Part shown: positions 1 to 64,000 of the stretch, piece after piece | Numbering within the stretch: the stretch's first letter is position 1 | Layout of the letters: each line of letters begins with the position of its first letter | Origin: Acidimicrobiia bacterium | GTDB lineage: Bacteria > Actinomycetota > Acidimicrobiia > Spongiisociales > ZC4RG35 | Assembly (NCBI GenBank): GCA_965215185.1 | Contig: OZ244034.1 | Location: forward strand, 1,874,244-1,938,243 | Length of the DNA: 64,000 nucleotides | Direction: 5' to 3' | Notes under the pieces: model-generated | What the model was told of the DNA's origin: nothing | The model's database searches: none | Seen by the model: the letters and a program-made list of their open reading frames with translations, nothing else | Made by a program: the position numbers and the translations under genes

Positions 1-135
1 GGCCCCGATTCTGGCCGCTTGCGCCAGATGGTCGGAGTTGGTGTCCCACCCGCGCACCTCCCACCCCTTTACAGAGAGTCCGATACCGATCGAAGCGCCG
101 ATCAGGCCAGTGCCGACAACCGCGACCGACCGCAT
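1..135 (-). CDS. tyrA: prephenate dehydrogenase, N-terminal fragment (gene continues past the window edge)
   Basis: Reverse-strand ATG at 135-133, directly downstream of the DAHP synthase stop (ctagATG). Translation MRSVAVVGTGLIGASIGIGLSVKGWEVRGWD... carries a Rossmann GxGxxG motif typical of TyrA. Aromatic amino-acid context. Confidence 0.6.
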   Translation of the reverse strand, partial: MRSVAVVGTGLIGASIGIGLSVKGWEVRGWDTNSDHLAQAARIGA

Positions 136-1149
136 CTAGAGAGGAATGCGCATGGCTTCGGCTATCACCTCGATACTGCTCATCAGTTCAGCGAACTCGT
201 GAGGGAGGATCGCTTGGGCGCCGTCAACCAGAGCTGTTTCGGGAGTGGGATGGACATCGATCATTATCCCGTCCGCTCCCACCGCCAAAGCCGCTCTGGA
301 AAGGGGCGCCACCAATTGTCTTTTGCCCGACGCGTGGGAGGGATCGACGATCACCGGAAGATGGGATAGTTCTTTGAGGAGCGGAACTGCCGTGATGTCG
401 AGAGTGTTGCGAGAGGCGGTCTCGAAAGTGCGGATACCCCGCTCAGCCATCAGAATCTCCTGATTTCCCTCTTTAAAGATGTATTCGGCGGCGTTCAGCC
501 ATTCCTCCAAAGTGGCGGTGAAGCCCCGCTTGAGCATCACCGGGGTCTTGGTGCGGCCCACTTCGGTAAGGAGGGCAAAGTTGGACATATTCCGGGTTCC
601 GATCCGGACCATGTCGGCGTATCCGGCCACCAGTTCCACGTCTCGGGGATCCAGCACCTCGGCCACGAACGGCATGTCAAATTCCTCGCGGGCCTCGGCC
701 AAGAGCATCAGCCCCTTTTCCTTCAAACCCTGAAAGGAGAACGGAGAAGTGCGCGGCTTGAAGGCGTCTCCCCGCAACACCGTGGCGCCCGCCTCTCTCA
801 CGGCCTCGGCGGTTTGGAACAATACGTCCCGAGATTCCACGGCACACGGTCCCGCGATAGCAGTAAACGACCCGTCGCCGATCCTCACCCCCCGGATCTC
901 GATCACTGTGTTCGCCTCCTGGAACTCCCGGCTCACCAGCTTGAAAGGCCTCATCACCGGTACGGCCTTCTCCACACCACCCAGCGCCTCCAGGGGCAAT
1001 TGCAGAATCTGCTGACGATCACCCACTGCTCCTATGACAGTCCGGAAACGTCCCACCGACACATGAGCCTCACAATCTATAGACTGAAGCCGGTTCACAA
1101 CGACCTGAACCTGTTCGTCGGTAGCGTCTTGTCTCATCACGATGATCAT
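136..1149 (-). CDS. 3-deoxy-7-phosphoheptulonate (DAHP) synthase, type I-beta, with N-terminal ferredoxin-like/ACT regulatory domain
   Basis: 337-aa ORF. C-terminal KDO8P/DAHP synthase TIM-barrel motifs (GPCAVES, KRGF, IMIDVHP) and a short N-terminal regulatory domain. Adjacent to tyrA. Confidence 0.85.
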
Positions 1150-1306
1150 CGGCGATCCCTTTTCGTCAATCTGTCTCCAATATTACGGCTCCACAAACTA
1201 CCGAGAGTCGTTGAATCACCTCGCCGGAGCGCAGGACGGTGATCGCGAAGTATTCCGAAGGCCTGACCGAACCCTGCGTCCGGTGGTCCGGTAACCTCTT
1301 TCCGAT

Positions 1307-1861
1307 ATGTCCATTGATATCGCCGGATTCATTCACAACGTCAAAGAACACGCGATCAAACACGCCTTTCATATTCACGACGAGCGACACTTTGTGGAGA
1401 CCTATTCGCTTCGCCAATCCTGGGAGGTGGACCTACATCCCGCCGAGTCCTGCAACCTGCCCATCGACCTGCACCTGTCGTTGGATGTTGAACCCCGGGC
1501 GCTGTTGGCCCTGCTCGACCGCCTGGAAGAGATGGACGACGACTTCGAGGAACCAGAAGACATATATCAGATGCACATGTACTTCAACTGGTCGGTTCCT
1601 CCGCTCACCAATCCGCCGGATTTGTTAGTGCTGGCCACCGATCTGGCCGGAGTGGGCGACATCCCGCTCCCCATCGAAGTGCAGGCCATCGACTCCTACG
1701 CTCCCCTGGGCCCTCCCACTCAACGGCGTCTGATGATCACCGGCACCGTTCACATCTCCATGGTCGACGTGGTGATGGGACGCGAACAGCTGTGCGAAAC
1801 CTTGGACCTGGCCAAAGAGGTAAGCGTCTATTTGGCCGACCATATCGAAGCCTGGGTTTAA
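1307..1861 (+). CDS. hypothetical protein (acidic, no recognisable domain)
   Basis: 184-aa ORF with protein-like composition. Stop codon 13 bp before the IS end. Confidence 0.45.
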   Translation: MSIDIAGFIHNVKEHAIKHAFHIHDERHFVETYSLRQSWEVDLHPAESCNLPIDLHLSLDVEPRALLALLDRLEEMDDDFEEPEDIYQMHMYFNWSVPPLTNPPDLLVLATDLAGVGDIPLPIEVQAIDSYAPLGPPTQRRLMITGTVHISMVDVVMGREQLCETLDLAKEVSVYLADHIEAWV

Positions 1862-1873
1862 GGGAGGGAGGGA

Positions 1874-3287
1874 GGGACTTATATACCTGAGTACCCGAGG
1901 GTGCTCTGATACTGTATCTGTGTCGTCTGCCTGCCGTTTCGCCCCGAAGAGCTCGCCGGTCTTACAGCAGAGGTTTGTATAGCGCGACACATCGGCTGAC
2001 AGTCCCGGCCGATCCCGAGGTTCCCGGTGGGGAAAGCCTCGGGCGCATATGTTTCTTGCGGCGGTGTGGTCTCTGCACATGATGAGACCGCACCCTCCGC
2101 ACTCGTACACTCGCACAGACAGAGGCATGCTCTGTCTGTGACCGCAGCACGAGCAGTCCGTGGAGGTGTGTGACGGGTTTACTCTCACATACGGGACACC
2201 AGTTTTCCAGGCTTTGTGTGCCAGTATCTGACAGAGAGTCTCCCATCTTTGTTCGGACATCTTCTTGGAGAACCTCTTGGATCTGAGCATTCCCCCCACG
2301 TTCAAGCCCTCCACCGCCATGCCGTCGTGGGCGCTCACCAACTGGTGGGCTAGGCGGAAGTCGGCCTGTCGGGCTCGTTCCTTTTCTCTGCGCCACACCT
2401 TGGCGTGAGCCGCCACCTTCTTGCGGCGTGAGAGGGAACCTTTCTTCGATCTGCTGATCTGGCGCTGGGTTCTCCTTATAGCGGAGCGATCCACCACTGG
2501 AGCGGGGATGCTCCGCCCGTTCGAGGTGGGAAGGCGGATGTGCAGTCCCAGGTCTATACCCACCGGATGTTGCGGCTCCTTCTCGGCCATGGGGCGGTGC
2601 GGGTGTCTCAGCACCACCTGCACCTCGGTTCTCAGAGGAGTGCGCACCACTCGCAGTTCCACCACCATGGCGCCGAGACCGAGCGCGGTAGCGAGTCGGT
2701 TGCTCCGGTCGGAGAACCGCAACCGAGGTACACCCTTCACCTGCAATCTCCACCATCGTTCCGATTGGTTGTTGCCGGTACCGGGCGCACAGACCATGGA
2801 TGGGGTCGGATCGGGTATCTCTATGGAACGCCAACGGTGCGAAGGCTTGAAGCGCGGATACCCCCGGGCCTTCCTCCTTCTTTGCACCTGCGATAGAAGG
2901 CGGCTCTGGCCCTGTCAAAACGGCGGATGACCCCTCTGCCTACCTTGACGGACAGCCGGTTCCACTCCGCAAGATCCTCGCGGACCCCGGTGAACTGCTT
3001 TATCAAGTCCTACTTGGATTGGTTCAGTTCGGAAGGGAACGTCTCCGTTTCCAGATTATGGTGTTCCTTCCACCATGAGTATGCGCCTTTCCACGACTCC
3101 AGGCAGGCGTTGTACATCTCGGCGCACATTCCGAAAATCTCCGTGAGCCTGCGGTGCTGGGAGGGTGAACACTTGGCGGGCAGGTGCATGGCCTGAAACC
3201 AAACATCCATAGGGTGTCAGCGTACCCAGAGGGTGTGACACTCTTTGCGCGTTAGGAGCCCGTGGGCAATCAGGTATACAAGTCCCC
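1874..3287 (-). mobile_element. TnpB-only IS200/IS605-like element, copy A (decayed), bounded by imperfect 17-bp terminal inverted repeats
   Basis: 1874-1890 gggacttatatacctga is the reverse complement of 3271-3287 caggtatacaagtcccc, with 1 mismatch. Interior encodes TnpB in three frames. About 75% nucleotide identity to copy B at 8582-9986. Confidence 0.7.
1898..3210 (-). pseudogene. tnpB: tnpB (RNA-guided nuclease TnpB / OrfB_IS605), disrupted by at least 2 frameshifts and loss of the stop codon
   Basis: Fragments 3210-3010 (MDVWFQAMHLPAKCSPSQHRRLTEIFGMCAEMYNACLESWKG...), 3006-2821 and 2887-1625. RuvC-I GIDLGL motif. Zinc ribbon CSCCGH...CGGCG followed by DRDxNAAxNI. The ORF reads through into flanking DNA because the stop codon seen in copy B is mutated. 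Confidence 0.7.
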
Positions 3288-3396
3288 TTCAAAGCCATCC
3301 GCACCCTGCGGTGCTGTCCAGTTGCGCTTTGACCGACGGATCGGTGGTGGCGGGGGTGGGCCCTACGGGGGAGGAAACTAGGTGGTTTTTCGCGGG

Positions 3397-4365
3397 TTAG
3401 GGATAGCCGAACTGGGGTTGCAGTCCTACAACCTTGGGTCCGTCCTCTTCCATCTCCAAGAACACCAGCCAGGTGGACCAATCGAGTCCGCCCAGGGTCT
3501 CGTCATCTCCGGGGTCGTGTATGGCTACCCATGGGAAGTTGGCGAACGCCGAAGAAATCGCCGATCCGGGCAGCACCGCATTGGAGCCCAACGGGAGGGC
3601 GCCCACCTCGATCGTCATGTCCTCGTCCAGGTAATCAGAGAGGAAGGCATCGGAGATCACTTCCTTCCAGGATCCCACCGTGGCGGCCCCCTCGCTGGCC
3701 GAAGCTCCGGTGTTCGACCACTTCAAATCGGTGTCGTCGGAGGCCAATGTGCCTAGCTCCTCCGGTGTCCAGCGCCGCAAGTTGTCGTCAAAATAGATAG
3801 CGAACAGACCCCTCCAGGACACGCTGTCGGCCAAGCCTTCTCCCAGCACCAAAGCGTTGGCGAATCGGTCGAGAGCCGAACTCCATTCCCACTCCTGTTC
3901 GACCTCCGACGGCGTCCAAATCTCGGTCAGGTAATAGCCGTAGGCCCATCCCTGGAAATCCGCAGTTCTCACTTCGTGCCAAATCCGGCCCTCGTCCACT
4001 TCGACAGCGCCGGTGGCGACCAGCTCCGCCTGAGCCGGCGCAAGCTCGCCGACGACGGGATTCTGGGTTCCCGGATCTCCCCGGACGTTCAATTTGTTGT
4101 TTGACTCACCGGGCGCAAGCACCACCACCCCCAGGCTTCGGCGAGGGATGGTGGTGGTGGTAGTGGGCGCGGCGGTGGAAGCAACCGTGGCTTGATCCGT
4201 TGTGTCGGGTGCCGCATTTGCGTCTGCTGCACCTTCCGAAGTGGTGGTGGCTTCACCATTGGAGCCTTCTGCATCGTCGCCTCCGCATGCCGCCAGCACC
4301 AGAGTCATCAGCACCATCACCCACAGAAGTCGGCGAGGCACGGTCTGCGATGCAGTATGGGACAT
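3397..4365 (-). CDS. secreted lipoprotein of unknown function
   Basis: Signal peptide plus lipobox (LVLAAC). Ser/Thr/Ala-rich linker. 322 aa. Confidence 0.55.
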   Translation of the reverse strand: MSHTASQTVPRRLLWVMVLMTLVLAACGGDDAEGSNGEATTTSEGAADANAAPDTTDQATVASTAAPTTTTTIPRRSLGVVVLAPGESNNKLNVRGDPGTQNPVVGELAPAQAELVATGAVEVDEGRIWHEVRTADFQGWAYGYYLTEIWTPSEVEQEWEWSSALDRFANALVLGEGLADSVSWRGLFAIYFDDNLRRWTPEELGTLASDDTDLKWSNTGASASEGAATVGSWKEVISDAFLSDYLDEDMTIEVGALPLGSNAVLPGSAISSAFANFPWVAIHDPGDDETLGGLDWSTWLVFLEMEEDGPKVVGLQPQFGYP

Positions 4366-4479
4366 ACCAATTCAGATTAGCACCCAGCCGGAACGTATTT
4401 CCTGTCAAAAACATGCTTTTATGAAGTCAGCGCCCTCCGTTGCATTACCAGGGTCGCCCTCCGGTCGCGTAGACACTCG

Positions 4480-5361
4480 CTAGGGCTGCTCGCCCCTCTC
4501 CAGCCGCCGGTTGATGTCACTCACCACCTCCACCAATTCCAACGGCTCGTCGATCACATAATGAGCGCCAGCCTCCCGCAGCAATCGACGGGTGTTTGCC
4601 AAACGCCGGGCCACCTGCGCCGACGACCACGACTCCGCCTGCTCCAAGGTGTCGGCGTTCATGTAATTGCTGTATCGGGCGATCCCCACCGTCCAGCATC
4701 CCGCCGACAAGCCCTCCTCCACTCCCGAGACCGTGTCGTCCACCTTGACCACCGACTGAATGGGGTGCACATCGAGCAGCTCCAGATTGCGATACAGCAT
4801 GAAGGGGCGGGGACGGCTGCCATGAGCCACCTCGTCACCCGTCACGGTGCAATCGGGGTAAAAGCCCTGTTGGCGGGCGTGCTCCAAGAGGACATTCACC
4901 ATGGATCGCAAGAACCCGGTGGTCATGCCGATCTTTACGCCGAGGTCACCCTGCAACTTCTCCGCCATTTCCACCACGCCCGGCAGGAGTTGGGCGTACT
5001 CGGGAAGACATTCGATCTGACGCGGCTCGAACTCTTCGAACAGCGACTGAGCGTCACTGTCACCGGGTTCTGTGCCGTGGGTGGCCATCCATCGTTCTCT
5101 GATGACAGGATCTTCCAGCAGCCTTCTGATATGCAGATCCTTGGACAAACCCATCGGACCCCGCGCCCGTCCCATACTTATCTCCACACCCCTGGTTTTG
5201 AACACCTCCACAAAAGTCCGGGCCGGGGCCATCACATAGGCGTCACAAACGGTTCCGCTCCAATCAAGGATTGCCCCACGAACCGGGCCACGGAACTCTC
5301 GGGCCAAAGGTGATTCGAACTTCCACATTGCCTTTACCAGGGAGCCGATCGGAGCGAACAA
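4480..5361 (-). CDS. phnX: phosphonoacetaldehyde hydrolase (phosphonatase), HAD superfamily
   Basis: AILDWSGT HAD motif I. RGPMGLSKDLHIRRL closely matches the PhnX substrate-binding region. Start may be an internal Met, about 11 codons downstream. Confidence 0.8.
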   Translation of the reverse strand: MFAPIGSLVKAMWKFESPLAREFRGPVRGAILDWSGTVCDAYVMAPARTFVEVFKTRGVEISMGRARGPMGLSKDLHIRRLLEDPVIRERWMATHGTEPGDSDAQSLFEEFEPRQIECLPEYAQLLPGVVEMAEKLQGDLGVKIGMTTGFLRSMVNVLLEHARQQGFYPDCTVTGDEVAHGSRPRPFMLYRNLELLDVHPIQSVVKVDDTVSGVEEGLSAGCWTVGIARYSNYMNADTLEQAESWSSAQVARRLANTRRLLREAGAHYVIDEPLELVEVVSDINRRLERGEQP

Positions 5362-5460
5362 TTCGTAATCAACATTTCCTCTATAAGTCTGCCAATCGGA
5401 GCGAACAATTCGTAATCAACATTTCCTCTATAAGTCTGCCAATCGGAGCGAACGATTCGT
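5350..5460. repeat. AT-rich 47-bp tandem direct repeat, 2.4 copies, in the divergent phnX/lutA intergenic region
   Basis: Unit cggagcgaacaattcgtaatcaacatttcctctataagtctgccaat at 5350-5396 and 5397-5443, then a partial copy with 1 mismatch at 5444-5460. Confidence 0.9.
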
Positions 5461-5464
5461 AGTA

Positions 5465-6253
5465 TTGTCCCGTCCCATGTCGGAGACTGTTCAACTATTC
5501 GTCACTTGCGTTATCGACGCCATCTTTCCGCAAGTCGGCCGCGACGTTGTTGAGGAGTTGGAAAGAAATGGTGTAACCGTTGAATTTCCCGAGGACCAGA
5601 CCTGCTGCGGCCAGCCGGCCTACAACGCCGGGCATCTTCGGGAGGCATCCGAGGTGCTGGTCCACAATCTGGAGGTTCTGGACCGCACCGAAGGGCCCAT
5701 AGTGATTCCCTCCGGATCCTGCACCGACTTCATCATGCATCACGGCCCGCGGGTGGCCGCCGATATTCCGGGCAGGGCCGACATTGCCAAGCGGGTGGCG
5801 GCTCGCATCCGCGAGTTCACGTCTTATCTTGTCGAAAAGCGGCGAGAAATCGCCAGCGAGGGGACCGCAGACGAAAGCGGGGACAACGGAGAGCGGCGGC
5901 GGGCCTACTACCACCCTTCCTGCCACGCTCTGCGCGGCCTGGGTCTGCGCCGAGAGGGGGAAATGCTGTTGGAATCGGTGAAGGGGGTGGAACGGGTTGA
6001 ACTCGAGGGTGCCGAGGAATGCTGTGGATTCGGTGGCCTGTTCGCATTGGAGATGCCCGAAATCTCCGCCAAGATCATGAACACCAAGCTGGATCGACTG
6101 GAGAACGGGGAAGTGCAGATGCTGGTGGGCGCCGACGTGGCCTGCCTCATGCACATGGAAGGGGGCCTTCGTCGCCGCAAGAACCCCATGCAGGTGCTGC
6201 ACATCGCCTCGGCGCTGGCCGGTGGCCGGGCCGTTGATGGAGAATACCAATGA
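5465..6253 (+). CDS. lutA: L-lactate utilization protein A (Fe-S oxidoreductase with two CCG domains)
   Basis: Two cysteine-rich CCG motifs (CCG...C, CCGFGG). About 260 aa. Followed by lutB and lutC with overlapping stops and starts. Confidence 0.8.
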   Translation: MSRPMSETVQLFVTCVIDAIFPQVGRDVVEELERNGVTVEFPEDQTCCGQPAYNAGHLREASEVLVHNLEVLDRTEGPIVIPSGSCTDFIMHHGPRVAADIPGRADIAKRVAARIREFTSYLVEKRREIASEGTADESGDNGERRRAYYHPSCHALRGLGLRREGEMLLESVKGVERVELEGAEECCGFGGLFALEMPEISAKIMNTKLDRLENGEVQMLVGADVACLMHMEGGLRRRKNPMQVLHIASALAGGRAVDGEYQ

Positions 6254-7653
6254 GCCAGCCGGTTACCTTCCGCCGTCGCGCCATTGAAGAGATGGCCACT
6301 TCCAAACCCGCGGCGGTGGACCGGGCAGCGCGCCGGTTTACCGACAAACGCCAATGGGCGGTGAACGATTTCGCAGCCATGGAGGAAACCCGCGACCGGG
6401 GCCGGGAGATCCGCCTTCACACCCTGGCCAACCTGCACCGCTACCTCGACCAATTCGCCGACTCGGTGGAACGCGCCGGAGGGCAGGTGCTGTGGGCCGC
6501 CGACGCGGCTGAGGCCAACCAGCAGATCGCCGAGTTGATAGCCAGGAAAAAGGGTTCGCTGGTGATCAAATCCAAATCGATGGTCACCGAAGAACTCGGA
6601 CTCCTCCACCATCTGGAAAACGAGGGCCACACCGTGGTGGAGACCGATCTGGGAGAGTTCATCGTCCAGATCGCCAAGGACCATCCGTCCCACATCATCG
6701 CGCCGGTCATGCACCTCACCCGCCAGGACATCGGCGCCCTTTTCCAACAGGAACTGGGATTTCCCTATTCGGAGGACCCGGCTGATCTAACCCAGATGGC
6801 CCGCCGGCACCTACGACGATTTTTCCTCTCCGCCGATGTGGGGATCTCGGGAGTGAACATGGGAGTGGCCGAGACCGGATCGATAATCACCATCACCAAC
6901 GAGGGCAACGGCTGGCTGACCACCGCCGCGCCCCGGTTGCACATCGCGGTGATGGGCATGGAGCGCCTGGTTCCCACTATGAATGACGCGGCCACCATCG
7001 TGGAGATACTGGCTCGGTCGGCCACGGGTCAACGGCTGAGCGTCTACACCAATGTGGTGACCGGCCCGAGAAGACCGGGCGACCCGGACGGGCCGGACGA
7101 GATGGCGGTGGTGATCGTGGACAACGGGCGCAGCCTCGTGTTGGAAAGCGACGCCTCCGAGATCCTGGCCTGCATCCGGTGCGGCGCCTGCCTGAACGTC
7201 TGCCCTGTGTTCCGGGAGGTGGGGGGTCACGCCTACGGACAGGTGTATCCCGGTCCGGTGGGGGCGGTGCTGGCGCCCGGGCTGGCCGACTTCAAGGATC
7301 ATTTGGACCTGCCCTATGCCTCCAGCCTGTGCGGAGCGTGCCGGGAGGTATGCCCGGTGCGTATCGACATCCCCAAGCTCCTGGTCAACCAACGCGTTCG
7401 AGCCACCAAGGAAAACGATCCGTTCCGGTGGATGGGCCCGGGACTGGCCGTTTACCGCCAAGCCGGCAAGCGCCCGCTGCTGTGGAAATCGTTGCTGGCC
7501 GCCGGGCGAATGGCCGGGCGGGTAAAGAAAGAAGGCGAGTGGTTCCACCGCCTGCCCTTCCAAAGCAAAGGGTGGACCGACAGCCGCGACTTTCCCCCAC
7601 CGGCGAAACAGTCCTTCCGGCAATGGTGGAAAGAAAGCCGCGATGGAACGTAG
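6250..7653 (+). CDS. lutB: L-lactate utilization protein B (LUD domain plus 2x[4Fe-4S] binding)
   Basis: CIRCGACLNVCP and CGACREVCP ferredoxin motifs. LUD domain. 467 aa. Confidence 0.85.
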   Translation: MSQPVTFRRRAIEEMATSKPAAVDRAARRFTDKRQWAVNDFAAMEETRDRGREIRLHTLANLHRYLDQFADSVERAGGQVLWAADAAEANQQIAELIARKKGSLVIKSKSMVTEELGLLHHLENEGHTVVETDLGEFIVQIAKDHPSHIIAPVMHLTRQDIGALFQQELGFPYSEDPADLTQMARRHLRRFFLSADVGISGVNMGVAETGSIITITNEGNGWLTTAAPRLHIAVMGMERLVPTMNDAATIVEILARSATGQRLSVYTNVVTGPRRPGDPDGPDEMAVVIVDNGRSLVLESDASEILACIRCGACLNVCPVFREVGGHAYGQVYPGPVGAVLAPGLADFKDHLDLPYASSLCGACREVCPVRIDIPKLLVNQRVRATKENDPFRWMGPGLAVYRQAGKRPLLWKSLLAAGRMAGRVKKEGEWFHRLPFQSKGWTDSRDFPPPAKQSFRQWWKESRDGT

Positions 7654-8296
7654 CCAGTTCCTGAAGCGGATCGAACAGGCCCTCGGCTCCGATTCCCTGC
7701 CCGGGCTTCCCGCCCGCCATCCCGACCACCACCTCCCCCACCTGGAAGAGGTGGACCTGACCACTCATTTCATAGCCGCCTTCGAGCTGCTGGACGGGAT
7801 AGTCCATCACGGATCGCCTCTGGACGTGATCACCCGGATCATGGAAGACCGCGGAACCCGGGAGTACCTGGCCTGGGACCAGGAGCACCTTCCCAGCGAG
7901 GGCCTGTTAGACGCTCTGGGACAGAAGGGATACCGGCGGAAGGGAACCGTCCTGCCATCCGACCCCGATGGTCGTATCCCCCACCAGATGGGCTACATGG
8001 ACGCCGAGGTTGGGATCTCCGCGGCGATGGCCGCCCTGGCCGAGTCCGGCTCGGTGGTGGTGACTTCGGGACCCGGGCGTTCTCGTTTGGCCTCGGTGAT
8101 CCCCGCCGTTCACATAGTGCTGGTGCCCACCAGGCTGATCTTTCGCTCGCTATCCCATTGGGCGGCGCAGGTTGAATCACCCGATCAGTTGGCGAACATC
8201 ATGGTCATAACCGGACCCAGCCGCACCGGCGACATCGAACTCACCCTCACCAAAGCAGTGCACGGACCCGGCGACATCCACGCCGTTCTGCTGTAG
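7643..8296 (+). CDS. lutC: L-lactate utilization protein C (LUD domain)
   Basis: 217 aa. Overlaps the lutB stop. LUD/YkgG-like sequence. Confidence 0.75.
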   Translation: MERSQFLKRIEQALGSDSLPGLPARHPDHHLPHLEEVDLTTHFIAAFELLDGIVHHGSPLDVITRIMEDRGTREYLAWDQEHLPSEGLLDALGQKGYRRKGTVLPSDPDGRIPHQMGYMDAEVGISAAMAALAESGSVVVTSGPGRSRLASVIPAVHIVLVPTRLIFRSLSHWAAQVESPDQLANIMVITGPSRTGDIELTLTKAVHGPGDIHAVLL

Positions 8297-8334
8297 GCGC
8301 CACCCCGTCCTCCTCAAGCTCCCGGGGTGTTTCA

Positions 8335-8580
8335 TCATGACAGTTGAATAGCTATCGGCTTTAGGTCTTCACTTGGAATCAAGGAGAGACCCATGAGGTT
8401 GATAATGTCTTCCCCGATCCCTTGGACGATCATCTCCCCAGGTTCTATATCTGTAGGGCCGAATGCGACTTCGCCGCCAAAGTTGACATACGCCCTGCGA
8501 TAGAGATCGAAGCATTCATAGAGCACCTGATAGAGCTCTTTCGAAAAGCCTTCCTGCCCCCTGTAGTCGGCGCGACGTAG
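8335..8580 (-). pseudogene. possible orphan C-terminal gene fragment of low GC, adjacent to the IS
   Basis: Protein-like reverse-strand ORF (…LYECFDLYRRAYVNFGGEVAFGPTDIEPGEMIVQGIGEDIINLMGLSLIPSEDLKPIAIQLS*) with no start codon of its own. About 50% GC against about 67% in the surroundings. Abuts the element end at 8582. Confidence 0.25.
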
Positions 8581-8581
8581 A

Positions 8582-9986
8582 GGGACTTATATACCTAGGT
8601 TGACAGAGCGTCTAGGTGATACTGTTCTGCGGTGTCTGCCAGCATCTTCCGGCCTGAGCCGAAAGATGTCTTACAACAGAGATTTGTAGAGCGCACCGCG
8701 TCGGGAAACACGAGGTCATGTCCCACCCGACCCCAAGGATCCCAGGTGGGATAGTCTCGGGCGCATATGTTGATTGCAGCATTGTGGTCTCTGCACATGG
8801 TCAGTCCACACTGTTCGCACCGGAAGGTTCTCACGTTGAGGGGCATCTTTTGGTGATGCCCGCATCGGGAACAGTCGGTGGAGGTGTGGCGAGGGTTTAC
8901 CCCCGCATAGTGGACACCAGCTTTCGCGGCTTTGTGTTCCAGTATGAGATCGAAGGATCCCCAGCGTTGCTGTGACATCTGTTTGGAGAACAGCTTGGTT
9001 TTCAGCAGTCCGGCGATATTGAGCTTTTCGACAGCTATGCCGTCGTAGGCCTTGACCAGGCGGTCGGCCAGGCGGAAGTCCGACTGGATGGCCTGTTCCT
9101 GTAGGCGGCGGTGCTGTTTGGCGAGAGTGTTTGCGCTTCTTGATGCGAGACCGTGATCCCTTGACGGACCTGCTGAACCGGCGCTGAGCGCGCAACGCCT
9201 GTCGCAGATCCACGGTTGTGGGTGGTAGGTGTTCGCCGTCGGAAGTGACCAGGCGTGACTTGAGGCCCTTGTCCAAACCGACGGGATTGACAGGATCTGC
9301 CACCGGTGGGCGGTCAGGGTGCTTGATGACCGCGTGTATCTCGACTCGCAGAGGAGTGCGGGCCACTCGCAGTTCCACCAGCCGGCCGCTCTCCAACGCG
9401 GTAGTGAGGCGGTCGTGTTTGTCCTCGAACCGTATCTGCGGCACGCCCTTCACCTGTAGTCTCCACCACTTCTCGCTGTGGTTCTTTCTCTCTCCCGGAG
9501 CTTTGAGCATCGCGCGGTCAGCGTTCACAATCTCTATCGACTTCCACCGGTGACGCGGCTTGAAACGGGGAAACCCGGCCTTCTTGGAAGGGTCCTTACA
9601 TCTCTTATAAAAGGCCTGAATAGACCGGTCGAAGCGGCGCAACGTTCCGCGCCCCACTCGAAGGCTCAAACGCTGCCACTCAGGATGGTCCTTGCGTACA
9701 TCGGTGAACATCCGCAGACGGTCATAGTGAGACTGGTTCAGTTCTAGGGGAAGGGGTTCGTCGGGATGGTGTTCTTTCCACCACCGGTATGTGCCCTTCC
9801 ATGATTCCAGGCATGCGTTATACAACTCGCAACACTGCGCGAAGATGTCATCCAAACGACGGTGCGCCGAGCGGGAACAATGCCCTTTCAGCCGGATCGT
9901 CTGCACCCAAGGAACCATCATCTAAAAATATCCCACCCCTGCGAAAAAAGGGGTGGCTGGTTGTCAACCTAGGTATATAAGTCCCC
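8582..9986 (-). mobile_element. TnpB-only IS200/IS605-like element, copy B (near-intact), bounded by perfect 24-bp terminal inverted repeats
   Basis: 8582-8605 gggacttatatacctaggttgaca is the exact reverse complement of 9963-9986. tnpB stop lies 13 bp from one end and tnpB start 65 bp from the other. No target-site duplication detected. Confidence 0.8.
8595..9921 (-). pseudogene. tnpB: tnpB (OrfB_IS605 RNA-guided nuclease) with a single frameshift near 9115-9140; the only defect seen
   Basis: N-terminal ORF 9921-8716 (RRLDDIFAQCCELYNACLESWKG..., RuvC-I GLDKGL). In another frame, ADRLVKAYDGIAVEKLNIAGLLK gives the RuvC-II Glu. C-terminal ORF 8978-8595 has the zinc ribbon CSRCGH...CEQCG, RuvC-III DRDHNAAINI and a stop. 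Confidence 0.75.
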
Positions 9987-10059
9987 ACGATAACCCCTAG
10001 CCCGCGCCGTCGAAGAGGGACGATGGCGTCCCGCCCCCGGGCATCTTGTCTAATCTGGT

Positions 10060-11220
10060 TTGATCATGACCGTCGCAGCGCGGCTTCGTCCGTTCGGGAA
10101 CACCATCTTCACCGAGATATCCCACCGCGCCCGGCAACACAAGGCAGTCGATCTGGGGCAGGGTTTTCCCGATTTCGAGGGCCCGAACTTCGTAAAACAC
10201 GCCGCCAAGACAGGAATCGATGTTGAATCCAACCAGTATCCGCCCTCGATGGGCCTTCCCGTCCTTCGAGAGGCAGTCGCGGCCCGTTTCGAAGACCAGA
10301 CCGGGAGAAAAGCCGACCCCGACCGGAATGTGACGATCACCTCGGGATGCACCGAGGCGCTGGCCGCTACCTTCCTGGGCCTGGTCGAGCCCGGCGATCG
10401 GGTGATCCTTCTGCAGCCCTGGTACGACGCCTATCCGGTGGGATGTTCTCTGGCCGGCGCCGTTCCCCGGTTCGTAACCTTGCGGCCCCCCGAATTCCGA
10501 CTGCCCGAAGCACAGTTGCGACAAGCTTTCGAGGCCGGCGCCCGGGCGATCGTGTTCAACACCCCTCACAATCCCACCGGGCGGGTGTTCACCCAACAGG
10601 AACTGGATCTGGTGGCACAACTATGCATCTCCCATGACGTGATCGCCGTCACCGACGAAGTGTACGAGCACATCCGTTTCGACGACCACCCCCATCTGTC
10701 ATTGGCCTCCTGGCCGGGGATGTGGGAAAGGACCGTAACCTTGTCGTCGGTGGGAAAGAGCTTCTCTCTCACCGGTTGGAAGACCGGATGGGCGGTCGCC
10801 CCGGAGAATCTCACCGCCGGGGTGCGAGCCGCCCACCAGTTTCTCACTTTCACCACCCCCAACCCCATGCAGTACGGCTCGGCCGCGGCTTTGTCGGCGC
10901 CCGGGGAGTATTTCGTGGAGTTACGGGCCCTCTACACCTCCCGGCGGGACCTGTTGGCGGAGGGACTGGACCGACTGGGGTTCGAGGTGTACACGCCGCA
11001 GGGCACCTACTTTCTCCTGGCCGACCACCGGCCGTTCGGATTCCCCGATGACGTGGCCTTCGTCAACCATCTGATCAAGGAAGTGGGGGTGGCGGCCATT
11101 CCCCCGTCGGTGTTCTATAACGATCCATCCGACGGTGCCGAGATGGTCCGCTTCGCCTTCTGCAAGAGCGAGGAGACACTGCGCGCCGCATTGGAGCGCA
11201 TGAAGGCACTCCGCAAATAG
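10060..11220 (+). CDS. class I/II PLP-dependent aminotransferase (methionine/kynurenine aminotransferase-like)
   Basis: 386 aa. Aminotransferase fold I motifs (SVGKSFSLTGWKTGW with the PLP Lys). Resembles YbdL/MalY-type enzymes. Confidence 0.8.
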   Translation: MIMTVAARLRPFGNTIFTEISHRARQHKAVDLGQGFPDFEGPNFVKHAAKTGIDVESNQYPPSMGLPVLREAVAARFEDQTGRKADPDRNVTITSGCTEALAATFLGLVEPGDRVILLQPWYDAYPVGCSLAGAVPRFVTLRPPEFRLPEAQLRQAFEAGARAIVFNTPHNPTGRVFTQQELDLVAQLCISHDVIAVTDEVYEHIRFDDHPHLSLASWPGMWERTVTLSSVGKSFSLTGWKTGWAVAPENLTAGVRAAHQFLTFTTPNPMQYGSAAALSAPGEYFVELRALYTSRRDLLAEGLDRLGFEVYTPQGTYFLLADHRPFGFPDDVAFVNHLIKEVGVAAIPPSVFYNDPSDGAEMVRFAFCKSEETLRAALERMKALRK

Positions 11221-11229
11221 CGCGGAAAG

Positions 11230-12198
11230 TTAGGGGGTGAGGATCACCTTCCCGGTGGTGGCTCTGCCTTCCAGCATCCGGTGGGCCTGGGCCGCATCCC
11301 GCGTGGGAAGACTGTGGCTGATCCGAAGGCTCAGCTCGCCGCTCACCACCATCTGGAACACCGCGGCGGCTCTGGCCAGAAGCTCGGCGCGGGTCAACAC
11401 ATAGTCAGACCCCGTGGGGCGGGTCAAGAACAGCGACCCCTCCTGGGTGAGACGCAGCGGCGCCACGGGAGGCACTGGCCCGCTGGCGTTTCCGAAGGTG
11501 ACCATCATCCCTCGGGGCCGAAGCACGGACAGCCCCCGATCAAAAGTGACCGCGCCCACCCCGTCATAGACCACATCGAGAGGCCTGGGACCTGCGATCT
11601 GCTCCACGGCGTCTCCGAAGTCGACCTCCCGGTAATAGATAACATGGTCGGCCCCCGCGCTCTTGGCAATCCGACCTTTCTCTTTGGACCCCACGGTGGT
11701 GAACACTTCCGCTCCCCGCTGTTTGGCCATCTGGATCAGCAGCAGCCCCACTCCCCCCGCTCCGGCATGCACCAGCGCCCGATCACCCTGTCCGAGGGGG
11801 AAGGTGTCGTGCGCTAGGAAGTGGGCGGTCAGCCCCTGCACCAGCAGCCCCGCCGCCGACTCGATCTCGAGATTCGGGGGTACGGGAACCATCTTCTCCG
11901 CCGGCCCCACTATCTGCTCGGCGTAGGACCCCTGGCATTGGCTCCAGGCCACCCGGTCGCCCACTTCGATTCCTTCCACCCCCTCCCCCAACTCCCGCAC
12001 TATCCCCGCCCCCTCCAGCCCGAGAGTGAAAGGGAGTTCCACCGGATAGAGGCCGGTCCGCTGATAGGTGTCGATGAAATTCACACCCGCGGCCAGCACC
12101 GTGACCAGCGCTTGGCCCCGACCCGGACGCGGATCAGGCACCTCCCTCCACTTCAACTGCTCGGCGGCGCCGTGGCTCTCGACCCTTATTGCGTGCAT
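11230..12198 (-). CDS. qor: NADPH:quinone oxidoreductase / zinc-type alcohol dehydrogenase superfamily (MDR)
   Basis: Likely start MHAIRVESHGAAEQLKW; the 30-codon upstream extension is probably not coding. Rossmann GAGGVG. MDR family. Confidence 0.75.
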   Translation of the reverse strand: MHAIRVESHGAAEQLKWREVPDPRPGRGQALVTVLAAGVNFIDTYQRTGLYPVELPFTLGLEGAGIVRELGEGVEGIEVGDRVAWSQCQGSYAEQIVGPAEKMVPVPPNLEIESAAGLLVQGLTAHFLAHDTFPLGQGDRALVHAGAGGVGLLLIQMAKQRGAEVFTTVGSKEKGRIAKSAGADHVIYYREVDFGDAVEQIAGPRPLDVVYDGVGAVTFDRGLSVLRPRGMMVTFGNASGPVPPVAPLRLTQEGSLFLTRPTGSDYVLTRAELLARAAAVFQMVVSGELSLRISHSLPTRDAAQAHRMLEGRATTGKVILTP

Positions 12199-12324
12199 CT
12201 CACCTCCAGGATGGGAGTCTCGATTCGCCCAGTGTATATCCTGATCGGGGTGGCTGGCAATACCCGTCCGGGGCAACGGACAAGACACAAACGGGGAGGG
12301 ACAATCCGTCTAAGCTGGTGAGCA

Positions 12325-13317
12325 ATGGCAAGAGTACGACTGTTCGCCAGCCTCAGAGAAGCGGCCCGCGCCTCGGAAGTGACCATCGAGGGCGCCACGG
12401 TGGGAGAAATTCTGGAGACCGCCTGCTCCCGTTTCGGGACGCAGTTCGCCGCCGTATTGGCCACCGCCAAGGTTTGGCGCAACGGAGAGGAAGTTGACGC
12501 TTCCCAGCCGGTCAACCCCGACGATGAAATAGCGCTGCTGCCACCCGTCTCCGGTGGCGCCTTGGACTGGGGAAGAGAGTTCGGGTCGACCGGTGTCGGC
12601 ACGCTGATAGTGGTGGCGGCACTAGTGCTGGGCAACCTGTCGGGCGACCTGGACTTGTGGTCGCCCATCCTGGCCGCCATGGTGGGACTGTGGACTGTGG
12701 ACATCACCTCCGCGGCCGCAGATCGGGGATATCGGATCGCGGTTGGAGCGTTGCTGGCAGCGGAAGTAGCCGCCATGGCGATCATCCATCTCATTGGCCC
12801 CTCGGCCCTGTTGCCCGCCCTGGCCATGGGAGCAATTTTCTCTCTGGGCGCGGCCGTCTTCGTGCCGTTCCGACGTCACATAACTTCCATAGCCATATCA
12901 GCCGGCATAGGCACGCTGGCTTGTGGCGCGGTGGCTTCATTGATGCTGACCAGGTCGGTATTCGAGCCAGGGGCTCGGGCGATCGGATTCTTCTTGGCGG
13001 TGACCGTGGGCACCATAATCCTGGCGGAGGTGGCCCGGCGGGTCAGGACCAATCGGCTCTTCAACCGCCAGAACACAGTCGTGATCGGGGTGGTGGTGCT
13101 CTCGGCGCTGGGAGCGCTGCTGTGGGGATTCTCCGTCACCGCATTCCTGTTGATCGGGTTTGGCATGGCGGCAGCCTATCTGGCCGGTGAGGGCTTCGGC
13201 ACTCTGCTTCGCTCCGGGCGATTATGGTCCAATCCGCTGCCCGGAATTCTGGCGAATCTGGACGGCCCACTTTGTGCGGGGATGGTCTTTTTCTCCCTGC
13301 TGACTCTCATTGTCTAA
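12325..13317 (+). CDS. MoaD/ThiS-like beta-grasp sulfur-carrier domain (ending PPVSGG) fused in-frame to a about 7-TM membrane domain
   Basis: The first 80 aa are a canonical MoaD (…DEIALLPPVSGG). The ORF then continues 250 aa through hydrophobic helices with no stop. Confidence 0.5.
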   Translation: MARVRLFASLREAARASEVTIEGATVGEILETACSRFGTQFAAVLATAKVWRNGEEVDASQPVNPDDEIALLPPVSGGALDWGREFGSTGVGTLIVVAALVLGNLSGDLDLWSPILAAMVGLWTVDITSAAADRGYRIAVGALLAAEVAAMAIIHLIGPSALLPALAMGAIFSLGAAVFVPFRRHITSIAISAGIGTLACGAVASLMLTRSVFEPGARAIGFFLAVTVGTIILAEVARRVRTNRLFNRQNTVVIGVVVLSALGALLWGFSVTAFLLIGFGMAAAYLAGEGFGTLLRSGRLWSNPLPGILANLDGPLCAGMVFFSLLTLIV

Positions 13318-13363
13318 CACCGACGGCTCATTAGTCGGCCGATTCTCTTAACCTCTTTTACAT

Positions 13364-14581
13364 ATGGGCACATCGGTGCGTATTCCGGCCGGTCTGGTCC
13401 TCGTAGCGACCCTCATGGGGGTGATCCTGACCGCAGGGGGAGCGGTGCTTTCCATGGCGCAAGAGGAGCAGAACCAGCAAGAGGTATCTCAAATACAGAA
13501 GGAGGAGGTCGACCAGGCCTGCGCGGTCTCCCGGGTTCAACTGGCCGTCTACGAAGACGCCCTGGGTTCTTTCCACGAGGCCACCGCCGAGTGGGATATC
13601 GTTTTGGAAGACATCGAGATAGTACAAGAGCGACACGACGTGACGCTTTCTCTGGCAGCCAGTAAAGCCGCAGAGATGGAAGCCCTACGCGCCGGATTGG
13701 AGCAAACAGCCATCGAAATCTACATGCAGCAGGGCGTTTTGAGTCTCACGCCCTTTCTTGGGGAGACCCCCGGGGATCTGCTGGTCGGCGCCCAGTACCT
13801 GGACAGCGGAACCGACACGAAACTCGCCGAGATCAACAACTACCTCAGCGCTCAGCGAGACCTGGACCGCCATCGGGCCGAAATCGAGGAACTGGGCGCC
13901 GAGCTGGCGCACTTGGAGGACCAACGGCAGGACTGGATGCGGCGTCTGTCGGTGGCTGCCCGCGATCAGCACGCCGCCTGGGATGACCTGGACGAACAAT
14001 GCCAGCAACTGGTCAGACAATGGGAGGCCCAGGAGGCCCGCCGCCGCGCAGAAGAGGCCCGACAGCTCGCAGAAGAGGCCCGCCAGCGCAGGGCGGCCCT
14101 GGCCGCGGCGACCCGGCGGCGTGAACAGAATCGCATCCAAGCCATAGCCCGCGCCGCCCAACAGGGCCAGGGCGTGGGGCCCATCTCCGGGCTGGTCTGT
14201 CCCTTCCCGGGATCATCGTTCGTGGATTCCTGGGGCGCTCCCCGCTCGGGAGGCAGAACCCACCGGGGCGTTGACATGTTCGGTCCTCAAAACGCTCGCC
14301 TGCTTGCGGTGGCAGGCGGAACCATCACCATCGTCAACGGAGGGCTGGGAGGCAGGGGTATCTGGCTTCATTCGGACAACGGAGTCGACTACTACTACGC
14401 TCACCTGAGCGGTTGGGCGGTTAACCAAGGTGACCGTGTGACGGCCGGCCAGGTGGTGGGATACAACGGCGCCAGCGGGAATGCCTATGGGGGACTGCCC
14501 CATCTGCACCTGCAACTTCATCCCAACGGGCGGACATCATCCGCATACAACCCATACCCCACCATCCGAGCGGCTTGTTGA
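13364..14581 (+). CDS. M23-family metallopeptidase with N-terminal signal/TM and coiled-coil (EnvC-like murein endopeptidase)
   Basis: Coiled-coil region (EEARQLAEEARQRRAALAAATRRREQ). C-terminal LytM domain with HRGVDM and HLHLQLH motifs. Confidence 0.8.
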   Translation: MGTSVRIPAGLVLVATLMGVILTAGGAVLSMAQEEQNQQEVSQIQKEEVDQACAVSRVQLAVYEDALGSFHEATAEWDIVLEDIEIVQERHDVTLSLAASKAAEMEALRAGLEQTAIEIYMQQGVLSLTPFLGETPGDLLVGAQYLDSGTDTKLAEINNYLSAQRDLDRHRAEIEELGAELAHLEDQRQDWMRRLSVAARDQHAAWDDLDEQCQQLVRQWEAQEARRRAEEARQLAEEARQRRAALAAATRRREQNRIQAIARAAQQGQGVGPISGLVCPFPGSSFVDSWGAPRSGGRTHRGVDMFGPQNARLLAVAGGTITIVNGGLGGRGIWLHSDNGVDYYYAHLSGWAVNQGDRVTAGQVVGYNGASGNAYGGLPHLHLQLHPNGRTSSAYNPYPTIRAAC

Positions 14582-14585
14582 CCTG

Positions 14586-15500
14586 ATGCGTTCACACCAG
14601 GACTGGGACACCACCGCCTTTAACCTGCCCACCGTCGCCCCTCATCTCGGTCCCTTTCCCGGGCGCGACTTTCTGCGGACGCTCACCGACCAGCGCTTCG
14701 GGGCCCCCACCCGGGTGGAGTTGGCGGAGACCGACGATGGGCTGCTGGCCTTGGAGTGGGAGGAACAGACGGTGCGCATGGCGGGTCGAGCCTCTTTGAC
14801 CGACTATCACAGCCCGCGAGGCGCCTCGGTACCGGCGTTGGTGGCGCAGTGGTGGGAAAGCCAAGAAAAAGGCACGCATCTGGTTTGGGATTCTCTTCCC
14901 CATGCGGCCGCCCGAGCCGTGGAGGCGGGACTGAACCGGGCGGGGGCCAGTGCGGTCACCGAGCAGACCGAGGTGGCGGCAGTATTGCATCTGCCCCCCA
15001 CCTTCACAGAGTATTTGCAGATGGTGACCAAGAAGGAGCGGCACGAGATCCGTCGCAAAGCCAGACGCTACGACAAGGGTCTGGGAGAGGCGACGCTTCG
15101 CACTCGACATGGGCCCGGCTGGGAATTCGAAGAATTCGTTCGACTTCATAAACTGGCTAGCGGGCCCAAAGGACAGTTCATGGATGAGGAAACGACGCCG
15201 CTGTTCCGACAGTTAGTCGATCTTTCCGGTTGGAGGGTCGATGTGTTGGACACCGGGGACGGGCAAGCCGCCGCCTGTGTGTTCGGCTATTCCGACGAAG
15301 ACTGCTATTACCTGTACAACTCCTCCTTCGACCCGTCCCACTCCGCCCTCTCTCCCGGGGTGGTCTTGCTGACTTCTTTAATCGAAAGGGTGATCGGGGA
15401 GGGTCTAACCCGTTTCGATTTCCTGAAGGGAGACGAGACCTACAAACGTCGTCTCGGAGCCGTTTATCGCCCCCTCTACACGGTTACCAGTCGAAAATGA
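14586..15500 (+). CDS. GNAT-family acetyltransferase, CelD/BioF2-like (Acetyltransf_6)
   Basis: Start reassigned to MRSHQDW, immediately after the M23 stop. C-terminal FDFLKGDETYKRRLGA is a CelD-like motif. Stop overlaps the mshA start (ATGA). Confidence 0.55.
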   Translation: MRSHQDWDTTAFNLPTVAPHLGPFPGRDFLRTLTDQRFGAPTRVELAETDDGLLALEWEEQTVRMAGRASLTDYHSPRGASVPALVAQWWESQEKGTHLVWDSLPHAAARAVEAGLNRAGASAVTEQTEVAAVLHLPPTFTEYLQMVTKKERHEIRRKARRYDKGLGEATLRTRHGPGWEFEEFVRLHKLASGPKGQFMDEETTPLFRQLVDLSGWRVDVLDTGDGQAAACVFGYSDEDCYYLYNSSFDPSHSALSPGVVLLTSLIERVIGEGLTRFDFLKGDETYKRRLGAVYRPLYTVTSRK

Positions 15501-16717
15501 TCGCCCGGGTTGCCTTCGTCTCCATGCACACCTCCCCCCTTTTGGACCCGGGGGAAGGCGATGCGGGTGGGATGAACGTCTATCTTCATGAACTGGCGGC
15601 CACGATGGCCGCCCAAAGGGTACAGGTCCAGGTTTTCACCCGCAAGGACCATCCCGAACTGGCCGAGACAGTGCAGGTCGCCCCGGGCTATCAGGTCCAC
15701 CACTTGGAAGCCGGACCTCTGCGCCCACTGCCCATCGAAGCCCAGGTCCCGCATCTGGGGGAGTTCAGCAAGGCGTTGGTGGAGCGACTGGAAGCCGCGG
15801 CGGTCCCCCCCGATTTGGTTCACAGTCACTACTGGCTCTCGGGGTGGGCGGCCCTGGAAGCCAAGGAGCGATTGGGCATCCCGATGGCCAACTCTTTTCA
15901 CACCCTGGGCAGGGTGAAGGACATTACCCGACGGGCGGATCAATCCCCCTCCGACCCGGTGCGGATCGCCGCCGAACAGACCCTGATCGCCAGCGCCAAC
16001 TGTGTGGTGGCCTCCACCCCTTACGAGGCGGACGACCTTATGGATCACTACGGGGCCGATCCCACCAAGCTGTGCGTCTCCCCGCCAGGAGTGAACCGGA
16101 CTTATTTCCAGCCCGGAGACCGGTCCGAGGCCCGGTCGAGACTGGGTTTGGGAGAGGAGCCCCTGGCATTGTTCGTAGGAAGGATCCAGGCCCTGAAAGG
16201 ACCGGACGTGGCGGTGGCCTCGGTGGCGATGGCCCGCGATAGCCTGGAGAATCTCCGTCTGTTGATAGTGGGGGGACCGAGCGGACCCGACGGAGAGCGG
16301 GAAATGCAGGCCCTGCGCCGGGCCGCTTCTGACCTCGGACCCGACGCCGTCCTTTTCCACCCTCCGGTCGGACATAGCCGTCTCGCCGACTACTACCAGG
16401 CGGCGGATGTGCTGCTGGCCCCGTCCCGCAGCGAGTCCTTCGGACTGGTGGCCGCGGAAGCCCAAGCCTGCGGACTGCCGGTGGTGGCCGCTCGGAGGGG
16501 AGGGCTGCGGTACGTCGTGGAGGACGGAGGCTCGGGACTGCTGGTGGATGGCTGGGACCCGCAAGGGTACGCGGCGGCCATCTGCAAGGTGATCGGGGAC
16601 AACCAACTGCGCGCCTCGATGTCCGGGCGGGCGGTGGAATGGGCGCGCCAGTACTCCTGGCAGGCCACCTGCGACCGGCTTTTGGAGTTGTACCGAAGCG
16701 TGCTCTTCCACAGATGA
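15497..16717 (+). CDS. mshA: D-inositol-3-phosphate glycosyltransferase (mycothiol biosynthesis), GT4
   Basis: N-terminus MIARVAFVSMHTSPLLDPGEGDAGGMNVYLHELA matches the MshA signature. GT4 EX7E region at the C-terminus. ATGA overlap with the neighbours. Confidence 0.85.
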   Translation: MIARVAFVSMHTSPLLDPGEGDAGGMNVYLHELAATMAAQRVQVQVFTRKDHPELAETVQVAPGYQVHHLEAGPLRPLPIEAQVPHLGEFSKALVERLEAAAVPPDLVHSHYWLSGWAALEAKERLGIPMANSFHTLGRVKDITRRADQSPSDPVRIAAEQTLIASANCVVASTPYEADDLMDHYGADPTKLCVSPPGVNRTYFQPGDRSEARSRLGLGEEPLALFVGRIQALKGPDVAVASVAMARDSLENLRLLIVGGPSGPDGEREMQALRRAASDLGPDAVLFHPPVGHSRLADYYQAADVLLAPSRSESFGLVAAEAQACGLPVVAARRGGLRYVVEDGGSGLLVDGWDPQGYAAAICKVIGDNQLRASMSGRAVEWARQYSWQATCDRLLELYRSVLFHR

Positions 16718-17133
16718 GCCTTCTCGCCACCATCTTGGTTGAGGCCATCTCCTCGTGGGTGGATGATCCCGAAAGCGATGTCGAGTACTCCGAAAAGGTG
16801 GATGATCGCTGGGCGGTACGGATGCGACAGAGCGTCCGCTCGGCCACCACCGTCTGGTGGACCGTGGGCGACCGAAGCGTCATCGCCGAAGCGTATGTTC
16901 TCCCGGCCCCGCCCGCCAACCAGGTCAATGTGTACCGGCTGTGCCTGTTGCGCAACCACCGCATGTGGCGATGCCATTTCGCGCTCGACCGGGAGGGAGC
17001 GTTGGTGTTGACCGGCCGGCTGGCTGCCGCCGAGGTGAACCCCCACTCATTGGATCTGCTGTTGGGCGAAATGTACGAGGCCGTGGAACTCAGCTTCCGG
17101 CCGCTGGCGATGATGGCCTTTCGCAAAAACTGA
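16714..17133 (+). CDS. YbjN-like domain protein (Rv0487-like, conserved downstream of mshA)
   Basis: 139 aa. Start overlaps the mshA stop. Position is syntenic with actinobacterial mshA neighbours. Confidence 0.5.
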   Translation: MSLLATILVEAISSWVDDPESDVEYSEKVDDRWAVRMRQSVRSATTVWWTVGDRSVIAEAYVLPAPPANQVNVYRLCLLRNHRMWRCHFALDREGALVLTGRLAAAEVNPHSLDLLLGEMYEAVELSFRPLAMMAFRKN

Positions 17134-17416
17134 CCAAATCTGAGAACCGGGGATAATCCACAATCGCGAAAAGAACCCCCGAAAGGCTTGATTAGACCCA
17201 CCCAGCCGGTCCATCCTGTAAGCGGCCGGGCGGAAACCGGGCGTTTCGTCGAGCGTCACCTATAGGGAAGGCGGGATGACACCTAAAATCGCTCGCCCGC
17301 TCGGCCGCCAACGCCCCGATCGTGATCGTGATCGTGGGAGGCTTCAACAAGGATTGGGAAGTTAGACTTTGACGCATAAGGCTGAAAAGGAGCAACAACA
17401 CATAGACCTTGAAGCC

Positions 17417-18067
17417 ATGCAGCGGGAGATGTACCTGCTCCCCGAAGCAGCCCGCCTGCTTCGCATAAATACCACCACCCTGAAAAGATGGCTGGAAGGA
17501 GACGAGCGGCTCCCGCCCGTGATTCGTCCCCAAGCCACAGGATCCGACGCGGTGACCTGGGGAGAGTTTGTGGAAGCAGGTTTTCTGCGGGAATATCGTA
17601 GGTCCTTGAGCCTCCAGAGGATACGTCCCGCTATTGCGAAACTACGGGAAAAATTTGATGTGCCTTATCCCTTGGCGCATTACAAGCCCTTTATCGGACC
17701 AGGGCGCCATTTGACACTGGAGGCGCAACAGGAGGCACAAGTACCCCCAGATCTGTTCATCGTCTGGGAGATAGCAACAGGACAGTTGGCGCTCGCTGAT
17801 TCAGCCTTGGGCTACATCGAGAAAGTCGACTTTGCTGCAGAAGGCAGGCGTTGGGCAGAGCGTATTCATCCAGCGGGACGGGAATCCCCGGTAGTTATCG
17901 ATCCCGATTACTCGTTCGGAGCGCCAACCATCCGGGGCATCAAGACCTACATCATCACCGAACTCGTGGAAGCGGGTGAATCTCTGGAATTCGTAGCAGA
18001 GGGCTACTCGCTTTCGGTGGCTGAAATAGAAGCCGCGGTCGCTTATGAAGGGAAAGCCGCTGCCTAA
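17417..18067 (+). CDS. DUF433-domain protein with N-terminal HTH (putative antitoxin-like partner)
   Basis: C-terminal DPDYSFGAPTIRGIKTYIITELVEAGESLEFVAEGYSLSVAEIEAAVAY is DUF433-like. An HTH-like stretch (EAARLLRINTTTLKRWL). Low GC. Start could be the TTG at 17369. Confidence 0.55.
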   Translation: MQREMYLLPEAARLLRINTTTLKRWLEGDERLPPVIRPQATGSDAVTWGEFVEAGFLREYRRSLSLQRIRPAIAKLREKFDVPYPLAHYKPFIGPGRHLTLEAQQEAQVPPDLFIVWEIATGQLALADSALGYIEKVDFAAEGRRWAERIHPAGRESPVVIDPDYSFGAPTIRGIKTYIITELVEAGESLEFVAEGYSLSVAEIEAAVAYEGKAAA

Positions 18068-18095
18068 GAGAAAGCCGTCCACGGTCCGCTTCTAT

Positions 18096-18509
18096 ATGGA
18101 TGCTGACGTACTCGGTCTCGCCAAGGTCATTTCCAAAATCCGGCCTGATGTCACGTACCCGGGCGATCCGGGCGGGGAGATCAGAAAGCGGGTACGACCA
18201 CCCTGCCCGATCACCGATACTGAAACCACGGACCTCATATGGATCCCACAAGTCGCCCAGCGAGACTGGACCATCATCACCCGAGACCGGAATATTTCAC
18301 GAAAACCAGCGGAGCGCGATACCGTGATCGCTTACAACGCTAAGCTTTTTGTCTTTATTAAGCCCATCAATAAGAACTTTGATCTGTGGTCTCAACTGGA
18401 AGTCCTGATGACTCGATGGCGCGACATCGAACGACTCGGCGAAGAATCCGGGCCATTTATCTATAACGTCCATCGCACCACCGTCAATAGGGTCTGGCCA
18501 GCGGTTTAG
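18096..18509 (+). CDS. DUF5615 / PIN-like predicted nuclease (putative toxin partner of DUF433)
   Basis: MDADVLGLAKVI... start typical of DUF5615. Immediately downstream of the DUF433 gene. Low GC. Confidence 0.5.
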   Translation: MDADVLGLAKVISKIRPDVTYPGDPGGEIRKRVRPPCPITDTETTDLIWIPQVAQRDWTIITRDRNISRKPAERDTVIAYNAKLFVFIKPINKNFDLWSQLEVLMTRWRDIERLGEESGPFIYNVHRTTVNRVWPAV

Positions 18510-18555
18510 GTTATATCTTCGGGTCTCTATTTCTGTCCGGAGGTGGAATGGGCAG

Positions 18556-18650
18556 TCAGTACTCCTTATCCCTGAATCCCTGGACCTGCTGGTGGGAGAG
18601 ATCTACGAGGAGGTGAAGCTCAGCTTAAGGCCCTGACGATGATGGCCTTC
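18556..18650 (+). pseudogene. diverged remnant of the 3' end of the YbjN-like gene (duplicate of 17040-17133)
   Basis: Translates to LDLLVGEIYEEVKLSLRP* against the intact LDLLLGEMYEAVELSFRPLAMMAFRKN. About 80% nucleotide identity with a 1-bp deletion. Confidence 0.6.
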
Positions 18651-19097
18651 CCCGATTCGCGGATAGAGCGCCCCGAATGAGCTTGAACACCCCGTCCAAC
18701 CGCTGACATCCCGTCATAATCCTTCATCCTCGGCAGAGGCACTTCAACATAAACTCGGAGGCTAAAGGATGACAGGGAGTAACCCCCATGGATGAGGTAA
18801 CCGGTAGCGGGGAGGAGACAGCTGTCACTAAGAACGGTCGCCCGGTTTGGCTGGCGCCTTGCCGCAGAAAACCGGACTCTTTCTTGGGCCGCGACCGGGA
18901 CAATATTGGCATTCTGGGCGACACCATCAAGCCAGTGAATACGGAATGGGAGGCCGAGACCAACCCAGGCAGGGTGCTGAATCCTTGATCTTGCTGAATC
19001 TGGGTAGAGGCGGAGGACAGACCAGGCTTCACCTTTGGGTCGCCCGGGTTCTAGCCTGTGGAGTCTGCGGCCTTTATCCTGTTGATCAGCCAGACCC

Positions 19098-19940
19098 ATG
19101 AGCCTTCCCATCAACTTTCTCTCCGATTTTGGAACCGACGACGAATTCGTTGGCGTAGTTCACGGCGTTTTAGCCCGGATTGCTCCCCAGTCGCGGGTGA
19201 TCGACATCAACCATGGGATCGCGGCGGGGAGCGTACGGGCCGGCGCCCTTTCCCTGCTCCGCGCCGTTCAATACCTTCCCGCCGGAGTGACCCTGGCGGT
19301 GGTCGATCCCGGAGTGGGGACCGACCGCCGGGCCTTGGCCGTGGAAACCCTTGAGATGACTTTCGTCGGACCTGACAACGGCCTCCTCTCACCCGCGGTG
19401 GCCATGATGGGAGGAGCCCTTCAGATGGTCTCGATTGAAAACCCCGACTATCGCCTGCCGGGCGCCGGCAACACCTTCTGGGGACGGGATGTCTTTGCTC
19501 CCGCCGCCGGGTCGTTGGCGGCGGGAGAAGCGCGCCTGGCTGACCTTGGCCCTTCGCTCGGACCCCATGAAGTCACTCCCCTGCTACTGCCTCTGTCGGA
19601 AATAACCGCCGGCCGGGTGAGCGGTGAAGCCTGGTGGGTGGACACCTACGGCAACGTCCAAACCAACATCTCCCCAGACGACCTGCAGGTCGCCGGCCTG
19701 GAGACCTGCTCGGAGCTTGCGGTGCGATTGGGCGCCTCCGTCCACCACATTCGGATGGCAGAGACCTACGCCCAGGTGGGCAGGGGCGAGATGCTGATCC
19801 ATGTCGACTCGGCGGGGATGCTGGCCTTGGCGATGAGAGGAGGGCGGGCCTGTGACCGGCTGAGCCTCACCGAGGGGAGGTCAGTGGTCATGGAGAGAAC
19901 ATCAGTCCCCACAGTTGCACCACCGCCGCCACCACGATGA
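19098..19940 (+). CDS. S-adenosyl-L-methionine hydroxide adenosyltransferase (SAM hydrolase, fluorinase/DUF62 family)
   Basis: 280 aa. Motifs FLSDFGTDDEFVGVVHGV and WWVDTYGNVQTN characteristic of the SAM hydroxide adenosyltransferase fold. Confidence 0.75.
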   Translation: MSLPINFLSDFGTDDEFVGVVHGVLARIAPQSRVIDINHGIAAGSVRAGALSLLRAVQYLPAGVTLAVVDPGVGTDRRALAVETLEMTFVGPDNGLLSPAVAMMGGALQMVSIENPDYRLPGAGNTFWGRDVFAPAAGSLAAGEARLADLGPSLGPHEVTPLLLPLSEITAGRVSGEAWWVDTYGNVQTNISPDDLQVAGLETCSELAVRLGASVHHIRMAETYAQVGRGEMLIHVDSAGMLALAMRGGRACDRLSLTEGRSVVMERTSVPTVAPPPPPR

Positions 19941-20028
19941 TCAAGGCCAGGGCCACTATCACTATCGCGGTGCCGGGTCGCACTATGTCACTTCCAAGAA
20001 CGGGGACGGGAATTACCCAGGATATCCG

Positions 20029-20340
20029 ATGGCAGAGACGGCGGTGAGAAGCCGACGTCGCTACCTGGTGTTGTACACCCGCCCGCAGTGCCACCTGTGC
20101 GCGGTGGCGGAGCCTCGGGTGCGACGGGCCGCGATTCTGATAGGTATGGCGGTGCAAACAGTGAACATCGATGACCAGCCTGATCTGGCGGTCGACTACG
20201 GACTTAGGATCCCGGTGGTTGAGGGTTCAAACGGGGAGGTGTTGGCCGAGGGGCAGTTCAGCACTTGGCGGCTGTGGTCGGCGATCCTGCGAAGAAGGTG
20301 GGGTCCCAGATCCCGGCAGGCGGGTCCCGAGGCGGGTTGA
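20029..20340 (+). CDS. glutaredoxin-like / thioredoxin-fold protein (CxxC)
   Basis: Start reassigned to MAETAVRS. YTRPQCHLCAV CxxC motif. DUF836-like. Confidence 0.5.
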   Translation: MAETAVRSRRRYLVLYTRPQCHLCAVAEPRVRRAAILIGMAVQTVNIDDQPDLAVDYGLRIPVVEGSNGEVLAEGQFSTWRLWSAILRRRWGPRSRQAGPEAG

Positions 20341-20359
20341 CCCGCCTCCAATGATCAGC

Positions 20360-21397
20360 CTATTCCGCCTCGGTCTCTGCGGTTTCGGCCTGGTCGGGCT
20401 CCCCGGTCCCCTCTTGCCCTCCTCCTTCACCTGGCGGCTCTTCGCCGACGATCAAGCCGCACTCCTGCAGAGTCTCATCGGGGTCGGCCCCTCCGAAGCG
20501 GATCCGCTCGAAGGCCACCACCGAGGCTATTTCCTCTGCGGTGTTGCTGGTGCCGAAGGCGGACATGAAGCCGCCTCCACCCACAGGTTTGGCCAGATCG
20601 CCATAGGTATCGATTCCCGCGTCCAGAAAACCCCCGGTGGCCAGAGTCACCCACTCTATGTGGTCCGAGCAACTGGAGAATGTGGATAGCACGGTGGCGA
20701 GCGCCGGCCCCACTCCCCCTTCGCCGTTGGCCCCATGACATCCCGCACAGGTCTCGAAAATCGCTTCCCCCACCACCAGAAATTCACCCGCCGGGTCTTC
20801 CGCCCGACCGGTGAATTCGCTGCCGTCGCAGTTGACCACCGTGGCATTGAGCCGATCGACCGCCAACTCCACACCTCCATCAACACAACCCGCCCGCGCC
20901 GAGTTCCCCGCCAGATACAGCAAACCGATAGTAGGTATCACCAGGAATAGGGCGGCGAGCCAACGAGGCAGACTGGATGAGGTTCTCTCGGTCAGGTGAG
21001 CGGTCGGCACCGACACCACCACCGGGAAAGAAACCGCTTCTTTGAGGGTGACCTCCGACGGCGTCGGCGGTGGGGCGGCCACGATGGGGACGGAGGGAAC
21101 AGGGGCAGCGGTGGGGATCGCCGGGGTAGGCGCCGTGGGAATCGCAACAGGCGGGGGGGTGGCAGGCGGGGTAGGCGCCATCGCCGCAGTTGCGGTGGGG
21201 GCGGCCGCAGTTGGCGCGGCGGGGGTGGGCGCAGAGGCCGGAGCGGAGGCTGCTGGAGCAGATCCGCCACCTGCCCAAGCCGCCAGAATCTCCTCGACGG
21301 GGACCCCGCTTGCGGCCGACCGCGCTTCGGCCGAGCGCTGGACTAAAACCTCCGGGGCGCCCATGGCTTCAGCCGCTCTGGCCAGATTTTCACTCAT
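20360..21397 (-). CDS. membrane-anchored monohaem cytochrome c with N-terminal cytoplasmic module and Ala/Pro-rich linker
   Basis: CAGCH haem motif. One TM (LPRWLAALFLVIPTIGLLYLAG). N-terminus MSENLARAAEAMGAPEVLVQRSAEARSAASGVPVEEILAAWAG is shared with the two neighbouring subunits. Confidence 0.7.
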   Translation of the reverse strand: MSENLARAAEAMGAPEVLVQRSAEARSAASGVPVEEILAAWAGGGSAPAASAPASAPTPAAPTAAAPTATAAMAPTPPATPPPVAIPTAPTPAIPTAAPVPSVPIVAAPPPTPSEVTLKEAVSFPVVVSVPTAHLTERTSSSLPRWLAALFLVIPTIGLLYLAGNSARAGCVDGGVELAVDRLNATVVNCDGSEFTGRAEDPAGEFLVVGEAIFETCAGCHGANGEGGVGPALATVLSTFSSCSDHIEWVTLATGGFLDAGIDTYGDLAKPVGGGGFMSAFGTSNTAEEIASVVAFERIRFGGADPDETLQECGLIVGEEPPGEGGGQEGTGEPDQAETAETEAE

Positions 21398-22220
21398 CGG
21401 ATCCGCCGTCGGTCAAGACTCGGGACTCCACCAGGTAAGCCACCAAAGAATCCATCGAACTGCCCCCGTAGGACAAATGCCCACCCTCACCCGAGAGCAC
21501 CGCTTGGATGTCGTCGGGCGCCATCCGGTTCCCTACATTGGCCAAGTCCGGGCCATAACGCTGCCGCCCGATCACTTGGTTGGAGTCGGACAGCGTCACC
21601 CCGCCCTGTCCCGCCAAGGCGGCCAATTGGGCGTCGGCAATTATGGGGCGGACCATTTGGGTATGGCAGGCCGCACACCCCTCCGCCAGATACTCGCCCT
21701 GACCCTGCAGAGCCATCTCACTATAGGGGATCTCGGAGTGGAGCACTCCCCTACCCAAACCCGAGATCGTGGGGACCACCAAGGTGATGGCCAGGCACAG
21801 GACCAACAGGGCGGCTGCGCCGAAGAAATACCGCAAAGGCCGATCCACCCGACCCGTCAAGATCGGGGGCGGTCCCTCGACCGTCGGGGCATAGACCACT
21901 ACCGGTCTCTGAGGAGGAGAGGATACCGTAGCCGCGACGGCGGCAGGAGCGGCTGCCGGGGCCTCAGAGGGTGCGGGAGTGGCAGCAGGTACGGGCGCAG
22001 GGCGTGCAACGGCAGGCTCGAGTTCGGCGCGGGCAGGCGACGGTGCGGGGGCGGCGGCAGGCGGTGCTTCAGGGGCGGGTTCCGGTCCCTGTCCCGCCCA
22101 AGCTCTCAGGATTTCTTCGACAGAGACGCCACTGGCGCTGGCCCGGGCTTCTGCGGAGCGTTGCACCAACTCGGTGGGAGCTCCCACGACCTGCGCGGCG
22201 GCCTCCAACAGCTCGCTCAT
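21390..22220 (-). CDS. membrane-anchored monohaem cytochrome c, paralogous N-terminal module
   Basis: CAACH haem motif. One TM. N-terminus MSELLEAAAQVVGAPTELVQRSAEARASASGVSVEEILRAWAG. ATGA overlap with the upstream membrane protein gene. Confidence 0.7.
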   Translation of the reverse strand: MSELLEAAAQVVGAPTELVQRSAEARASASGVSVEEILRAWAGQGPEPAPEAPPAAAPAPSPARAELEPAVARPAPVPAATPAPSEAPAAAPAAVAATVSSPPQRPVVVYAPTVEGPPPILTGRVDRPLRYFFGAAALLVLCLAITLVVPTISGLGRGVLHSEIPYSEMALQGQGEYLAEGCAACHTQMVRPIIADAQLAALAGQGGVTLSDSNQVIGRQRYGPDLANVGNRMAPDDIQAVLSGEGGHLSYGGSSMDSLVAYLVESRVLTDGGSDE

Positions 22221-23623
22221 TCTTCTTCCTCTTCCCGCATCTGAGATTCCGACGGTTCCGATCTGCCGGAATCGGCAGGTTCCTGGTCAGCGGCCAAGGC
22301 GAGAATCTCCTGGGCGGCCGGTCGTCCAGAGGTGAAGGTCCTCAACACCGCCAAACAGAAGGAGAGCTGACCTACCAGCGTCAGCAGACCCGACAGTATG
22401 GACAATCCCACCAGCAACGAGGCCATACCCACCAGACTCTCCCAACCATCCCCGGTGGGGCTGACACCGGTATAGGACCCTCCCGTCCAACCGTAACCCG
22501 ACATCAGTCCGGCGCCCACCAACAGGGCGGAAGTCAAGCCCACCCCCCAGAAGGTGAAGCGCAGATGAAGCTGGGCAAGCCCCACTCCGGCCATCTTCCG
22601 GCCAGTGATCGACGGAAGCGCCTGATACGACCAAGCCGCCACCAGCAGCCCGCCGGCTCCGAACAGGGCAGCGTAGAGCACACCGTCCCAAAACGGCGTG
22701 AGACCCACCACCGCCGCCGCGGAACGGACGGCGCCGAAGCTGGTCAAAGCCGCGGTCATCAAAGCGAAAAAGACACCCGCCAAGGCGGCCGCCACCACGG
22801 GACGCGTTCTTCGCTCCGCCCAGAACTGATCGGCGGTCAAGGCGAAGTTGGCGGCGTTGGCCAAAGCAGACACGGGAAGGGCGAGGGTCATCAGGAATGC
22901 CACCGCTTCCAACCAACCGGGAACCGGGCCGAAAACCAAGGGGGCGACTCCCGACCATGCCGACGCGAAAGCCAGCGACCAGAAACCCACTCTGGCCAAC
23001 TGCCGGCTGGCGAGAGGGTTTCCCGTCTCCTTCACCAAGGCGTAGTAGGCAAGCCCGATTCCCATTCCCACCACCCACAGGTTGGCGAGTCCAAACAGAG
23101 CGACCGACTCGGATAGGGCTCCACCCATCGCCGAGGACGCGGGAAGCGCCCCCACCAGATACAGCAACGGAAGCCACACCACCCCACCCATGGCATACCA
23201 CAAAGAAACATAGATATTGGGTTCTTGCCGATGCCGGACCGTAGAGATGGTGACCAACATCGGCGTCAGCAGGGTCAGGAACAACGGAAGGGCGACCCAC
23301 CAGGGAAGAGAGAAAGGACCCGTCCCATCTCCCCAACCCAACAACACCACTACCGCGCCCACCACGGTCACCAGGGCCGTGGCCACTCCCCCCGCCAATG
23401 CCAATCCTTCGCCGCGCAGGCGGGCGCCGGTGAGCCTGGGCAGCAAATAGTAGATTCCACCGACCAGCGACAGGGTCAACCAGCCCATCACGGCCAGCAG
23501 CAGGGCGATCGGGCGGATGCGACCGTAGGAGAAGGGCCCGGTCAGCGTCCCCGGGAACCGCAGTTCCACCATCGCCGCCACCCACACGACCCCGGCCAGG
23601 GCCAAAAAGGCGGTGGAGATCAC
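22217..23623 (-). CDS. polytopic (about 12-TM) integral membrane protein, unknown function, first gene of the cytochrome c operon
   Basis: 468 aa, highly hydrophobic, acidic C-terminal tail. YYLLPRLTGARL motif faintly like haem-copper oxidase subunit I, but only 2 His in the whole protein. Confidence 0.55.
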   Translation of the reverse strand: MISTAFLALAGVVWVAAMVELRFPGTLTGPFSYGRIRPIALLLAVMGWLTLSLVGGIYYLLPRLTGARLRGEGLALAGGVATALVTVVGAVVVLLGWGDGTGPFSLPWWVALPLFLTLLTPMLVTISTVRHRQEPNIYVSLWYAMGGVVWLPLLYLVGALPASSAMGGALSESVALFGLANLWVVGMGIGLAYYALVKETGNPLASRQLARVGFWSLAFASAWSGVAPLVFGPVPGWLEAVAFLMTLALPVSALANAANFALTADQFWAERRTRPVVAAALAGVFFALMTAALTSFGAVRSAAAVVGLTPFWDGVLYAALFGAGGLLVAAWSYQALPSITGRKMAGVGLAQLHLRFTFWGVGLTSALLVGAGLMSGYGWTGGSYTGVSPTGDGWESLVGMASLLVGLSILSGLLTLVGQLSFCLAVLRTFTSGRPAAQEILALAADQEPADSGRSEPSESQMREEEEE

Positions 23624-23938
23624 GATGTGCCATTTGGCAGCGGTATCAGAACCTAAGGTGTCCGACCACCCAGCGTAAGGCGCGACTCGCTTTTGCGGAT
23701 GTCCGACTTGATTATTCTTTGTCGTATTCAGAGCGCTACCCCCGGTGGCTCCGGAAATGAAAGGTTAGCCATGCTCGCCGCTCCAAAAGATAGCAAGAAA
23801 GAAACCCCACCGGGCGCAAGCGGCGCCGAGGGGCGTCAGGGCGGCCTTGGGATGAAAAAGGGTGCTAAGACTTTGTTTGAAGCACGTTCCGGTGTAAAAA
23901 TAGAAGTGCTTCGACCCCGGAAGGCCATCTGGTAAGAG

Positions 23939-24568
23939 ATGCACCGCCTCGCTTCTATAAGCTACCGAACAAGAATTCTCGTCGGTTGGTCGTCGCTATT
24001 GCTGGGAACAGGCCTCCTGGCGGTCGCCGTGCTGTGGATCCACTACTCGAAGCTGCCGCAGACCGAGATTGTCAACGGAGTGTCGACGGCGGTGGTGGTT
24101 GACTACTTCAACTGGATACCCCGAGGCTGGTTCTGGAAAAGCCTCGGTTATCTGGCCGCCCTGAGCGCCTCCCAGATGATGTTGGTGGGAGCGGCCTTCC
24201 TCTGGGTGCTTAACCAAAAGATGACCTGGGCGAGAGCGGCGTTTGCCGCCTTTTTGATCTGGATCGAGCTGGTGATGGTGTTCGGGATCGTTCCATCCGA
24301 GTGGCTGAACCTCTCTCAGACCGACCTGGACTGGTCGGGACAGCGGATCGCGTTACGGATCCCTCCGGCCTTGATGCTGGGCAACGAGGTCTCGATTAGT
24401 TGGGCGGCCATCAAAGACTCCATTTCAGGCGCCTACAACGTGGGAACGCTGGCCGCCGCCGGCGTCTTTGCCTACCTGCTCCAGCAGGTCTACAAGCCGC
24501 CCAAGAAGCAGGCCGCCAAGGTCAAAGTGTCACCCTATGGGCGGCCGCTGGTGAAGGGAGATCGTTGA
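23939..24568 (+). CDS. 4-TM membrane protein of unknown function, first gene of the bc-type operon
   Basis: 209 aa with four hydrophobic helices. Stop lies 1 bp before the ferredoxin start. Confidence 0.5.
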   Translation: MHRLASISYRTRILVGWSSLLLGTGLLAVAVLWIHYSKLPQTEIVNGVSTAVVVDYFNWIPRGWFWKSLGYLAALSASQMMLVGAAFLWVLNQKMTWARAAFAAFLIWIELVMVFGIVPSEWLNLSQTDLDWSGQRIALRIPPALMLGNEVSISWAAIKDSISGAYNVGTLAAAGVFAYLLQQVYKPPKKQAAKVKVSPYGRPLVKGDR

Positions 24569-24569
24569 G

Positions 24570-25019
24570 ATGCCCCGCGGTGTTGTGGACGAGACCCCGC
24601 CCTTTCGCGACGATTACCAGCTCACCCTGGTCGACAACAACTTCTATAACGGAAAGATCCGTCCCAAACAGTTTCTCCACATCGATCAGTCCGAATGCAT
24701 CCTTTGCGAGGGCTGTGTGGACATCTGCCCGTGGAAATGCATCTTTTATCTCTCCATGGAGGCCATCGACGAAGCGGTCAATGTCGACGATCCCCGCGAG
24801 GACCTCACCAACTATGGTTTCTTCGTTGTCGACGAGAACGAGTGCACCCGTTGCGCCCTGTGCATCGACCGCTGTCCCACCGGCGTCATCTCACTCGGCA
24901 AATTCGAAGGTTCTCTGGCCGCCCAGGCTGAAGAAATGGGGCTCAACTCGTCGCCCTGGGAGGTGGATACCGGCCAGAGGGACTTCAAACATGGCTATAC
25001 CTATGGAATGCGCTGGTAA
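24570..25019 (+). CDS. 2[4Fe-4S] dicluster ferredoxin-domain protein
   Basis: CILCEGCVDICP and CTRCALCIDRCP motifs. 149 aa. Confidence 0.75.
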   Translation: MPRGVVDETPPFRDDYQLTLVDNNFYNGKIRPKQFLHIDQSECILCEGCVDICPWKCIFYLSMEAIDEAVNVDDPREDLTNYGFFVVDENECTRCALCIDRCPTGVISLGKFEGSLAAQAEEMGLNSSPWEVDTGQRDFKHGYTYGMRW

Positions 25020-25029
25020 GGAGTGAAGC

Positions 25030-25818
25030 GTGAGTAGACAAAACGGCAAACAGGGCCTTTTGACCAAAGCCCGTACCCATGCGACCGGTTTGATGGGACG
25101 GGTCTGGTCCGGCCAGTTCATGGACTCGGTTCTGCGCCCCGGCTCCCCCTTCAAGAAGGGATACACCGACACTCCTCGTAACCGCTCCTATGTGATCATG
25201 AACAACGTGCTGTATCACCTCCATCCGGTGAAGGTGAAACGACACGGTGTGAAGCTCTCCTACACCCTGTGCCTGGGGGGGATGAGCTTTTTCCTGTTCA
25301 TTCTCCTGACCATCACCGGCATTTTCCTCATGTTCTATTACGCCCCCACCGCCGAGCGGGCCTACATAGATGTGCAGGCGCTGTCCACCGACATCGCGTT
25401 CGGCTCCCTGATGAGGAACATGCACCGATGGGGCGCCCATCTGATGGTGCTGACCGTGTTCCTCCACATGTCGAGAGTGTTTTACCACGGGGCTTACAAG
25501 CCGCCCCGCGAGTTCAACTGGATAGTGGGAGTCATCCTGTTGCTGTTGACCCTCCTCCTCTCCTTTACCGGGTATCTGCTTCCCTGGGACCAGTTGGCGC
25601 TGTGGGCCGTGACGGTGGGCAGCAACATGGCCGGCTTCGTTCCTGTCATAGGCGCGCAGGTGAAATTTGCCCTTTTGGGCGGAGTGGAGGTAACCGCGGG
25701 AACGCTTTTGCGATGGTATGTGCTCCACGTTCTCTTCCTGCCCTTCATCATCGTGATCTTCCTGGCAGTCCATTTCTGGAGAGTCCGCAAAGACGGCGGC
25801 ATCTCCGGCCCTCTCTAA
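25030..25818 (+). CDS. cytochrome b (N-terminal half, cytochrome b6-like) of a Rieske/cytochrome b complex
   Basis: Four TM helices. Bis-His haem ligands (HRWGAHLMV...H and HVLFLPF...H). 262 aa. Confidence 0.85.
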
Positions 25819-25837
25819 CCATGCAAGGTATGCGCTA

Positions 25838-26785
25838 GTGCCACAAATCCCTGAAGAACTGCTGAGACGCTCCGCCGAGGCGAAGGCCAAAGCGCTGGGT
25901 TTGCCGGTGGAACAGGTGCTGGCCGAGATGCGAGGGGAAGCTCCGGTCACCGAGATAGCCGCCGAGTCGGTGTCGGTGCCCGCTCCCCGCTTCGTTCCCA
26001 CCACAGCCCGCATCCCTGTTTCCGAGATGCCCCCCGACCCGCAGCCGCCCGACCCCGCCTCGGCGCCGCCGCCCGCCATCACGGCAGTGGACGAGGTGGA
26101 AGAAGCCCAAGCCGAAGTAGCCGAGACTCCCGCCGCTGAAGCCCCCACCGCTTCGGAACCGGGCGCGCCGGCCGGGGAGAACAGCGCCGGGAACGGACGG
26201 CTGGCGGCGGTCGTGTCGGTTCGACCCTCGGTGCCGCCCACCGACCTGCCCAAAGGCGTACGCCATCAACGACTGCTCACGGTGGTCAAAGCCCGAGCCA
26301 TCCAACAGGTAAAGGCCGATCCCACCGACAAGGTGAACACCTGGCCGCATCTGATGATCACCGAGTTCACCGCCCTCTTGGCGATGACCGCCTTTCTCCT
26401 GGTGCTCTCGGTCATCCTTCAGGCGCCTCTCCTGGAGTCGGCCAACTTCAACTCCACCCCCAACCCGTCCAAGGCGCCCTGGTACTTCTTGGGCCTGCAA
26501 GAGATGCTCTCCTACTTCGATCCGCAGATCGCCGGGGTGACCGTGCCGACGGTGATCGGGTTAGTGGGATTCATGATGATTCCCTACATAGACCGCAATC
26601 CCTCCACCCGCCCGTCGGACCGCAAACTGGCCATCATGCTTTACACCATCTTCCTGGCCGGGTCGGCGACCCTCACCATCCTGGGGGTGCTGTTCCGTGG
26701 CCCCGGGTTCAACTTCGTCTACCCATGGGTTGATGGGGTGTTCTTCGATGACCTGAAAGACTGGGTTGATTTTGGTGGGCACTGA
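25838..26785 (+). CDS. cytochrome b C-terminal half / subunit-IV-like protein with N-terminal cytoplasmic module and long Pro/Ala-rich linker
   Basis: PNPSKAPWYFLGLQEML, the PEWY-type motif of cytochrome b/PetD. N-terminus MPQIPEELLRRSAEAKAKALGLPVEQVLAEMRG matches the N-termini of the two cytochromes c. Confidence 0.75.
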   Translation: MPQIPEELLRRSAEAKAKALGLPVEQVLAEMRGEAPVTEIAAESVSVPAPRFVPTTARIPVSEMPPDPQPPDPASAPPPAITAVDEVEEAQAEVAETPAAEAPTASEPGAPAGENSAGNGRLAAVVSVRPSVPPTDLPKGVRHQRLLTVVKARAIQQVKADPTDKVNTWPHLMITEFTALLAMTAFLLVLSVILQAPLLESANFNSTPNPSKAPWYFLGLQEMLSYFDPQIAGVTVPTVIGLVGFMMIPYIDRNPSTRPSDRKLAIMLYTIFLAGSATLTILGVLFRGPGFNFVYPWVDGVFFDDLKDWVDFGGH

Positions 26786-26813
26786 TGGCCGTTAACTGGA
26801 TTCGGACGGCCTG

Positions 26814-27677
26814 ATGGGCGGCGTCGAACTGATCATCATCGGTGTGGCGGCGGTCGCCATCGCCGCCGCGGTGGGTGCCTTCACCATCGCCTTCCGCCGC
26901 GCCGAACCCGACCCCGCTTCTCTGTGGCCCAAGAAGCTGGAGCGTGGCGCCCGGAAAGCGGACCGTTCCACCTCCACCATGGAACTGGTGCTTACCACCG
27001 AGGCGGATGCTGTGGACGAGGACGAGGAAGTCGATGCACCAGAATACGAAGCCCCGGCCCCGGTGGCAGAGCGCTTGGCGCCCATCACCGAATCCCAGGT
27101 AATCGTTGAGGCGTCTGCAGAGGAGGTGGGGGTAACCCGCCGACAGTTCTTCAACCGGTCCCTGGCCGCCATGTCGGTGGCCTGGTTCGGGATCATGGGA
27201 ATCGAGATCCTGGCCTTCCTGTGGCCCAAGATCACCGGAGGATTCGGAAGCGACGTCGACGCCGGGAGCGCCGCCGACCTGGTTCCCGAGATGACCGACA
27301 CCGCGGGCCTGGTAACTCCGGCTTTCATCCCCGACGCCCGCGCCTACGTGGTACCGGCGCCCGTTGAGATGAGTCAGCAATTCGCTGGCAGAGATGTGGC
27401 GGCCGGAGGGCTGATGGCGCTCTACCAGCGGTGCGTCCACCTGGGATGCCGGGTGCCCTGGTGCGACGACTCCCAGGGCTTCGAATGTCCCTGCCACGGC
27501 TCCAAATACAACTCGGTCGGAGAGTATTTTGCTGGCCCCGCACCCCGAAATCTGGACCGTTTCTCGGTCCACGTCACCGACGATGGGCGTCTGATAATCA
27601 GGACCGGGGTTATAGTGGAAACCCCCCGGGCTAACGCTCAGTCTGTGTCATATCCGCAAGGCCCCTCCTGCATATAG
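26814..27677 (+). CDS. Rieske [2Fe-2S] iron-sulfur protein, Tat-dependent, with extra N-terminal TM helix
   Basis: Twin-arginine [13 protein letters not shown]. Rieske boxes CVHLGC and CPCHGS. 287 aa. Confidence 0.85.
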
Positions 27678-27687
27678 GGGAGATATT

Positions 27688-29394
27688 GTGGATTCCTCGC
27701 TAGTAATAACCCTGGTGGTGGTGGGAGCCGTAATCTGGCTCTCCTTTTTGGGAGTGGCCGCCCTGCGCTCCCGACGGCGGGAAGGAATCCCTCCCAACCA
27801 GGCGCCGGGCGTCACCGACGACGCTTTGGAAACCCGCCGCCTGGAACGTATCCAACAGGCCGCCGTCCTGCTGTCGGCCTTCCTGGCGGTGGGGCTGGCT
27901 GTTTACTACCTGAGCGAAACCGATCGACAGGAAAGCTTCGTGGACCAGTTCCACGAGGAGTCGGTGGAACGCGGCGCCGAACTGGTCGGGCCCGACGAGG
28001 CCGACTGCTGGAGTTGTCACGGCCCCAGCGGAGTGGGAGGTGTGGCCAGCTATGTGGAGAAGCGCACCGGGGTGAACGTGTCATGGTCGGCGCCTTCACT
28101 CGATGACATCTTCTTGCGTTATGACCGTGACATAATCACCTATTGGGTGACCTATGGGCGAGGCAACTCCCCCATGCCGCCGTGGGGCACGGTGGGAGGC
28201 GGTCCCATGAACGAACAACAGGTTTTCGACATCGTCAACTACCTGGAAAGTATCCAACTCTCTCAGCAGAACATCCTCCGCAAGGCCGACACCATCGTGG
28301 TGGGTCAGCTGAGTGTTCTGGAGAATGCCGACCAGGCCCTGGAAAAGGCCATTATCGAACAGCGCCAACTGATCGCCGACATCGAGGCGGCGCCCCGGTA
28401 CGCCGAGATGATGGCCAATCTGGTAGCGCTCGCCCGCCAGAGCCTGAATGGCTCGGACCGGGGGATCGATCGCGACGGTGACAACTTGTCGGACGTTTCA
28501 GAAGTGACGATCTCCCAACTGACCGCTGCCGCAGCGGCCCTGTTCGACATCAATCAGATCGAGGCTCTGACATTCGATCCGCAGAATCCCGCCACTGACG
28601 GCCGTCCCGACGCAGATGTAGCCGACCATGCCATCTCCCATCTGCAGGAGGTGGTGCCCCAGGTGCCGATTCTCGAGTTGCGCGTGCAGTCCATCAGAAC
28701 GGCGCTGCTGGCCGAGGACGAGGAGGACTCCGACGGTGACCAACTCTCCGATCGGGCGGAAAGAGTGCTAACCGCCGAACTGGCCATCGCCAGGACGGCG
28801 CTTCGCCCTAATACCTTGACAGTGGTGAACCTCGACCCGGAGCGTGCTTCTTCGGGTGGGGGAGTCAACGATGATCAAACCGCCGCCACCGCCGTCTCGG
28901 GTATGGAGGCCGCCGCCGTAAACCTGGCGGTACGAACCGAAAACGGCGAGCGGCTGCTCGGTCCGGCCCGGGCGGGACTGGAAGAGTTACTGGCCGCCCA
29001 GGAGCAGCGGAAATGGGAGATAGACCTGGAAGGCGTGGCCGCGGCCGCCTTCTTTGGAAATTCGGAGCAGGCCTCCCGGGCGGTCGGTGTGTTCACCGGG
29101 TATTGCGCGCGCTGCCACACTTCCGGCTGGTCGGCGGGGACCCCCTACGCTGCTCAACCCGGCTCGGGGGGATTCGGGCCGGCGCTTTGGAAGGGCCGAC
29201 CGCATGTTCAGTTCCTAAACAAGGAGAAACTGCGCTCCTTCCTGTTGGTGGGAGCGGTTGCGGACCGGCCTTACGGAGTGAACGGATTCGGAAATGGCCA
29301 GATGCCCGCCTTCGGGACGGTGCTCTCATCCGACGACCTGGACCTGCTGGTGGAGTACTTGTGGGCAGGGAATCTTAACGGCAAGGGAACCTAA
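27688..29394 (+). CDS. dihaem cytochrome c (QcrC-like), N-terminally membrane-anchored, with a about 300-aa inserted domain
   Basis: CWSCHG and CARCHT haem motifs at about residue 110 and 480. Two N-terminal TMs. Insert carries DRDGDNLSDVSE and DSDGDQLSDRAE loops. Confidence 0.75.
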   Translation: MDSSLVITLVVVGAVIWLSFLGVAALRSRRREGIPPNQAPGVTDDALETRRLERIQQAAVLLSAFLAVGLAVYYLSETDRQESFVDQFHEESVERGAELVGPDEADCWSCHGPSGVGGVASYVEKRTGVNVSWSAPSLDDIFLRYDRDIITYWVTYGRGNSPMPPWGTVGGGPMNEQQVFDIVNYLESIQLSQQNILRKADTIVVGQLSVLENADQALEKAIIEQRQLIADIEAAPRYAEMMANLVALARQSLNGSDRGIDRDGDNLSDVSEVTISQLTAAAAALFDINQIEALTFDPQNPATDGRPDADVADHAISHLQEVVPQVPILELRVQSIRTALLAEDEEDSDGDQLSDRAERVLTAELAIARTALRPNTLTVVNLDPERASSGGGVNDDQTAATAVSGMEAAAVNLAVRTENGERLLGPARAGLEELLAAQEQRKWEIDLEGVAAAAFFGNSEQASRAVGVFTGYCARCHTSGWSAGTPYAAQPGSGGFGPALWKGRPHVQFLNKEKLRSFLLVGAVADRPYGVNGFGNGQMPAFGTVLSSDDLDLLVEYLWAGNLNGKGT

Positions 29395-29397
29395 GTA

Positions 29398-29757
29398 ATG
29401 CGTGAACTGTTTCGCTCGCTGCTATCGGCCAACCTGTTCGTCACCGGGATCATCCTGCTGGTGACGGCGATCTTGGTCTTCTACGGCACCGTCTACCTTC
29501 TCAACTACACCAACCTAGGAAAGAAGCTGGCGTTCCTGGTGACCGGGGCCGGGATCTCGGCCTGGATGACCATAGGCAGCATGCTCTTCGTCCTCTACGC
29601 TCCCCGCGGCCCCCGCCCGGCCAACATCGAGGGACTCAACGCCTTCGAAGTGCGGATCATCCCCATCACTTTCACAGTGGTCTCGGCCGTTCTTTTCATC
29701 GGATTCCTGGTAGCCCTCCACCAATACGAAGAAGCCCGAGAAAAAGCCGACCTTTAA
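29398..29757 (+). CDS. small 3-TM membrane protein (putative accessory subunit)
   Basis: 119 aa. Start 4 bp after the cytochrome c stop. Confidence 0.45.
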   Translation: MRELFRSLLSANLFVTGIILLVTAILVFYGTVYLLNYTNLGKKLAFLVTGAGISAWMTIGSMLFVLYAPRGPRPANIEGLNAFEVRIIPITFTVVSAVLFIGFLVALHQYEEAREKADL

Positions 29758-29875
29758 GGCCCCGGCATTAAGCCGACCCAAGGGGCATCCCTGATCGCAA
29801 AGCCTCAAACGGCCCCTCTTTCACATTAAGCTCTGGCGAATGGTCTCTGCTAGACGGTCCTTTCGTGCCCGGCGC

Positions 29876-31186
29876 ATGGGACGCGCATCGCACGGCAGAC
29901 TGCTGATCGCCTTGGCGCTATTCGGACTGCTGACCGCTTCCTGTAGCGGGTCCGCGCCAACCGAGCACCTCGGTGACGGCTCCCTGGGATTCGTGGAGGT
30001 GGAGCGGGGTGAGACCATCCAAATTCGATCCGTATACACCAATCCCGGAGATATCGCCCTGTTGGGCAACTCCGCGGAGAAGGCGATCGTGTTCGCCGTG
30101 GAGGACTACGGCCCCATCCGCGGGTACGATGTTGACCTCGGCGTGGGACTCGATGACATGTGTTCCCCCGAAGGAGGAATGATTACCGGCTCACTGGTCA
30201 TCGCCGAGGGGAACGTGCTGGGCGTGATCGGCACCAACTGTTCGGCGGCGGCCGCCGAGGCGGCGCCGCTCATCACCAGTGCGGGCATGGTCTTGATCTC
30301 CCCATCCAACACCGCCCCGTCACTCACTTCGGATCTGGCCGGCAACGAGGGCAGCAGTCACTTCCCCGGCTACTACCGAACCGCCCACAACGATCTGATT
30401 CAAGGCGAATCCGTGGCGCATTTCCTGTTCGGAGAGGGTGTCTCTACCGCGGCCGTCGTTCACGACGGCGGCCCCTATACGATGGGGTTGGCTTCGGCCT
30501 TCTCCAACGCATTCGAGGAACACGGCGGCGCCATCACCGGTACTTGGGAAGTGGACCGCAGAGAGCAGGATCTGGTCCCGGTTCTCACCGAGATAGCCGC
30601 CGGTGAGCCAGAAGCCCTGTTCTTCCCGCTTTTCTTCCCGACCGGCGGTTTCTTGGTGAAGCAGGCAGCTGAGATGCCTGCCTTTTCGGAGACGGTGTTC
30701 GCCGCCGCCGACGGTCTGCTCAACGATGATTTTCTATCGGTGCCCGAAACCGAGGGCATGTTTATCTCCGGTCCCGATACCCGTTTCGGAGACAACTACA
30801 ACCAAAGCACCGGACAGAGCGCCGCCGACCTGCTGGCACGCTATCAGGAGACGGTGGGCTCGGCTCCCACCGGCACATTCTGGGGCCACGCCTACGACGC
30901 CACCACCCTGCTCTTGGACGCCATTAACGCCTCCTCTTACCTGCGCTCCGGAGGCAACACCCTGGTGATAGATCGGGCCGGACTACGCCAATACCTCGAC
31001 AACCTGTCCGGCTTCCAAGGAGTGACCGGGATTCTCAGCTGCGACCAATTCGGAGACTGCGGCACCTCCCGGGTGGTGATCCACGAACACCTGGATTCCA
31101 CCAATATCGAAGCCACCAGGCAGAGCGTGGTCTTCGAAGTCGGACCCGACGGTCAACAGACACCGGCTTCGCTCACCGGACACTAA
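29876..31186 (+). CDS. ABC transporter substrate-binding lipoprotein, PBP type I (branched-chain amino acid-binding family)
   Basis: Lipobox LLTASC. LivK-like periplasmic-binding fold. The upstream part of the ORF (from 29840) is likely non-coding. Confidence 0.7.
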   Translation: MGRASHGRLLIALALFGLLTASCSGSAPTEHLGDGSLGFVEVERGETIQIRSVYTNPGDIALLGNSAEKAIVFAVEDYGPIRGYDVDLGVGLDDMCSPEGGMITGSLVIAEGNVLGVIGTNCSAAAAEAAPLITSAGMVLISPSNTAPSLTSDLAGNEGSSHFPGYYRTAHNDLIQGESVAHFLFGEGVSTAAVVHDGGPYTMGLASAFSNAFEEHGGAITGTWEVDRREQDLVPVLTEIAAGEPEALFFPLFFPTGGFLVKQAAEMPAFSETVFAAADGLLNDDFLSVPETEGMFISGPDTRFGDNYNQSTGQSAADLLARYQETVGSAPTGTFWGHAYDATTLLLDAINASSYLRSGGNTLVIDRAGLRQYLDNLSGFQGVTGILSCDQFGDCGTSRVVIHEHLDSTNIEATRQSVVFEVGPDGQQTPASLTGH

Positions 31187-31293
31187 ATCGGACCACCGCA
31201 CGCTGCACGGGAGGAGACAACTGGCGGCCTTCGCCAAGGTATCTCCATCTCGGCAAACCCTTACCTCAAGACGAGCCAACCCCTGAGGATGGT

Positions 31294-31364
31294 CTTGAGG
31301 TAGGCCTACCTCTCGCCCTCAAGTAGGCCTACCCTTCGTCCTCAAATAGGTCTACCCCTCGTCC
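31294..31364. repeat. three tandem about 23-bp repeats, each carrying palindrome GTAGGCCTAC and the flotillin stop-codon context
   Basis: cttgaggtaggcctacctctcgccc, tcaagtaggcctacccttcgtcc, tcaaataggtctacccctcgtcc. The third unit overlaps the actual flotillin stop. Sits between convergent genes. Confidence 0.8.
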
Positions 31365-32650
31365 TCCGGCGAGTCTTGGGAACTGCGGCGTAGCGAGTCG
31401 AGGATGTCGACGCCGGTAACAGCGTCTATCTGTTCGGTTAGGGCCACCAAAGCAGCGGGGAGTTGGGCAACCAGGCCGGGGATCCCTCCTCCACCGCTGC
31501 CCCGGTCGCTGTTGGTGTCCACCACGGCCACCCGGTCGATGTTGACCCCCTGCACGGTGGCGACGATCTTGTCTATGAGTTCGGGAAGCATGTTCAACAC
31601 CAGCACGTGATGCCCGTCCTGGCCCGCCGCCTGGTATTGGTCGGTCAGGAGTTTGAACACTTCCACTTGGGCTCTACCGTCTTCAATGATGCTCGCCGCT
31701 TCGGCCCGGGCTCGTAGCTGTTGGGCTTCCAAGTCGGCTCGGGCGGGAACCACCACCGCCGCCTCCACGCGTCGTGTCTCCAGCTCGATGCGCTGGCCTT
31801 CCAACTCCTGACTGGCCACGACTCTGGCGACATCTCCCGCCACCAGAGCTTCCGCCTCACGTGCGTTAGAGACGGCCTCCAGTTCGGCGGTACGTACCCG
31901 CAGGCCGTTGTTTTCCACCACGATCGCCCTGTCCGCCTCAAGGCCAGCGACCTGTCCCACTTGCCGGGAGGCAGCCTCGGCCTGTTCCGCTTCGGCTTTG
32001 CGTTCTGCTTCCACCACCCGGGCATTTCGAATCACCTCGGCGGTGAGAAGGCGCCCCACCGATGTCAGATAATGGACATCGTCGGTGACGTTCTGGATCT
32101 TGAGGACATCCAGTTCCAGGCCCAAGGTCTTGATGTCGTCGTCGGCCTCGTCGATCAACTGATGGGAGAATTTGAGCCGATCTTCGTTCACCTCTTCCGG
32201 CGACAGGGTGGCTAGGACGCCCCTCAGGTTGGCTTCCAGGGTCTCCTTGGCGATCTGACCGATCTGGGCGCTGGAACGCCCCAGGAATCTCTCGGCAGCG
32301 TTCTCCAGCAGCCCTTCTCGGCTCGAAACCTTGACGTTGGCAATGCCCGCCACATTGAGAGGAATAGTCCCCCGCGAATAGGCGTTGGTCACCGCAACCT
32401 CCAACGGAATGGTGTTCAGACTCATCCACTGAACATTCTCGATGAGGGGAATCCGGATCGTCCGTCCTCCCTGCAGCAGGCGGTATCCCACCTTTCGCCC
32501 ATCACTCAGCGCCCGTTTCCGTCCGGAAATGACCGCTACCCGGTTGGGTGGGCAAATAATTATCAACGACTTAATGATGAAGATCAGGATCAACAACACC
32601 ACGGCCAGGCCGACACCGGCTAACACCGGTAAACTTAAGTTATCACTCAT
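31352..32650 (-). CDS. flotillin-like SPFH/band-7 domain protein
   Basis: N-terminal TM, SPFH domain, extended Ala/Glu-rich coiled-coil. 432 aa. Confidence 0.8.
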   Translation of the reverse strand: MSDNLSLPVLAGVGLAVVLLILIFIIKSLIIICPPNRVAVISGRKRALSDGRKVGYRLLQGGRTIRIPLIENVQWMSLNTIPLEVAVTNAYSRGTIPLNVAGIANVKVSSREGLLENAAERFLGRSSAQIGQIAKETLEANLRGVLATLSPEEVNEDRLKFSHQLIDEADDDIKTLGLELDVLKIQNVTDDVHYLTSVGRLLTAEVIRNARVVEAERKAEAEQAEAASRQVGQVAGLEADRAIVVENNGLRVRTAELEAVSNAREAEALVAGDVARVVASQELEGQRIELETRRVEAAVVVPARADLEAQQLRARAEAASIIEDGRAQVEVFKLLTDQYQAAGQDGHHVLVLNMLPELIDKIVATVQGVNIDRVAVVDTNSDRGSGGGGIPGLVAQLPAALVALTEQIDAVTGVDILDSLRRSSQDSPEDEG

Positions 32651-33153
32651 TAACTACTTCCTCTTTCTTTTTCTTGCCTTGCGACGAGAGCCACCGCGCC
32701 GTCCACCTCCACGATGGTGACCCTCTCGCCTTTCTTAATCAGATCCTCCCGGTTGGCGGGTGAGGCGCTGATCCTATGGCGCGCCCCGGCCGCGTCGACA
32801 ACTACCTGCCCCCTGTGTTCGGTGGACACTCCCAACACCACTACGGCTGTTGACCCCTCAAGATCTGCATTGGTAACCTCGCTGGACGCTTCGGTGCGGC
32901 GCAGCCAACCAAACAGAGCGTTGTGGAAAGATGCTCCCAGAACACCCACTCCGGCGGCGATCAATCCCCCGGAAAGAGCGGAAAGGCTCACCCAGACCGT
33001 GATAAGACCCGCTAAACCAAAAAACGCCGCTCCAAAAGAGACAGCGCTGAACGAGATCCATGAAAAGAAACCTCCACCCGAACCGGTATCAGAATCCCCC
33101 CCCAATTCGCCTCCGAAGGCAAAAATCAGCAACAACGGCAAACCGACCGCCAT
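32650..33153 (-). CDS. NfeD-like membrane protein (flotillin-associated, OB-fold C-terminus)
   Basis: Two TMs plus a beta-rich C-terminal domain. Overlaps the flotillin start, the typical NfeD-flotillin operon arrangement. Confidence 0.65.
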   Translation of the reverse strand: MAVGLPLLLIFAFGGELGGDSDTGSGGGFFSWISFSAVSFGAAFFGLAGLITVWVSLSALSGGLIAAGVGVLGASFHNALFGWLRRTEASSEVTNADLEGSTAVVVLGVSTEHRGQVVVDAAGARHRISASPANREDLIKKGERVTIVEVDGAVALVARQEKERGSS

Positions 33154-33240
33154 CGCGAAAATATATAAGAAAAGTACGGCCGCTCCCTACCTAGCTTCAG
33201 CCTTAACCCAGACTAGTCGTCCACCCGTGGTTAGGTCTAA

Positions 33241-33340
33241 TAGACGGGCGAATCGTTTGCCGGCGATGACCAGGGCCATCAGCGTCACCACCAACGGGGC
33301 GTCTATGAAAACCACGGGGAAGCCGTCGCACTGGCAGCAA
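33241..33340 (-). pseudogene. diverged remnant of the 3' end of the ABC permease gene (duplicate of 34396-34500)
   Basis: Reverse-strand translation QCDGFPVVFIDAPLVVTLMALVIAGKRFARLLDLTTGG against the intact gene QGNGLPVQITDALPFVVTLLALVVARKRFARLLDLSTAG*. Same frame, substitutions mostly conservative. Confidence 0.6.
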
Positions 33341-33360
33341 CACCCGGCACTCGGCTAGGG

Positions 33361-34197
33361 CTAAAAGACCGGCTTACCGCGATCCTCCAAACAACGCGCA
33401 CCATCGTCGTTGGTGTCCAACGCCACATCCCGTGCCACGTCTACAATGAACGCTTCCTGGCGTGTGACGTCCTCCAGTGCGAACTTGGTCATCACCGCTA
33501 TGGCATAGGGTCGGTTCCTCAGAAACACAATTCCAGCATCGCAGCGGACCCGTTCCATGCCGCCCGATTTGTTCGCAACTACCAAGTCGGACGGTACCGC
33601 CCGATTCAACGGCGCCGATTTGGGCTTGCCGATGATACGCAGGACCTGCTCCGCCACTTTGGATGACGGCTTACCTTGATACAGCATCTCCAGCATCGTG
33701 ACAAGTTCGTTCGGCGTCGAAACATTCTCGTCACCCCTGTGTATAGCCTCGCTGTCCATCATCTTGCGCCGCAACTTTGTGGCTGTCAGCCCCATATCAC
33801 CCAACAACCTGTTGGTTGCCTCCATGCCGGCCCAATCTATGCACATGTTCGTTGCAGTGTTGTCCGACACAACGATCATCAGGATGGCGATATCCAGCAC
33901 TGACAACTCGGGCTCACCCTCCATATAGTGGATTACGCCACTACCTGTTCCGCACATCTGCGGCTTGATTCTGACGCGCTCATTGAGGTCAATCTCACCC
34001 CTCTCGCCACGGCTCAATAGCTGTGTCAAGATGTGTATTTTGATAGTGGATGCGGTGGGGAACTCCTCGCTACCACGTACGGACACTGCGTCTCCACGTT
34101 TCAGATCCAGCACCGAAATACCCGCTACTCCCGCGAACTTCTCAATCTTGTGAGTTAACCGTTCCTCCAAACGCTCCCAAAGCCTCCTGTTGCTCAT
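33361..34197 (-). CDS. class A beta-lactamase-related serine hydrolase, no signal peptide, low GC
   Basis: STIK (SxxK), SDN and KSG motifs. 278 aa. GC about 48-52% against about 67% flanks. Confidence 0.7.
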   Translation of the reverse strand: MSNRRLWERLEERLTHKIEKFAGVAGISVLDLKRGDAVSVRGSEEFPTASTIKIHILTQLLSRGERGEIDLNERVRIKPQMCGTGSGVIHYMEGEPELSVLDIAILMIVVSDNTATNMCIDWAGMEATNRLLGDMGLTATKLRRKMMDSEAIHRGDENVSTPNELVTMLEMLYQGKPSSKVAEQVLRIIGKPKSAPLNRAVPSDLVVANKSGGMERVRCDAGIVFLRNRPYAIAVMTKFALEDVTRQEAFIVDVARDVALDTNDDGARCLEDRGKPVF

Positions 34198-34395
34198 TCC
34201 ACTGCTCCTTAGGTTCTCAACTCGGTGAAGTATCCCATTTGAAATCCTCTGTATTCACGTTGCGCATGTTAAGACTTTCAGAATTACGAACCTCGACAGA
34301 ATCGGGGTCAGCGTATTGTTCACTCGCACCTAAGCCAAACCCCCCGTTTCTCCCCGCCTTGCGATGAGGCAGACGCCGACCAAACCGCAACCTAA

Positions 34396-35313
34396 TCAAC
34401 CGGCGGTAGACAGGTCGAGCAGGCGGGCGAATCGCTTGCGGGCGACCACCAGAGCCAGCAGGGTCACCACGAAGGGAAGGGCGTCGGTTATTTGCACCGG
34501 CAGACCGTTGCCCTGGAAGCGGAAACCAAGCGCCTCGGCCAGAGCGAACAGGGCGCAGGCGCCAACCACACCCGCGGGATGGGCCCGGCCCAGCATCACC
34601 GCCACCACCGCTACCCAACCCCGGCCGCTCGACATGTTCTCCGCGAACTGCACCACGTTGCCCAATGAGAGTTGAGCCCCGGCCATCCCGGCCAGGGCGC
34701 CGGACGCCAGAACCGCTCCGTACTTGTAGACGGTGGGACTCACCCCGAGAGTCTCCGCAGCCAAGGGCCGCTCACCCACCCCCCGGAGACGCAAGCCGAT
34801 CGGAGTGCGGAAAAAGAAAACCCACAGCGCTGGCACCAGCAACAAAGCGAGAAAGGTGAGAACCGTGTTGTCAAAGAGCACCGGCCCGACCCAGGGGATC
34901 TGCGACAGTCCTGGAATGGCGATCCTGTCCAATCTATCTATCCGGGGATGCTGGAATACCCCGCGAACGTCGAAGATTTGCGGAAGCAGGAAACCGGTAA
35001 GACCCATGGCTAGCAGGTTGAGCGAGATTCCCAATACGATCGGATCACCCCGACGAGTAACCGTGCCATAGGCCAACGCCAGGGAGACCGCCATCCCGGC
35101 CAGTATCCCGAAGGCTATCCCCACGGTGGAACTCAGAGCCAGATAGGAGCCGGCCACCGCCGCGAAGGCGCCAGCCAGCATTATCCCCTCCAAGGCGATC
35201 TGAAAAACCCCGGCCCGCTCGCAGATCATGCCACCCAGCGCCGCCAACAGGATGGGAACCATCGCCCGGGTGGCCGAGTCGAACAAGGCTGTGTCGAAAA
35301 GCTGCTCGAACAT
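34396..35313 (-). CDS. ABC transporter permease (BMP/nucleoside family)
   Basis: 305 aa, 8-10 TM, branched-chain/sugar-type permease fold. In an operon with a second permease, an ATPase and a Bmp lipoprotein. Confidence 0.8.
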   Translation of the reverse strand: MFEQLFDTALFDSATRAMVPILLAALGGMICERAGVFQIALEGIMLAGAFAAVAGSYLALSSTVGIAFGILAGMAVSLALAYGTVTRRGDPIVLGISLNLLAMGLTGFLLPQIFDVRGVFQHPRIDRLDRIAIPGLSQIPWVGPVLFDNTVLTFLALLLVPALWVFFFRTPIGLRLRGVGERPLAAETLGVSPTVYKYGAVLASGALAGMAGAQLSLGNVVQFAENMSSGRGWVAVVAVMLGRAHPAGVVGACALFALAEALGFRFQGNGLPVQITDALPFVVTLLALVVARKRFARLLDLSTAG

Positions 35314-36407
35314 CAGACCTCCCCCACCACCACAGCCTCGGTCTCACCCGCCTCGGGCGGTGGTCGCTCTCCCCGCCGAATGGCAAGCCGGCAAGCCACC
35401 GCCACGATTACCACCGCCTGCAACACCTGCGAAAGGCGCCACGACACGCCCGCGTTCCGCTGCATAGCAAGACCGCCGATCTGAAGACCCGAAAAGAAGA
35501 GCCCCGTAACGAAAATGGGAATCGGCCGGTTCACCGCCAAGAGGGCGACCAGGAGACCGGTCCAGGCAAAGCCGCTCAGCACCAACTCGCCGTCGATGTA
35601 ACGAATTGCCTCACCGACAATGAGATGGGTCCCGATCAGTCCCCCGATCGCCCCGCCCACCACCATTACCTGTACTGTCCTCCCCTCCACATCGATGCCC
35701 CCATAGCGGGCGGAGCGCATGTTGAAACCCGCCATTTGCGTCTCGTAGCCGGCCACGGTGCGGGTGTACACCATCCAGAGAATCACCACCAGCAATATGA
35801 CGAGAATCAGCGACAGGCTGACACCTCCGAAGACCGGCATCTTGGGCATGCGGGCGGAATCAGGAACCCGGCGGGTGGTCGCCAGAGTGACCGAAACGTC
35901 CGCCAGCGGGAACCGCACCAGGTATCCGGTGATGGCGCGGGCCACGTAATTGAGGAGGAGGCTGGTGATAAGAATGGGAAGACGAAGCCGGGTCTGCCCG
36001 TAGGCGGGTAAAAGCGCCCACAGGGCGCCCACCACAGCTCCCGTAAGCATCGCCAAGGGAATTATCAGCGTCCCCGGACCCGGCACGTAAATGGCCACGA
36101 TCGTCCCTGCCAGCCCGCCGATCACCATCTGACCCTCTCCCCCCAGATTGATGATTCCCGATCGAAAGGCGATAGAGACCGCCAAGGCCATACCCACTAT
36201 CGGGATCGCTCGGCCCAGGGTGTTGCGCAGCCCGGAACCGGTTACCGCTCCGGTGAACATCTCCTCCCCTGCCGCCAGGGGATCGCCACCGGTGACCGCC
36301 ACAATGGCAGCGGCCAGAGCAAAGGCAAAGAGCAACGAGAAGGTCACCGGACTCACCAGCGCCCGTTGGCTGATACTGCGGAGCTCGTCCAGAAACCTCT
36401 TAAGCAA
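35313..36407 (-). CDS. ABC transporter permease (second)
   Basis: 364 aa polytopic. Overlapping start/stop with its neighbours. Confidence 0.8.
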   Translation of the reverse strand: MLKRFLDELRSISQRALVSPVTFSLLFAFALAAAIVAVTGGDPLAAGEEMFTGAVTGSGLRNTLGRAIPIVGMALAVSIAFRSGIINLGGEGQMVIGGLAGTIVAIYVPGPGTLIIPLAMLTGAVVGALWALLPAYGQTRLRLPILITSLLLNYVARAITGYLVRFPLADVSVTLATTRRVPDSARMPKMPVFGGVSLSLILVILLVVILWMVYTRTVAGYETQMAGFNMRSARYGGIDVEGRTVQVMVVGGAIGGLIGTHLIVGEAIRYIDGELVLSGFAWTGLLVALLAVNRPIPIFVTGLFFSGLQIGGLAMQRNAGVSWRLSQVLQAVVIVAVACRLAIRRGERPPPEAGETEAVVVGEV

Positions 36408-37923
36408 CCGACGCCTCCAAGTGCGCTCCGGTCATGTACAGGCCGATCTCGGGTTCGGCGACGCTTCGGGGATCAAGACTTGCCACGATGCGCCCCTCGA
36501 ACATCACCAGGATGCGGGTGCTCAACGCCAAGATCTCCGACAATTCGGCCGACACCATCAGCACCGCTCCGCCCTGGTCGCGGTAATCCACTAACTGGCT
36601 GTGAACGAACTCGATGGCGCCGATGTCGAGTCCGCGGGTGGGCTGCTCGGCGATGAGGAGCGGCGTGCCGTATTCCATCTCTCGAGCCACCACCACCTTC
36701 TGCAGGTTCCCGCCCGAGAGCGTGGAAACCGGATCTGACACCGAACCCACCTTGATCCCGAACACCTCCACCAGCCGTCGGGTGAGTTCGGTCACCGCGC
36801 CGCGGTCGAACCAGCCCTTACGCTGGACTTTCGTTCCCCGGTGATGGCCCATCAGAAGGTTCTCGGAGACCGATGCCTGACGGGTGGTACCCACCCCGTA
36901 GCGATCCTCGGGTATGTATGCCAGTCCGGCATCCCGCCGTCCGGCCACATTGACACTGGTGATGTCCTTACCCGATAGGGTCACCGAGCCAAAGGCCGCC
37001 TCCCGCAGCCCGCAGAGCGCCTCAATCAGCTCGCTCTGGCCGTTTCCTGCCACCCCGGCTATTCCCACTATCTCCCCCGATCTCACCTCGAAGGTGGCGT
37101 CCTCCACTACCGCCCGCTCGTGGCCGCCCAGCACGGTGAGACCCTCCACCTTGAGCACAACCCGGTCGGGTTGGTGTTCAGGAGCCCTCCGACCCAAGTC
37201 GACCGCCCGGCCGGTCATGTGCAAAGTGATCTCGGTCGGGTTGGTCTCGGCGGTCACCAGGTCGGCCACCGACCGACCGTTGCGGAGTACGGTCACCCGG
37301 TCGGAGATCGCCATCACCTCCCCCAGCTTGTGGGTGATGAAGAGAATCGTTCGCCCCGCATCACGCAGTCTCCGGATAACCTCGAACAGCTGGTCCCGTT
37401 CCTGGGGGGTAAGCACCGCCGTGGGCTCATCCAGAATGAGGACCTGAGCGTCCCGGTAGAGGGCCTTCAGGATCTCCACCCGCTGCAGCACTCCCACCGG
37501 GAGATCCTCCACCGCTGCCTCGGGGTCCACTGCCAAGCCATACCGGTCGGCCAGATCCCGGACCCGGGCGGCGCTGGCCGCCCGGTCGATAAGCCCGCCA
37601 CGGGTGGGTTCCTGGCGGAACACCACATTTTCAGCCACGCTTAGGGTGGGAAAGAGCCTGAAGGACTGGTGCACCATCCCAAGACCAGCCGCGATGGCGT
37701 CCAGAGCCGAGGAGAACTGCACCGCTTCACCCCGGATGAAGATCTCCCCTTCGTCGGGGGGGAAAAGCCCATAGAGCAGGGACATCAGGGTGGTCTTCCC
37801 AGCCCCGTTTTCCCCCACGATGGCGTGGATCTCCGCGGGACGGACGGTCAGGTCCACGGCGTCATTGGCAAGGACGCCGGGGTACCGCTTCGTTATCCCG
37901 CGGAGTTCCAGCTCAAATGTCAA
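36400..37923 (-). CDS. ABC transporter ATP-binding protein with two fused ABC domains
   Basis: Two Walker A motifs (GENGAGKTT, GVAGNGQSE) and two LSGG signatures. Confidence 0.85.
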   Translation of the reverse strand: MTFELELRGITKRYPGVLANDAVDLTVRPAEIHAIVGENGAGKTTLMSLLYGLFPPDEGEIFIRGEAVQFSSALDAIAAGLGMVHQSFRLFPTLSVAENVVFRQEPTRGGLIDRAASAARVRDLADRYGLAVDPEAAVEDLPVGVLQRVEILKALYRDAQVLILDEPTAVLTPQERDQLFEVIRRLRDAGRTILFITHKLGEVMAISDRVTVLRNGRSVADLVTAETNPTEITLHMTGRAVDLGRRAPEHQPDRVVLKVEGLTVLGGHERAVVEDATFEVRSGEIVGIAGVAGNGQSELIEALCGLREAAFGSVTLSGKDITSVNVAGRRDAGLAYIPEDRYGVGTTRQASVSENLLMGHHRGTKVQRKGWFDRGAVTELTRRLVEVFGIKVGSVSDPVSTLSGGNLQKVVVAREMEYGTPLLIAEQPTRGLDIGAIEFVHSQLVDYRDQGGAVLMVSAELSEILALSTRILVMFEGRIVASLDPRSVAEPEIGLYMTGAHLEASVA

Positions 37924-37927
37924 GTAA

Positions 37928-38962
37928 TCAACCGAACAGGGGATCGGGGACTACGATGTCGCCGGCCACGATGCCGTCCCGGGCCGCGCGGACCTCGGCC
38001 ACGATGTCGGGATGATCGGCAATCACACATTGGCTTGCGGCCAGTTCCTCATCAGAGGCCAGAGCCACCACCCCGGTGCCGCCCTCGGCCAGACCGAAGG
38101 CCACTATCTGGCCGGCTGTTCCGTCCAGCACCTGCTTCGCCAACTGTTCGACCAAAACATCCACCAACTTCAGGTTGTTGTCAACGATGCTTCCCGGGGC
38201 GTCCGGGCACTGGTTGATATCCACACCGTAGCTCAGGAATCCCTCTTGCACGGCAGCTTCGAACGTGCCTCCGTTGGATCCTGCGCCCACTGCGAAGATG
38301 TGATCGGCGCCTCGCGCCGCCACCGCCAGGGCCTGCTCTTTGGCCCGGGCCGGATCGGAGAAGGGATTGTCGCCACCGATGAACACTTGCGTGTCGGTGA
38401 TGGAGGGATCGATGCTCTGGGCGCCTAGAGCGAAGCTGTCGGACCAGCGGTGCAGGAAGGGGATGTCCAGCGCCACGATCGAGCCGACCTGCTTGGTCTG
38501 GCTGAGACGGCCTGCCATGATGCCCAGCAGATAGGCGCCTTCATGTTCGCGGAAGACTCCGCAGTGCAGGTTGGCGGCGGGCGCGTCGGGGCAGGCGTCG
38601 ATCAGGATGAACTGCTGATCGGGATTGGCCTTGGAGACTTCGTCAGCCAACTCGACCAGGGTAAAAGTGGTGAGAACCACGACATCGGGCGCCTCGTCGA
38701 TGGCCGCCTCGATGTTGGCGCGCCGATCAGAATCATTGGTCGACTCGAAAGTCTTCCAAGACCCGCCTAATTCTTCGGCCACCCGCTGCGTACCCACCTG
38801 ACCTAACTCCAGGAACTTGTTCACGCCAATCGGGTTGGGGGTGACATAGATCAAACTCGGGCCTTCGGGCGCCGCTTCTTCGTCCTCACCGCCGCATGCC
38901 GACGCCAGCAGAGCCAGCGCCGTCAACACCGCCACGGCGAGAAATGTCTTCTTGGTCTTCAT
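37928..38962 (-). CDS. BMP-family ABC transporter substrate-binding lipoprotein (nucleoside-binding PnrA-like)
   Basis: Lipobox LLASAC. Bmp/PnrA fold. 344 aa. Confidence 0.8.
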   Translation of the reverse strand: MKTKKTFLAVAVLTALALLASACGGEDEEAAPEGPSLIYVTPNPIGVNKFLELGQVGTQRVAEELGGSWKTFESTNDSDRRANIEAAIDEAPDVVVLTTFTLVELADEVSKANPDQQFILIDACPDAPAANLHCGVFREHEGAYLLGIMAGRLSQTKQVGSIVALDIPFLHRWSDSFALGAQSIDPSITDTQVFIGGDNPFSDPARAKEQALAVAARGADHIFAVGAGSNGGTFEAAVQEGFLSYGVDINQCPDAPGSIVDNNLKLVDVLVEQLAKQVLDGTAGQIVAFGLAEGGTGVVALASDEELAASQCVIADHPDIVAEVRAARDGIVAGDIVVPDPLFG

Positions 38963-38993
38963 TGCCTTTACCTCCTTGGTAAAAGTTGTTCTA

Positions 38994-40049
38994 TCACGTG
39001 CAAACTTTCAGTTCTCCAAAGGGTACGTTGGCGGGAGTTTGGCCCCGGTCGGGTCTGATTATCCGGCGGTCGGTAACGATGGCGGTGATGAACTCCGCCG
39101 GGGTGATGTCGAAAGCGGGATTCAGGGCCTGGGAGCCGGGCGGGGCAACATCCACTCCTCCCAGGGACACCACTTCCTCCGAACCCCGGTCCTCGATGTC
39201 TATGTCGGCGCCCGAGGGAGTTTCAAGGTCGATCGTCGACTCGGGCGCCACCACTATGAATGGAACGCCGGCGTGGCGGGAAGCCAGCGCCAGGCTGAAG
39301 GTCCCGATCTTGTTGGCTACATCGCCGTTTGCGGCGACCCGGTCGGCCCCAGCAAAAACCAGGTTCGCCTCTCCCCGGGCCAATAGAAACGGCCCGGCCC
39401 CGTCCACCAGCAAACGGAAAGGCGCTCCCATCCTGGCCAACTCCCAGGTGGTGAGGCGTCCGCCCTGCAGAAGAGGCCGAGTTTCCACGGGAAGCGCCAT
39501 CTCCAAGCGGCCCCGTTCATGAAGTGTTTGGATCACGGCCAGCGCAGTCCCCCTGGCGACCGTCGCTAAACCGCCCGTATTGCAGATGGTCATGGTCCGC
39601 GCCGCCGCTTCGCCGATCAGTTCCTCGGCCAGGTCCGCCCCGTACTCGCCCATGGATATGGAGGCGGCCAACTCCTCGTCACGGATCTGGTGGGCTTCGT
39701 CCAGGACCCTTTCCAAGCCTTGCGACACCAGCGCAGCGGTCCGATCCACCATCTTTGCCAGGTTGACGGCAGTTGGACGGGCCGCGCGGAGGCTGGCGAT
39801 CGCCTTCTCCAAGCCCGGCCCCTCGGTCCCGTACAGGTGGACCGCCAAGGCCACACCGTAAGCGCCGGCTACTCCGATAGCGGGAGCGCCCCGCACCGAC
39901 AGCCGCTGAATCGCAGCCACCAGGGAAGGGATGTTGAGAATGTTGAGAATGACTAAATCTTGGGGAAGACGGGTCTGGTCGATCATCTTCACAACCCCGT
40001 CATCCCATTCCACTGTTTCGAACGAGGTGCGTTCGCCATTGCGTTCCAT
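38994..40049 (-). CDS. mtnA: S-methyl-5-thioribose-1-phosphate isomerase (eIF-2B alpha/beta/delta family)
   Basis: 351 aa. Motifs VRGAPAIGVAGAYG and CNTGGLAT typical of MtnA. Confidence 0.8.
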   Translation of the reverse strand: MERNGERTSFETVEWDDGVVKMIDQTRLPQDLVILNILNIPSLVAAIQRLSVRGAPAIGVAGAYGVALAVHLYGTEGPGLEKAIASLRAARPTAVNLAKMVDRTAALVSQGLERVLDEAHQIRDEELAASISMGEYGADLAEELIGEAAARTMTICNTGGLATVARGTALAVIQTLHERGRLEMALPVETRPLLQGGRLTTWELARMGAPFRLLVDGAGPFLLARGEANLVFAGADRVAANGDVANKIGTFSLALASRHAGVPFIVVAPESTIDLETPSGADIDIEDRGSEEVVSLGGVDVAPPGSQALNPAFDITPAEFITAIVTDRRIIRPDRGQTPANVPFGELKVCT

Positions 40050-40073
40050 GACAAGCCTCTAGCCTAAAGGAAT

Positions 40074-41393
40074 ATGACCAAGACATATCGATATCTGGCC
40101 GATCATCTGATCCCCATGGACGACGAGGGATCCATCCACTCACCGGGCGTGGTGGAGGTGGAAGATGGAGCGGTGGTTTGGGCGGGAACGGTTGACAACG
40201 CGCCGTCGCAGCGGGAAGAGACGGTCATTGAGAAGGTGGAGGGAGTGCTGCTTCCCGGCATGGTCAACATCCACTGCCACACTCCCATGGTGCTGCTGCG
40301 GGGCGCCGGCGAGAACCTTCCGGTGGACCGGTGGCTGCACGAGGTCATGTGGCCGCGTGAGGCCCGTCTCACCCCCGAGGACGTGGAAATGGGAATGATG
40401 GCCGGCGCTGCGGAACTGCTGGCCGGTGGGATAACCACTTCGTTGGAGATGTATTTCCATGGAGAGGCAGTGGCTTCGGGAGCGGCCCGGGCCGGATTGC
40501 GCTGCGTGGTAACCGCTCCCCTCATCGAAGACGCCCAACTGAGCGGGTTCGGTACCTGGCAGGACCAGTTGGATCAGATGACCCAAATGGCCAAGGATTG
40601 GGAGGAAAGCGACCTCATCCAGATAGGAATCGGCCCCCACGCCGTGTATTCGCTCTCGCAGCAGTGCTTACAGCGGGTGGCCGAGGCGGCGGCCGCCAAC
40701 GGAATGTTGATCCACACCCATGTCGACGAACAGGAATGGGAGGTGGAGGCGGTGAGGAAGCAGACCGGAATGTCGGCGACCGCCTACCTGGCGAAGATGG
40801 GCATTCTGGACTCACCGACGATGGTGGCCCATGCGGTGTGGGTCTCACCCGACGACATCGCCATCCTGGCCGAGACGGGAACGGGAGTGGCCCACTGTCC
40901 CTGCTCCAACGGCAAGCATGCCTCGGGCATCGCCCCGGTGGCCGAGATGCGAGCAGCCGGCATTCCGGTGGGCATTGCCACCGACGGACCGGCCTCGCAT
41001 CATCGCTTGGATCTGTTCGAGGAGATGCGGATGGCCCTGCGCCTGGCCCGGATACGGGCGGGTGACGCTGGCGCCCTGCTGCCCCATGACGCCCTGACGA
41101 TGGTCACCAGGGAGGCGGCCGACGCCATAGGCCGGCCCGACCTGGGCAGGCTTTCCCCCGGGAATCCGGCCGACATGATCGCCGTATCCACCACCGATCC
41201 CGCCTTCGGGCCGGTGATCCCCGAAGAGGACGATCTCCTCTCCCGCCTGGTCTGGTCGGGTTCTCCGGCCGCAGTCCACTCCTCGTGGGTGGGGGGAAAG
41301 CGGGTGATGTCGAAAGGCAAGGTGCTGACAGTGGACATGGAAACGTCCCGGGCAGATGTCTCCCGGATCGCCGCCCGCCTGGCGACAGGATGA
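40074..41393 (+). CDS. mtaD: amidohydrolase, 5'-methylthioadenosine/S-adenosylhomocysteine deaminase-like
   Basis: VNIHCHTPM metal-binding HxH motif. 439 aa. Divergent from mtnA. Confidence 0.7.
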   Translation: MTKTYRYLADHLIPMDDEGSIHSPGVVEVEDGAVVWAGTVDNAPSQREETVIEKVEGVLLPGMVNIHCHTPMVLLRGAGENLPVDRWLHEVMWPREARLTPEDVEMGMMAGAAELLAGGITTSLEMYFHGEAVASGAARAGLRCVVTAPLIEDAQLSGFGTWQDQLDQMTQMAKDWEESDLIQIGIGPHAVYSLSQQCLQRVAEAAAANGMLIHTHVDEQEWEVEAVRKQTGMSATAYLAKMGILDSPTMVAHAVWVSPDDIAILAETGTGVAHCPCSNGKHASGIAPVAEMRAAGIPVGIATDGPASHHRLDLFEEMRMALRLARIRAGDAGALLPHDALTMVTREAADAIGRPDLGRLSPGNPADMIAVSTTDPAFGPVIPEEDDLLSRLVWSGSPAAVHSSWVGGKRVMSKGKVLTVDMETSRADVSRIAARLATG

Positions 41394-41839
41394 ACGCCGA
41401 CCAAATCATCACTTTATTGGGCCTGGAACCCATGCCGCAAGAGGGTGGCATGTGGGCTCAGACCTGGCTTGACGACCACGGAAGCGCCATCTACTTCCTG
41501 ATGCGGCCCGGCGATTTCTCCGCCATGCACCAGCTGGACGCGCCGGAGATCTGGCATCACTACCAGGGTGCGCCAGCGAGCATGCTGCTGCTCTTCCCCG
41601 ACGGATCGATCACCCAACCCTGCCTGGGCCAAGAGTTGACGCAAGGTCAGCGGCCTTGCGTGCCGGTGCCTCAAGGAGCGTGGATGGGCGCCTCAACCTT
41701 GGGAGAGTGGAGCCTGGTGGGAACCACCATGGCTCCTGCCTTCAATCCCGACGGATTCCAGTTGGCAGAACGATCCTTACTGGCGGGCCAATACCCCGAG
41801 GCCTGCGACCGAATCGCCGAACTCACCCGCCAGCACTGA
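41390..41839 (+). CDS. cupin-domain protein (DUF985-like)
   Basis: Start MNADQIITLLGLEP overlaps the upstream stop (ATGA). About 149 aa. Confidence 0.5.
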   Translation: MNADQIITLLGLEPMPQEGGMWAQTWLDDHGSAIYFLMRPGDFSAMHQLDAPEIWHHYQGAPASMLLLFPDGSITQPCLGQELTQGQRPCVPVPQGAWMGASTLGEWSLVGTTMAPAFNPDGFQLAERSLLAGQYPEACDRIAELTRQH

Positions 41840-42609
41840 TGGCCCTCCCTTCACCCTCTGCCATGCTCGACCTTTCCGGGATGGTGGTGGCCGTCACCGG
41901 AGCGGGAGGGGGAATCGGCCAGGGTATAGCCCGCCGATTCTCCGAGGCCGGCGCATCGGTCGTGGCCCACACCCGCACCACCGAACTCGAGTCGCTGCTC
42001 GACTGCCTGCCCGGCCCGGCGACCGAAGTCACCGCCGACCTGCGCCATCGCGACGGACCCGGCCAGGTGGTGGAGGCCGCAGTCGCTTTTTTCGGCAAAC
42101 TGGATGCGTTGGTTAACAACGCCGCGGTGCAAACCCTGGCCGGGATGGCGGAGATGGACGACCGGGAGTGGCAGGCAATGGTTGACACCAACCTGACCGC
42201 GTTGCATCGCCTCACCCAGGCAGTGGCAGCTCATCTCATCTCTCGGCAGTCTCCGGGCTCGGTGATCCACATTTCCTCCATCGAGGGCAGCCAACCTGCG
42301 CCTTTCCATGGCCACTATGCGGTTACCAAGGCCGGGGTGATCATGCACGCCCGGGCCGCGGCGCTGGAGTACGGGCCCCATGGAATCCGGGTCAACTCGG
42401 TCTCGCCGGGACTGATTTACCGATCCGGGCTCGAAGAGCAGTGGCCGGAAGGGGTGGCCCGATGGAAGGCCGCCGCGCCTCTGACCAGGCTCGGAACGCC
42501 CGAGGACGTGGCAGATGCCTGCCTGTTCCTGGCATCACCCCTGGCCCGGTGGATAACCGGCGCCAATCTGGTGGTGGACGGGGGCGTCTTGGCTCACCCC
42601 ACCTGGTAA
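41839..42609 (+). CDS. short-chain dehydrogenase/reductase (SDR)
   Basis: TGAGGGIG Rossmann motif. YxxxK active site. Confidence 0.75.
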   Translation: MALPSPSAMLDLSGMVVAVTGAGGGIGQGIARRFSEAGASVVAHTRTTELESLLDCLPGPATEVTADLRHRDGPGQVVEAAVAFFGKLDALVNNAAVQTLAGMAEMDDREWQAMVDTNLTALHRLTQAVAAHLISRQSPGSVIHISSIEGSQPAPFHGHYAVTKAGVIMHARAAALEYGPHGIRVNSVSPGLIYRSGLEEQWPEGVARWKAAAPLTRLGTPEDVADACLFLASPLARWITGANLVVDGGVLAHPTW

Positions 42610-42619
42610 GGAGTATCCA

Positions 42620-43393
42620 ATGATGAGATTGGCAGATCGTGTGTACGTCGTTACCGGCGCCGGAGGAGGGATCGGGCAGGGCATCACCCAGGCTCTGCTG
42701 GAGGACGGCGCCCGCGGCGTGGCCATGGTGGACCTGGCTGCTCCGACGGAGGCGGCGGCCGAGGTCGATCCCGGCCAGGACCGCACGCTGGCCTTGGCAG
42801 CCGACGTCACCTCCAAAAACGACGCGCAGCGGGTGGTGGCCGAGACCGTGGAGCGCTTCCAGCGCCTGGACGGCCTGGTGAACTGCGCGGGGGTGGTGTT
42901 TCTCGACACCGCCTGGGACGCCTCCGCATCGGACTGGAATCGCCAGTTGGAGGTGAACGTCACCGGCTCCTTCGTCTCCACCCAGGCGGTCGGCGTCCAT
43001 CTTCGGGAACACGGCGGCGGGGCGGTGGTCAATGTGAGTTCCAACTGCGGGAAGGCCGGATATCCGAACATGGCCGGCTACAACGCCTCCAAGGCGGCGG
43101 TGCTGGGACTCACCCGCTCGCTTTCCATGGAATGGGCCGAAGATCACATCAACGTAAACGCGGTATGCCCGGGAGGGGTGGACACACCCATGCTGAGCGG
43201 GGTGGCGGAGTGGCTTTCGCCCCGGCTCGGATTGCCCGCCGACGAGTTGTTGGGGCAGATGGGACCCGCCCAGTTGGGCCGGAAGATCAAACCGGTGGAG
43301 GTGGGCCGGGTGATAGCCTTCCTGCTCTCCGACGACGCTCTGATCATCCGAGGCCAGTCGATCAGCATCGACGGCGGAGATACTCCCTACTAG
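42620..43393 (+). CDS. short-chain dehydrogenase/reductase (SDR)
   Basis: VTGAGGGIGQGI motif. YNASK catalytic motif. Confidence 0.75.
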   Translation: MMRLADRVYVVTGAGGGIGQGITQALLEDGARGVAMVDLAAPTEAAAEVDPGQDRTLALAADVTSKNDAQRVVAETVERFQRLDGLVNCAGVVFLDTAWDASASDWNRQLEVNVTGSFVSTQAVGVHLREHGGGAVVNVSSNCGKAGYPNMAGYNASKAAVLGLTRSLSMEWAEDHINVNAVCPGGVDTPMLSGVAEWLSPRLGLPADELLGQMGPAQLGRKIKPVEVGRVIAFLLSDDALIIRGQSISIDGGDTPY

Positions 43394-43410
43394 GACCGAG
43401 GAGACGGGTG

Positions 43411-45378
43411 ATGGAAGACCTTTGGAACGACGATGTAGCCCCAAGCCCTTCCGATCCCCTCGCCGAGTGCGTTTACGGATCGCGGCTGCTGGGGTCCGAT
43501 CCGTCCCTGGTGCTGCATGGTGGGGGCAATTCCTCGGTGAAAGCACCATTTCGGGATATCACCGGCGGCCAGGTGGAGGCCTTATGGGTGAAGGGTTCGG
43601 GATGGGATATGGCCAGCATCAAGGCGGCAGGTTTCACTCCCCTACCGCGGCATCGTCTTCACCAACTGCTGGAGCTGGAAAGCCTTTCCGACCGGGACAT
43701 GATGCGGGAACTGTCGGCGGCGCGCCTGGACCCCGCCTCCCCCCAACCGTCGGTGGAGTGCCTACTCCACGCCCTCATTCCCCACCGAGCGGTCTTCCAC
43801 AGCCACGCCGATGTGATCGTCACTCTCACCAACCTCTCCGACGGCGCCGACCGGGTGCGAGAGGTGTTTGGAGACGAGATGATGATCGTGCCCTATGTGA
43901 TGCCCGGTTTTGACCTGGCCGGGACAGTGCGGGACATGTGGCCCGACGGTGGCGATGATTCAACCGGCATGGTGCTGATGAATCACGGTTTGTTCACCTA
44001 CGGCGCCACCGCCAGACAGGCCTACCGACGTCATATGGCGCTCATCCAACGGGCGGCCCGGTGGCTGGACACTCATGCTCCCCACGCAGGTGCGGGCGAG
44101 CAACCATTGGACAGGGTGGACTCCTTGGAGTTGGCCCGGGTGCGAGCTGACATCTCCCGAGCGGCGGGGCGACCAATGATCTCGGTTCGTTATGCCACCG
44201 GGGAGGTGGCGCGCTTTGTGAGCCGCCGCGACCTGGCCTCCCTGGCCACCCGGGGACCACTCACCCCCGATCACATCATCCGGACCAAGCGCACCCCGAT
44301 GGTGGGCCGTAATGTGGCCGACTACGCCGAGGAGTACCGCCGCTACTACCGGCGCAACCGGGAACGCGCCCGAGGAGAGACCACCATGCTGGATCCGGCT
44401 CCCCGGGTGGTGTTGGATCCCGAACTGGGCATGCTGGCCATTGGCGCCACCGCGTCGGCGGCGCACATAGCTTCAGATATCTATTACCACACCATGACTG
44501 CCCTGATCCGGGCCGAGGATCACCTGGGAGGGTACGAGGCCCTGCCGGAAGGAGACCTGTTCGAAGTGGAGTACTGGGAGCTGGAGCAGGCCAAGCTGCG
44601 GCGCCAAGGCTCACCCCCCGAGATGACCGGAATGGCGGCGCTGGTAACGGGAGCGGGATCGGGCATCGGAAGGGCGTGTGCAGAAGAACTGTTGAGACGG
44701 GGAGCGGCGGTGACCGGCCTGGATATCTCTGCGGGAGTGGTCGACGCCTTCGACTCTCCATCCTGGTTGGGCATCACCTGCGATGTGACCGACCCGGCCG
44801 CCCAGGCAGCAGCGTTGGAACGATCCGTGGAACGCTTTGGGGGAATTGACATTGTGGTGGTCTGCGCCGGGATATTCGTGGGGTCCGCCCCGATTGCCGA
44901 ACTGGACCGCTCCGCCTGGCGGCAGTCCATGGCAGTCAATGTGGATGCAGCAGCGGACCTGCTCACCGGAGTCCATCCTCTCCTTCGCCTGTCTCCGGCC
45001 GGTGGCCGGGTGGTGGTGGTCTCCACCAGGAATGTGGCGGCGCCGGGTCCGGGCGCGGCTGCCTACTCCTCTTCCAAGGCAGCTCTCACCCAGTTGGCGA
45101 GGGTGGCCGCCTTGGAGTGGGCCTCGGATGGAATCAGGGTCAACATCGTCAATCCCGACGCCGTGTTCGATACGGGCATTTGGAACGAAGAACTGTTGGC
45201 TGCCCGTGCCGCGCAGTACAACATGGATGTGGATTCTTACAAACGACGGAACCTGTTGGGTACCGCGGTCACTTCCCGGCAGGTGGCGGCCGTGGTGGCC
45301 GAGTTGGTGAGCGACCGGTTCGCCGCCACCACCGGCGCGCAAATACCCATAGACGGTGGAAATGAAAGGGTGGTGTGA
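43411..45378 (+). CDS. bifunctional class II aldolase/adducin-domain - SDR fusion (rhamnulose-1-phosphate aldolase/alcohol dehydrogenase-like)
   Basis: N-terminal class II aldolase domain (HSHAD). C-terminal SDR (VTGAGSGIG, YSSSK). Start at MEDLWND. Confidence 0.75.
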   Translation: MEDLWNDDVAPSPSDPLAECVYGSRLLGSDPSLVLHGGGNSSVKAPFRDITGGQVEALWVKGSGWDMASIKAAGFTPLPRHRLHQLLELESLSDRDMMRELSAARLDPASPQPSVECLLHALIPHRAVFHSHADVIVTLTNLSDGADRVREVFGDEMMIVPYVMPGFDLAGTVRDMWPDGGDDSTGMVLMNHGLFTYGATARQAYRRHMALIQRAARWLDTHAPHAGAGEQPLDRVDSLELARVRADISRAAGRPMISVRYATGEVARFVSRRDLASLATRGPLTPDHIIRTKRTPMVGRNVADYAEEYRRYYRRNRERARGETTMLDPAPRVVLDPELGMLAIGATASAAHIASDIYYHTMTALIRAEDHLGGYEALPEGDLFEVEYWELEQAKLRRQGSPPEMTGMAALVTGAGSGIGRACAEELLRRGAAVTGLDISAGVVDAFDSPSWLGITCDVTDPAAQAAALERSVERFGGIDIVVVCAGIFVGSAPIAELDRSAWRQSMAVNVDAAADLLTGVHPLLRLSPAGGRVVVVSTRNVAAPGPGAAAYSSSKAALTQLARVAALEWASDGIRVNIVNPDAVFDTGIWNEELLAARAAQYNMDVDSYKRRNLLGTAVTSRQVAAVVAELVSDRFAATTGAQIPIDGGNERVV

Positions 45379-45380
45379 GG

Positions 45381-46112
45381 ATGTTTCTTCCCCTGTTGAA
45401 CATTGCTGCTAAGGAAATCCCTGAACGAGTAATGGTGGTCGGTGACCCCGATCGCGCCCGCCGGGCGTCCGCCTATCTTGACGATTCTGTCGAGGTGGGA
45501 AACAACCGGGAGTACGTAACCCTGGTTGGCCGTCATCGGGGAGTCAAAGTGGGGGTGGTGTCCCACGGAGTGGGATCGGCGGGAGCGGCGGTGTGCTTCG
45601 ACGAGCTTCTCAGGGCAGGGGCGCAGCGTTTAATCCGGGCGGGGAGCTGTGGGGGTATGCAGGACAACGTCATCGACGGCCATCTGGTGATAGTCACCGG
45701 GGCAGTACGCAACGAGGGTTTCACCTCCCAGATTGTGCCGGATGGATATCCGGCATTGGCCTCTGCGGATGTGATCGCCGCCCTGCGCCGGGCCTCGCGA
45801 GGCGCGGCTGACATCCACGAGGGCTTGACCCTGACCAGCGCCGTGTTCTACTCACATGACATTCTGGGTTCCGACTTGACCCTTTGGCAGAAGACCGGAG
45901 TGAGGGCGGTCGAGATGGAATGTGCGGTGCTGTTTGTGCTGGCCGGACTGGCAGGAAGGGAAAGCGGGGCCATTTTGGCGGTGGACGGGAACCCCCTGGC
46001 GGAACGGGATGAAGAGTTGGCCGGCTACAACCCCCATCGGGAGGTGGTCAGAGAGGCGGTGGGCCGAATGATTGAAATAACGCTGGACGCCTTGGTTGAC
46101 GATCATTGTTGA
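45381..46112 (+). CDS. purine/uridine nucleoside phosphorylase family protein (PNP_UDP_1)
   Basis: About 244 aa. GVGSAGAAV and EMECAVLF motifs. May use the GTG at 45375. Confidence 0.7.
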   Translation: MFLPLLNIAAKEIPERVMVVGDPDRARRASAYLDDSVEVGNNREYVTLVGRHRGVKVGVVSHGVGSAGAAVCFDELLRAGAQRLIRAGSCGGMQDNVIDGHLVIVTGAVRNEGFTSQIVPDGYPALASADVIAALRRASRGAADIHEGLTLTSAVFYSHDILGSDLTLWQKTGVRAVEMECAVLFVLAGLAGRESGAILAVDGNPLAERDEELAGYNPHREVVREAVGRMIEITLDALVDDHC

Positions 46113-46228
46113 GTCTCGATAGAAGGCGACGGTTCACTGGTTGCGGAGCTCCTCGGAGACCGCTTCCGGGCAACCGTCGGCGCTCAAGTACCCATTGACA
46201 GAGGAAAACGAAAGGGTGGTATGAGAGA
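46113..46228 (+). pseudogene. remnant of the 3' end of the aldolase/SDR gene, carried along in a tandem segmental duplication
   Basis: Translates LVAELLGDRFRATVGAQVPIDRGKRKGG, corresponding to VVAELVSDRFAATTGAQIPIDGGNERVV* at 45290-45378. Confidence 0.6.
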
Positions 46229-46960
46229 ATGCATCTTCCTGTTTTGAACGTTGCAGCCGCGGACATCCCCGAACGGATGCTGGTGGTGGGCGATCCCGAC
46301 CGCGCTGTGCGGGTGGCCGCCCGATTCGACGACGGGGTCGAGATCGGCCGTTTTCGGGAGTACGTCACCTTGGTAGGCCGGCATCGGGGAGTCAAGGTGG
46401 GAGTGGTCTCCCATGGGGTCGGCTCGTCGGGTGCGGCGGTGGCTTTTGATGAACTGTTCCGAGCCGGAGTCAAGCGTGTGATACGGGCGGGTACCTGTGG
46501 CGGAATGCAGAAACATGTCCTTGACGGCCACCTGGTGATAGTGACCGGAGCGGTCCGCTGTGACGGTCTCACCCCCCAGTTGGTGCCCGATGGTTACCCC
46601 GCCTTGGCCTCACCCGACGTGGTCTTCGCTCTCCGTCGGGCGGCGCAGGGCGGCGAGAACATCCATGAGGGCATCACCCTCACCAACGCCATTTTCTACG
46701 CCCAGGAGATCCTCGGCTCCAATCTGTCCCTCTGGCATGAAGCGGGTGTGAAAGCGATCGAGATGGAATGCGCGGCGCTGTTCGTGATGGCCGGCCTGGC
46801 GGGGAGGGAAGCCGGCGCCATTATCACCGTAGACGGCAACGCTTTTGTGGATGGGGACTTTGCAATGACCGAGTACAACCCCCATCGAGACCTCGTGGAC
46901 CAAGCGGTGGGCCGGATGATCGGAATCGCTCTCGACGCCCTGGTCGACGATCACTCTTAA
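46229..46960 (+). CDS. nucleoside phosphorylase family protein, tandem paralogue (about 70% aa identity to 45381-46112)
   Basis: 243 aa. Collinear with the upstream paralogue. Confidence 0.7.
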   Translation: MHLPVLNVAAADIPERMLVVGDPDRAVRVAARFDDGVEIGRFREYVTLVGRHRGVKVGVVSHGVGSSGAAVAFDELFRAGVKRVIRAGTCGGMQKHVLDGHLVIVTGAVRCDGLTPQLVPDGYPALASPDVVFALRRAAQGGENIHEGITLTNAIFYAQEILGSNLSLWHEAGVKAIEMECAALFVMAGLAGREAGAIITVDGNAFVDGDFAMTEYNPHRDLVDQAVGRMIGIALDALVDDHS

Positions 46961-47480
46961 GCCGCGAGGCGCCCTTGGCCGAAGCCAGCCCAACAATCCT
47001 GACCGGACGGGGCGCAGGGGAACCGGTTTGTGTTCAAACGTGGCGTCTTCGAATCAAGAAGTCTGCAAAACCGACCTCACTGTTTCACCAAAAAGTCGCG
47101 ATTTCTCTAGCTAACCTGTGACAATCACGGTAGCCCTTGGGGCCCCTCCCCCGCCGCCACCATGCCATGAGTTGCAGAAGCCCCGGCCAGGCTTGAAAGG
47201 GTTGTTGGCAGAACCAGAGCCAAGGCGCGCCTTGTGGGACGATTTGATCCCCCGACGAGGTTCGAACGACGCCGGAACGAACCGTCTTGGTGTTTGGCTT
47301 ATGTCAATATGAATACTTCCTGGGACCAAGTCAACCGCTGAACCGCGCTTTTTCTTGACAGCCTCGTGACGCGACGCAAAAGGCGGCGTCGGCGCAACAC
47401 CGCCTCTGAACAGTTTTGGGGATAAGCACACCGCCTCAAGTCGCTTTGAACCAACCTTGGCAACGGCGCCCGCCGACCTC

Positions 47481-48587
47481 TCAGCCGGAGATTTCCAACA
47501 CCGGGTCGCCTAGCACTTCGAAGCGCGGGGCGATCCCGAGTCCCGGTCGGCTGGGGGCGCTCATCCTGCCTGACGCCCGTTGGGGAGCCCCGCTGGCGGT
47601 CGAGACCGTCACATAGGAATTGAAGTCGGTGGCGGCGAAGGTGAATTCCTCGGGTGTCGATTGCGCCAGGTGAGCCACCGCCGCGGTGGTGATATCGGAT
47701 CCCCACGGGTCCTCGATGATCATCGGTATTCCCGATTCGACACAGATGTCACGCATGATCCGCGCTTTGGTCAACCCGCCCACCTTGGAGATCTTGAGAT
47801 TGATGACATCCATCGCATCCTCCGCCAACCCTCGGAGCAGAGTTTCCATGCTATCGATAGTCTCATCTAGCACAAAGGGTCGGGCAGTGCGCCTTCGAAT
47901 CGAGAGGCACTCTGCAAAGGTCCGGCAGGGCTGTTCGATGTACACGTCCAGATCCGCCACCGCATTGACAACCCGGGCGGCTTCATGCCGAGCCCAGCCG
48001 GTATTGGCATCGGCGACCAGTACGTCACTGTCAGGAAGAACCTCCCGGGCCGCGCGAATGCGGGCAATGTCATGGTTTGCGTCCCCTCCGACCTTCAATT
48101 GGAACCTGCGGTAACCCTCCTGGCGGTATCTGGCCACATTGGCCGCCATCTGGTCCGGAGGTTGCTGGGAAATCGCACGATAGAGCACGACGTCCTCCTG
48201 TGCCCGGCCTCCCAGAAGGGTGAACACCGGAAGGCCGGTTGCCTTGCCGACAATGTCCCAGCAGGCGATGTCCAGAGGCGCTTTGGCATGTGGGTGGCCG
48301 AGCAAGGAGCTGTCCATGATCCTGTTGATCTCGTTGAGCCTTCGAGGGTCCTTGCCTATGAGATGAGGGGCAAGTTCCGCAATGCCCGACCGCACGCCCT
48401 TGGCGTGGGCCGGCAAATAGGCGGGACCCAGGGGGCAGCTTTCGGCATATCCCCGAATCCCGGCATTGGTTTCGATTTCCACCACCGTATTGTCGAAAAC
48501 CTCAACGAACCGACCGTCGGACCAGGTATACCGTCCCTCGACCAGAGGAAGGTCGACACGCCAGGCGCGAATGGCCGTAATCTTCAT
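47481..48587 (-). CDS. enolase-superfamily enzyme, mandelate racemase/muconate lactonizing enzyme family
   Basis: 368 aa. KxK, and D/E/D metal-ligand pattern (DANTGW, EQP, DETI). Confidence 0.75.
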
Positions 48588-48601
48588 GGGCCTCGCCTAC
48601 C

Positions 48602-49237
48602 TCATGCCGTTTGGCTCAAATTGGACTGGTGAAAGCCAAGGATCAAAAGCTCGGTGGCGACATCCACCCTACGGAGGGTGACGCCCTCGGGAACTCGCAA
48701 GACCACCGGGGCAAAGTTGAGAATGGAGGTGACCCCCACTCTTACCAGAAGGTCGGCCACTCTCTGCGCGGCCACCGCGGGAGTGGCGATGATGCTGATC
48801 GAAACCTTCTTCTCGGCCCGATCTTCGACCAGTTGATCGGGGTGGCGAATAGCAATCTCCCCCACCTGTTCTCCGATCTTGCCGGGATCGGTGTCATACA
48901 AACCAACCAAAGCCAGCCCGCGATCTGCGAATCCCTGGTAGTGGGCAAGGGCCATACCGAGGTTTCCCATTCCCACGATGACGATGTTGAGCGGGACATT
49001 GATTCCCAGCGCCACCCCGATCTGGGATATCAGAGCCTGAACATCATATCCCACGCCCCGGCGGCCCTCGCATTCCAGATACCACAGGTCCTTTCGAACC
49101 TGGGCGGCCTTGATGTTAAGGTGCTCGGCGATCTCATCAGAGGAAATCGTCTCCCGCCGGGCTGGGAGCTGGTCCAGGCACCGCAAATACAGAGGCAATC
49201 GCGAAACGGTGGTATGAGGTATATCCCCCCTGGCCAT
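48602..49237 (-). CDS. rex: redox-sensing transcriptional repressor Rex
   Basis: N-terminal winged helix (RLPLYLRCL). C-terminal Rossmann (IVGMGNLGMA). Confidence 0.8.
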   Translation of the reverse strand: MARGDIPHTTVSRLPLYLRCLDQLPARRETISSDEIAEHLNIKAAQVRKDLWYLECEGRRGVGYDVQALISQIGVALGINVPLNIVIVGMGNLGMALAHYQGFADRGLALVGLYDTDPGKIGEQVGEIAIRHPDQLVEDRAEKKVSISIIATPAVAAQRVADLLVRVGVTSILNFAPVVLRVPEGVTLRRVDVATELLILGFHQSNLSQTA

Positions 49238-49341
49238 ATAGAAAATCCTACACCCCGAGATCCGGCCCGAATCCGCCAGGCGCGGCGTGACCCAGGAGCG
49301 GTCCAGGCGGCGGGCGGGAAGCCTTCGGGGGGTGGCTATCT

Positions 49342-50589
49342 TTGGAGATGATGAGCGGCGCTGACGTGTTGGTGGTGGGAGGAGGCCCCGCCGGAGCGGC
49401 CGCCGCCTACTGGCTGGGCAGGGACGGCCATGCCGTGACCCTGGTGGAGCGCAAATCCTTTCCCCGCGACAAGACCTGCGGAGATGGTCTGACCCCCCGC
49501 GCCATCTATCAACTCGCCGAGATGGGTTTCGACTTCTCGGTGCCCGGATTCCATCGCATAACCGGACTGCGCTCCTACGCCGGGGACAAGGTGATGTTGG
49601 AGATGCCCTGGCCCGACCATTCCCGCTTTCCCGACTGGGGGGGAGTGATCCGCCGCCGAGACCTTGACCAGCAGGTGGCGGATCTGGCCCGAAGCCAAGG
49701 AGTGGCCGTCCGGGAGAAAACGGAAGCCCGACCCCTGGTCCAGGACGGGTCCCTGGAAGGCGTCGAATTGAGAGCCAATGGCTCGGTGGAGACGGTGCGG
49801 CCGAAGGTGGTGATCGTGGCCGACGGCGCTCTGAACCGCTTCGGGCGACATTTGGGGGTGATCCGTCGCAAGGACTACCCCTTGGGTTTGGCCGCCCGCG
49901 GCTACTACCAGAGCCCCCGGTCGACCGACTCCTTTTTGGAAAGCCAGTTGGATATCCGCGACAGTACGGGGGCCACCATGCCTGGCTATGGCTGGGTGTT
50001 CCCGCTGGGAGATGGCACAGTCAATGTGGGAGTGGGGCTGCTTTCCACCTTCAAGCGGTGGAAGCAGGCCAACACCACCAAGATGATGGCGGACTGGGCC
50101 GACGCTGCTCCCGACTACTGGGGTCTTTCCGAGGACACCCGGCTCACCGATCCGGTGGGCGGCGCCCTGCAGATGTCGTTTTCCCGCTCTCCTCTGGCAG
50201 GGCCGAACTGGCTGGTGATCGGCGATGCGGCGGCGGCGATCAACCCATGGAACGGTGAAGGCATCGCCTACGCATATGAGACGGGGCGAATCGCCGCCGG
50301 GTTGGTGGGTGAGGCAATGGCGGGTAACAAGCCCGATGTTCTGCTGCGATATCCCCAACTCCTGGACGGGGAGTACGGCCTCTATTACCGGACGGCCCGG
50401 ATCTTCGTGAAACTCATCGGCCGCCCGGCCGTGATGCGAACTCTGGCCCATACCGGCCTGCGCAACCGCCCCCTTATGGAGTGGACCCTGAAAGTGATGT
50501 CCAATCTGCTGGACGACGACGAACGCGGCATTGGCGAACAGGTCTACCGGGCACTGCAAGGACTCGCGAGAGGTATCCCCGTTGCGTAA
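49342..50589 (+). CDS. geranylgeranyl reductase-family FAD-dependent oxidoreductase
   Basis: VVGGGPAGAAAA dinucleotide motif. CGDG motif. 415 aa. Confidence 0.75.
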   Translation: MEMMSGADVLVVGGGPAGAAAAYWLGRDGHAVTLVERKSFPRDKTCGDGLTPRAIYQLAEMGFDFSVPGFHRITGLRSYAGDKVMLEMPWPDHSRFPDWGGVIRRRDLDQQVADLARSQGVAVREKTEARPLVQDGSLEGVELRANGSVETVRPKVVIVADGALNRFGRHLGVIRRKDYPLGLAARGYYQSPRSTDSFLESQLDIRDSTGATMPGYGWVFPLGDGTVNVGVGLLSTFKRWKQANTTKMMADWADAAPDYWGLSEDTRLTDPVGGALQMSFSRSPLAGPNWLVIGDAAAAINPWNGEGIAYAYETGRIAAGLVGEAMAGNKPDVLLRYPQLLDGEYGLYYRTARIFVKLIGRPAVMRTLAHTGLRNRPLMEWTLKVMSNLLDDDERGIGEQVYRALQGLARGIPVA

Positions 50590-50708
50590 GAAGAGTATTT
50601 CGCTATTGGAAACAGCGATATAGGGGTGAAGTATGCTTGTGGAGTCACGGATGACAAGAGCCACACCATCCTGGCTCCGCTTCAAAGCCAAGCCACCGGC
50701 GCGGGGGC

Positions 50709-51296
50709 GTGCAAGAGAAAAAGCGTCTTTCTACCAAGGTAAGGAAGGGAACTATTTCTAAAAAGTATCGATTGAAGCCGGAAGAAGGTGGTTTGTACCG
50801 GCTGATCGCTAATCGAGATTTCGCCACCTCCCACGTCGTCAGCGTGGTGGTCAAAAAGGGTGACCGTGGTGGGCTGGTCTCTGGGCCATACAACTTATCC
50901 CAACGGGGGCGGTGCTGGGTGGAAGAGGGTGCCAAAGTGCTCGACCAGGCCAAAGTGAGCAAGGATGGTCTGGTTATGGAAAGGGCCACCGTGAAAGACC
51001 GCGCGGTGGTCACCGACACGTCGTGGGTGGGGGGAGAAGCTCTGGTCTGCAACAATGCCCAAGTCCGGGAAGGTGGTGTGGTGCTGGACCAGGCAATAGT
51101 GCGAGATGGCGCCACCGTAAGGTCCGCCGGGGTGGTGGGCGGTCATGCCATTGTGGAACACCGCGCAGTAGTCGAGGACGGCGCCATGGTGGGAGATAAG
51201 ACAAGAGTGGCAGGAGTAGCAGTGATCCGCGGCCGCGATACGGTTATTTCAGGCGATGGCCACATCTTCAAAGGCGTCCAAGACACCTCCCAGTAA
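50709..51296 (+). CDS. beta-helix repeat protein (bactofilin/hexapeptide-like), unknown function
   Basis: Five or six tandem about 18-aa repeats (A-V-x-D-x-A-x-V pattern). AT-rich 5' end with Lys-rich N-terminus. Confidence 0.4.
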   Translation: MQEKKRLSTKVRKGTISKKYRLKPEEGGLYRLIANRDFATSHVVSVVVKKGDRGGLVSGPYNLSQRGRCWVEEGAKVLDQAKVSKDGLVMERATVKDRAVVTDTSWVGGEALVCNNAQVREGGVVLDQAIVRDGATVRSAGVVGGHAIVEHRAVVEDGAMVGDKTRVAGVAVIRGRDTVISGDGHIFKGVQDTSQ

Positions 51297-51837
51297 GGAC
51301 CAGCCCGGGTTTTGCCGTGGTAGCTTCCCGCCAGCGAATCGTAGGCGCCCTGCGGTGTGGGTATTCCAAGTCCTTCCCGAAACGGTGCCTTGCTTTTGTT
51401 GCCACTGACGGCGGTACTCGGGCCCTCTCCATGCGGTAGCCCACGCGGGGTTCGGTAATGATGTAGGTGGGGTTCTTGGCGTCGTCACCCAACTTGCGCC
51501 GCAGATTCTTCACGATGGTACGCACCATTCGCGGATCGCCCGGTTTCTTCAGCCCCCAGACCCGTTGCAGCAGGTGATCGGAACTCAGCACCCGGCCGGC
51601 ATTGATGGAAAGCTCAATGAGCAGGTGATACTCGGTAGCCGTGAGTCGGATAGAGCGATCGGCCAAGGTCACCCTGTGTTCCACAGATTCGATCAACAGA
51701 TCTCCCCGTACAAATGAACCGAGGGAAGCGGCGTCGTCGGGCGCTTTGCGTTTACGCAGGGCCACCCCGATTCTGGCCACAAGTTCGGTCGGCGAGAACG
51801 GTTTGACCACATAATCGGTTGGGACCAGTCTCTTCAA
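51268..51837 (-). pseudogene. truncated OmpR-family response regulator: winged-helix DNA-binding domain only, receiver domain missing, C-terminal read-through
   Basis: Begins inside the end of a receiver domain (DYVVKPFSPTELVARIGVALRK). Trans_reg_C domain ends at ...EPRVGYRMERA, then a about 50-aa aberrant extension. Confidence 0.5.
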
Positions 51838-51934
51838 GGACCGAGGCCAACCCCACCTCCCGATGAGCCGTTGGCGGGCAGATACAGTGACGGCTGACTT
51901 GGAGCGTCAGGTTTTGAAGAACGGGAAGAGCGCT

Positions 51935-52165
51935 TTAGGACACCAACTCCGCAAGGCGCCTTTGGACCGTGGCTTGGTCGTCGGGCTCAACCGGGTTGGG
52001 AAGCTCTTTTAGCTGCGGCACGATCAACCCACGGAGAGCCTGAGCCTCCTGGGGAGTGAGGTCTGAGCCCGCCACGACATCCTCGGTGCCCCACATGACA
52101 GCCAGACGGAATCCATAGTCGGCCACCGCCCGGTTGATGATCTCCAAAAGAGCCTGCTGGGACAT
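51935..52165 (-). CDS. small hypothetical protein (76 aa)
   Basis: Protein-like composition. Immediately downstream of the SDR gene on the same strand. Confidence 0.3.
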   Translation of the reverse strand: MSQQALLEIINRAVADYGFRLAVMWGTEDVVAGSDLTPQEAQALRGLIVPQLKELPNPVEPDDQATVQRRLAELVS

Positions 52166-52195
52166 AATTCCTTCTCCTTCTCCCTCTTCGTCGTC

Positions 52196-52945
52196 CTACA
52201 GCCGACCGCCGTCGATCTTGAAAGCAGCGCCTGTGATGTAGGAGGACTCTTCGGAGGCCAGAAACAGCATGAGGTTGGCGATGTCCTGGGGAGTCCCCAC
52301 CCGCCCCAGGGCGTTGCGTGAAGAGATCCGCTCAAACTCCTCGGAGCTGCCGGTACTGCCCCATGCCTGGGGGGTGTCGACGGACCCCGGGACGATGACG
52401 TTGCAGCGTACTCCCTGGGGAGCGTACTGGGCGCTGGTGGTCAGGGTGATCTGGATTACGCCCGCCTTACTAACGCCGTAGGGGACGGCATGGGGGGTGG
52501 GGTTCAACCCGGCGCCCGAGGAGACGTTGACTATGGCGCCCCCGCTCCCAATCATGTGAGGGATGGCATATTTGGTGCACAGAAACACCCCCCGTAGGTT
52601 GGTGTTGAGGGTCAGGTCCCAGACCAACTCCGAAACCTCTGCCAGTGGCGGCGTCCGGATGAGGACCCCGGCGTTGTTCACCAGCACATCCAGCTTCCCA
52701 AACCGCTGGACCGTCTGCTCCACCATGTTGCTCACCTGGGCTGCCTTGGAGACGTCAGTTTCGACGAAAAAGGCATCACCGCCCATCTCGTTCACCATCG
52801 CCACCGTTTTCCGGCTCTCCGGCGCGTTGCGATCAGCTACCGCCACCTGGGCGCCTTGGCGAGCAAAGAGGAGAGAGGCAGCCCGGCCTATGCCAGTGGC
52901 GCCACCGGTGATAATCGCTACTTTGTCTTGGAGACGGCCTGTCAT
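52196..52945 (-). CDS. short-chain dehydrogenase/reductase (SDR), FabG-like
   Basis: Start at MTGRLQDKVAIITGGATGIG. NNAG. YGVSK catalytic motif. Confidence 0.75.
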   Translation of the reverse strand: MTGRLQDKVAIITGGATGIGRAASLLFARQGAQVAVADRNAPESRKTVAMVNEMGGDAFFVETDVSKAAQVSNMVEQTVQRFGKLDVLVNNAGVLIRTPPLAEVSELVWDLTLNTNLRGVFLCTKYAIPHMIGSGGAIVNVSSGAGLNPTPHAVPYGVSKAGVIQITLTTSAQYAPQGVRCNVIVPGSVDTPQAWGSTGSSEEFERISSRNALGRVGTPQDIANLMLFLASEESSYITGAAFKIDGGRL

Positions 52946-53258
52946 CGCTCCTCCTTGAGGCGCTCCCAATATACCCGTTGCACCGCATTGCACCCTGCGT
53001 GCTCCCCTATTACTTCCCAAACTGTCCTACCGAGAATCGGAGGATCAGACCAGGACCAAGAAATCTGGATTTGGATCTGTTTTTTCGCAGTGACATTTGC
53101 GGGCATTCACAAACCGGGGATTATGGCCTTTTCTGCCCTGTCGTCGGCGGGAGAGATCATGCGCTTTGTGACCGGGAGCACCATCAAGGGAAATCGGGAC
53201 ACGATAGGCATCCTTCCCATTAACCTGGATAATCCTTGAGGCAGGCTCGACGCATGAG

Positions 53259-54059
53259 TTGAGGCGGCGCCAACCACTCACTATGCTCAAAAAACAAGTA
53301 TGGCCAGCTTATGAGGGAAGGCAGATGATTTCAACGGCCCAGAACAGGATAGGGGGACTGCTGCTGATCATCGGCGCAATTCTGGTGGTTGGAACATCAC
53401 TTCTAACACCCGGATTGGCGTTGATCGACTTTGTGGACGCGGAGGACTACATCGGTCTGGCCCAGGTTGTACGGGAAAACATCGCGCTTAGTTTCCTCAC
53501 CTCGATGCTGGGAGTACTCGGTTTAGTGTTACAACTTTGCGGCCTGTCGGCTCTGCGCCGAGTGGTAATGGGAGAAGACGCCACCGATACCATCACCAGA
53601 TTCGGGTCCTTAGCCCTCGGCGTGGGAATTGTTGTCTCCCTCGTCGACAGGGCAGCGGTGTACACGGCTGCCCACACTTTGAATTACGGTATCGGCGCCG
53701 GCACCGGACCCGATCAGACGCAACTGTTGGACTTTGTTGCCGTGATTCTCCTGAAAATGCAGGGGGGACTGAGCCTGGTGGGGTTTTATGCCTTCCTATT
53801 GGGGTCCATAGGTTTGGGTATGGGTCTTATGTCGAGAATGCGCGCCACCTCTTATAGAGTTGTCGCGGTCCTCATGATGATTTCCTGTTTGGTGTCACTG
53901 GTGTTCCTGTCCGTAATCAGCCCCGTCTACGGCTTGGCCGGTTCTCTCTTCGCGGTTTTCGCCCTAGCCGTCATGCTGGGAAACGCCTGGCTCGTCATGC
54001 TAGGGATGGGTCTCTACAAGGGAATGCCGGAACTTACAAAGACTGCTGGATCGGTTTAG
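53259..54059 (+). CDS. hypothetical polytopic membrane protein, lower GC
   Basis: About 6 TM helices. About 50-55% GC. True start may be the internal Met at about 53283 or 53322. Confidence 0.45.
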   Translation: MRRRQPLTMLKKQVWPAYEGRQMISTAQNRIGGLLLIIGAILVVGTSLLTPGLALIDFVDAEDYIGLAQVVRENIALSFLTSMLGVLGLVLQLCGLSALRRVVMGEDATDTITRFGSLALGVGIVVSLVDRAAVYTAAHTLNYGIGAGTGPDQTQLLDFVAVILLKMQGGLSLVGFYAFLLGSIGLGMGLMSRMRATSYRVVAVLMMISCLVSLVFLSVISPVYGLAGSLFAVFALAVMLGNAWLVMLGMGLYKGMPELTKTAGSV

Positions 54060-54177
54060 AGAGCAAAGCCGCAGACCAGGGTTGTATCTTGGCTTCCATG
54101 GAGATTCCCGCGGACATCACCCCGCCTGTTTGGCGTCTTCCCCCATGTTGTGGGACTTGCCGTGAGGGCAACCGCCG

Positions 54178-54702
54178 ATGAGGACGCCATCGGCATACCC
54201 TGTTGCTCCCGAGTTAGCCATTTCCCGCTGGTTCAATACTGCCGACAATCCGACTCTGGCCGATCTCAGGGGCGAGGTTGTGGTGATGGAGGCGTTCCAG
54301 ATGCTCTGTCCAGGTTGCGTCTCCCACGGATTACCTCAGGCAACGCGTATCCAACACACCTTCGGCGACGCCGTCACCATGCTTGGGCTCCACTGCGTGT
54401 TTGAACACCACGCCGCTATGACCCCAGTCTCACTCGAAGCATTCCTTTACGAGTACCGCATCACCTTCCCGGTCGGCGTCGACGCCCACGACGACCGGGC
54501 CGCCCTTCCCATCACGATGGGCCGATACCAACTGCGGGGTACCCCGAGCCTCGTGGTCATCGACCGGGCCGGACACATCCGCCTCAACGCGTTCGGCCAG
54601 ATCGACGACCTTATCGTCGGTGCTACTCTCGCCCGCCTCATCGACGAACCGCAGCCAGCGGCCGACTGCGACCCCGACATGGGATGTCCCGCCCCCCTTT
54701 AG
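54178..54702 (+). CDS. thioredoxin-fold redoxin (AhpC/TSA/TlpA-like) with CPGC motif
   Basis: EAFQMLCPGCVSHGLP. 174 aa. Confidence 0.55.
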   Translation: MRTPSAYPVAPELAISRWFNTADNPTLADLRGEVVVMEAFQMLCPGCVSHGLPQATRIQHTFGDAVTMLGLHCVFEHHAAMTPVSLEAFLYEYRITFPVGVDAHDDRAALPITMGRYQLRGTPSLVVIDRAGHIRLNAFGQIDDLIVGATLARLIDEPQPAADCDPDMGCPAPL

Positions 54703-55208
54703 GAATGGGACCGCGCCCCGGGTGCGGCCTGTGCCTCCCTTCGGCTGGGAGGGGACAGGCATCTTTTGGCTTTGTGGATGGCGGTAGGCTCGGGACCAAT
54801 TCAAAGACATGACGATATCATTTGGTCGTGGTCAAACAAACAACCGGGAGACTCCCTGACAACTTCGCCCACGACGCCCGGGCACTGGCCCGACTTCAAG
54901 GCACAAGCGCAAACTAGTTCACTGTGCAGTCGCTAAGCGTCGAGATCGGCCCCGCCGGGACAGACCAAGAGTTCCCTTCGCAGATCCACAGGCTGCTACC
55001 GCGAGAGCGAGCATTGGAACGCTTGGCAAAGTGACCAGGTGTCTCAACCTTGCAGAGCACCTCGGGCTAGCCGACCGGGCCTCGCGACCGGGCGGAGCGG
55101 ATGGTCTTGAGGTCGGGGACGGCCTCATCTACACGCGGCCCGCCCAAGGGACGCCAACAAGACCGCTGATTTCCAAGGCTGGCGACGCCCTATGACGATG
55201 TCGACGAC

Positions 55209-56360
55209 ATGAGCATCTCGACTACTGCAGGTGGTGGCTTGGCGGGTAATCGTGTGATGCCGCCGCTGGTGAGAGCCGGGCTGGTGGTGGGTTTGATCTA
55301 TGTTTTTCTTGTCGGCGTGTCGTCACTGGAGTCCGGCATCAAACTCCTGGGGGCCGATGCCCAGGAGATACTTTTCTCCAGCGTGAAGAACCCGCTCGCT
55401 GGGCTCTTCGTAGGGCTTCTCGGAACGGTGCTGGTCCAATCGTCATCGGCCAGCACATCGGTCATAGTCGGCCTTGTGGCCTCCGGGGTGCTGGGTTTCG
55501 ACCATGCCGTGCCAATGGTTATGGGTGCCAACATCGGCACGACGGTGACCAATACGCTCGTATCGCTTGGCCATGTGAGGCGGCCTGTCGAGTTCAAGCG
55601 GGCCTTCGCCGCGGCCACGGTGCACGATTTCTTCAACGTTGCGCTCGTCGCAATCATGTTGCCGCTGGAGTTGCTCACCGGTGCCATTTCAGGCCTTGCC
55701 AAACGAATCAGCGAACCCCTGGTCGGTGCGGCCGGCACCGAGTGGAATAGTCCGATAAAGGCGTTGGTGAAAAAACCGGTCGGCTGGCTTGAGGATCTGT
55801 GGAACAGCTTCGGGGCAGACGGCACCACGCTCGGCACACTGCTCGTCGTCTGTGGGATCCTGAGCGTGTTGGTAGCGCTCGCATTCGTAACCAAGAACAT
55901 GCGCCGTCTTGTGGCCGAGCGGGTGGAGCGGTCCCTGAACATAGCTCTCGGCAGAGGCAGCGGCATGGTGGCCCTGCTGGCGGGGCTGGTGATCACCATC
56001 TCGGTGCAGTCGTCGAGCATCACCACTTCGTTGCTGATCCCGTTGTCCGCCGCTGGGGTCTTGACGCTGCGCAACGCTTACCCGGTCACCCTGGGCGCCA
56101 ATGTCGGAACCACCATCACGGCCTTGCTGGCGGCTCTGGCGACGAGTCGACCCGAAGCGCTTACCATCGCGCTGGTCCACACCCTGTTCAACATCGGCGG
56201 GATCCTGCTGCTCTACCCGATCACCGCCCTCCGGGAGATCCCCATCCGAGGGGCTGAAATCCTCGCCAAGGTGGCAGTTGAACGCCGCTCGCTAGCCGTG
56301 GCCTATGTGATGGGATTGTTCATCGTCATGCCGCTGGTTGGCGTCGTTCTGCTTCGCTGA
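55209..56360 (+). CDS. Na+/phosphate cotransporter family protein (PNaS/NptA-like)
   Basis: Duplicated QSSSASTSV and QSSSITTSL motifs of Na_Pi_cotrans repeats. 383 aa. Confidence 0.8.
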   Translation: MSISTTAGGGLAGNRVMPPLVRAGLVVGLIYVFLVGVSSLESGIKLLGADAQEILFSSVKNPLAGLFVGLLGTVLVQSSSASTSVIVGLVASGVLGFDHAVPMVMGANIGTTVTNTLVSLGHVRRPVEFKRAFAAATVHDFFNVALVAIMLPLELLTGAISGLAKRISEPLVGAAGTEWNSPIKALVKKPVGWLEDLWNSFGADGTTLGTLLVVCGILSVLVALAFVTKNMRRLVAERVERSLNIALGRGSGMVALLAGLVITISVQSSSITTSLLIPLSAAGVLTLRNAYPVTLGANVGTTITALLAALATSRPEALTIALVHTLFNIGGILLLYPITALREIPIRGAEILAKVAVERRSLAVAYVMGLFIVMPLVGVVLLR

Positions 56361-56441
56361 AGATTTGCGCCCCCGCACCAAGTTGGAGCCGGTCCGCTAA
56401 CCAGTGCACATCGGGCCCGGGAACTGCGTTATACGATGGTC

Positions 56442-56819
56442 TCATGCGGTGACATATGTGTGGGTAATGACCTCCCAGACGTGCCCGTTCTCGCATTCGA
56501 AGTAGAACCCGCGTCCCCGGTGCTTGTGGTTAATTTTGCCGTCTGTCCGAGAGTTGGGGCCGCTCCCGAAGGGGATGCCCTCGTCCTTGACACGCCGGAG
56601 CACCGCATCGAACTCTTCGTCCGAAGCCAGGAAGGCGTAGTGGTTGGATTGTGGGTCGTTTGAGTCGTCGAAGTCCAGCGTCAGGGTGTCGTTGACCTTG
56701 ACAGGGGCAAAATGCCCCCAGGTCCCTTTGTATTCCAATCCGAAGACGCGGGCGATGAACTTCGCTGACTTCACCTTGTCGTGGGCGGGTACGATTGTAT
56801 GGTCTAGCTGCAAAGCCAT
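56442..56819 (-). CDS. VOC-family protein (glyoxalase/bleomycin-resistance/dioxygenase fold)
   Basis: 125 aa. Beta-alpha-beta-beta-beta module pattern. HYAF and E metal ligands. Confidence 0.65.
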   Translation of the reverse strand: MALQLDHTIVPAHDKVKSAKFIARVFGLEYKGTWGHFAPVKVNDTLTLDFDDSNDPQSNHYAFLASDEEFDAVLRRVKDEGIPFGSGPNSRTDGKINHKHRGRGFYFECENGHVWEVITHTYVTA

Positions 56820-56945
56820 GCCGCACCTCCTCTATGACACTCTACCCCCAGCCGGAGCGCCAATCCAGGGCGTTGCCTTGAGCGCACGTCGACCGCGCGC
56901 ATCGGCCACCAGACAGTCCCCGCTGGCTTAGCTCGGGAGGAAACC

Positions 56946-58208
56946 GTGGGCAAAGTGCAGACGGTTATCCGGGCCAAAGCCCTCTTTGATGGCACAGGGA
57001 CTCCACCCGTCCCCAACGCCATCGTTATCTTGGAAGGGTCCCGCATTGTGGCCGCGGGCCCCGAAAGCGCCATCGAGACGCCCCGGGGACCGCAGGTGCG
57101 GGCACTGGACTTTCCCGACGGGTACCTGCTTCCCGGTCTCATCGATGCCCACACCCATCTCATGTTCGGTTCCGGGGACGCCACGTACGAGGAGGTAATC
57201 GAGCGGGACTCCGACCAGCTGATGCTGCTGCGCGCCGCCCGCAACGCCCACATCCACCTCAACGCCGGGGTCACCACCCTGCGGGACTGCGGCGCCCGCA
57301 ACCAGGTGACCTTCGACCTGCGCCGGGGCGTCCGGCAGGGGCTGGCGCTGGCGCCCCGGCTGCTTCTGAGCGGCCGCCCGGTGACGACCACCGGAGGCCA
57401 CTTCTGGTGGTGCAACCAGGAGGCTGACGGGGTGGAGGGCGTTCGGAAAGCCGTGCGCCAGCTGGTGCGGGACGGCGCCGACTTCATCAAAATCATGGCG
57501 TCGGGCGGGGGCACCGCCGGAACCGACAACCGCCGGCCGTCCTACAGCGTGGAGGAGCTGCGGGCCATTGTGGACGAGGCCCACAATCTGGGCAAGCCGA
57601 CCACGGCCCACTGCATAGCCACTCAGAGCATCGTCAATGCTCTGGACGCAGGCGTCGATTCCATCGAGCACGCCACCTTCATAGAGCCTGACGGCTCCTA
57701 CCGCTTCAACCCGCGGATCGCCGAGCGCATTGCCCGGCAGGGGGTGCTGGTCAGCCCAACGGTGCAGACGGGCTACCGGAAACGAGAGATGCTGCTGGCG
57801 CGGCGAGCACAGGGACATGCCCTGACTCCGGAGGAGAAGCGGCGCCTGGAAGACCTACAGGTCAAGTGCGAGCGTCAGGTGGAGTTCCTGGGCAGGCTCT
57901 GGTCTGAATGGGAGGTCTCCATCGTGGCCGGCACCGACGCTATTCAGACCTTCGGTGACTATTGCCTGGGGTTGGAGCTGCAGGTCCAGGCGGGCATGAG
58001 CCCCGCGGATGTCATCTGCTCTGCAACTTCGGTGGCGGCGCGCGCCGTTGGTGTGGGCCATCTGGTCGGGACCATCGAGCCGGGCAAGGAGGCGGACCTC
58101 ATCGTGGTGGATCAGGACCCCCTCCAGGACATCCGGGCCCTGCGGTCCATGCGGATGGTGATGCAGGGGGGAACTGTCATGCCGCCGCCGGTGGTCATGG
58201 GAATCTAA
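56946..58208 (+). CDS. metal-dependent amidohydrolase family protein
   Basis: GLIDAHTHL motif. 420 aa. Confidence 0.75.
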   Translation: MGKVQTVIRAKALFDGTGTPPVPNAIVILEGSRIVAAGPESAIETPRGPQVRALDFPDGYLLPGLIDAHTHLMFGSGDATYEEVIERDSDQLMLLRAARNAHIHLNAGVTTLRDCGARNQVTFDLRRGVRQGLALAPRLLLSGRPVTTTGGHFWWCNQEADGVEGVRKAVRQLVRDGADFIKIMASGGGTAGTDNRRPSYSVEELRAIVDEAHNLGKPTTAHCIATQSIVNALDAGVDSIEHATFIEPDGSYRFNPRIAERIARQGVLVSPTVQTGYRKREMLLARRAQGHALTPEEKRRLEDLQVKCERQVEFLGRLWSEWEVSIVAGTDAIQTFGDYCLGLELQVQAGMSPADVICSATSVAARAVGVGHLVGTIEPGKEADLIVVDQDPLQDIRALRSMRMVMQGGTVMPPPVVMGI

Positions 58209-58306
58209 CAGAGAAGGAGTTTCCACATCCCCATGAGTGACGGGGATCAGGACAACTCGGGCCGCCGCCCACCCCCGGCAGTCAGGAACTTCCGATGACT
58301 TGCGGC

Positions 58307-59698
58307 TCACCCAGCCGGAAACAGGTCGGGAGGATGGCGCTCATGCCAGTCGGTGAGCGACTGGTAGGCGCGGGCCACCGTCAAGATGGTGTTCTCCTCA
58401 TAAGCTCTGCCCATGAACTGTATTCCCGTGGGCAGGCCCTCTGGTGAAAAGCCGCTCGGCACCGATATTGCTGGAATTCCGGCCAGGTTTCCGACCAACA
58501 GCATTGTGTGTATCGCTGAGTGCGGGGCCACGCTGCGGAAATCCCGGTCGAGCGGGGCTGCATTACCATCCCGTGAGGGACCGACCAGGGCATCGAACGG
58601 CGACATCACCTGGTCGGCGTTCTCCGCCAGGAGCTTTCTGAGGCGCATCGCCTTGATGTAGTCCTTCGCCAGCACCGCCACCCGGGGATAGAAACCGTAA
58701 CGGTCTTCCGGCGCGGTTAGGTCCGCCAGCATCCCGCTGTCCACGATCTCCTCAAATGCGCTCGATGCCTCCGCGAACCAGATCGTCTGGACGATTTCCT
58801 CGTGCGGAAGGTCGGAGAACTGCACCTCCTCTATGTCTGCCACTTCTCCCAGCGTATGAAGCGCCCGTTCGAAGTTGGAGCGCGTCGTTTCGTCCGAGTG
58901 GTCGGCGACGTTCTTCACAACACCGAGCCGCATTCGCCTCGACGCCACGTCGGAGTCGTCGTAACGGAAGGTGCGATTGGTCGTTGTCGGATCCTTCGGG
59001 TCCGGGCCGGCGATCGCCTCCAGCACCAGGCCGCAGTCGTCCGCGGTCAGGCACAACGGCCCCAGTTTGTCCAGCGTCCAGGAAAGGGCCATCGCTCCGT
59101 AGCGGCTTACCCGCCCGTAGGTGGGGCGCAGGCCGGCCACTCCGCAATTGGTGGCGGGGGTGATGATGGAACCTACCGTCTCGGAGCCGATGGTGAACGG
59201 CGCCAGACCGGCCGCCGTCGCCGAGCCGGATCCGCTGGACGATCCGCCGCTCCATCTCGTCTTGTCCCAGGGGGTGATGCCCGGGCCGGTGAACGAGGCG
59301 TTGGGTTGCTGGTAGCCCGCCCCGCCCGCCAGCTCCACCATGGCCAGCTTGGCTGCCAGCACCGCTCCCGCGGCCTCGAGCCTCAGAATCACGGTGGCGT
59401 CGTAGTCGAAGGTCTGGTTGCGCAGCGGCGCCGCGCCCCATGTTGTCGGAATGCCGTCGGACGTGGCCAGCAGGTCCTTTGCGCCGTAGGGAATGCCGTG
59501 CAGCGGGCCTCGGTACCCCCCGGACGCAATCTCCTGCTCAGCGCGTCTCGCCTGCATCATCGCTCGCTCCCGGGTGACGGTGACCACTGCGTTGTAGTCC
59601 GGTCCCAGCGTCTCCAATCGATCCAGGAAGTACTCGGCAAGCTCCACCGGCGACACCTCTCGGTCTCTAACCAGGTCGCCCAATTGGCGTACGGTCAT
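58307..59698 (-). CDS. amidase-signature family amidase (AtzE/GatA-like)
   Basis: GGSSSGSGSATAAG amidase-signature motif with Ser-cisSer-Lys triad context. Start assigned at MTVRQLGDL. Confidence 0.8.
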   Translation of the reverse strand: MTVRQLGDLVRDREVSPVELAEYFLDRLETLGPDYNAVVTVTRERAMMQARRAEQEIASGGYRGPLHGIPYGAKDLLATSDGIPTTWGAAPLRNQTFDYDATVILRLEAAGAVLAAKLAMVELAGGAGYQQPNASFTGPGITPWDKTRWSGGSSSGSGSATAAGLAPFTIGSETVGSIITPATNCGVAGLRPTYGRVSRYGAMALSWTLDKLGPLCLTADDCGLVLEAIAGPDPKDPTTTNRTFRYDDSDVASRRMRLGVVKNVADHSDETTRSNFERALHTLGEVADIEEVQFSDLPHEEIVQTIWFAEASSAFEEIVDSGMLADLTAPEDRYGFYPRVAVLAKDYIKAMRLRKLLAENADQVMSPFDALVGPSRDGNAAPLDRDFRSVAPHSAIHTMLLVGNLAGIPAISVPSGFSPEGLPTGIQFMGRAYEENTILTVARAYQSLTDWHERHPPDLFPAG

Positions 59699-59723
59699 GA
59701 AGGCGAAGTTGTCCGGCAAGACG

Positions 59724-59933
59724 TCAGCCCTCTGCCCGGTAGGGTGTGAACACCGAGTACGGCTCATCGCTATTTTCGAGCCTGACAGCTCTCAGGGTCT
59801 GTGACGCGGCGACAATGTCCTCGATGCCCTGGCGTACCGCTTCCAATTGCTCATCGTCCAGGCGGTCCCCGTAGAGGCCCTTCACCATTTTGAATCGTTC
59901 TTCCACTTCCCGTTCGGTAGCTTCCCCGTTCAA
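59724..59933 (-). CDS. GatC/AtzG-like small subunit (69 aa), immediately upstream of the amidase
   Basis: LDDEQLEAVRQGIEDIVAASQTLRAVRLENSDEP resembles the GatC/AtzG pattern. Same strand, 26-bp spacing. Confidence 0.45.
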   Translation of the reverse strand: MNGEATEREVEERFKMVKGLYGDRLDDEQLEAVRQGIEDIVAASQTLRAVRLENSDEPYSVFTPYRAEG

Positions 59934-60128
59934 GATGCTCCTCCGCTGCCTCTCGCCTGCGTGATATGCCCCACTTTCAGTCCTCCCCCAGACCTACGGA
60001 TGGTGGGTCGGTAAGTCTAGTTAGGGGGTCCCAGGGTGTGCTGGCAGGGCGGTGAGGGGTTCTCGGCGAACCTACAATGTGGCCAGAGCCAACAGCAAGC
60101 GTCCCCCCACCCCGGAATAGGACTATTA

Positions 60129-61490
60129 GTGCGCAACTTCGATCTGATGATCATCGGTACCGGATCCGGCAATTCGGTGATCGGAACTGAGCACGACAAC
60201 TGGGAGATTGCCGTCGTGGAGCGAGGACGCTTCGGCGGCACCTGTCTAAATGTCGGCTGCATACCCTCGAAGATGTTCGTTTACGCCGCCGAGATGGCGG
60301 AACTGGCCGCCGACAGCCCGCGCCTAGGGGTCCGCACTCGCTTCGACGGCGCTGACTGGCCCTCCATACGCGATCGCATATTCGGCCGGATCGACCCGAT
60401 CGCCGAAGGGGGCCTCACTTACCGGGAGGAACTGCCCAACGTCACCGTCTATGCCGGTGCCGGGCGGTTCGTCGGAATGAAGCAAGTGTCCATCGGTGAC
60501 GAAGTGATCACCGCCGACCGGATCGTGATAGCCGCAGGTGGACGGCCCACTGTGCCCCCGGTGCCGGGCCTGGCCGATTGTGGATACCACACGTCGGACA
60601 CGATCATGCGCCTCGACGACCTACCCGAGCGACTGCTGGTGATGGGCGCCGGCTACATAGCAGCCGAGTTGGGCGGCGTCATGGGAGCGTTCGGCTCGAA
60701 GGTGACCTTCCTGCTGCGGGGCGACACCTTCCTGCGCCGGGAGGACCACGACATCAGCAGCCGGTTCACCGCCGCCTACGCCCGCCGGTTCGACGTGCGC
60801 ACCCACACCCGGCTCCTCGAGGCCCGTCGAGACGGCGGCGAAGTGGTGATCCGCATGGCCGGCACCGATGGCACCCCTTTCGAGGTGAGGGGCGATGAGT
60901 TGCTGGTGGCGACCGGCCGAAGACCGAACACCGACCAGCTCGACGTGGAGGCGGGAGGGATCGCCGTCGACAACCAAGGGTTCGTGATCACCGACGAGCA
61001 ACTGCGCACCAACGTGGAGGGTGTCTGGGCCCTGGGCGATATCACCAACCCGGTGCAGTTGAAGCATGTCGCCAACCACGAGGCTCGGGTGGTGCGCCAC
61101 AACCTCACCAACCCCGACAACCCGGCCACCGTCGACCACCGGTTCATCCCTCACGCGGTGTTCGGATATCCCCAAATCGCCAGCGTCGGTCTCACCGAGC
61201 AGGAATGCCGCAGGCAGGACATTCCCTACGTCAGCCACGTCCAACCCTACGCGGCTGCCGCCTATGGCTGGGCGATGGAGGACACTGACAGCGTTGCGAA
61301 AGTCATCGCCCATGCCGAGACCCGCCGCCTCCTCGGAGCCCACATCATCGGCCCGCAGGCGCCCACCCTCATCCAGCAACTCATCCAGGGCATGCACTTC
61401 GATCTGACCGTCGACCAGATGGCCCACGGGCAGTACTACATCCACCCCGCCTTGCCGGAAGTTGTCGAGCAGGCCCTCCTGGAACTCTAA
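60129..61490 (+). CDS. mtr: mycothione reductase-like class I pyridine-nucleotide disulfide oxidoreductase
   Basis: FDLMIIGTGSGNS...GGTCLNVGCIPSKMFV (redox-active CxxxxC) closely matches the Mtr/glutathione-reductase N-terminus. Fits the mshA context. Start is a GTG or the ATG at 60147. Confidence 0.7.
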   Translation: MRNFDLMIIGTGSGNSVIGTEHDNWEIAVVERGRFGGTCLNVGCIPSKMFVYAAEMAELAADSPRLGVRTRFDGADWPSIRDRIFGRIDPIAEGGLTYREELPNVTVYAGAGRFVGMKQVSIGDEVITADRIVIAAGGRPTVPPVPGLADCGYHTSDTIMRLDDLPERLLVMGAGYIAAELGGVMGAFGSKVTFLLRGDTFLRREDHDISSRFTAAYARRFDVRTHTRLLEARRDGGEVVIRMAGTDGTPFEVRGDELLVATGRRPNTDQLDVEAGGIAVDNQGFVITDEQLRTNVEGVWALGDITNPVQLKHVANHEARVVRHNLTNPDNPATVDHRFIPHAVFGYPQIASVGLTEQECRRQDIPYVSHVQPYAAAAYGWAMEDTDSVAKVIAHAETRRLLGAHIIGPQAPTLIQQLIQGMHFDLTVDQMAHGQYYIHPALPEVVEQALLEL

Positions 61491-61681
61491 AACCAGTTCC
61501 GGGGGTGTACGCGCCGGCATGGAGCCTACGTTTGGCGAGGACTGCAACCTGAAGGTCTCCCAGAAGGTGATAGCGTGCGGAAAGTACCGTCTGACCCCAG
61601 GATTAGGTAGTGTTACCTTGTCATAAGGTTTCTTGGTGGCTGTTAACCGAAACTCTTTCCCTGTTGCCCTCCTACTGACAA

Positions 61682-62128
61682 TTGTTCTTGTCTCCTCCCC
61701 TGCCCTCAGGAAAGGCCAACAGCATCACCGCCTTCCAATCGGCCCAAGGAGAGGAATTTGCGACCGTGTGGTCGGCAGTGCTGACTCCCGGAGAGACAAC
61801 AGAACCCGGGCCCAACGGTTTTTGCAGGGCAGCAGACAGTGGCCTCTGCATCAAGAAGCACCAACATGGTTGGCACGATCCCTATGGTTCTTTGACCGAT
61901 GGCACCGTCGAAATCGACCAGACAATCCACATAGTCCAGAGTCTCAGATATGGCGCCGCCAACCAGGATGGCAAACTGCACCTCACTTTGGATCCGCCGC
62001 TTTCTCCCGATGACAAGGCGAGGCTGGTTCTGGAAATAGGAAACAGGTCCTTCTCTCTGTCGTCCGCTTTCACCGAATTTTTGGACATAGGAGGAAACTA
62101 CGTCTGGATCGGTTTCGAGGAACCCTGA
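61682..62128 (+). CDS. hypothetical protein; a possible signal peptide is encoded in another frame upstream
   Basis: 148 aa. Separated from the next ORF by a single in-frame TGA. Confidence 0.3.
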   Translation: MFLSPPLPSGKANSITAFQSAQGEEFATVWSAVLTPGETTEPGPNGFCRAADSGLCIKKHQHGWHDPYGSLTDGTVEIDQTIHIVQSLRYGAANQDGKLHLTLDPPLSPDDKARLVLEIGNRSFSLSSAFTEFLDIGGNYVWIGFEEP

Positions 62129-62149
62129 GAGGTTGGTAATCCGATCCAA

Positions 62150-62638
62150 GTGAGCTTGAAGAAGCCACCGGTTGGATACGCCGGGCACACACCCGGTACT
62201 GCCAACACAGATTTGGGGTTGGGAGTCTCTATGCTGAGCCGGCTGGAAACCGCCGATGATCGTGATTGGTACCGGGTGGATCTGGAAATTGCGGTCTCAT
62301 ACCTCTTCCAGGTCCGCGGCCCGAGGCCGGCAGACACCCATCTTGATTGGTATCAACTGGATCTGGACACCAGCGGTTCTTCTCACCTGGTCACGCGCGG
62401 CCCTCAGAACGATGCGGGAAGTCTGCGGATCGTCCTGTATGACGACATGGGGGAGGCAGTCTGGCGCGACGGCTCCCCGGTTGCAGAAGACAGTAAGACG
62501 GGTGAGTACCGCGCGGGGTTGTACTACCAACCAACATCTGGAGGCGCTCACTATCTTGAGGTGACCAGTCCCTCGGATCGACCGCTGACCTGGTACATGG
62601 TCGGTTACTGGGAAAGGGAACCTGGCAACCAACCCTGA
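62150..62638 (+). CDS. hypothetical protein with PPC (pre-peptidase C-terminal)-like DxDWYRV motif
   Basis: ADDRDWYRVDLEI. GTG start. Confidence 0.35.
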   Translation: MSLKKPPVGYAGHTPGTANTDLGLGVSMLSRLETADDRDWYRVDLEIAVSYLFQVRGPRPADTHLDWYQLDLDTSGSSHLVTRGPQNDAGSLRIVLYDDMGEAVWRDGSPVAEDSKTGEYRAGLYYQPTSGGAHYLEVTSPSDRPLTWYMVGYWEREPGNQP

Positions 62639-62954
62639 TCCTCCCCGTGGGGCCGCTTCCCCACAACCCCTGCTGGGCTTAGGTTTCCCAGGCAATTGGC
62701 GACCGTCCATGCTCGGGGCCCCCAGGCGCCAGTCCCGACTACACCGGCACGGGATCGGAGACCGTACTACGGCTTTCAGACAGCCCTGATTGGCTGATAT
62801 TCCTTCTCCGGGGCCCTCAACAAAATGGCTGACTCTCAAAGCCCCGAACCTCGGCTGGATCGACCGGTTTGCTTGGTGGGGTGAGGGTTGGGGTCCAAGG
62901 AAAAGGTCTGCGGAAGGTGCTATCGCTTACCTTTTTCGTTTAGCATCGGTTGGC

Positions 62955-63476
62955 ATGACGGAAACCGATACAACAGATCCGAGCGCGTTGGACAAACAGC
63001 TTCTCCGCCGAGCCATCGAACTTTCGGCCAGTGCAGCCGCCAAAGGGAATATGGCGTTCGGCGCCCTCCTTGCAGACCCCGAAGGCAACGTCCTCCTCGA
63101 AGCGGAGAACACGACGTTCACCGAACGGAACCCCCTCAACCACGCCGAGATCAACCTGATTAACCTGGCGGTCGCCACCCTCAATCCCGAGCAGATCGCC
63201 ACCGCCACCCTCTACACCAGCTGCGAACCCTGTGCCATGTGCAGCGGCGCCATGTATTGGGGTGAAATAAACCGGATGGTGTATGCGATGTCCGAACACG
63301 ACCTGCTGAGAATCACCGGAGTCAACGACCACTGCCCGACCATGCGGGGAGTCGGCTGCCGCAACATCCTTACCAGCGGCCAGCGTCACATCGAGGTGAT
63401 CGGACCCCACCTGGTTGAGGAGGCCTGCGCAGTCCAAATCGACTACTTTGCGGCCCGGCCACCCGAGAGTTCATAG
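62955..63476 (+). CDS. CMP/dCMP-type zinc deaminase (nucleoside/guanine deaminase-like)
   Basis: HAE...PCAMC zinc-binding motifs. Start at MTETD. Confidence 0.7.
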   Translation: MTETDTTDPSALDKQLLRRAIELSASAAAKGNMAFGALLADPEGNVLLEAENTTFTERNPLNHAEINLINLAVATLNPEQIATATLYTSCEPCAMCSGAMYWGEINRMVYAMSEHDLLRITGVNDHCPTMRGVGCRNILTSGQRHIEVIGPHLVEEACAVQIDYFAARPPESS

Positions 63477-63605
63477 AAACGGGTAGGGCTTAGCCTCCTG
63501 TCACCTAGATGGCCTGGGGGTGGTGCCCACCCCGCCGTGTCAGGACGCTGTTGACCTCAAATAGAAACTGGTGGTTCTGGAATCAGCTCACCTGGATCGG
63601 TGGCT

Positions 63606-64000
63606 TCACGAACCGTGGGCTTCCTCCCACGAGACGATGGGGTTGCGGAGCACACCGATACGTTCGATTTCGGCTTCCATGACATCACCCGGCCGCAGAT
63701 ACAAAGACTCAGCATCCTCGCTGAAACCAGCAACCCCGGACACCGTACCAGTGGAGACAATGTCGCCAGCGCTGTAGCCCATCGGGGAATAGTGGGACAC
63801 GATCTCCTGAAGTGTCACCGACATGTTCCCCGTGTTTGAAACCTGGCGCCTCTCACCGTTCACTCGAAGTTCCACATTGAGAGAATGCGGATCTCCGACC
63901 TCGTCGGGTGTCACAATCCAAGGCCCAATCGGGCAGAAGGTGTCGATCCCCTTGCAGAAAGAGAAAACACCGGACGCCATCTCTCTACGCTGGATATCCC
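63606..64000 (-). CDS. fumarylacetoacetate hydrolase (FAH)-family protein, C-terminal part (N-terminus beyond the window edge)
   Basis: KGIDTFCPIGPWIV...VNGERRQ...GDIVSTGTVSGVA are FAH-family C-terminal motifs. Confidence 0.6.
   Translation of the reverse strand, partial: DIQRREMASGVFSFCKGIDTFCPIGPWIVTPDEVGDPHSLNVELRVNGERRQVSNTGNMSVTLQEIVSHYSPMGYSAGDIVSTGTVSGVAGFSEDAESLYLRPGDVMEAEIERIGVLRNPIVSWEEAHGS

Follow-up and report, generated by a model that had tools for sequence, protein, structure and literature searches.

Inverted repeats on both sides of a TnpB gene are unusual, yet they have been seen before. Altae-Tran et al. (2023, PNAS, PMC10691335) describe six branches of DDE-associated TnpB (DDE-1 to DDE-6) with inverted terminal repeats, in which prokaryotic TnpB resides within inverted-repeat transposons with the 3' end of tnpB at most 250 bp from the transposon end. 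According to the same paper, solo TnpBs bounded by the ends of transposase-carrying copies imply mobilisation in trans. Fanzor1 and Fanzor2 in non-IS607 eukaryotic transposons are likewise TnpB-family nucleases that travel as cargo within cut-and-paste transposons; these have inverted repeats and target-site duplications and are often non-autonomous (Yoon et al. 2023, PMC10711439; Bao and Jurka 2013, PMC3627910). IS200/IS605 elements have hairpin ends, insertion beside a fixed 4–5-nt motif and dependence on a Y1 TnpA, without inverted repeats or a duplication, and in all of these traits they are unlike the clade described here.

The window, which is the whole 64-kb stretch of DNA analysed, holds two tnpB elements, A and B, with inverted repeats of the IS1595 family type and tips common to elements encoding DDE_Tnp_IS1595. 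We propose, with a probability of about 75%, that A and B represent a non-autonomous subgroup of the IS1595 (DDE) family, in which tnpB and an omega-RNA replace the transposase gene, the element is moved in trans and the empty site is cut in a G-dependent manner. The features of element B are as follows.

8582–9985, minus strand: element B, 1404 bp, non-autonomous, with tnpB as its only gene and perfect 24-nt inverted repeats forming IS1595-type ends
9962–9985, minus strand: left-end inverted repeat of B, GGGACTTATATACCTAGGTTGACA in the direction of tnpB
8582–8605, minus strand: right-end inverted repeat of B, holding the tnpB stop codon (TAG, 8595–8597)
8595–9921, minus strand: tnpB pseudogene of B, disrupted by a single +1 frameshift near 9126, RuvC and zinc-finger residues otherwise intact
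8582–8733, minus strand: structured, omega-RNA-like region of B that extends to the tip of the right end (covariance model R1, 144.6 bits, E 4e-30)
9994, minus strand: TAM-like position of B, a G (C on the plus strand) directly 5' of the 8-nt left flank

The two arms of B (8582–8605 and 9962–9985) are 100% complementary over 24 nt, in agreement with the perfect 24-bp repeats of the preliminary description, which had placed the right arm one position too high, at 9963–9986. The left-end tip GGGACTTATA and the inner block GTTGACA are conserved clade-wide and are similar to the termini of elements with an IS1595 transposase. At the right end, the 3' strand of RNA helix 7 consists of nucleotides 8–17 from the tip. 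The single frameshift anticipated near 9115–9140 was found as one extra nucleotide near 9126 relative to the intact relatives P0001 and P0002, and the reconstructed protein contains all of the RuvC and zinc-ribbon residues that had been claimed for it. It is about 88% identical to the intact 440-residue P0001 overall and 91% identical over the N-terminal 264 residues. The 8-nt flanks of B differ (TTATCGTG versus TCTACGTC, 4/8 matching). The architecture of B recurs in its close relatives L001 and L002, the latter with an exact 8-bp duplication. Element A is more decayed.

1874–3286, minus strand: element A, 1413 bp, another lineage within the same family, with 28-nt inverted repeats of 82% complementarity
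1916–3210, minus strand: tnpB pseudogene of A with an in-frame TAG (3010–3012), a frameshift (2860–2872) and a 1-nt insertion near 1916
1874–2015, minus strand: omega-RNA-like region of A, its invariant motif broken by the 1-nt insertion (R1, 119 bits, E 2.5e-24)
3295, minus strand: G (C on the plus strand) adjoining the 8-nt left flank of A on its 5' side
1861–1877, plus strand: (AGGG)4 microsatellite of 4.2 units, abutting and overlapping the right-end tip of A and repeating its 4-nt tip GGGA

The imperfect 17-bp repeats noted earlier for A correspond to the outer part of arms at 1874–1901 and 3259–3286, which match at 16 of the 17 tip positions. The reported frameshifts and lost stop codon were also recovered: the stop codon was lost because of the insertion near 1916, which in the alignment is an extra T in the otherwise invariant RNA motif AGAACAGTAT, and the internal TAG comes in addition. 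The RuvC triad D-E-D and the CCCC zinc-finger residues are all present. The flanks of A do not match (CTTTGAAG versus TCCCTCCC), and its protein is 80–84% identical to P0012. The locus of P0012, L123, shows an exact duplication, TAATCTTT. The microsatellite said to precede A is indeed there and occurs once in the window, with at least one match in 15 of 100 shuffled sequences when two mismatches were allowed; taken alone, it is weak evidence.

The 15-mer tip GGGACTTATATACCT occurs four times in the 64-kb window when up to two mismatches are allowed, exactly at the four ends of the elements, against 0.00 expected from shuffled sequences. The proteins of A and B are only 55–59% identical, and the elements are thus distinct lineages of one family rather than two copies of one element, as the preliminary description had it. 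Its other observations on the pair stand, namely a TnpB-only content between inverted-repeat boundaries and different states of decay, with one frameshift in B as compared with three disabling mutations and a broken RNA motif in A. Both copies are dead or dying. They lack matching duplications, most simply because of recombination between copies.

The assignment of the protein to TnpB was upheld by profile searches, in which NCBIfam guided_TnpB scored 174 bits (cut-off 100), and Pfam OrfB_IS605 and Cas12f1-like_TNB both exceeded their cut-offs. The nearest natural solved structure in the PDB comparison was ISDra2 TnpB (E 3.7e-20). Across the 27 sequences of alignment A1, neither the RuvC residues D217, E300 and D380 nor the zinc-finger residues C352, C355, C370 and C373 vary. 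In protein family, catalytic residues and zinc finger, A and B resemble the TnpB-only elements of IS1341 type and ISDra2 TnpB (PDB 8EXA), with which they also share a structured RNA overlapping the gene's 3' end and running as far as the right end of the element.

The ends tell a different story about mobility from the "IS200/IS605-like" one first given. The inverted ends of about 24 nt comprise the tip GGGACTTATATACC and the inner block GTTGACA, and 15 TnpB relatives have 8-bp target-site duplications next to these ends, 11 of them exact (L002, L003, L043, L107, L123, L129, L133, L286, L287, L288 and L289; chance probability per exact duplication about 1.5e-5) and four at 7/8 (L011, L125, L128 and L130). 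The duplicated targets are AT-rich and differ in sequence at every locus. The duplication is absent in L001, L126 and L127, as it is in both window copies. Four loci with the same termini (L052, L082, L031 and L118) encode Pfam DDE_Tnp_IS1595 and Zn_ribbon_IS1595 (E 1e-36 to 1e-42), and the transposase-bearing L052 and L082 also have 8-bp duplications. Part of this similarity of termini follows from the scan itself, in which a 14-mer was used to find the loci; the sequence GGGACTTATATACCTGACTA.GC, common to the transposase elements L031 and L118 and the TnpB elements L011 and L043, reaches past the 14-mer. Annotated IS1595 transposases in RefSeq plasmids, which were picked by protein similarity and independently of termini, carry GGGACATATATAC..TTTGAC, GGGGATTATGTATTTGACAAAC or GGCGATTGTATACTTGACAAAC some 70 nt upstream of the gene. 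Other cargo, a GIY-YIG protein (L078) and a Bro-N protein (L031), is also found between the same termini, which enclose cargo-free elements of 107–184 bp as well. The tips would fit the ISfinder consensus of the ISNwi1 group, ggnnatTAT, a group known for passenger genes.

No IS1595 transposase was detected by tblastn in the window, nor in the sequence on either side of any TnpB locus, and none of the roughly 25 TnpB elements examined contains a transposase in cis. Since no DDE_Tnp_IS1595 is encoded within them, these elements can only be non-autonomous derivatives. As stated before, the window has no TnpA: tblastn with a Y1 TnpA found none there and none beside elements of the A/B clade. The same query detected TnpA beside at least 28 distant TnpB loci (at most 33% identity), and the TnpA-linked distant loci that were scanned for termini (the L134–L205 set) lack the inverted termini. 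An IS607 affiliation was also rejected: no resolvase-type Pfam family occurs among the called neighbours of ten clade loci, and inverted repeats and duplications are present. Taken together, the 8-bp duplications of the relatives, the ends common to IS1595 elements and the lack of a transposase indicate that A and B are non-autonomous IS1595-type elements with TnpB as cargo. They share with the IS1595 family the termini type GG..TTAT and sibling elements with a DDE_Tnp_IS1595 and zinc-ribbon transposase, and their relatives, though neither window copy, also show its 8-bp duplication; they differ in lacking the transposase and in having an RNA-guided nuclease and its RNA as cargo.

The preliminary description was right that repeat-bounded TnpB is unusual for IS200/IS605, the ends being a misfit for that family, but the arrangement has a precedent (Altae-Tran et al. 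2023). The definition of DDE-associated TnpBs in that paper (PMC10691335) applies to our elements, which have the stop codon inside the right inverted repeat and ends common to transposase-bearing copies. The partners named in the portions of the sources at hand are IS630 (main text) and ISL2 and IS1031 (a review), with no mention there of IS1595 (ISXO2-like), and our clade might overlap with one of the six branches. A full-text literature search found no description of TnpB paired with IS1595. DDE-linked TnpBs with inverted ends have been known since 2023; the link to IS1595 appears to be new, and bacterial TnpB–IS1595 pairing seems to be rarely described. Fanzors differ in being eukaryotic or viral proteins with lineage features of their own, as opposed to a bacterial canonical TnpB, and in the transposase family.

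The last 146 model positions (about 135–165 nt) of the elements form a conserved RNA structure with strong covariation. Its end coincides exactly with the tip of the right end, and a portion of the inverted repeat serves as one strand of an RNA helix. The structure has seven helices with 47 pairs. In alignment A4, which was fitted to the model structure, 83.7% of the cells are paired versus 33–41% in slid controls, in agreement with 78.7% in the unfitted alignment A2. Both sides of the pair changed in 143 cells versus 7–33 in the controls, and values as high as those observed arose in none of 500 shuffles. Pairing in the long-range helix amounts to 98%, with covariation in all five of its pairs. 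The covariance model matches only the right ends of clade elements, each match ending at the tip. This right-end structure fits an omega-RNA whose guide would be the flanking DNA. The guide-RNA scaffold of Fanzors is also predicted to include the inverted repeat; the 8-bp duplication of our elements varies in sequence and is therefore more likely to belong to the guide than to the scaffold.

In each of the 24 independent main-clade insertions examined, a G (background G 0.31) stands directly 5' of the left duplication, as it does in L089 of a distant lineage; L101 and L061, from distant lineages, have T at this position and no duplication. On the right side we found no complementary bias (C in 3/14), and a G precedes only 4 of 16 flanks of non-TnpB elements. 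This G looks like a TAM. A one-base TAM would be unusually short for TnpB. The fixed TTTT just upstream of the 5' duplication in some Fanzor1 elements resembles this G.

How far TnpB contributes to the life of these elements is where the alternatives differ most. It might be an inert passenger on an IS1595-type non-autonomous transposon, without any functional coupling, the G reflecting a lineage-specific preference of the transposase or sampling. The unrelated GIY-YIG and Bro-N cargo within IS1595-type ends would agree with this, as would the fact that only a single base is conserved upstream of the duplication and the argument in a review that an OMEGA system is of little benefit to cut-and-paste DDE elements. 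We nevertheless regard it as unlikely, because the G follows the orientation of tnpB, occurring on the left only in 24/24 insertions despite the near identity of the two inverted repeats, and is not a feature of the non-TnpB elements, and because ORFs remain intact with invariant catalytic residues across 40–90% divergence. Moreover, the fusion of a covarying RNA to the inverted repeat indicates selection on the nuclease–RNA unit in the IS1595-type context. If TnpB and its RNA instead helped to choose the insertion site, as in CRISPR-associated transposons, the G would mark recruitment or licensing of the transposase and not selection after insertion; its invariance in 24/24 is stronger than soft post-insertion selection might give. 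A guide taken from the flank of the previous site, however, cannot specify a new one, the duplication sequence differs at every locus, the catalytic residues are intact, unlike those of Cas12k, and no TnsC- or TniQ-like partner was found in any locus, all of which makes this model quite improbable.

The remaining alternatives concern what kind of element is present. Given a bona fide TnpB protein, and given that TnpB-only elements are entered under IS200/IS605 in databases, one might suppose an ordinary element of IS1341 type, which a Y1 TnpA would mobilise in trans, with termini that are coincidental or hairpin-forming. This identity is contradicted by the 24–28-nt inverted repeats, by the variable 8-bp duplications, exact in eleven relatives, and by the termini common to IS1595 transposase elements, IS200/IS605 being defined by the lack of both repeats and duplications. 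Together with the absence of Y1 TnpA beside clade elements, where the same query was positive at distant loci, these observations leave it very little credit. Exapted TnpBs are known, as cited in a review, and a domesticated TnpB, for example an RNA-guided regulator of TldR type, could lie between repeats by chance. The conserved catalytic triad, the unrelated genomic contexts of the elements, each with its own duplication, and the pseudogene state of the window copies speak against domestication, which we consider next to negligible.

In the non-autonomous IS1595-type model that we favour, a transposase encoded elsewhere would bind the ends and mobilise the element in trans, be it by cut-and-paste or copy-out. 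Transcription through the right end would give rise to the omega-RNA, with the flank, namely the duplicated 8 bp and the downstream DNA, as guide. TnpB with this RNA would cut the unoccupied site, where G precedes the target, and would spare the occupied one, where the tip of the repeat places C at the position of the G. Such a cut would promote the recopying of the element through recombination.

A further-reaching reading, to which we give somewhat less than even odds, is that this bacterial TnpB lineage now forms an integral, co-adapted part of a DDE (IS1595-type) transposon. The inverted repeat would then serve both as the transposase-binding site and as part of the omega-RNA scaffold, the guide would start at the duplicated target, and the G would be the TAM that separates empty sites from occupied ones, which carry C. 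If this is true, the clade would mirror the Fanzor arrangement in prokaryotes, and RNA-guided homing would also serve transposons that make target duplications.

The two minus-strand tnpB elements, element A and element B, are bounded by inverted ends, which confirms what the preliminary description had proposed. The family ends read GGGACTTATA..GTTGACA, that is, a tip of outermost nucleotides followed by an inner block. The 15-nt tip was found in the 64-kb window at the four ends of A and B only, against a chance expectation of none, and tnpB is the sole gene in each element.

Elements A and B and the lesions in the tnpB gene of A
8582-9985, minus strand: element B, 1404 bp, perfect 24-nt inverted ends GGGACTTATATACCTAGGTTGACA
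1874-3286, minus strand: element A, 1413 bp, 28-nt inverted ends, 82% complementary
3010-3012, minus strand: TAG codon in tnpB of A
2860-2872, minus strand: frameshift in tnpB of A
about 1916, minus strand: 1-nt insertion in tnpB of A, abolishing the stop codon

When its one frameshift is bridged, the B gene encodes a 443-aa protein, whose identification as TnpB held up in the profile check (NCBIfam guided_TnpB, 174 bits against a cut-off of 100). The product also matches the Pfam families OrfB_IS605 and Cas12f1-like_TNB, and among natural proteins of solved structure ISDra2 TnpB is the closest. Across 27 relatives, neither the RuvC D-E-D triad nor any of the four zinc-finger cysteines varies. 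Compared with the intact relatives P0001 (440 aa) and P0002 (438 aa), the B gene has one extra nucleotide at about 9126. Because the A and B proteins share 55-59% identity and each has its own nearest relative, P0012 for A (80-84%) and P0001 for B (about 88% overall, 91% over the N-terminal 264 aa), A and B are, judged by their sequences, two lineages and not two copies. The gene damage described earlier, one frameshift in B and at least two frameshifts with a lost stop codon in A, stood, whereas the notion of two copies of one element did not. Searches of the window with tblastn found no Y1 TnpA, in agreement with the earlier reading, and no IS1595 transposase.

Several other features were observed in and around the elements. 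An (AGGG)4 repeat at 1861-1877, lying 0-12 nt past the stop codon of the open reading frame at 1307-1861, abuts the right-end tip of A (left and right are named in the tnpB direction) and repeats the last four bases of that tip (GGGA; TCCC on the other strand); it could be the product of slippage at the tip. In the stretch leading from the left inverted repeat to the start of tnpB, most members of the clade have a conserved (G)TGTCACA(C/G) followed 10-12 nt on by GGTAT or GGGATA (for example window 3225-3245, minus strand, and 2460-2490 in the relative L123), a spacing below that of a standard sigma-70 promoter. A 47-nt unit occurs in three tandem copies, 77-100% identical, at 5322-5462, in the intergenic stretch that separates a minus-strand HAD-type hydrolase gene (4480-5361) from a lutABC-like operon, whose first gene runs from 5465; the copies may be regulator binding sites. 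Rfam at gathering thresholds gave zero matches in the whole 64-kb window, which therefore holds no tRNA, rRNA or known riboswitch.

Relatives in other genomes and metagenomes were collected by exact-protein look-up and a metagenome scan. The same tips were present in all TnpB loci at least 51% identical whose ends fell within the fetched DNA, and also in L133, just 36% identical, and in none of the 72 metagenome TnpB loci with 33% identity or less. Direct repeats of exactly 8 bp flank the tips, with a sequence that varies between loci.

Target-site duplications flanking relatives
8/8 matching: L002 ATTCATTG; L003 ATAGCTTG; L043 ATTTCATT; L107 TTACGGAA; L123 TAATCTTT; L129 TATCTTTT; L133 AAGATACT; L286 TTATTTAG; L287 TTTCGTTG; L288 TTTCAATA; L289 TGTTATTG
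7/8 matching: L011; L125; L128; L130

Inverted ends that come with a duplication constant in length but not in sequence are the signature of a DDE transposase, whereas IS200/IS605 and IS607 elements are by definition the opposite. TnpBs in viral contigs were distant only (36% identity or less), with none of this clade, and PLSDB plasmids held no close relatives (33% or less). No contigs carrying the window reading frame P0005 or two flanking window genes were found, and no empty sites were recovered. The locus L288 bears two family TnpB elements in the same orientation about 460 bp apart (1417-2881 and from about 3338). In P0015, a 588-aa relative with 56% identity, FHA-type domains (PF00498, PF16697) are joined to the TnpB domains, perhaps as a true fusion, perhaps through faulty gene calling.

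Which transposase could recognise such ends was approached by scanning reference genomes with the 14-nt tip. The scan returned at least 119 loci, mostly chance matches, and paired inverted tips alone were kept; among the matches listed, an inverted pair of tips was present at about 15 loci, many of which also have 8-bp duplications.

Elements sharing the tips
L052: transposase element, 1912 bp, duplication TAAGGTTA
L082: transposase element, 2750 bp, duplication TTTTATTT
L078, 4175-6468: LEM-3-like GIY-YIG nuclease-domain protein, no transposase
L031, 2908-4980: Bro-N protein adjoining the transposase
L071, 5026-7854: uncharacterised 223-aa protein
L111, 537-2443: leftover TnpB C-terminus
L011, L043, L089: distant TnpBs (25-30% identity)
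L015, 880-1059; L092, 6501-6684; L109, 2132-2315; L097, 4433-4539: cargo-free miniatures of 107-184 bp, with 8-bp flanking repeats matching 6/8 to 8/8

The ~300-aa proteins of L052, L082, L031 and L118 match the Pfam families DDE_Tnp_IS1595 and Zn_ribbon_IS1595, and the elements with other cargo have the same IS1595-type ends. Since the scan pattern itself imposes the 14-nt match, independent evidence for IS1595 ends was sought. Beyond the 14-mer the similarity goes on, with GGGACTTATATACCTGACTA.GC occurring in transposase elements and TnpB elements alike. Moreover, for IS1595 transposases of RefSeq plasmids, found by protein similarity alone, related termini precede the gene by about 70 nt (Methylocystis GGGACATATATACTAGTTTGACC, Roseomonas GGGGATTATGTATTTGACAAAC, Pseudosulfitobacter GGCGATTGTATACTTGACAAAC). 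These IS1595-type ends and the 8-bp duplications of the relatives contradict, as regards the way they move, the label "IS200/IS605-like" that had been attached to A and B. Because the flanks of the TnpB loci contained no IS1595 transposase at any locus, the TnpB elements are non-autonomous and would presumably be moved in trans. With a Y1 TnpA query, TnpA was detected beside at least 28 distant TnpB loci and beside none of this clade. In two RefSeq plasmids (L294, 1477-3781, and L295, 757-3114; Roseomonas and Methylobacterium), a hypothetical gene and one for a PIN/VapC toxin lie behind the IS1595 transposase gene and may form a passenger module.

The final ~150 nt before the right-end tip are conserved above the needs of the protein and contain the invariant motif AGAACAGTA about 40 nt from the tip; the tnpB reading frame crosses this region, with its stop codon inside the right inverted repeat. 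On the raw alignment, poor alignment of the hairpin loops limited RNAalifold to 13 pairs. The minimum-energy structure predicted for B was therefore transferred to a MAFFT alignment of 18 sequences, and a covariance model with 146 positions and 47 pairs was made afterwards. In the MAFFT alignment, 78.7% of cells were paired against 32-45% with slid partners, and both sides had changed in 101 cells against 19-32 in the slid controls, with 0 of 500 shuffles as high. In the model-fitted alignment the values rose to 83.7% (controls 33-41%) and 143 compensatory cells (controls 7-33). Searched against the window and 99 loci, the model matched right ends of clade elements only, three outside the training set among them; all matches stop at the right-end tip, and distant TnpB loci gave none (0/62). 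A long-range helix is 98% paired with covariation in 5/5 pairs. In helix 7, which is 81% paired with covariation in 6/10 pairs, the region past the invariant motif pairs with nucleotides 8-17 of the right inverted repeat, and thus the inverted repeat is itself part of the predicted RNA. An inverted repeat inside the RNA is likewise predicted for Fanzor guide RNAs.

The flanks gave an unexpected signal that depends on orientation. In the tnpB orientation, the base 5' of the left 8-mer is G in 23/23 main-clade elements against a background of 0.31, a count that takes in A, B and copies without a duplication and falls to 22 independent cases because L129 and L131 share one insertion; in all, with the second L288 element included, G occurs in 24/24 independent main-clade insertions. 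In the window it lies at 9994 (B) and 3295 (A). Among distant lineages, L089 also has G, and L101 and L061, both without a duplication, have T. The corresponding position at the right end has no C bias (3/14). Non-TnpB elements with the same ends have G in 4/16 flanks, and transposase-bearing elements, oriented by the transposase and with flanks read by eye, in 4/9. As both ends are alike to the transposase, the left-only asymmetry must come from tnpB. At an empty site, G would stand directly 5' of the sequence matched by the right flank, the presumed guide, and at an occupied site the C of the repeat tip would take its position. The left-side G thus looks like a target-adjacent motif (TAM) that could tell empty from occupied sites. 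It would agree with the rule that what precedes the left end of a TnpB element is its TAM, here displaced by the 8-bp duplication, though a one-base TAM would be unusually short for TnpB. No second match to the predicted A and B guides was found within the window.

A and B themselves have no duplication (B: left TTATCGTG, right TCTACGTC; A: left CTTTGAAG, right TCCCTCCC), and neither have L001, L126 and L127, despite near-perfect inverted repeats. L129 and L131 (positions 1-4890) are 99.8% identical over the left flank and the element and wholly different past the right-end tip, and only one of them has the duplication TATCTTTT. The break stems from recombination or a deletion at that end, unless the assembly is chimeric, an artefact that is possible in metagenome contigs; on the former reading, flanks can be exchanged exactly at an element end. 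Inter-copy recombination is known to give rise to duplication-less insertion sequences (PMC11708052), and it would keep the left-side G. Recombination between A and B as the cause of their lost duplications was rejected, because at 55-59% identity they are too divergent and their four flanks are mutually unmatched. A composite transposon formed by A and B around lutABC was also discarded, the outer flanks GGGAGGGA and CACGATAA being different.

In the textbook account, TnpB-only elements "lack TIRs and TSDs". Altae-Tran et al. 2023 (PMC10691335) describe six TnpB branches that are associated with DDE transposases and have inverted terminal repeats, as well as solo TnpBs with the same ends as transposase-bearing copies. 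In a 2026 review, which considers such associations rare in prokaryotes, the partners are given as ISL2, IS630 and IS1031. IS1595 goes unmentioned in the available portions of the 2023 main text and the review, and the present family possibly overlaps with one of the six branches. A full-text literature search for TnpB and IS1595 together gave nothing relevant. The description that suits A and B best is that of non-autonomous transposons of the IS1595 type whose cargo is TnpB and a predicted omega-RNA joined to the inverted repeat.

Cas12 descends from TnpB, which is itself a compact nuclease for genome editing, and what is known of TnpB biology comes from IS605 and IS607 elements, which excise scarlessly. 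What benefit, if any, TnpB brings to target-duplicating DDE transposons is a question raised in the review, and it touches how eukaryotic Fanzors came to ride such transposons. For annotators the family is also a warning that a gene labelled "IS200/IS605 family TnpB" can in fact be carried by a mobile element of another kind. As a bacterial system the family is clean: its elements are short and non-autonomous, their ends and duplications are defined, the covarying RNA is joined to the repeat, and the TAM prediction, G beside the target, is simple, with P0001 and P0002 as intact relatives. It thereby lets one ask what RNA-guided nucleases do for target-duplicating transposons.

Follow-up and report, generated by a model that had tools for sequence, protein, structure and literature searches.

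How did a diverged second copy of the 3′ end of a ybjN-like gene come to lie on the far side of a small islet of toxin–antitoxin-type genes? The initial annotation of the window (the whole stretch analysed here, 64,000 nt in length) took the arrangement for an integrase-type islet aimed at the 3′ end of ybjN, which arrived with its own version of that end (attL) and displaced the original (attR), with the integrase subsequently lost. The reading has some appeal: diverged direct repeats of the ybjN 3′ end lie on either side of low-GC cargo, and the two ends are different alleles. The comparison with related genomes presented below leads to another account, which is probably the correct one as a whole. 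An accessory toxin–antitoxin block of ~1.7 kb and a fossil of an older version of the locus lie together at a hot spot, where they would have been joined by non-site-specific recombination, and the block was later exchanged between genomes through flanking homology.

Organization and composition of the locus

The features of the locus are itemized in Table 1. The left flank comprises mshA and ybjN, a synteny that is kept across the Actinomycetota; the ybjN start overlaps the mshA stop in an ATGA at 16714. The end of ybjN was correctly placed at 17133. Its 139-aa product (P0001) has identical copies on four other contigs. A segment of ~36 nt at the 3′ end of the gene is found in the 139-aa alleles, and is missing both from the 147-aa alleles (L088, L094 and L095) and from the remnant downstream. 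The right flank is a SAM hydroxide adenosyltransferase (SAM_HAT)-family gene, for which the NCBIfam matches fall under the curated cut-off. None of the DUF433, PIN_10, phd′ and ybjN proteins falls in a named NCBIfam family.

Table 1. Features of the ybjN–SAM_HAT locus, in window coordinates
Feature	Position	Strand	Basis or remark
mshA-like GT4 glycosyltransferase gene	15497..16717	+	Pfam Glycos_transf_1/Glyco_transf_4; source of the mshA′ scrap
Resident ybjN-like gene, 139-aa allele	16714..17133	+	PF10722, E 2.9e-10
~36-nt segment with stop codon, 139-aa alleles only	17121..17157	+	Alignments
Spacer block B	17158..17210	+	Alignments: homologous to the C-terminal coding tail of 147-aa alleles
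Conserved non-coding element R, left homology arm	17211..17301	+	nhmmer
Exchangeable accessory block, limits at recombination breakpoints	17297..19020	+	Three-way alignment L091/L087/window; sliding identity
HTH-DUF433 antitoxin-like gene (Rv2018/VapB45-like), intact	17369..18067	+	PF04255
PIN_10 toxin-like gene, intact	18096..18509	+	PF18478; alignment with L092 homologue
mshA′ scrap (fragment of second mshA copy)	18516..18566	+	Similarity score against shuffles
ybjN′ remnant, 147-aa-type allele	18570..18686	+	Alignments: last ~95 nt plus longer tail
Decayed second copy of spacer B and element R	18687..18780	+	Alignments
phd/YefM-type antitoxin remnant (phd′)	18788..18988	+	Amino acid and DNA identity to phd of relatives
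Conserved spacer 5′ of SAM_HAT gene, right homology arm	19020..19097	+	Alignments
SAM_HAT-family gene, right core flank	19098..19940	+	PF01887 and PF20257

The cargo had been placed directly after the ybjN stop. This is not the case, for 17134 to ~17300 is conserved native intergenic DNA that is also present in genomes with an empty site. The native spacer (B, R and F, ~165–200 nt) separates the ybjN stop from the cargo junction, which counts against an insertion targeted to the end of the gene. Between ybjN and SAM_HAT (17134–19097) the GC content is 55.9%, compared with 61.8% for the window and 63–66% for the flanking genes; it is therefore low, but the initial value of ~50% is reached only locally, at 18200–18500. 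GC3 is 0.57–0.62 in the cassette and 0.70–0.81 in core genes. The composition of the DUF433/PIN_10 module is foreign.

No tRNA or tmRNA was found in a scan of the whole 64-kb window, so the site is not tRNA-linked. Promoter and terminator scans at the locus gave nothing above chance, and an Rfam scan of 16500–19500 at E ≤ 1, which includes element R, returned no match. Neither a tyrosine nor a serine recombinase is encoded in 17134–19097 or at any of 13 homologous loci, in agreement with the initial statement that no integrase remains, and contrary to an origin by integrase.

A predicted VapBC45-like toxin–antitoxin pair

The two cargo genes are arranged with the antitoxin first and the toxin second. 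The PIN_10 reading frame also opens at an ATG at 18045, which would overlap the antitoxin gene by 23 nt; the start at 18096, 28 nt from the antitoxin gene, agrees with the L092 homologue. The antitoxin-like protein matches PF04255 (DUF433) over residues 175–226 (34.8 bits against a cut-off of 23.6, E 1.4e-8). With phmmer it matches PDB 5AF3 (Rv2018) over its full length (query 19–221, chain 15–233, E 1.1e-9), and it has the Rv2018-type architecture of N-terminal HTH, linker and C-terminal DUF433, with the HTH_66 match weak and under the cut-off. The toxin-like protein matches PIN_10 (PF18478) with 40.1 bits against a cut-off of 26.2, over profile positions 36–82 of 84 only. PIN_10 was its sole Pfam match at E ≤ 10. 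The pair had been annotated as DUF433 and DUF5615; the first assignment holds and the second is replaced by PIN_10. The association itself is of a recognized toxin–antitoxin type, as proposed (PMC5499597, PMC5175181).

The closest characterized counterpart is VapBC45 of Mycobacterium tuberculosis, where experiment has identified Rv2019 as a growth-inhibiting RNase toxin that is neutralized by the antitoxin Rv2018 (PMC5175181). In both systems the antitoxin is ~230 aa long, with its HTH at the N terminus and DUF433 at the C terminus, and is followed by a small protein of the PIN_10 family, which was defined together with its DUF433 partners (PMC5499597). The similarity between Rv2018 and the window antitoxin is low (E 1e-9), and the toxins were compared through the Pfam profile alone, in part (positions 36–82 of 84). 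VapBC45 is known by activity, whereas the pair in the window, from an uncultured Acidimicrobiia-like host, is known from sequence. Synechocystis VapBC10, with toxin–antitoxin function proven experimentally, also combines a DUF433-domain (COG2442) antitoxin with a PIN-like toxin (PMC3834315). VapB10 differs in being a short, single-domain DUF433 protein that activates rather than represses its own operon, and the VapBC10 toxin is of another PIN family than that of the window. The predicted DUF433–DUF5615 (COG2442–COG4634) pairs share the antitoxin domain. DUF5615 and PIN_10 toxins both fall in the Mut7-C group of PIN-like domains (PMC5499597), but the window toxin has no Pfam match to DUF5615 and belongs to the sister family PIN_10; its identity to a plasmid protein annotated as DUF5615 is 25%.

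Of 16 distant metagenome loci, 13 keep the two genes together, as does a Mycobacterium plasmid, and dN/dS of the DUF433 gene is 0.16 (window vs L091). An exact-sequence look-up of the DUF433 protein gave no record; a 100% cluster exists for it, and no relative was found in the viral contigs searched. Taken together, the block carries an intact predicted type II toxin–antitoxin pair of the VapBC45 (Rv2018/Rv2019) kind. By homology the PIN_10 protein would have toxin activity, presumably as an RNase of the Mut7-C group, and membership of the family suggests a role as an addiction or stress module. The islet is an ordinary VapBC45-like one, and no new class of system is implied.

A hot spot between ybjN and SAM_HAT

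The comparison set comprises the 13 homologous loci, from at least nine distinct lineages. The closest species representatives in a scan of GTDB genomes with mshA are 54% identical, too distant for a test of the empty site, and closer relatives were reached through a search with the YbjN protein and contig look-ups. Empty spacers, for which the initial annotation had suggested a search, are found in L088, L095 and L097; these are expected for an integrase-borne islet, as for any other kind of insertion. The spacer contains phd alone in L094, phd-vapC in L087, two IS110 copies in L090, DUF433 with phd-vapC in L096, and DUF433-PIN_10 with phd-vapC in L092. The same islet, also sought elsewhere, occurs with the window-type architecture in L001–L003, L093 and L091; some frameshifts in L001–L003 may be long-read errors. 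Cargo of the phd-vapC or IS110 type comes without a ybjN′ duplicate, which again speaks against integrase-mediated capture of the gene end. The only transposases at the 13 loci are IS110 (L090) and IS30 (L093).

The PIN_10 toxin gene has been destroyed independently in several lineages. L091 has lost it by deletion, an IS30 interrupts it in L093, L096 lacks it, and scraps only are present in L087 and L090. Among these uncultured Acidimicrobiia-like actinobacteria, which belong to one genus, the variety of cargo makes the ybjN–SAM_HAT spacer a hot spot of small selfish modules.

The contig is metagenome-derived and strain variants co-occur in such samples, so that an assembly fusing the locus as it stands in two different strains might produce the duplicated end. 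However, the same architecture and junction occur in six independent contigs from different samples and at least two species (the window, L001–L003, L093 and L091), and the likelihood of such an assembly artefact is negligible.

The fossil downstream of the cassette

The initial annotation reported a copy of the ybjN end of ~80% identity beyond the cargo. The copy is genuine: 17051–17120 and 18581–18649 are 80% identical with one 1-nt gap, and the local score is 73 compared with 20.6 ± 2.3 for shuffled sequences (z ~22). Its extent has to be revised, both for ybjN′ itself (Table 1) and for the mshA′, spacer′ and phd′ sequences that accompany it. The longest exact run between the two copies is just 13 nt (CGATGATGGCCTT), a point against integrase targeting, though a short identical core may be present.

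As described initially, the copy translates to a truncated C-terminus, reading SLDLLVGEIYEEVKLSLRP and a stop; with the 1-nt deletion repaired it continues as LTMMAFPDSRIERPE to its stop. The frame shifts at ~18633, and a TGA at 18678 ends it prematurely. The sequence reads …MMAFPDSRIERPE before the stop, as 147-aa proteins do, and lacks the ~36-nt segment common to all 139-aa alleles. With the resident ends of L091, L087 and L090 it shares 75–77% identity, and with that of the window only 68%. On these alignments ybjN′ is assigned to a different allele (147-aa type) from the resident 139-aa gene, rather than to a recent self-copy. L094, which has a 147-aa allele and phd only, was ruled out as the source of the fossil, being just 80% identical.

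Preceding ybjN′ is a scrap of mshA (18516/18539–18566, score 36–41 compared with 17 ± 2 for shuffles), which maps ~59–110 nt before the mshA stop. Its position is the same in six genomes, and it is kept in the remnants of L091 and L093. Following ybjN′, 18653–18693 matches the spacer of L087 and L090, and spacer copies reach ~18780. From the phd′ open reading frame the first ~21 residues are missing, and it gives no Pfam match; its product has 58–64% amino acid identity to the intact Phd of L094, L092 and L087, and its DNA is 76% identical to phd of L087. Neither vapC nor another toxin gene follows it. Both mshA sequence and the spacer downstream of ybjN are represented in the fossil, so the duplication originally covered ~600 nt or more, far beyond the size of an att site. 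The fossil is a remnant of an older version of the locus, with the order mshA′–ybjN′ (147-aa allele)–spacer′–phd′. No genome among the homologous loci sampled has an undeleted second copy of mshA–ybjN.

Exchange of the block between species

The flanks of L091 are 92–96% identical to those of L087, while its block is window-like, the fossil included. Between the window and L091 the DUF433 and PIN_10 sequences are 91 and 93% identical and the remnant region 79–87%, compared with ~80% for core genes; dS is 0.25 in the cassette and 0.53–0.67 in core genes, and is alike on both flanks of the block. Alignment of L091, L087 and the window places sharp breakpoints at ~17297 and ~19020, in the conserved flanks. 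The window-like block in L091, the sharp breakpoints and the cassette dS below that of the core together show that the block moves by homologous recombination: the whole block, with its fossil, moved between species by a double crossover in flanks R/F and Z. As part of the islet, the remnant moves along with it and is not necessarily an end that was displaced from the resident gene. The initial idea of a foreign islet plus a displaced allele is right in part: the DNA is accessory and foreign and the second ybjN end is another allele, but its displacement from the gene of this genome is not supported.

The breakpoints lie outside ybjN, a further point against integrase targeting of its 3′ end. 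Islands that target tRNA genes or gene 3′ ends resemble the locus in that a diverged duplicate of the adjacent gene's 3′ end lies beyond the cargo. They differ in that the locus has no recombinase and no exact repeat core longer than 13 nt, its insertion lies outside the gene, and the duplicated segment is far above att size. A site-specific origin with later loss of the integrase is therefore very unlikely.

Element R and repeats within single genomes

A search with nhmmer detected element R in the window and in all relatives, as a single copy except in L092 and L096, which have additional ones. The element contains the invariant motif AGGGAAGGCGGGATG[GA]C[GA]CC. In an RNA consensus fold of ten copies one pair of 16 covaries, and a structured RNA is not supported. 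A small ORF starting at an ATG inside R (MAPE.../MTPK...) was considered and rejected, as neither its length nor its sequence is conserved past the fourth codon in the alignments.

Two genomes carry spacer repeats around their cassettes, of 66 nt and 98.5% identity in L092 and of 160 nt and 97.5% identity in L096, both ending at …GGGATGGCGCC. The order in L092 is R1–DUF433/PIN_10–R2–phd/vapC–R3′, with all repeats ending on one base. It might be proposed from this that R (~90 nt, including an invariant 20-mer) does more than passively offer homology, and serves as a dedicated site of recombination or expression at the borders of small cassettes, which would be captured, duplicated and exchanged without an integrase. 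Circles might, for example, excise and re-insert by R × R recombination, and the mshA′–ybjN′ fossil would be an oversized version of the flank duplication. An integron-like cassette array was considered as well; there is no integrase, and R has no convincing conserved pairing. A dedicated role for R is quite improbable.

Origin of the arrangement

Near-identical spacer repeats around the cassettes of L092 and L096 make it clear that duplication or gene conversion within a genome also happens here, and this could have generated a fossil of the window type in a 147-aa-type ancestor. A tandem duplication of the mshA 3′ end, ybjN and spacer, perhaps during or after insertion of the cassette, would then have been followed by decay of one copy, and the mismatch of alleles would stem from a later move of the block into 139-aa genomes. 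The recent repeats are of exactly this spacer, and the demonstrated transfer of the block between species makes the mismatch compatible with such a history. Against this, no relative has two copies of the ybjN end without cargo between them, the sampled 147-aa-type genomes all lack DUF433-PIN_10, and an extra step is needed (duplication plus insertion between the copies) in place of a single recombinational join. This origin is rather unlikely, though it is a more serious contender than the others considered. The absence of a cargo-free double copy, like the non-native GC of the toxin–antitoxin genes, is in keeping with the initial proposal of an inserted islet.

In the preferred account, the duplication would stem from non-site-specific recombination between two versions of the locus: one contributed a stretch that stops just past the PIN_10 stop codon, and the other a copy that starts inside mshA and carries phd. 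This may have occurred by one homologous and one illegitimate crossover, or by insertion of a circle through a single crossover. An internal deletion of ~400 nt, loss of vapC and point decay would have followed. Chromosomal hot spots between core genes are filled by homologous recombination in their flanks, and homology-facilitated illegitimate recombination is also known. Like other such hot spots, the locus has small cargo that varies from species to species while the two core genes around it stay the same, and the breakpoints of exchange fall in conserved flanking DNA; the junction just after the PIN_10 stop is free of homology, as in homology-facilitated illegitimate recombination. It differs from the usual hot spot in that the cargo brings a fossil of the adjacent core genes with it, which is unusual but can be explained as a by-product.

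Implications

The locus provides a well-resolved natural example of how chromosomal toxin–antitoxin modules accumulate at one intergenic hot spot, are exchanged between species through flank homology, and then decay, the toxin being the first part to go. When a diverged duplicate of a gene end lies next to an islet, this does not prove insertion by an integrase, because the islet can bring such a fossil with it. This calls for caution in methods of island calling that rely on repeated gene ends. The block is a clear but ordinary example of genome flux, brought about by ordinary recombination without an integrase.

Organization and composition of the locus

The mshA–ybjN pairing is widely conserved in Actinomycetota; the nearest species-level genome representatives are Acidimicrobiia MAGs, with an mshA identity of only ~54%. 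The region between ybjN and the SAM hydroxide adenosyltransferase-family (SAM_HAT) gene is atypical in composition, as first noted, at a less extreme value than that given in the initial annotation. The GC content of 17134-19097 is 55.9%, compared with 61.8% for the window and 63–66% for neighbouring genes, placing it among the lowest-GC 2-kb windows of the 64 kb. GC3 is 0.57 for the DUF433 gene and 0.62 for the PIN-like gene, against 0.70–0.81 for core genes. Two other 2-kb stretches with islet-like GC (0.56–0.58) lie at ~32000-34500 (Band_7/NfeD genes and a class A beta-lactamase-family gene) and ~51500-54500 (an SDR gene, a response-regulator-like gene, an unassigned 266-aa ORF and an AhpC/TSA-like gene).

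Features of the window
Feature	Position	Strand	Remarks
IS605-type tnpB element	8582-9984		OrfB_IS605/Cas12f1-like
M23 peptidase		+	first gene in order around the islet
GNAT-type acetyltransferase		+	between M23 peptidase and mshA-like gene
mshA-like GT4 glycosyltransferase	15497-16717	+	
YbjN-family gene	16714-17133	+	139 aa; start overlaps mshA stop
Block B	17158-17210		
Element R	17211-17301		
HTH-DUF433 ORF	17369-18067	+	
PIN-like ORF	18045 or 18096 to 18509	+	
mshA fragment (remnant)	18516/18539-18566		30–50 nt; score 36–41 vs 17 ± 2 in shuffles
ybjN′ (remnant)	18570-18686		last ~95 nt plus longer tail
Copy of B and decayed R (remnant)	to ~18780		
66-aa ORF, phd/YefM-type antitoxin gene (remnant)	18788-18988	+	first ~21 codons missing; no toxin gene behind
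Conserved right flank	19020-19097		~80 nt upstream of SAM_HAT
SAM_HAT-family gene	19098-19940	+	

The spacer between ybjN and SAM_HAT

Four other metagenome contigs of this species (L001–L004) encode an identical YbjN, and all of them carry the islet. Over the equivalent of 17290-18360, small indels set L001–L003 apart from the window; the single-base frameshifts in these contigs may be sequencing errors, since long-read coverage is only 4–6x. The tnpB element is also found in L002 and L003 and is precisely missing from L001; the window copy is frameshifted ~235 codons in, relative to L003.

About 30 homologues of YbjN (74–86% identity), many of them on megabase contigs, were recovered by protein search, and their contexts were compared together with those of the closest DUF433 homologues. 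In 13 loci the flanks are collinear and the ybjN–SAM_HAT spacer is highly variable. It is empty in L088, L095 and L097, and contains phd only (L094), phd–vapC (L085–L087), two IS110 copies (L090), DUF433–PIN_10 with phd–vapC (L092), or DUF433 with phd–vapC and without PIN_10 (L096). Two loci resemble the window, with PIN_10 damaged by IS30 in L093 and deleted in L091. The comparison of related genomes proposed initially thus gives a clear answer: there are empty sites, and no genome carries a pair of ybjN ends with nothing inserted in between. The foreign origin originally proposed holds as well.

The two IS110-family transposase elements of L090 are in tandem (6944-9250), directly following R and a scrap of PIN_10. 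L092 and L096, both from sample ERZ24894577, are 93.6% identical from the left flank through DUF433 and 85.7% identical from R2 rightwards, a step that marks another recombination mosaic at this spot.

The toxin–antitoxin cargo

The 232-aa HTH-DUF433 protein is similar along its whole length to the M. tuberculosis antitoxin Rv2018 (PDB 5AF3, E = 1.1e-9), itself a DUF433 protein. Its partner matches PIN_10 (PF18478, 40.1 bits), and not the DUF5615 family to which it had been assigned, for which there is no match even at E ≤ 10. PIN_10 is defined as a PIN-like family of the Mut7-C group, predicted toxins with DUF433 partners (PMC5499597). Rv2019 is growth-inhibitory in E. coli and M. smegmatis and cleaves rRNA and mRNA; Rv2018 neutralises it (PMC5175181). 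A DUF433–PIN pair of Synechocystis is a toxin–antitoxin system by experiment (PMC3834315). The DUF433 and PIN_10 genes stay together in 13 of 16 distant metagenome loci, where they never adjoin ybjN or SAM_HAT, and the pair is also borne by a Mycobacterium plasmid; no relatives were found in viral contigs. The likeness to Rv2018 and this pairing support the toxin–antitoxin nature predicted initially. Judged from sequence, the islet would be a VapBC45-like module at a recombination hot spot, and not a novel integrative element.

Both genes are intact in the window. PIN_10 has been lost repeatedly elsewhere, being deleted, disrupted or absent in L091, L093 and L096, respectively, and surviving only as scraps in L087 and L090; in L002 the DUF433 gene has lost 358 nt by deletion. 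Chromosomal toxin–antitoxin modules usually decay in this way. The scraps (L087 7297-7354 and L090 6623-6667) are ~80% identical to window 18184-18227 and lie in loci otherwise without the cassette, which suggests a long-standing presence of the cassette here. The IS30-like element of L093 (HTH_38 and rve; 6748-7977, equivalent to window 18262-18516) is inserted 5–8 nt after the PIN_10 stop with a TAT duplication, and the middle of PIN_10 is replaced by a scrap of an IS30 transposase C-terminus (RPRKTLNWKTP...).

Two alleles of ybjN and the anatomy of the remnant

The repeat of the ybjN 3′ end is borne out: 17051-17120 and 18581-18649 are 80% identical with one 1-nt gap, with a local score of 73 compared with 20.6 ± 2.3 for shuffled sequence. 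The second end translates as SLDLLVGEIYEEVKLSLRP before a stop; with its 1-nt deletion mended it goes on as LTMMAFPDSRIERPE to a stop.

The genus has two ybjN allele types, of 139 and 147 aa (window 17121-17157 and 18650-18686). All 139-aa alleles (window, L087, L090–L093, L096 and L097) share a segment of 34–41 nt that directly follows ...GATGATGGCCTT and supplies the stop codon. In the DNA it comes after ...GGCCTT[C/T], and in L090 it is flanked by TTC at both ends. The 147-aa alleles (L088, L094 and L095) lack the segment and extend through block B (...MMAFSDPRKERPQKA); in the 139-aa alleles this former C-terminal coding tail persists as spacer. The remnant also lacks the segment, with exactly matching boundaries, and reads ...MMAFPDSRIERPE to a stop. 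Over ~150 shared positions its identity to the resident ybjN end is 75–77% for L091, L087 and L090, and just 68% for the window itself. These boundaries and identities show that the two copies are different alleles, as the initial annotation held, and not a recent self-duplication.

The remnant starts 7 nt past the PIN_10 stop and is much larger than 90 bp of ybjN. Its mshA fragment maps 59 nt before the mshA stop, at one place in six genomes, and a gap equivalent to ~400 nt separates it from ybjN′. The truncated Phd has 58–64% protein identity to the intact Phd of L094, L092 and L087. The remnant junctions are identical in L091 and L093. With pieces of mshA, ybjN, B, R and phd, the remnant is thus the fossil of a complete older version of the locus. 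Both the accessory islet and the gene-end fossil within it are genuine.

Block exchange and origin of the duplication

The cargo does not start at the ybjN stop as proposed at first. The first ~165 nt comprise B and R, which are found in every relative, empty sites included. The core flanks of L091 are L087-like (92–96% identity), and between R and the region upstream of SAM_HAT it carries a window-type block. Compared with the window, L091 has ~80% DNA identity in core genes (dS 0.53–0.67), 91% in DUF433 (dS 0.25, dN/dS 0.16), 93% in PIN_10 (of which L091 keeps only the first 38%) and 79–87% in the non-coding remnant region, a neutral distance that corresponds closely to the cassette dS. In a three-way alignment L091 turns from L087-like to window-like at the left arm R/F (~17297), and back at ~19020. 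These switch points show that the exchange unit is 17297-19020, fossil included, moved by homologous recombination with crossovers in the conserved flanks. Since the fossil lies inside this unit, the ybjN end in it is not necessarily the one displaced from the gene of this genome, as the initial annotation had it.

Homology is lacking at the join directly after the PIN_10 stop and present on the opposite side of the duplicated segment, a pattern consistent with recombination having joined two versions of the locus, a 139-aa type with DUF433–PIN_10 and a 147-aa type with phd. Such a join might have arisen by one homologous and one illegitimate crossover or by insertion of a circle through a single crossover, and would have been followed by internal deletion and loss of vapC. 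Near-identical in-genome spacer repeats surround the cassette in L092 (66 nt at 98.5%) and L096 (160 nt at 97.5%), both finishing at ...GGGATGGCGCC, with a third partial copy after vapC in L092, and a later block transfer would mask the original partner allele anyway; duplication within the genome of a 147-aa-type ancestor is thus a less probable alternative origin of the second ybjN end. The integrase-mediated insertion first proposed is unlikely: none of the 13 loci has a recombinase, the cargo is inserted outside ybjN, the duplicated segment far exceeds an att site, and no ybjN′ duplicate accompanies other cargo at this spot.

Element R

R is a conserved non-coding element of ~90 nt, located downstream of ybjN in all relatives and containing an invariant 20-mer, AGGGAAGGCGGGATG[GA]C[GA]CC. 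Neither an Rfam match nor convincing covariation was found for it. The window has a single copy; R is repeated at the cassette boundaries of L092 (5825-5890, 7138-7203 and 7963-7978) and L096 (6404-6562 and 7354-7513), all repeats finishing at one and the same base. R, which bounds the cassettes, could serve as a promoter or leader, or as a recombination site.

Follow-up and report, generated by a model that had tools for sequence, protein, structure and literature searches.

A Rieske/cytochrome b6 operon paired with a CcoN homologue lacking haem and copper ligands in a respiratory gene island conserved across Acidimicrobiia

What kind of respiratory unit is encoded where a Rieske/cytochrome b operon lies back to back with an operon for oxidase-like proteins, and do the two belong together? 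The question is raised by a stretch of 64,000 nt (hereafter the window) from an Acidimicrobiia bacterium (GCA_965215185.1, contig OZ244034.1, 1,874,244-1,938,243), and its most unusual feature is a CcoN homologue without any haem or copper ligand. The locus is a conserved Acidimicrobiia respiratory gene island. We lean, with limited confidence, towards the view that it encodes the complex III of Acidimicrobiia together with a cbb3-derived partner that is no longer an oxidase, the two being joined as an electron-relaying supercomplex. This view draws on gene content, cofactor motifs, the loss of CcoN ligands within a fold that has been kept, purifying selection, deep synteny, and a sequence module shared between the operons.

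Layout and conservation of the locus

Ten ORFs occupy positions 20360-29757, seven on the plus strand and three on the minus strand, in two divergent operons (Table 1). A preliminary description had already proposed this ten-gene locus, and every ORF was recovered where it had been placed. The tight packing and translational coupling that it reported also hold: p1 to p7 are separated by gaps of 1, 10, 19, 28, 10 and 3 bp, m3 and m2 share ATGA, and m2 and m1 share 8 bp, ATGAGTGA. All of the cofactor motifs it named were found, and Pfam and NCBIfam searches identify p2 as a 2[4Fe-4S] ferredoxin, p3 as cytochrome b6, p4 as a protein with the C-terminal domain of subunit IV, and p5 as a Rieske protein with a Tat motif, with two CXXCH motifs in p6 and one each in m1 and m2. 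When compared with ten close relatives, all ten genes have dN/dS values of 0.03-0.17, indicating purifying selection. The intergenic region presumably houses the promoters of both operons. Among close relatives, both of its ends are conserved at the nucleotide level and it has no conserved reading frame; a scan of the region found neither a sigma-70 consensus site nor a Rex operator.

Table 1. Features of the divergent locus, in window coordinates. Transmembrane (TM) helices are from a hydropathy scan and AF2 models.
Feature	Position	Strand	TM helices	Basis
m1, CcoP-like monohaem cytochrome c, 345 aa	20360..21397	-	1	Pfam Cytochrom_C 1.2e-5, Cytochrome_CBB3 4.4e-5
shared module copy, m1	21266-21397	-		HMM
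m2, CcoO-like (FixO) monohaem cytochrome c, 276 aa	21390..22220	-	1	Pfam FixO 3.2e-12
shared module copy, m2	22089-22220	-		HMM
m3, CcoN-like 12-TM protein, haem-copper oxidase superfamily, 468 aa	22217..23623	-	about 12	Pfam COX1 2.6e-25
divergent intergenic region, 315 bp	23624..23938	.		sequence inspection
p1, lineage-specific 4-TM subunit, 209 aa	23939..24568	+	4	
p2, soluble 2[4Fe-4S] ferredoxin-like subunit, 149 aa	24570..25019	+	0	Pfam Fer4 families
p3, cytochrome b6, 262 aa	25030..25818	+	4	Pfam Cytochrome_B 4.8e-48
p4, subunit IV-like, 315 aa	25838..26785	+	3	Pfam Cytochrom_B_C 1.4e-7
shared module copy, p4	25838-25945	+		HMM
p5, Rieske [2Fe-2S] protein, 287 aa	26814..27677	+	2	Pfam Rieske 3.7e-8
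p6, dihaem cytochrome c, 568 aa	27688..29394	+	2	Pfam Cytochrome_CBB3 + Cytochrom_C
p7, small 3-TM subunit, 119 aa	29398..29757	+	3	orthologues, no family match

The divergent layout recurs in 80/80 of the Acidimicrobiia genome loci fetched, wherever the contig is long enough, and 173 species genomes were matched. Co-conservation of the operons had been set as a check beforehand, and they are kept together in every locus examined for it. Across up to 80 loci the cofactor motifs are invariant. Among the c-type cytochromes this applies to all four CXXCH motifs and to the Met ligands in m1 and p6; in the split cytochrome b, to the four His that bind the b haems, to CLGG and to APWY; and in the Rieske protein, to the two boxes and the Tat motif. 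Three remote loci (L081, L085 and L091) keep the layout even though their CcoN-like protein is only ~30% identical and is fused to a FixO haem c domain; p2 and p3 are 71-78% identical there. The neighbours of the locus in distant relatives include Rex, the nuo operon and a geranylgeranyl-reductase-like gene.

The cytochrome b6 operon and its known relatives

The haem b ligands of p3 are His132, His146, His233 and His248. Its CLGG motif contains Cys81 (nt 25270-25272), which corresponds to the site of haem ci/cn attachment in b6f and probably carries haem ci here. The top solved-structure match is cytochrome b6 (PDB, 2.4e-48), with CLGG aligned; the motifs are all invariant in 69 orthologues, and dN/dS is 0.033. 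Subunit IV-like p4 consists of an N-terminal module, an acidic/Pro-rich linker and the TM helices, with the Qo motif APWY at nt 26474-26485. Its N-terminal extension, module included, is about 165 residues long, and KAPWYF is invariant in 58/58 orthologues. The Rieske protein p5 combines an internal Tat motif (RRQFFNR) with box I CVHLGC and box II CPCHGSKY, all invariant in 60-61 of 61 orthologues, and its top NCBIfam match is b6f PetC. Ser and Tyr in box II are typical of high-potential clusters, such as that of b6f. In p6, two N-terminal TM helices precede the haem motifs CWSCH and CARCH, whose domains are parted by an insert of ~270 aa bearing two DxDGDxLSDxxE loops. Both CXXCH motifs, both Met ligands and the Ca-binding-like loops are invariant across orthologues.

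Three further subunits accompany this core. The ferredoxin-like p2 has its Cys motifs at nt 24696-24728 and 24843-24875, with NuoI and FwdF types as its nearest named relatives. Because it has neither a signal peptide nor a TM helix, we predict a cytoplasmic (n-side) location. Nine Cys are invariant, dN/dS is 0.039, and identity stays at 71-73% even in loci where the CcoN-like protein falls to about 30%. Its N- and C-terminal tails are also invariant, which suggests fixed docking. Two stretches of the membrane subunit p1 are invariant: the p-side loop VPSEWLxxxQTDLDWS, and SPYGRP at the C-terminus. Although p7 has no family match in Pfam or NCBIfam, it is highly conserved (dN/dS 0.053), with an orthologue in every complete locus, remote ones included.

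The preliminary description held that this is not the canonical actinobacterial qcrCAB, and profile scores bear it out: the NCBIfam models QcrB_actin, QcrC and QcrA reach 114, 18 and 34 bits against cutoffs of 500, 200 and 275. It recognised no described bc1, b6f or bcc layout in the split b6/subunit IV pair, which overstated the case. APWY at Qo places the pair in a catalogued group and, judged by sequence, it belongs to the APWY clade of 2014. The open-access text of Kao & Hunte 2014 (PMC4122944) describes this clade of split cytochromes b, none characterised at that time, in Ilumatobacter coccineum (Acidimicrobidae), Geobacter, Planctomycetes, Chloroflexi and Nitrospirales. The clade is probably subfamily G of Dibrova et al. 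2013/2017, Geobacter ExtOPQ included. As in the clade, the b6-like and subunit IV-like parts are encoded by separate genes, APWY replaces PEWY, a CxGG motif is present and the operon includes a Rieske gene. Ilumatobacter, an isolate belonging to Acidimicrobiia, is already a member, and p3 clears the NCBIfam ExtP cutoff (305 vs 290 bits); p4 fails that of ExtQ (60 vs 150 bits). The clade, however, was defined on cytochrome b sequence alone, and p1, the ferredoxin, the 568-aa dihaem cytochrome c, p7 and the dead-cbb3 operon do not appear in the open-access text of the APWY and Dibrova papers. The haem ci motif reads LCLGG here, where the clade usually has WCMGG, and the Geobacter ext cluster differs in having multihaem cytochromes and a porin but no ferredoxin.

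Other systems resemble the operon in part. Firmicute and heliobacterial b6c and cyanobacterial b6f share the four-helix b6 with CxGG, the three-helix subunit IV and the PetC-like Rieske protein, and heliobacterial b6c also has a dihaem cytochrome c. They differ in having PEWY or PDWY at Qo, whereas the present operon adds a cytoplasmic 2[4Fe-4S] protein, two membrane subunits of no known family and the extension of subunit IV, and lacks small subunits of the PetG/L/M/N type. According to the open-access text of Dibrova et al. 2017 (PMC5600118), short cytochromes b co-occur with cytoplasmic Fe-S oxidoreductase subunits, and in anammox Kuenenia a short cytochrome b shares its operon with an Fe-S protein thought to lie on the n-side, allowing electron exchange with cytoplasmic carriers. 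Here, in contrast, the extra subunit is a 149-aa ferredoxin that has no domain for NAD(P) or flavin, a multihaem partner resembling hydroxylamine oxidoreductase is absent, and the host is an actinobacterium in whose distant relatives the locus lies near nuo and Rex. The bcc-aa3 system of the same phylum (QcrCAB + CtaCDEF) likewise has a dihaem cytochrome c in place of a soluble cytochrome c, extra TM helices before the Rieske Tat motif and an obligate-supercomplex logic. It differs in its unsplit cytochrome b, its lack of a ferredoxin, the Qcr models that our proteins score far below, and a partner of aa3 type, where the neighbour here is a cbb3 derivative.

The CcoN-, CcoO- and CcoP-like operon

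The preliminary description correctly saw a 12-TM protein and two anchored cytochromes c on the minus strand, but missed that m1, m2 and m3 are homologues of the cbb3 oxidase subunits CcoP, CcoO and CcoN. When m3 is aligned with Rhodobacter capsulatus CcoN, 6/6 ligand His (for haem b, haem b3 and CuB) are replaced or deleted. This loss is family-wide among 120 homologues of 39-98% identity, and no H, M, C or K reaches >=90% conservation. The two His of m3 itself are not conserved, and one family member has none. The fold has nevertheless been kept: the AF2 model (pLDDT 85.6, pTM 0.86) matches the CcoN chains 9g83_t, 8smr_E and 3mk7 with a TM-score of 0.80 (Foldseek), and dN/dS is 0.14. Homologues of m3 carry the source name 'cbb3-type cytochrome c oxidase subunit I'.

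Both cytochromes begin with the N-terminal module, followed by a linker and a single TM helix. In m1 the linker is Pro/Ala-rich, the helix runs from about residue 142 to 167, and the protein continues into a class I cytochrome c domain on the p-side, whose haem motif CAGCH lies at nt 20735-20749; the CXXCH and Met278 are invariant in 58 orthologues. It is monohaem, whereas CcoP is dihaem. In m2 the haem motif is CAACH (nt 21663-21677), and the CXXCH is invariant in 51/51 orthologues. The protein lacks the CcoO segment that normally bears the Met axial ligand, and has there instead a conserved His248 (conservation 0.98). Against P. stutzeri CcoO it matches over 43-122, with a weak match below significance at 181-192 and none over 123-180. 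Since the canonical Met ligand region has been lost, the redox potential and function of m2 may differ from that of a simple relay.

One electron-relaying unit or two

The shared N-terminal module that the preliminary description mentioned was confirmed by an HMM trained on 155 module sequences; it has 44 residues and stands on p4 and both minus-operon cytochromes c. In the 64-kb window this HMM matches m1, m2 and p4 only, and in 54/80 loci it matches exactly the three corresponding ORFs; most other loci are truncated contigs. In the remote loci L081 and L085, subunit IV bears 3-4 tandem copies. The module has no Pfam match, is predicted to be cytoplasmic and would help to hold the two units together. 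Its presence on subunits of both operons, together with their co-conservation, supports a joint unit. The 'undescribed supercomplex' of the preliminary description therefore survives in part: linkage and module back a joint unit, the supercomplex itself is a proposal, and the clade of its cytochrome b was already known.

Ligand-less CcoN relatives are typically paired or fused with a small electron-carrier domain, either a FixO haem c or a cupredoxin. In L086 and L083, a CcoN-cupredoxin fusion lies immediately upstream of a COX2-cytochrome c and a true COX1 (caa3-type), and in L086 the ferredoxin-b6 operon adjoins this cluster. The pairing of the CcoN-like protein with the b6 operon is not universal, because L087 has a ligand-less CcoN/FixO pair in another context, without the b6 operon. 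Since neither the 64-kb window nor the regions flanking the 80 loci yielded an aa3-type oxidase gene, the electron acceptor in these genomes is only assumed.

We propose that the product of the plus operon is an APWY-clade quinol:cytochrome c oxidoreductase of b6c type. Its core would comprise the Tat-exported Rieske protein, a four-helix b6 with haems bL, bH and probably ci on Cys81, and subunit IV, with the membrane-anchored dihaem cytochrome c p6 as the high-potential exit. Lineage-specific p1 and p7 would be added membrane subunits, and p2 would sit at the cytoplasmic surface, close to the Qi/haem ci side. The minus operon would supply a cofactor-less membrane scaffold of CcoN fold, which would hold both monohaem cytochromes c at the outer face. 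Both units would most likely form one supercomplex, which the module helps to join. In it, the dead cbb3 module would link the dihaem cytochrome c to a true terminal oxidase (aa3/caa3 type) encoded elsewhere, either by relaying electrons or as an adaptor for docking; this role is suggested by the carrier-domain pairings and by the caa3 adjacency in L086 and L083. We infer the direction of electron flow, the position and role of the ferredoxin, the presence of haem ci, and, from gene linkage and the shared module, the physical association of the b6 complex with the CcoNOP-like proteins.

Three other explanations deserve consideration. The database annotation would make the minus operon a working cbb3-type oxygen (or NO) reductase. 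The Pfam COX1 and FixO matches and the names of homologues point that way, as do counts of cbb3 oxidases in the genome bins of an acid mine drainage site where Acidimicrobiia are among the taxa generally (PMC8357290). The explanation is nonetheless barely credible, given the missing ligands, the absence of any conserved alternative ligand residue, a TIGR ccoN score of 106 bits against a cutoff of 583, a monohaem CcoP-like protein and a CcoO-like protein without the Met-ligand segment. The 'oxidase' label is almost certainly wrong, because the main subunit lacks every metal-binding residue. That the two operons are functionally separate and merely share a regulatory region seems improbable to us. 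The b6 complex would then act alone and the CcoNOP-like proteins be otherwise employed, for example as anchors of c-type cytochromes that serve a different donor or acceptor. A divergent arrangement is by itself no proof of a complex, the L087 pair has no b6 operon nearby, and the CcoN-like protein evolves much faster than b6 and the ferredoxin (about 30% vs 75% identity in remote loci). Yet the module occurs only on subunits drawn from both operons, adjacency is retained at identities from 98% to as low as about 30% and also where genes have fused, and in L086 the caa3 genes form one cluster with the CcoN-cupredoxin fusion and the b6 operon.

The remaining explanation concerns the role of p2, is compatible with the supercomplex reading and strikes us as possible, though unlikely: a ferredoxin-linked bifurcating or reverse-running complex instead of plain complex III. 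In the bifurcating version, quinol oxidation at Qo would send one electron to the c-haems and the other via bL, bH and ci to the [4Fe-4S] clusters, which would reduce a low-potential cytoplasmic acceptor, as proposed for anammox Rieske/cytochrome b complexes. In the reverse version, reduced ferredoxin or NAD(P)H would deliver electrons to Qi, reducing quinone. In APWY, Pro replaces the Glu that accepts protons, and the open-access text of Kao & Hunte (PMC4122944) ties this to reverse operation, a proposal that would change the direction of electron flow here. The high-potential-type Ser and Tyr of Rieske box II, the conserved haem ci site, the constraint on p2, which equals that on b6, its invariant tails, and the precedent of short cytochromes b accompanied by Fe-S/NAD(P) subunits in the cytoplasm (PMC5600118, open-access text) all fit. 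Against this, the operon lacks any subunit that would bind NAD(P) or flavin, it is not linked to genes for lithotrophic donors, and the proximity of p2 to haem ci is an assumption. Occurrence in all 80 fetched loci, with nuo and Rex adjacent in distant relatives, fits a housekeeping, forward-running complex.

For the supercomplex reading, a precedent is offered by the physically coupled bc1-cbb3 supercomplexes of Proteobacteria (R. capsulatus, PDB 6xkw; P. aeruginosa, 8smr and 9g83), which likewise unite a Rieske/cytochrome b complex with a CcoN/CcoO/CcoP unit, and on whose CcoN the m3 model superposes (TM-score about 0.80). Their CcoN binds haem b, haem b3 and CuB and functions as an oxidase, and their CcoP is dihaem, whereas here CcoN is ligand-less, the CcoP-like protein monohaem and the CcoO-like protein truncated. 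The genes of the two complexes are adjacent in the Acidimicrobiia locus, an arrangement that is not the rule in Proteobacteria.

Gene content and the CcoN-like minus operon

An ORF scan with translation yields all ten tightly packed genes of the two divergent operons set out in the preliminary description. The seven plus-strand genes are spaced by 1, 10, 19, 28, 10 and 3 bp, and the three minus-strand genes are joined by an ATGA overlap and then by an 8-bp ATGAGTGA overlap. Gene callers differ by 11 codons on the start of m3, the 12-TM protein of the minus operon. Pfam and NCBIfam searches agree with the families first proposed for the ferredoxin p2, the cytochrome b6 p3, the subunit IV (SUIV) domain of p4, the Rieske protein p5, the dihaem cytochrome c p6 and the monohaem cytochromes m1 and m2, while p1 (209 aa) and p7 (119 aa) match no Pfam or NCBIfam family. 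The numbers of transmembrane helices originally given are also those obtained from hydropathy and AF2 models. Comparison with ten relatives (dS ~0.7-1.3) gives dN/dS values of 0.03-0.17, so that purifying selection acts on every one of the ten genes.

Features of the island and its surroundings, in window coordinates
Feature	Position	Strand	Remark
DUF433 protein, then overlapping PIN-like domain protein	17369-18509		
SAM hydroxide adenosyltransferase (SAM_HAT_N/C) and glutaredoxin-like DUF836 genes	19098-20340		just past m1
Minus operon (three genes)	23623-20360	minus	m3, m2, m1
m1	20360-21397	minus	extra Cys at residues 171, 190, 243, 313
Divergent intergenic region	23624-23938		315 bp
First conserved block	near 23771-23820		
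54-codon ORF	23771-23935		upstream of p1; rejected
Plus operon (seven genes)	23939-29757	plus	p1 to p7
First acidic loop of p6	28465-28500	plus	residues 260-272
Second acidic loop of p6	28726-28761	plus	residues 347-358
Solute-binding protein gene	29840-31186		
SPFH/Band 7 gene with overlapping NfeD-like partner	31352-33153		
Class A beta-lactamase-family gene	33361-34197		

The minus operon had been described as encoding a 12-TM protein and two monohaem cytochromes c, which is correct, but this missed that the unit derives from a cbb3 oxidase and has no active site. The m3 protein matches Pfam COX1 (2.6e-25), and scores 106 bits against a cutoff of 583 with the TIGR ccoN model. In cbb3 oxidases, CcoN has six conserved histidines, of which two bind low-spin haem b, one high-spin haem b3 and three CuB. 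Aligned to R. capsulatus CcoN (6xkw_n, from the bc1-cbb3 supercomplex), m3 lacks this entire set. The haem b histidine of TM2 is replaced by Ala40, the position of the first CuB histidine is deleted between W183 and V184, the HH pair (CuB) has become Ala227-Pro228, and the HxH pair (haem b3 / haem b) reads Val315 / Tyr317. Only two histidines occur in the whole protein. Across 120 homologues (39-98% identity), histidine is found in none at four of the ligand columns and in one and three sequences at the other two; the total per homologue ranges from 0 to 8, with a single homologue at zero. Further, no H, M, C or K of m3 is conserved at 90% or more among 81 orthologues. This is not a decaying protein, because dN/dS is 0.14 and the CcoN fold is confidently modelled: AF2 returns twelve helices (pLDDT 85.6, pTM 0.86), for which the top Foldseek matches are all CcoN chains (TM-score 0.79-0.81, identity 18-22%).

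The two cytochromes have changed as well. In cbb3 oxidases, CcoO carries one c-type haem ligated by His and Met, and a true CcoP is dihaem, with two haem motifs. The CcoO-like m2 matches FixO/CcoO (Pfam FixO 3.2e-12) and has an invariant CXXCH. It aligns to residues 43-122 of P. stutzeri CcoO, and the only later match, at 181-192, is weak. The unmatched residues 123-180, which we take to carry the Met axial ligand, appear to be missing from m2; a short loop replaces them, and its conserved His248 is a possible substitute ligand. The product of m1 is weakly CcoP-like (13 bits against a TIGR ccoP cutoff of 180), with an invariant Met278 and a single CXXCH. Since m3 has lost its ligands, m2 has apparently lost its Met-ligand stretch and m1 is monohaem, we conclude from the sequences that the minus-operon unit cannot work as a haem-copper reductase of oxygen or NO. 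The outer-face domain of m1 holds four more invariant cysteines besides CXXCH, which could form two disulfides or another metal site.

The b6-type complex and its ferredoxin

Cytochrome b is split in the plus operon, with Cytochrome_B and Cytochrom_B_C on separate ORFs that encode a 4-TM b6 and a 3-TM subunit IV. The p3 protein can be aligned over its full length with cyanobacterial b6 (2.4e-48; Pfam Cytochrome_B 4.8e-48), and all of 69 orthologues keep its haem-ligating H132, H146, H233 and H248. In b6f complexes the cysteine of a CxGG motif binds haem ci/cn. The LCLGG of p3 aligns with YCLGG of b6, is invariant in 68-69 of the 69 orthologues, and is the predicted attachment site for this haem. 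The Qo motif is PEWY in b6f and PDWY in Firmicutes; p4 has APWY instead, within a KAPWYF found in 58 of 58 orthologues. The Rieske protein p5 carries b6f-like CxHxGC and CxCHGS boxes and, behind an extra N-terminal helix, an internal Tat motif (RRQFFNR), all invariant or nearly so in 61 orthologues. In p6, two invariant haem domains are split by an insert of ~270 residues. This insert includes two DxDGDxLSDxxE loops, with acidic residues that are invariant or nearly so in 39 orthologues, and these resemble outer-face EF-hand or thrombospondin-type calcium-binding loops.

The actinobacterial bcc complex, QcrCAB, has an unsplit QcrB of ~540 aa, a dihaem QcrC of ~250-280 aa and a 3-TM QcrA. The plus operon is not of this type: its cytochrome b is split, and it reaches only 114 of 500 bits with QcrB_actin, 17.8 of 200 with QcrC_actin and 34 of 275 with QcrA_actin (score and cutoff). 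The APWY motif and split form are those of the APWY clade of Kao and Hunte (PMC4122944), and in NCBIfam p3 is matched best by the Geobacter ExtP model (305 bits, cutoff 290). By motif, split form and this match, we assign the b6-type complex of the plus operon to the APWY clade. The clade spans delta-Proteobacteria, Chloroflexi, Nitrospirales, Planctomycetes, Symbiobacterium/Thermaerobacter and deep Actinobacteria, and explicitly includes Ilumatobacter coccineum (Acidimicrobidae) (PMC4122944). As of 2014, no member had been characterised, operation in reverse was considered possible, and haem binding by CxGG was left open (PMC4122944). In addition, short cytochromes b of subfamily G are found together with large Fe-S/NAD(P) oxidoreductase subunits of the cytoplasm, for example in anammox bacteria (Dibrova 2017; PMC5600118). 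Because of these two studies, the split b6/SUIV and an n-side Fe-S partner both have precedents, and the initial claim that the locus fits no described layout survives only for this particular set of subunits, for which we found none.

The resemblance to Geobacter is partial. There, the selenite/tellurite cluster extHIJKLMNOPQS includes multihaem cytochromes, a porin and a rhodanese, and ExtOPQ form a cytochrome b/membrane protein/Rieske trio (PMC5877670). Although p3 exceeds the ExtP cutoff, p4 reaches only 60 of the 150 bits required for ExtQ, and no other ext genes were found in the window or the related loci. We therefore rejected the name ExtP for p3, which would mislead where the multihaem cytochromes, porin and rhodanese are absent.

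The ferredoxin p2 has nine invariant cysteines, and neither signal peptide nor TM helix. Its dN/dS (0.039) is as low as that of b6 (0.033), and its tails are invariant (N-terminal VVDETPPxRDDYQ, C-terminal RDFKxGYxYGMRW). Among named proteins, NuoI/NdhI and polyferredoxin modules are closest to it; homologues are at least 70% identical among the matches listed. From these features, we infer that p2 is a fixed subunit on the cytoplasmic face. The 4-TM protein p1 has 845 homologue clusters, for which, among the matches listed, the named ones are 'hypothetical' and the taxa, where given, mostly Acidimicrobiia. Its AF2 model (pLDDT 79.7) consists of four helices with two hairpins on the outer face, and fold comparison gave no informative match. 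The 3-TM protein p7 is very conserved, and nothing credible matches it in Pfam at E up to 10.

Linkage of the operons and possible electron routes

With a profile of the CcoN-like family, relatives were found in 173 species genomes, and the best 80 of the loci were compared; their titles are Acidimicrobiia or unclassified/Actinomycetota MAGs, and in about a dozen cases Acidobacteriota. Searching these by tblastn with the ten window proteins recovers the full divergent layout in every locus with a long enough contig, down to 39% CcoN identity. The suspected genomic pairing of the two operons, which was open to the objection that they might never be conserved together, is thus borne out.

A 44-residue N-terminal module also links the operons. 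Its HMM (consensus MSELLAAAAAALGIPEALVQRSAEARAKATGVSVEEVLAAWAGG) matches only m1, m2 and p4 in the 64-kb window, and exactly those three ORFs in 54 of the 80 loci, most others being truncated contigs; in Pfam, nothing credible matches it at E up to 10. In the remote loci L081 and L085, the module is repeated three to four times in tandem on subunit IV and occurs once on the CcoP-like protein, and CcoO has no free N-terminus because it is fused behind CcoN. The N-termini of CcoO and subunit IV are cytoplasmic in solved complexes, so that all copies of the module should lie on the n-side, where p2 is predicted. Besides synteny, we regard the module as the best evidence within the sequence that the products of both operons would meet.

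More distant relatives extend this picture. When 1.84 billion representatives were searched exhaustively with a profile, 184 matches fell below 1e-30, and the top 150 include 116 full-length sequences (50%-identity representatives). Canonical CcoN, with its ligand histidines, accounts for 29 of these 116 and appears only below ~200 bits; 14 are partial, and 73 have none of the five scorable histidines. Thirty ligand-less relatives are at least 600 aa long, and ten long forms were scanned, eight fused to a FixO haem c domain and two to a cupredoxin. At the FixO-fusion loci (L081/L082, L085, L091), genes for p1-like, ferredoxin, b6, SUIV, Rieske, dihaem c and p7-like proteins diverge from the fusion and a CcoP-like gene, with a Rex gene alongside and, except on the shorter L091 contig, the nuo operon. 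Here p2 and p3 are 71-78% identical to those of the window, and the CcoN-like part ~30%. The two cupredoxin fusions (loci L086 and L083) follow ResB/C cytochrome c biogenesis genes, and lie directly upstream of COX2-cytochrome c and genuine COX1 genes. L086 also has a ResA-like thioredoxin gene by the fusion and a divergent ferredoxin-b6 operon next door. On L087, a forest-soil contig (ena:ERZ1760244, 1-10900), a ligand-less CcoN and FixO pair sits among genes for an 871-aa multihaem cytochrome, a cNMP-binding polyferredoxin, an FHA-domain flavoprotein and CcmE, and the nuo operon. Because this setting differs, it suggests that dead CcoN scaffolds were also recruited to other electron-transfer systems.

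We lean towards a plain complex III with an adaptor derived from a dead cbb3 oxidase. Quinol would be oxidised at the APWY-type Qo site, and one electron would pass from the Rieske cluster through the dihaem cytochrome c to two c-haems on the cofactor-less CcoN scaffold, which would act as an adaptor to a real terminal oxidase encoded elsewhere. The ligand-less CcoN of the cupredoxin-fusion loci is immediately beside caa3 genes; with the caa3 genes of L086 and L083 as queries, no aa3-type COX1 or COX2 was found in the window or in the 80 loci including their flanks. The second electron would run through bL and bH to the Qi/haem ci side. A ferredoxin on that side could be a structural relic, an injector of electrons from cytoplasmic donors, or an acceptor in a bifurcating mode.

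Variants in which the ferredoxin is active are the main rival to the plain complex III with its adaptor, and we consider them unlikely. Two bolder proposals are possible, if doubtful. One holds that the ferredoxin is hard-wired at the n-side of a b6-type complex, beside haem ci, where a low-potential Fe-S chain and Qi could exchange electrons directly; the other holds that the CcoN homologue is the first haem-copper superfamily member to have lost all cofactors and been kept as a structural or relay subunit of a supercomplex. If true, the former would provide, depending on direction, either a natural non-photosynthetic ferredoxin:quinone route through b6f-type complexes, long debated, or Qo-driven bifurcation to ferredoxin. 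The latter would establish a large family, so far overlooked and at present wrongly annotated as cbb3 oxidase.

Novelty, annotation and genomic surroundings

The locus was initially proposed to be an undescribed variant. Its cytochrome b lineage is already known, but no description of the ligand-less CcoN family or of the ten-gene operon architecture was found in open-access full text, and to that extent the proposal stands. The main text of a 2024 survey of haem-copper oxidoreductases reports new families with altered active sites, and none without an active site (PMC11214002). The name that annotation pipelines give to the CcoN-like protein is 'cbb3-type cytochrome c oxidase subunit I', and in metagenome studies cbb3 genes are taken as a sign of high-affinity, microaerobic respiration. 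Judging from the ligand columns, this interpretation is very likely false for the present lineage, and the mis-annotation reaches past one genome, as so many of the nearest full-length representatives lack every scorable histidine.

A catalytic subunit that has shed all its cofactors, yet is kept by purifying selection, would be a remarkable pseudoenzyme of the respiratory chain. It is repeatedly fused to haem c or cupredoxin carriers, and would show how dead enzymes can become supercomplex scaffolds. An APWY-type complex with a tightly conserved ferredoxin is also tractable for asking whether haem ci exchanges electrons with n-side Fe-S clusters, and whether APWY implies reverse operation. 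The exchange question matters for cyclic electron flow in b6f and for the bifurcation proposed in anammox bacteria. The island probably defines the mode of respiration of widespread, mostly uncultured Acidimicrobiia (marine, soil, possibly sponge-associated).

Between the operons, the divergent region contains two blocks conserved at the nucleotide level in close relatives, the second being the last ~60 bp before p1. An ORF of 54 codons, which one assembly calls as a 102-aa gene, was rejected as non-coding, because close relatives keep only its ends, with stops and shifts between, and distant loci show no conservation. This stretch is probably a conserved 5' UTR or promoter sequence. Scans of it for sigma-70 promoters and terminators gave nothing informative. 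Beyond p7, a Rex-type repressor gene (Put_DNA-bind_N and CoA_binding) is present in distant related loci (L016, L024, L042 and L066, in these four at ~1700-3700, and L081, L085 and L091); on that side, the window has a solute-binding protein gene instead. Because of this neighbour in distant relatives, we searched for the Rex operator TGTGAA-N6-TTCACA. With 3 mismatches it occurs 8 times in the whole window, fewer than the 14 occurrences that chance would give, and never near the island. A geranylgeranyl-reductase-like flavoprotein gene and the nuo operon lie near one or other end of the island, varying by distant locus.

No respiratory genes flank the island in the window, where the neighbours are toxin-antitoxin, SAM_HAT, glutaredoxin-like, solute-binding, SPFH/NfeD, beta-lactamase and ABC transporter genes. 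The DUF433/PIN-like pair resembles a type II toxin-antitoxin system inserted close to the respiratory genes, and tblastn found zero matches to it in related loci. Only the closest relatives share the SPFH/NfeD-like pair and the beta-lactamase-family gene. The SAM_HAT and DUF836 genes neighbour the island in 60 and 46 of the 80 loci, respectively, and SAM_HAT is also near the cluster in L081, L085 and the related locus L092. This neighbourhood may reflect backbone synteny or a functional link, perhaps through thiol redox.
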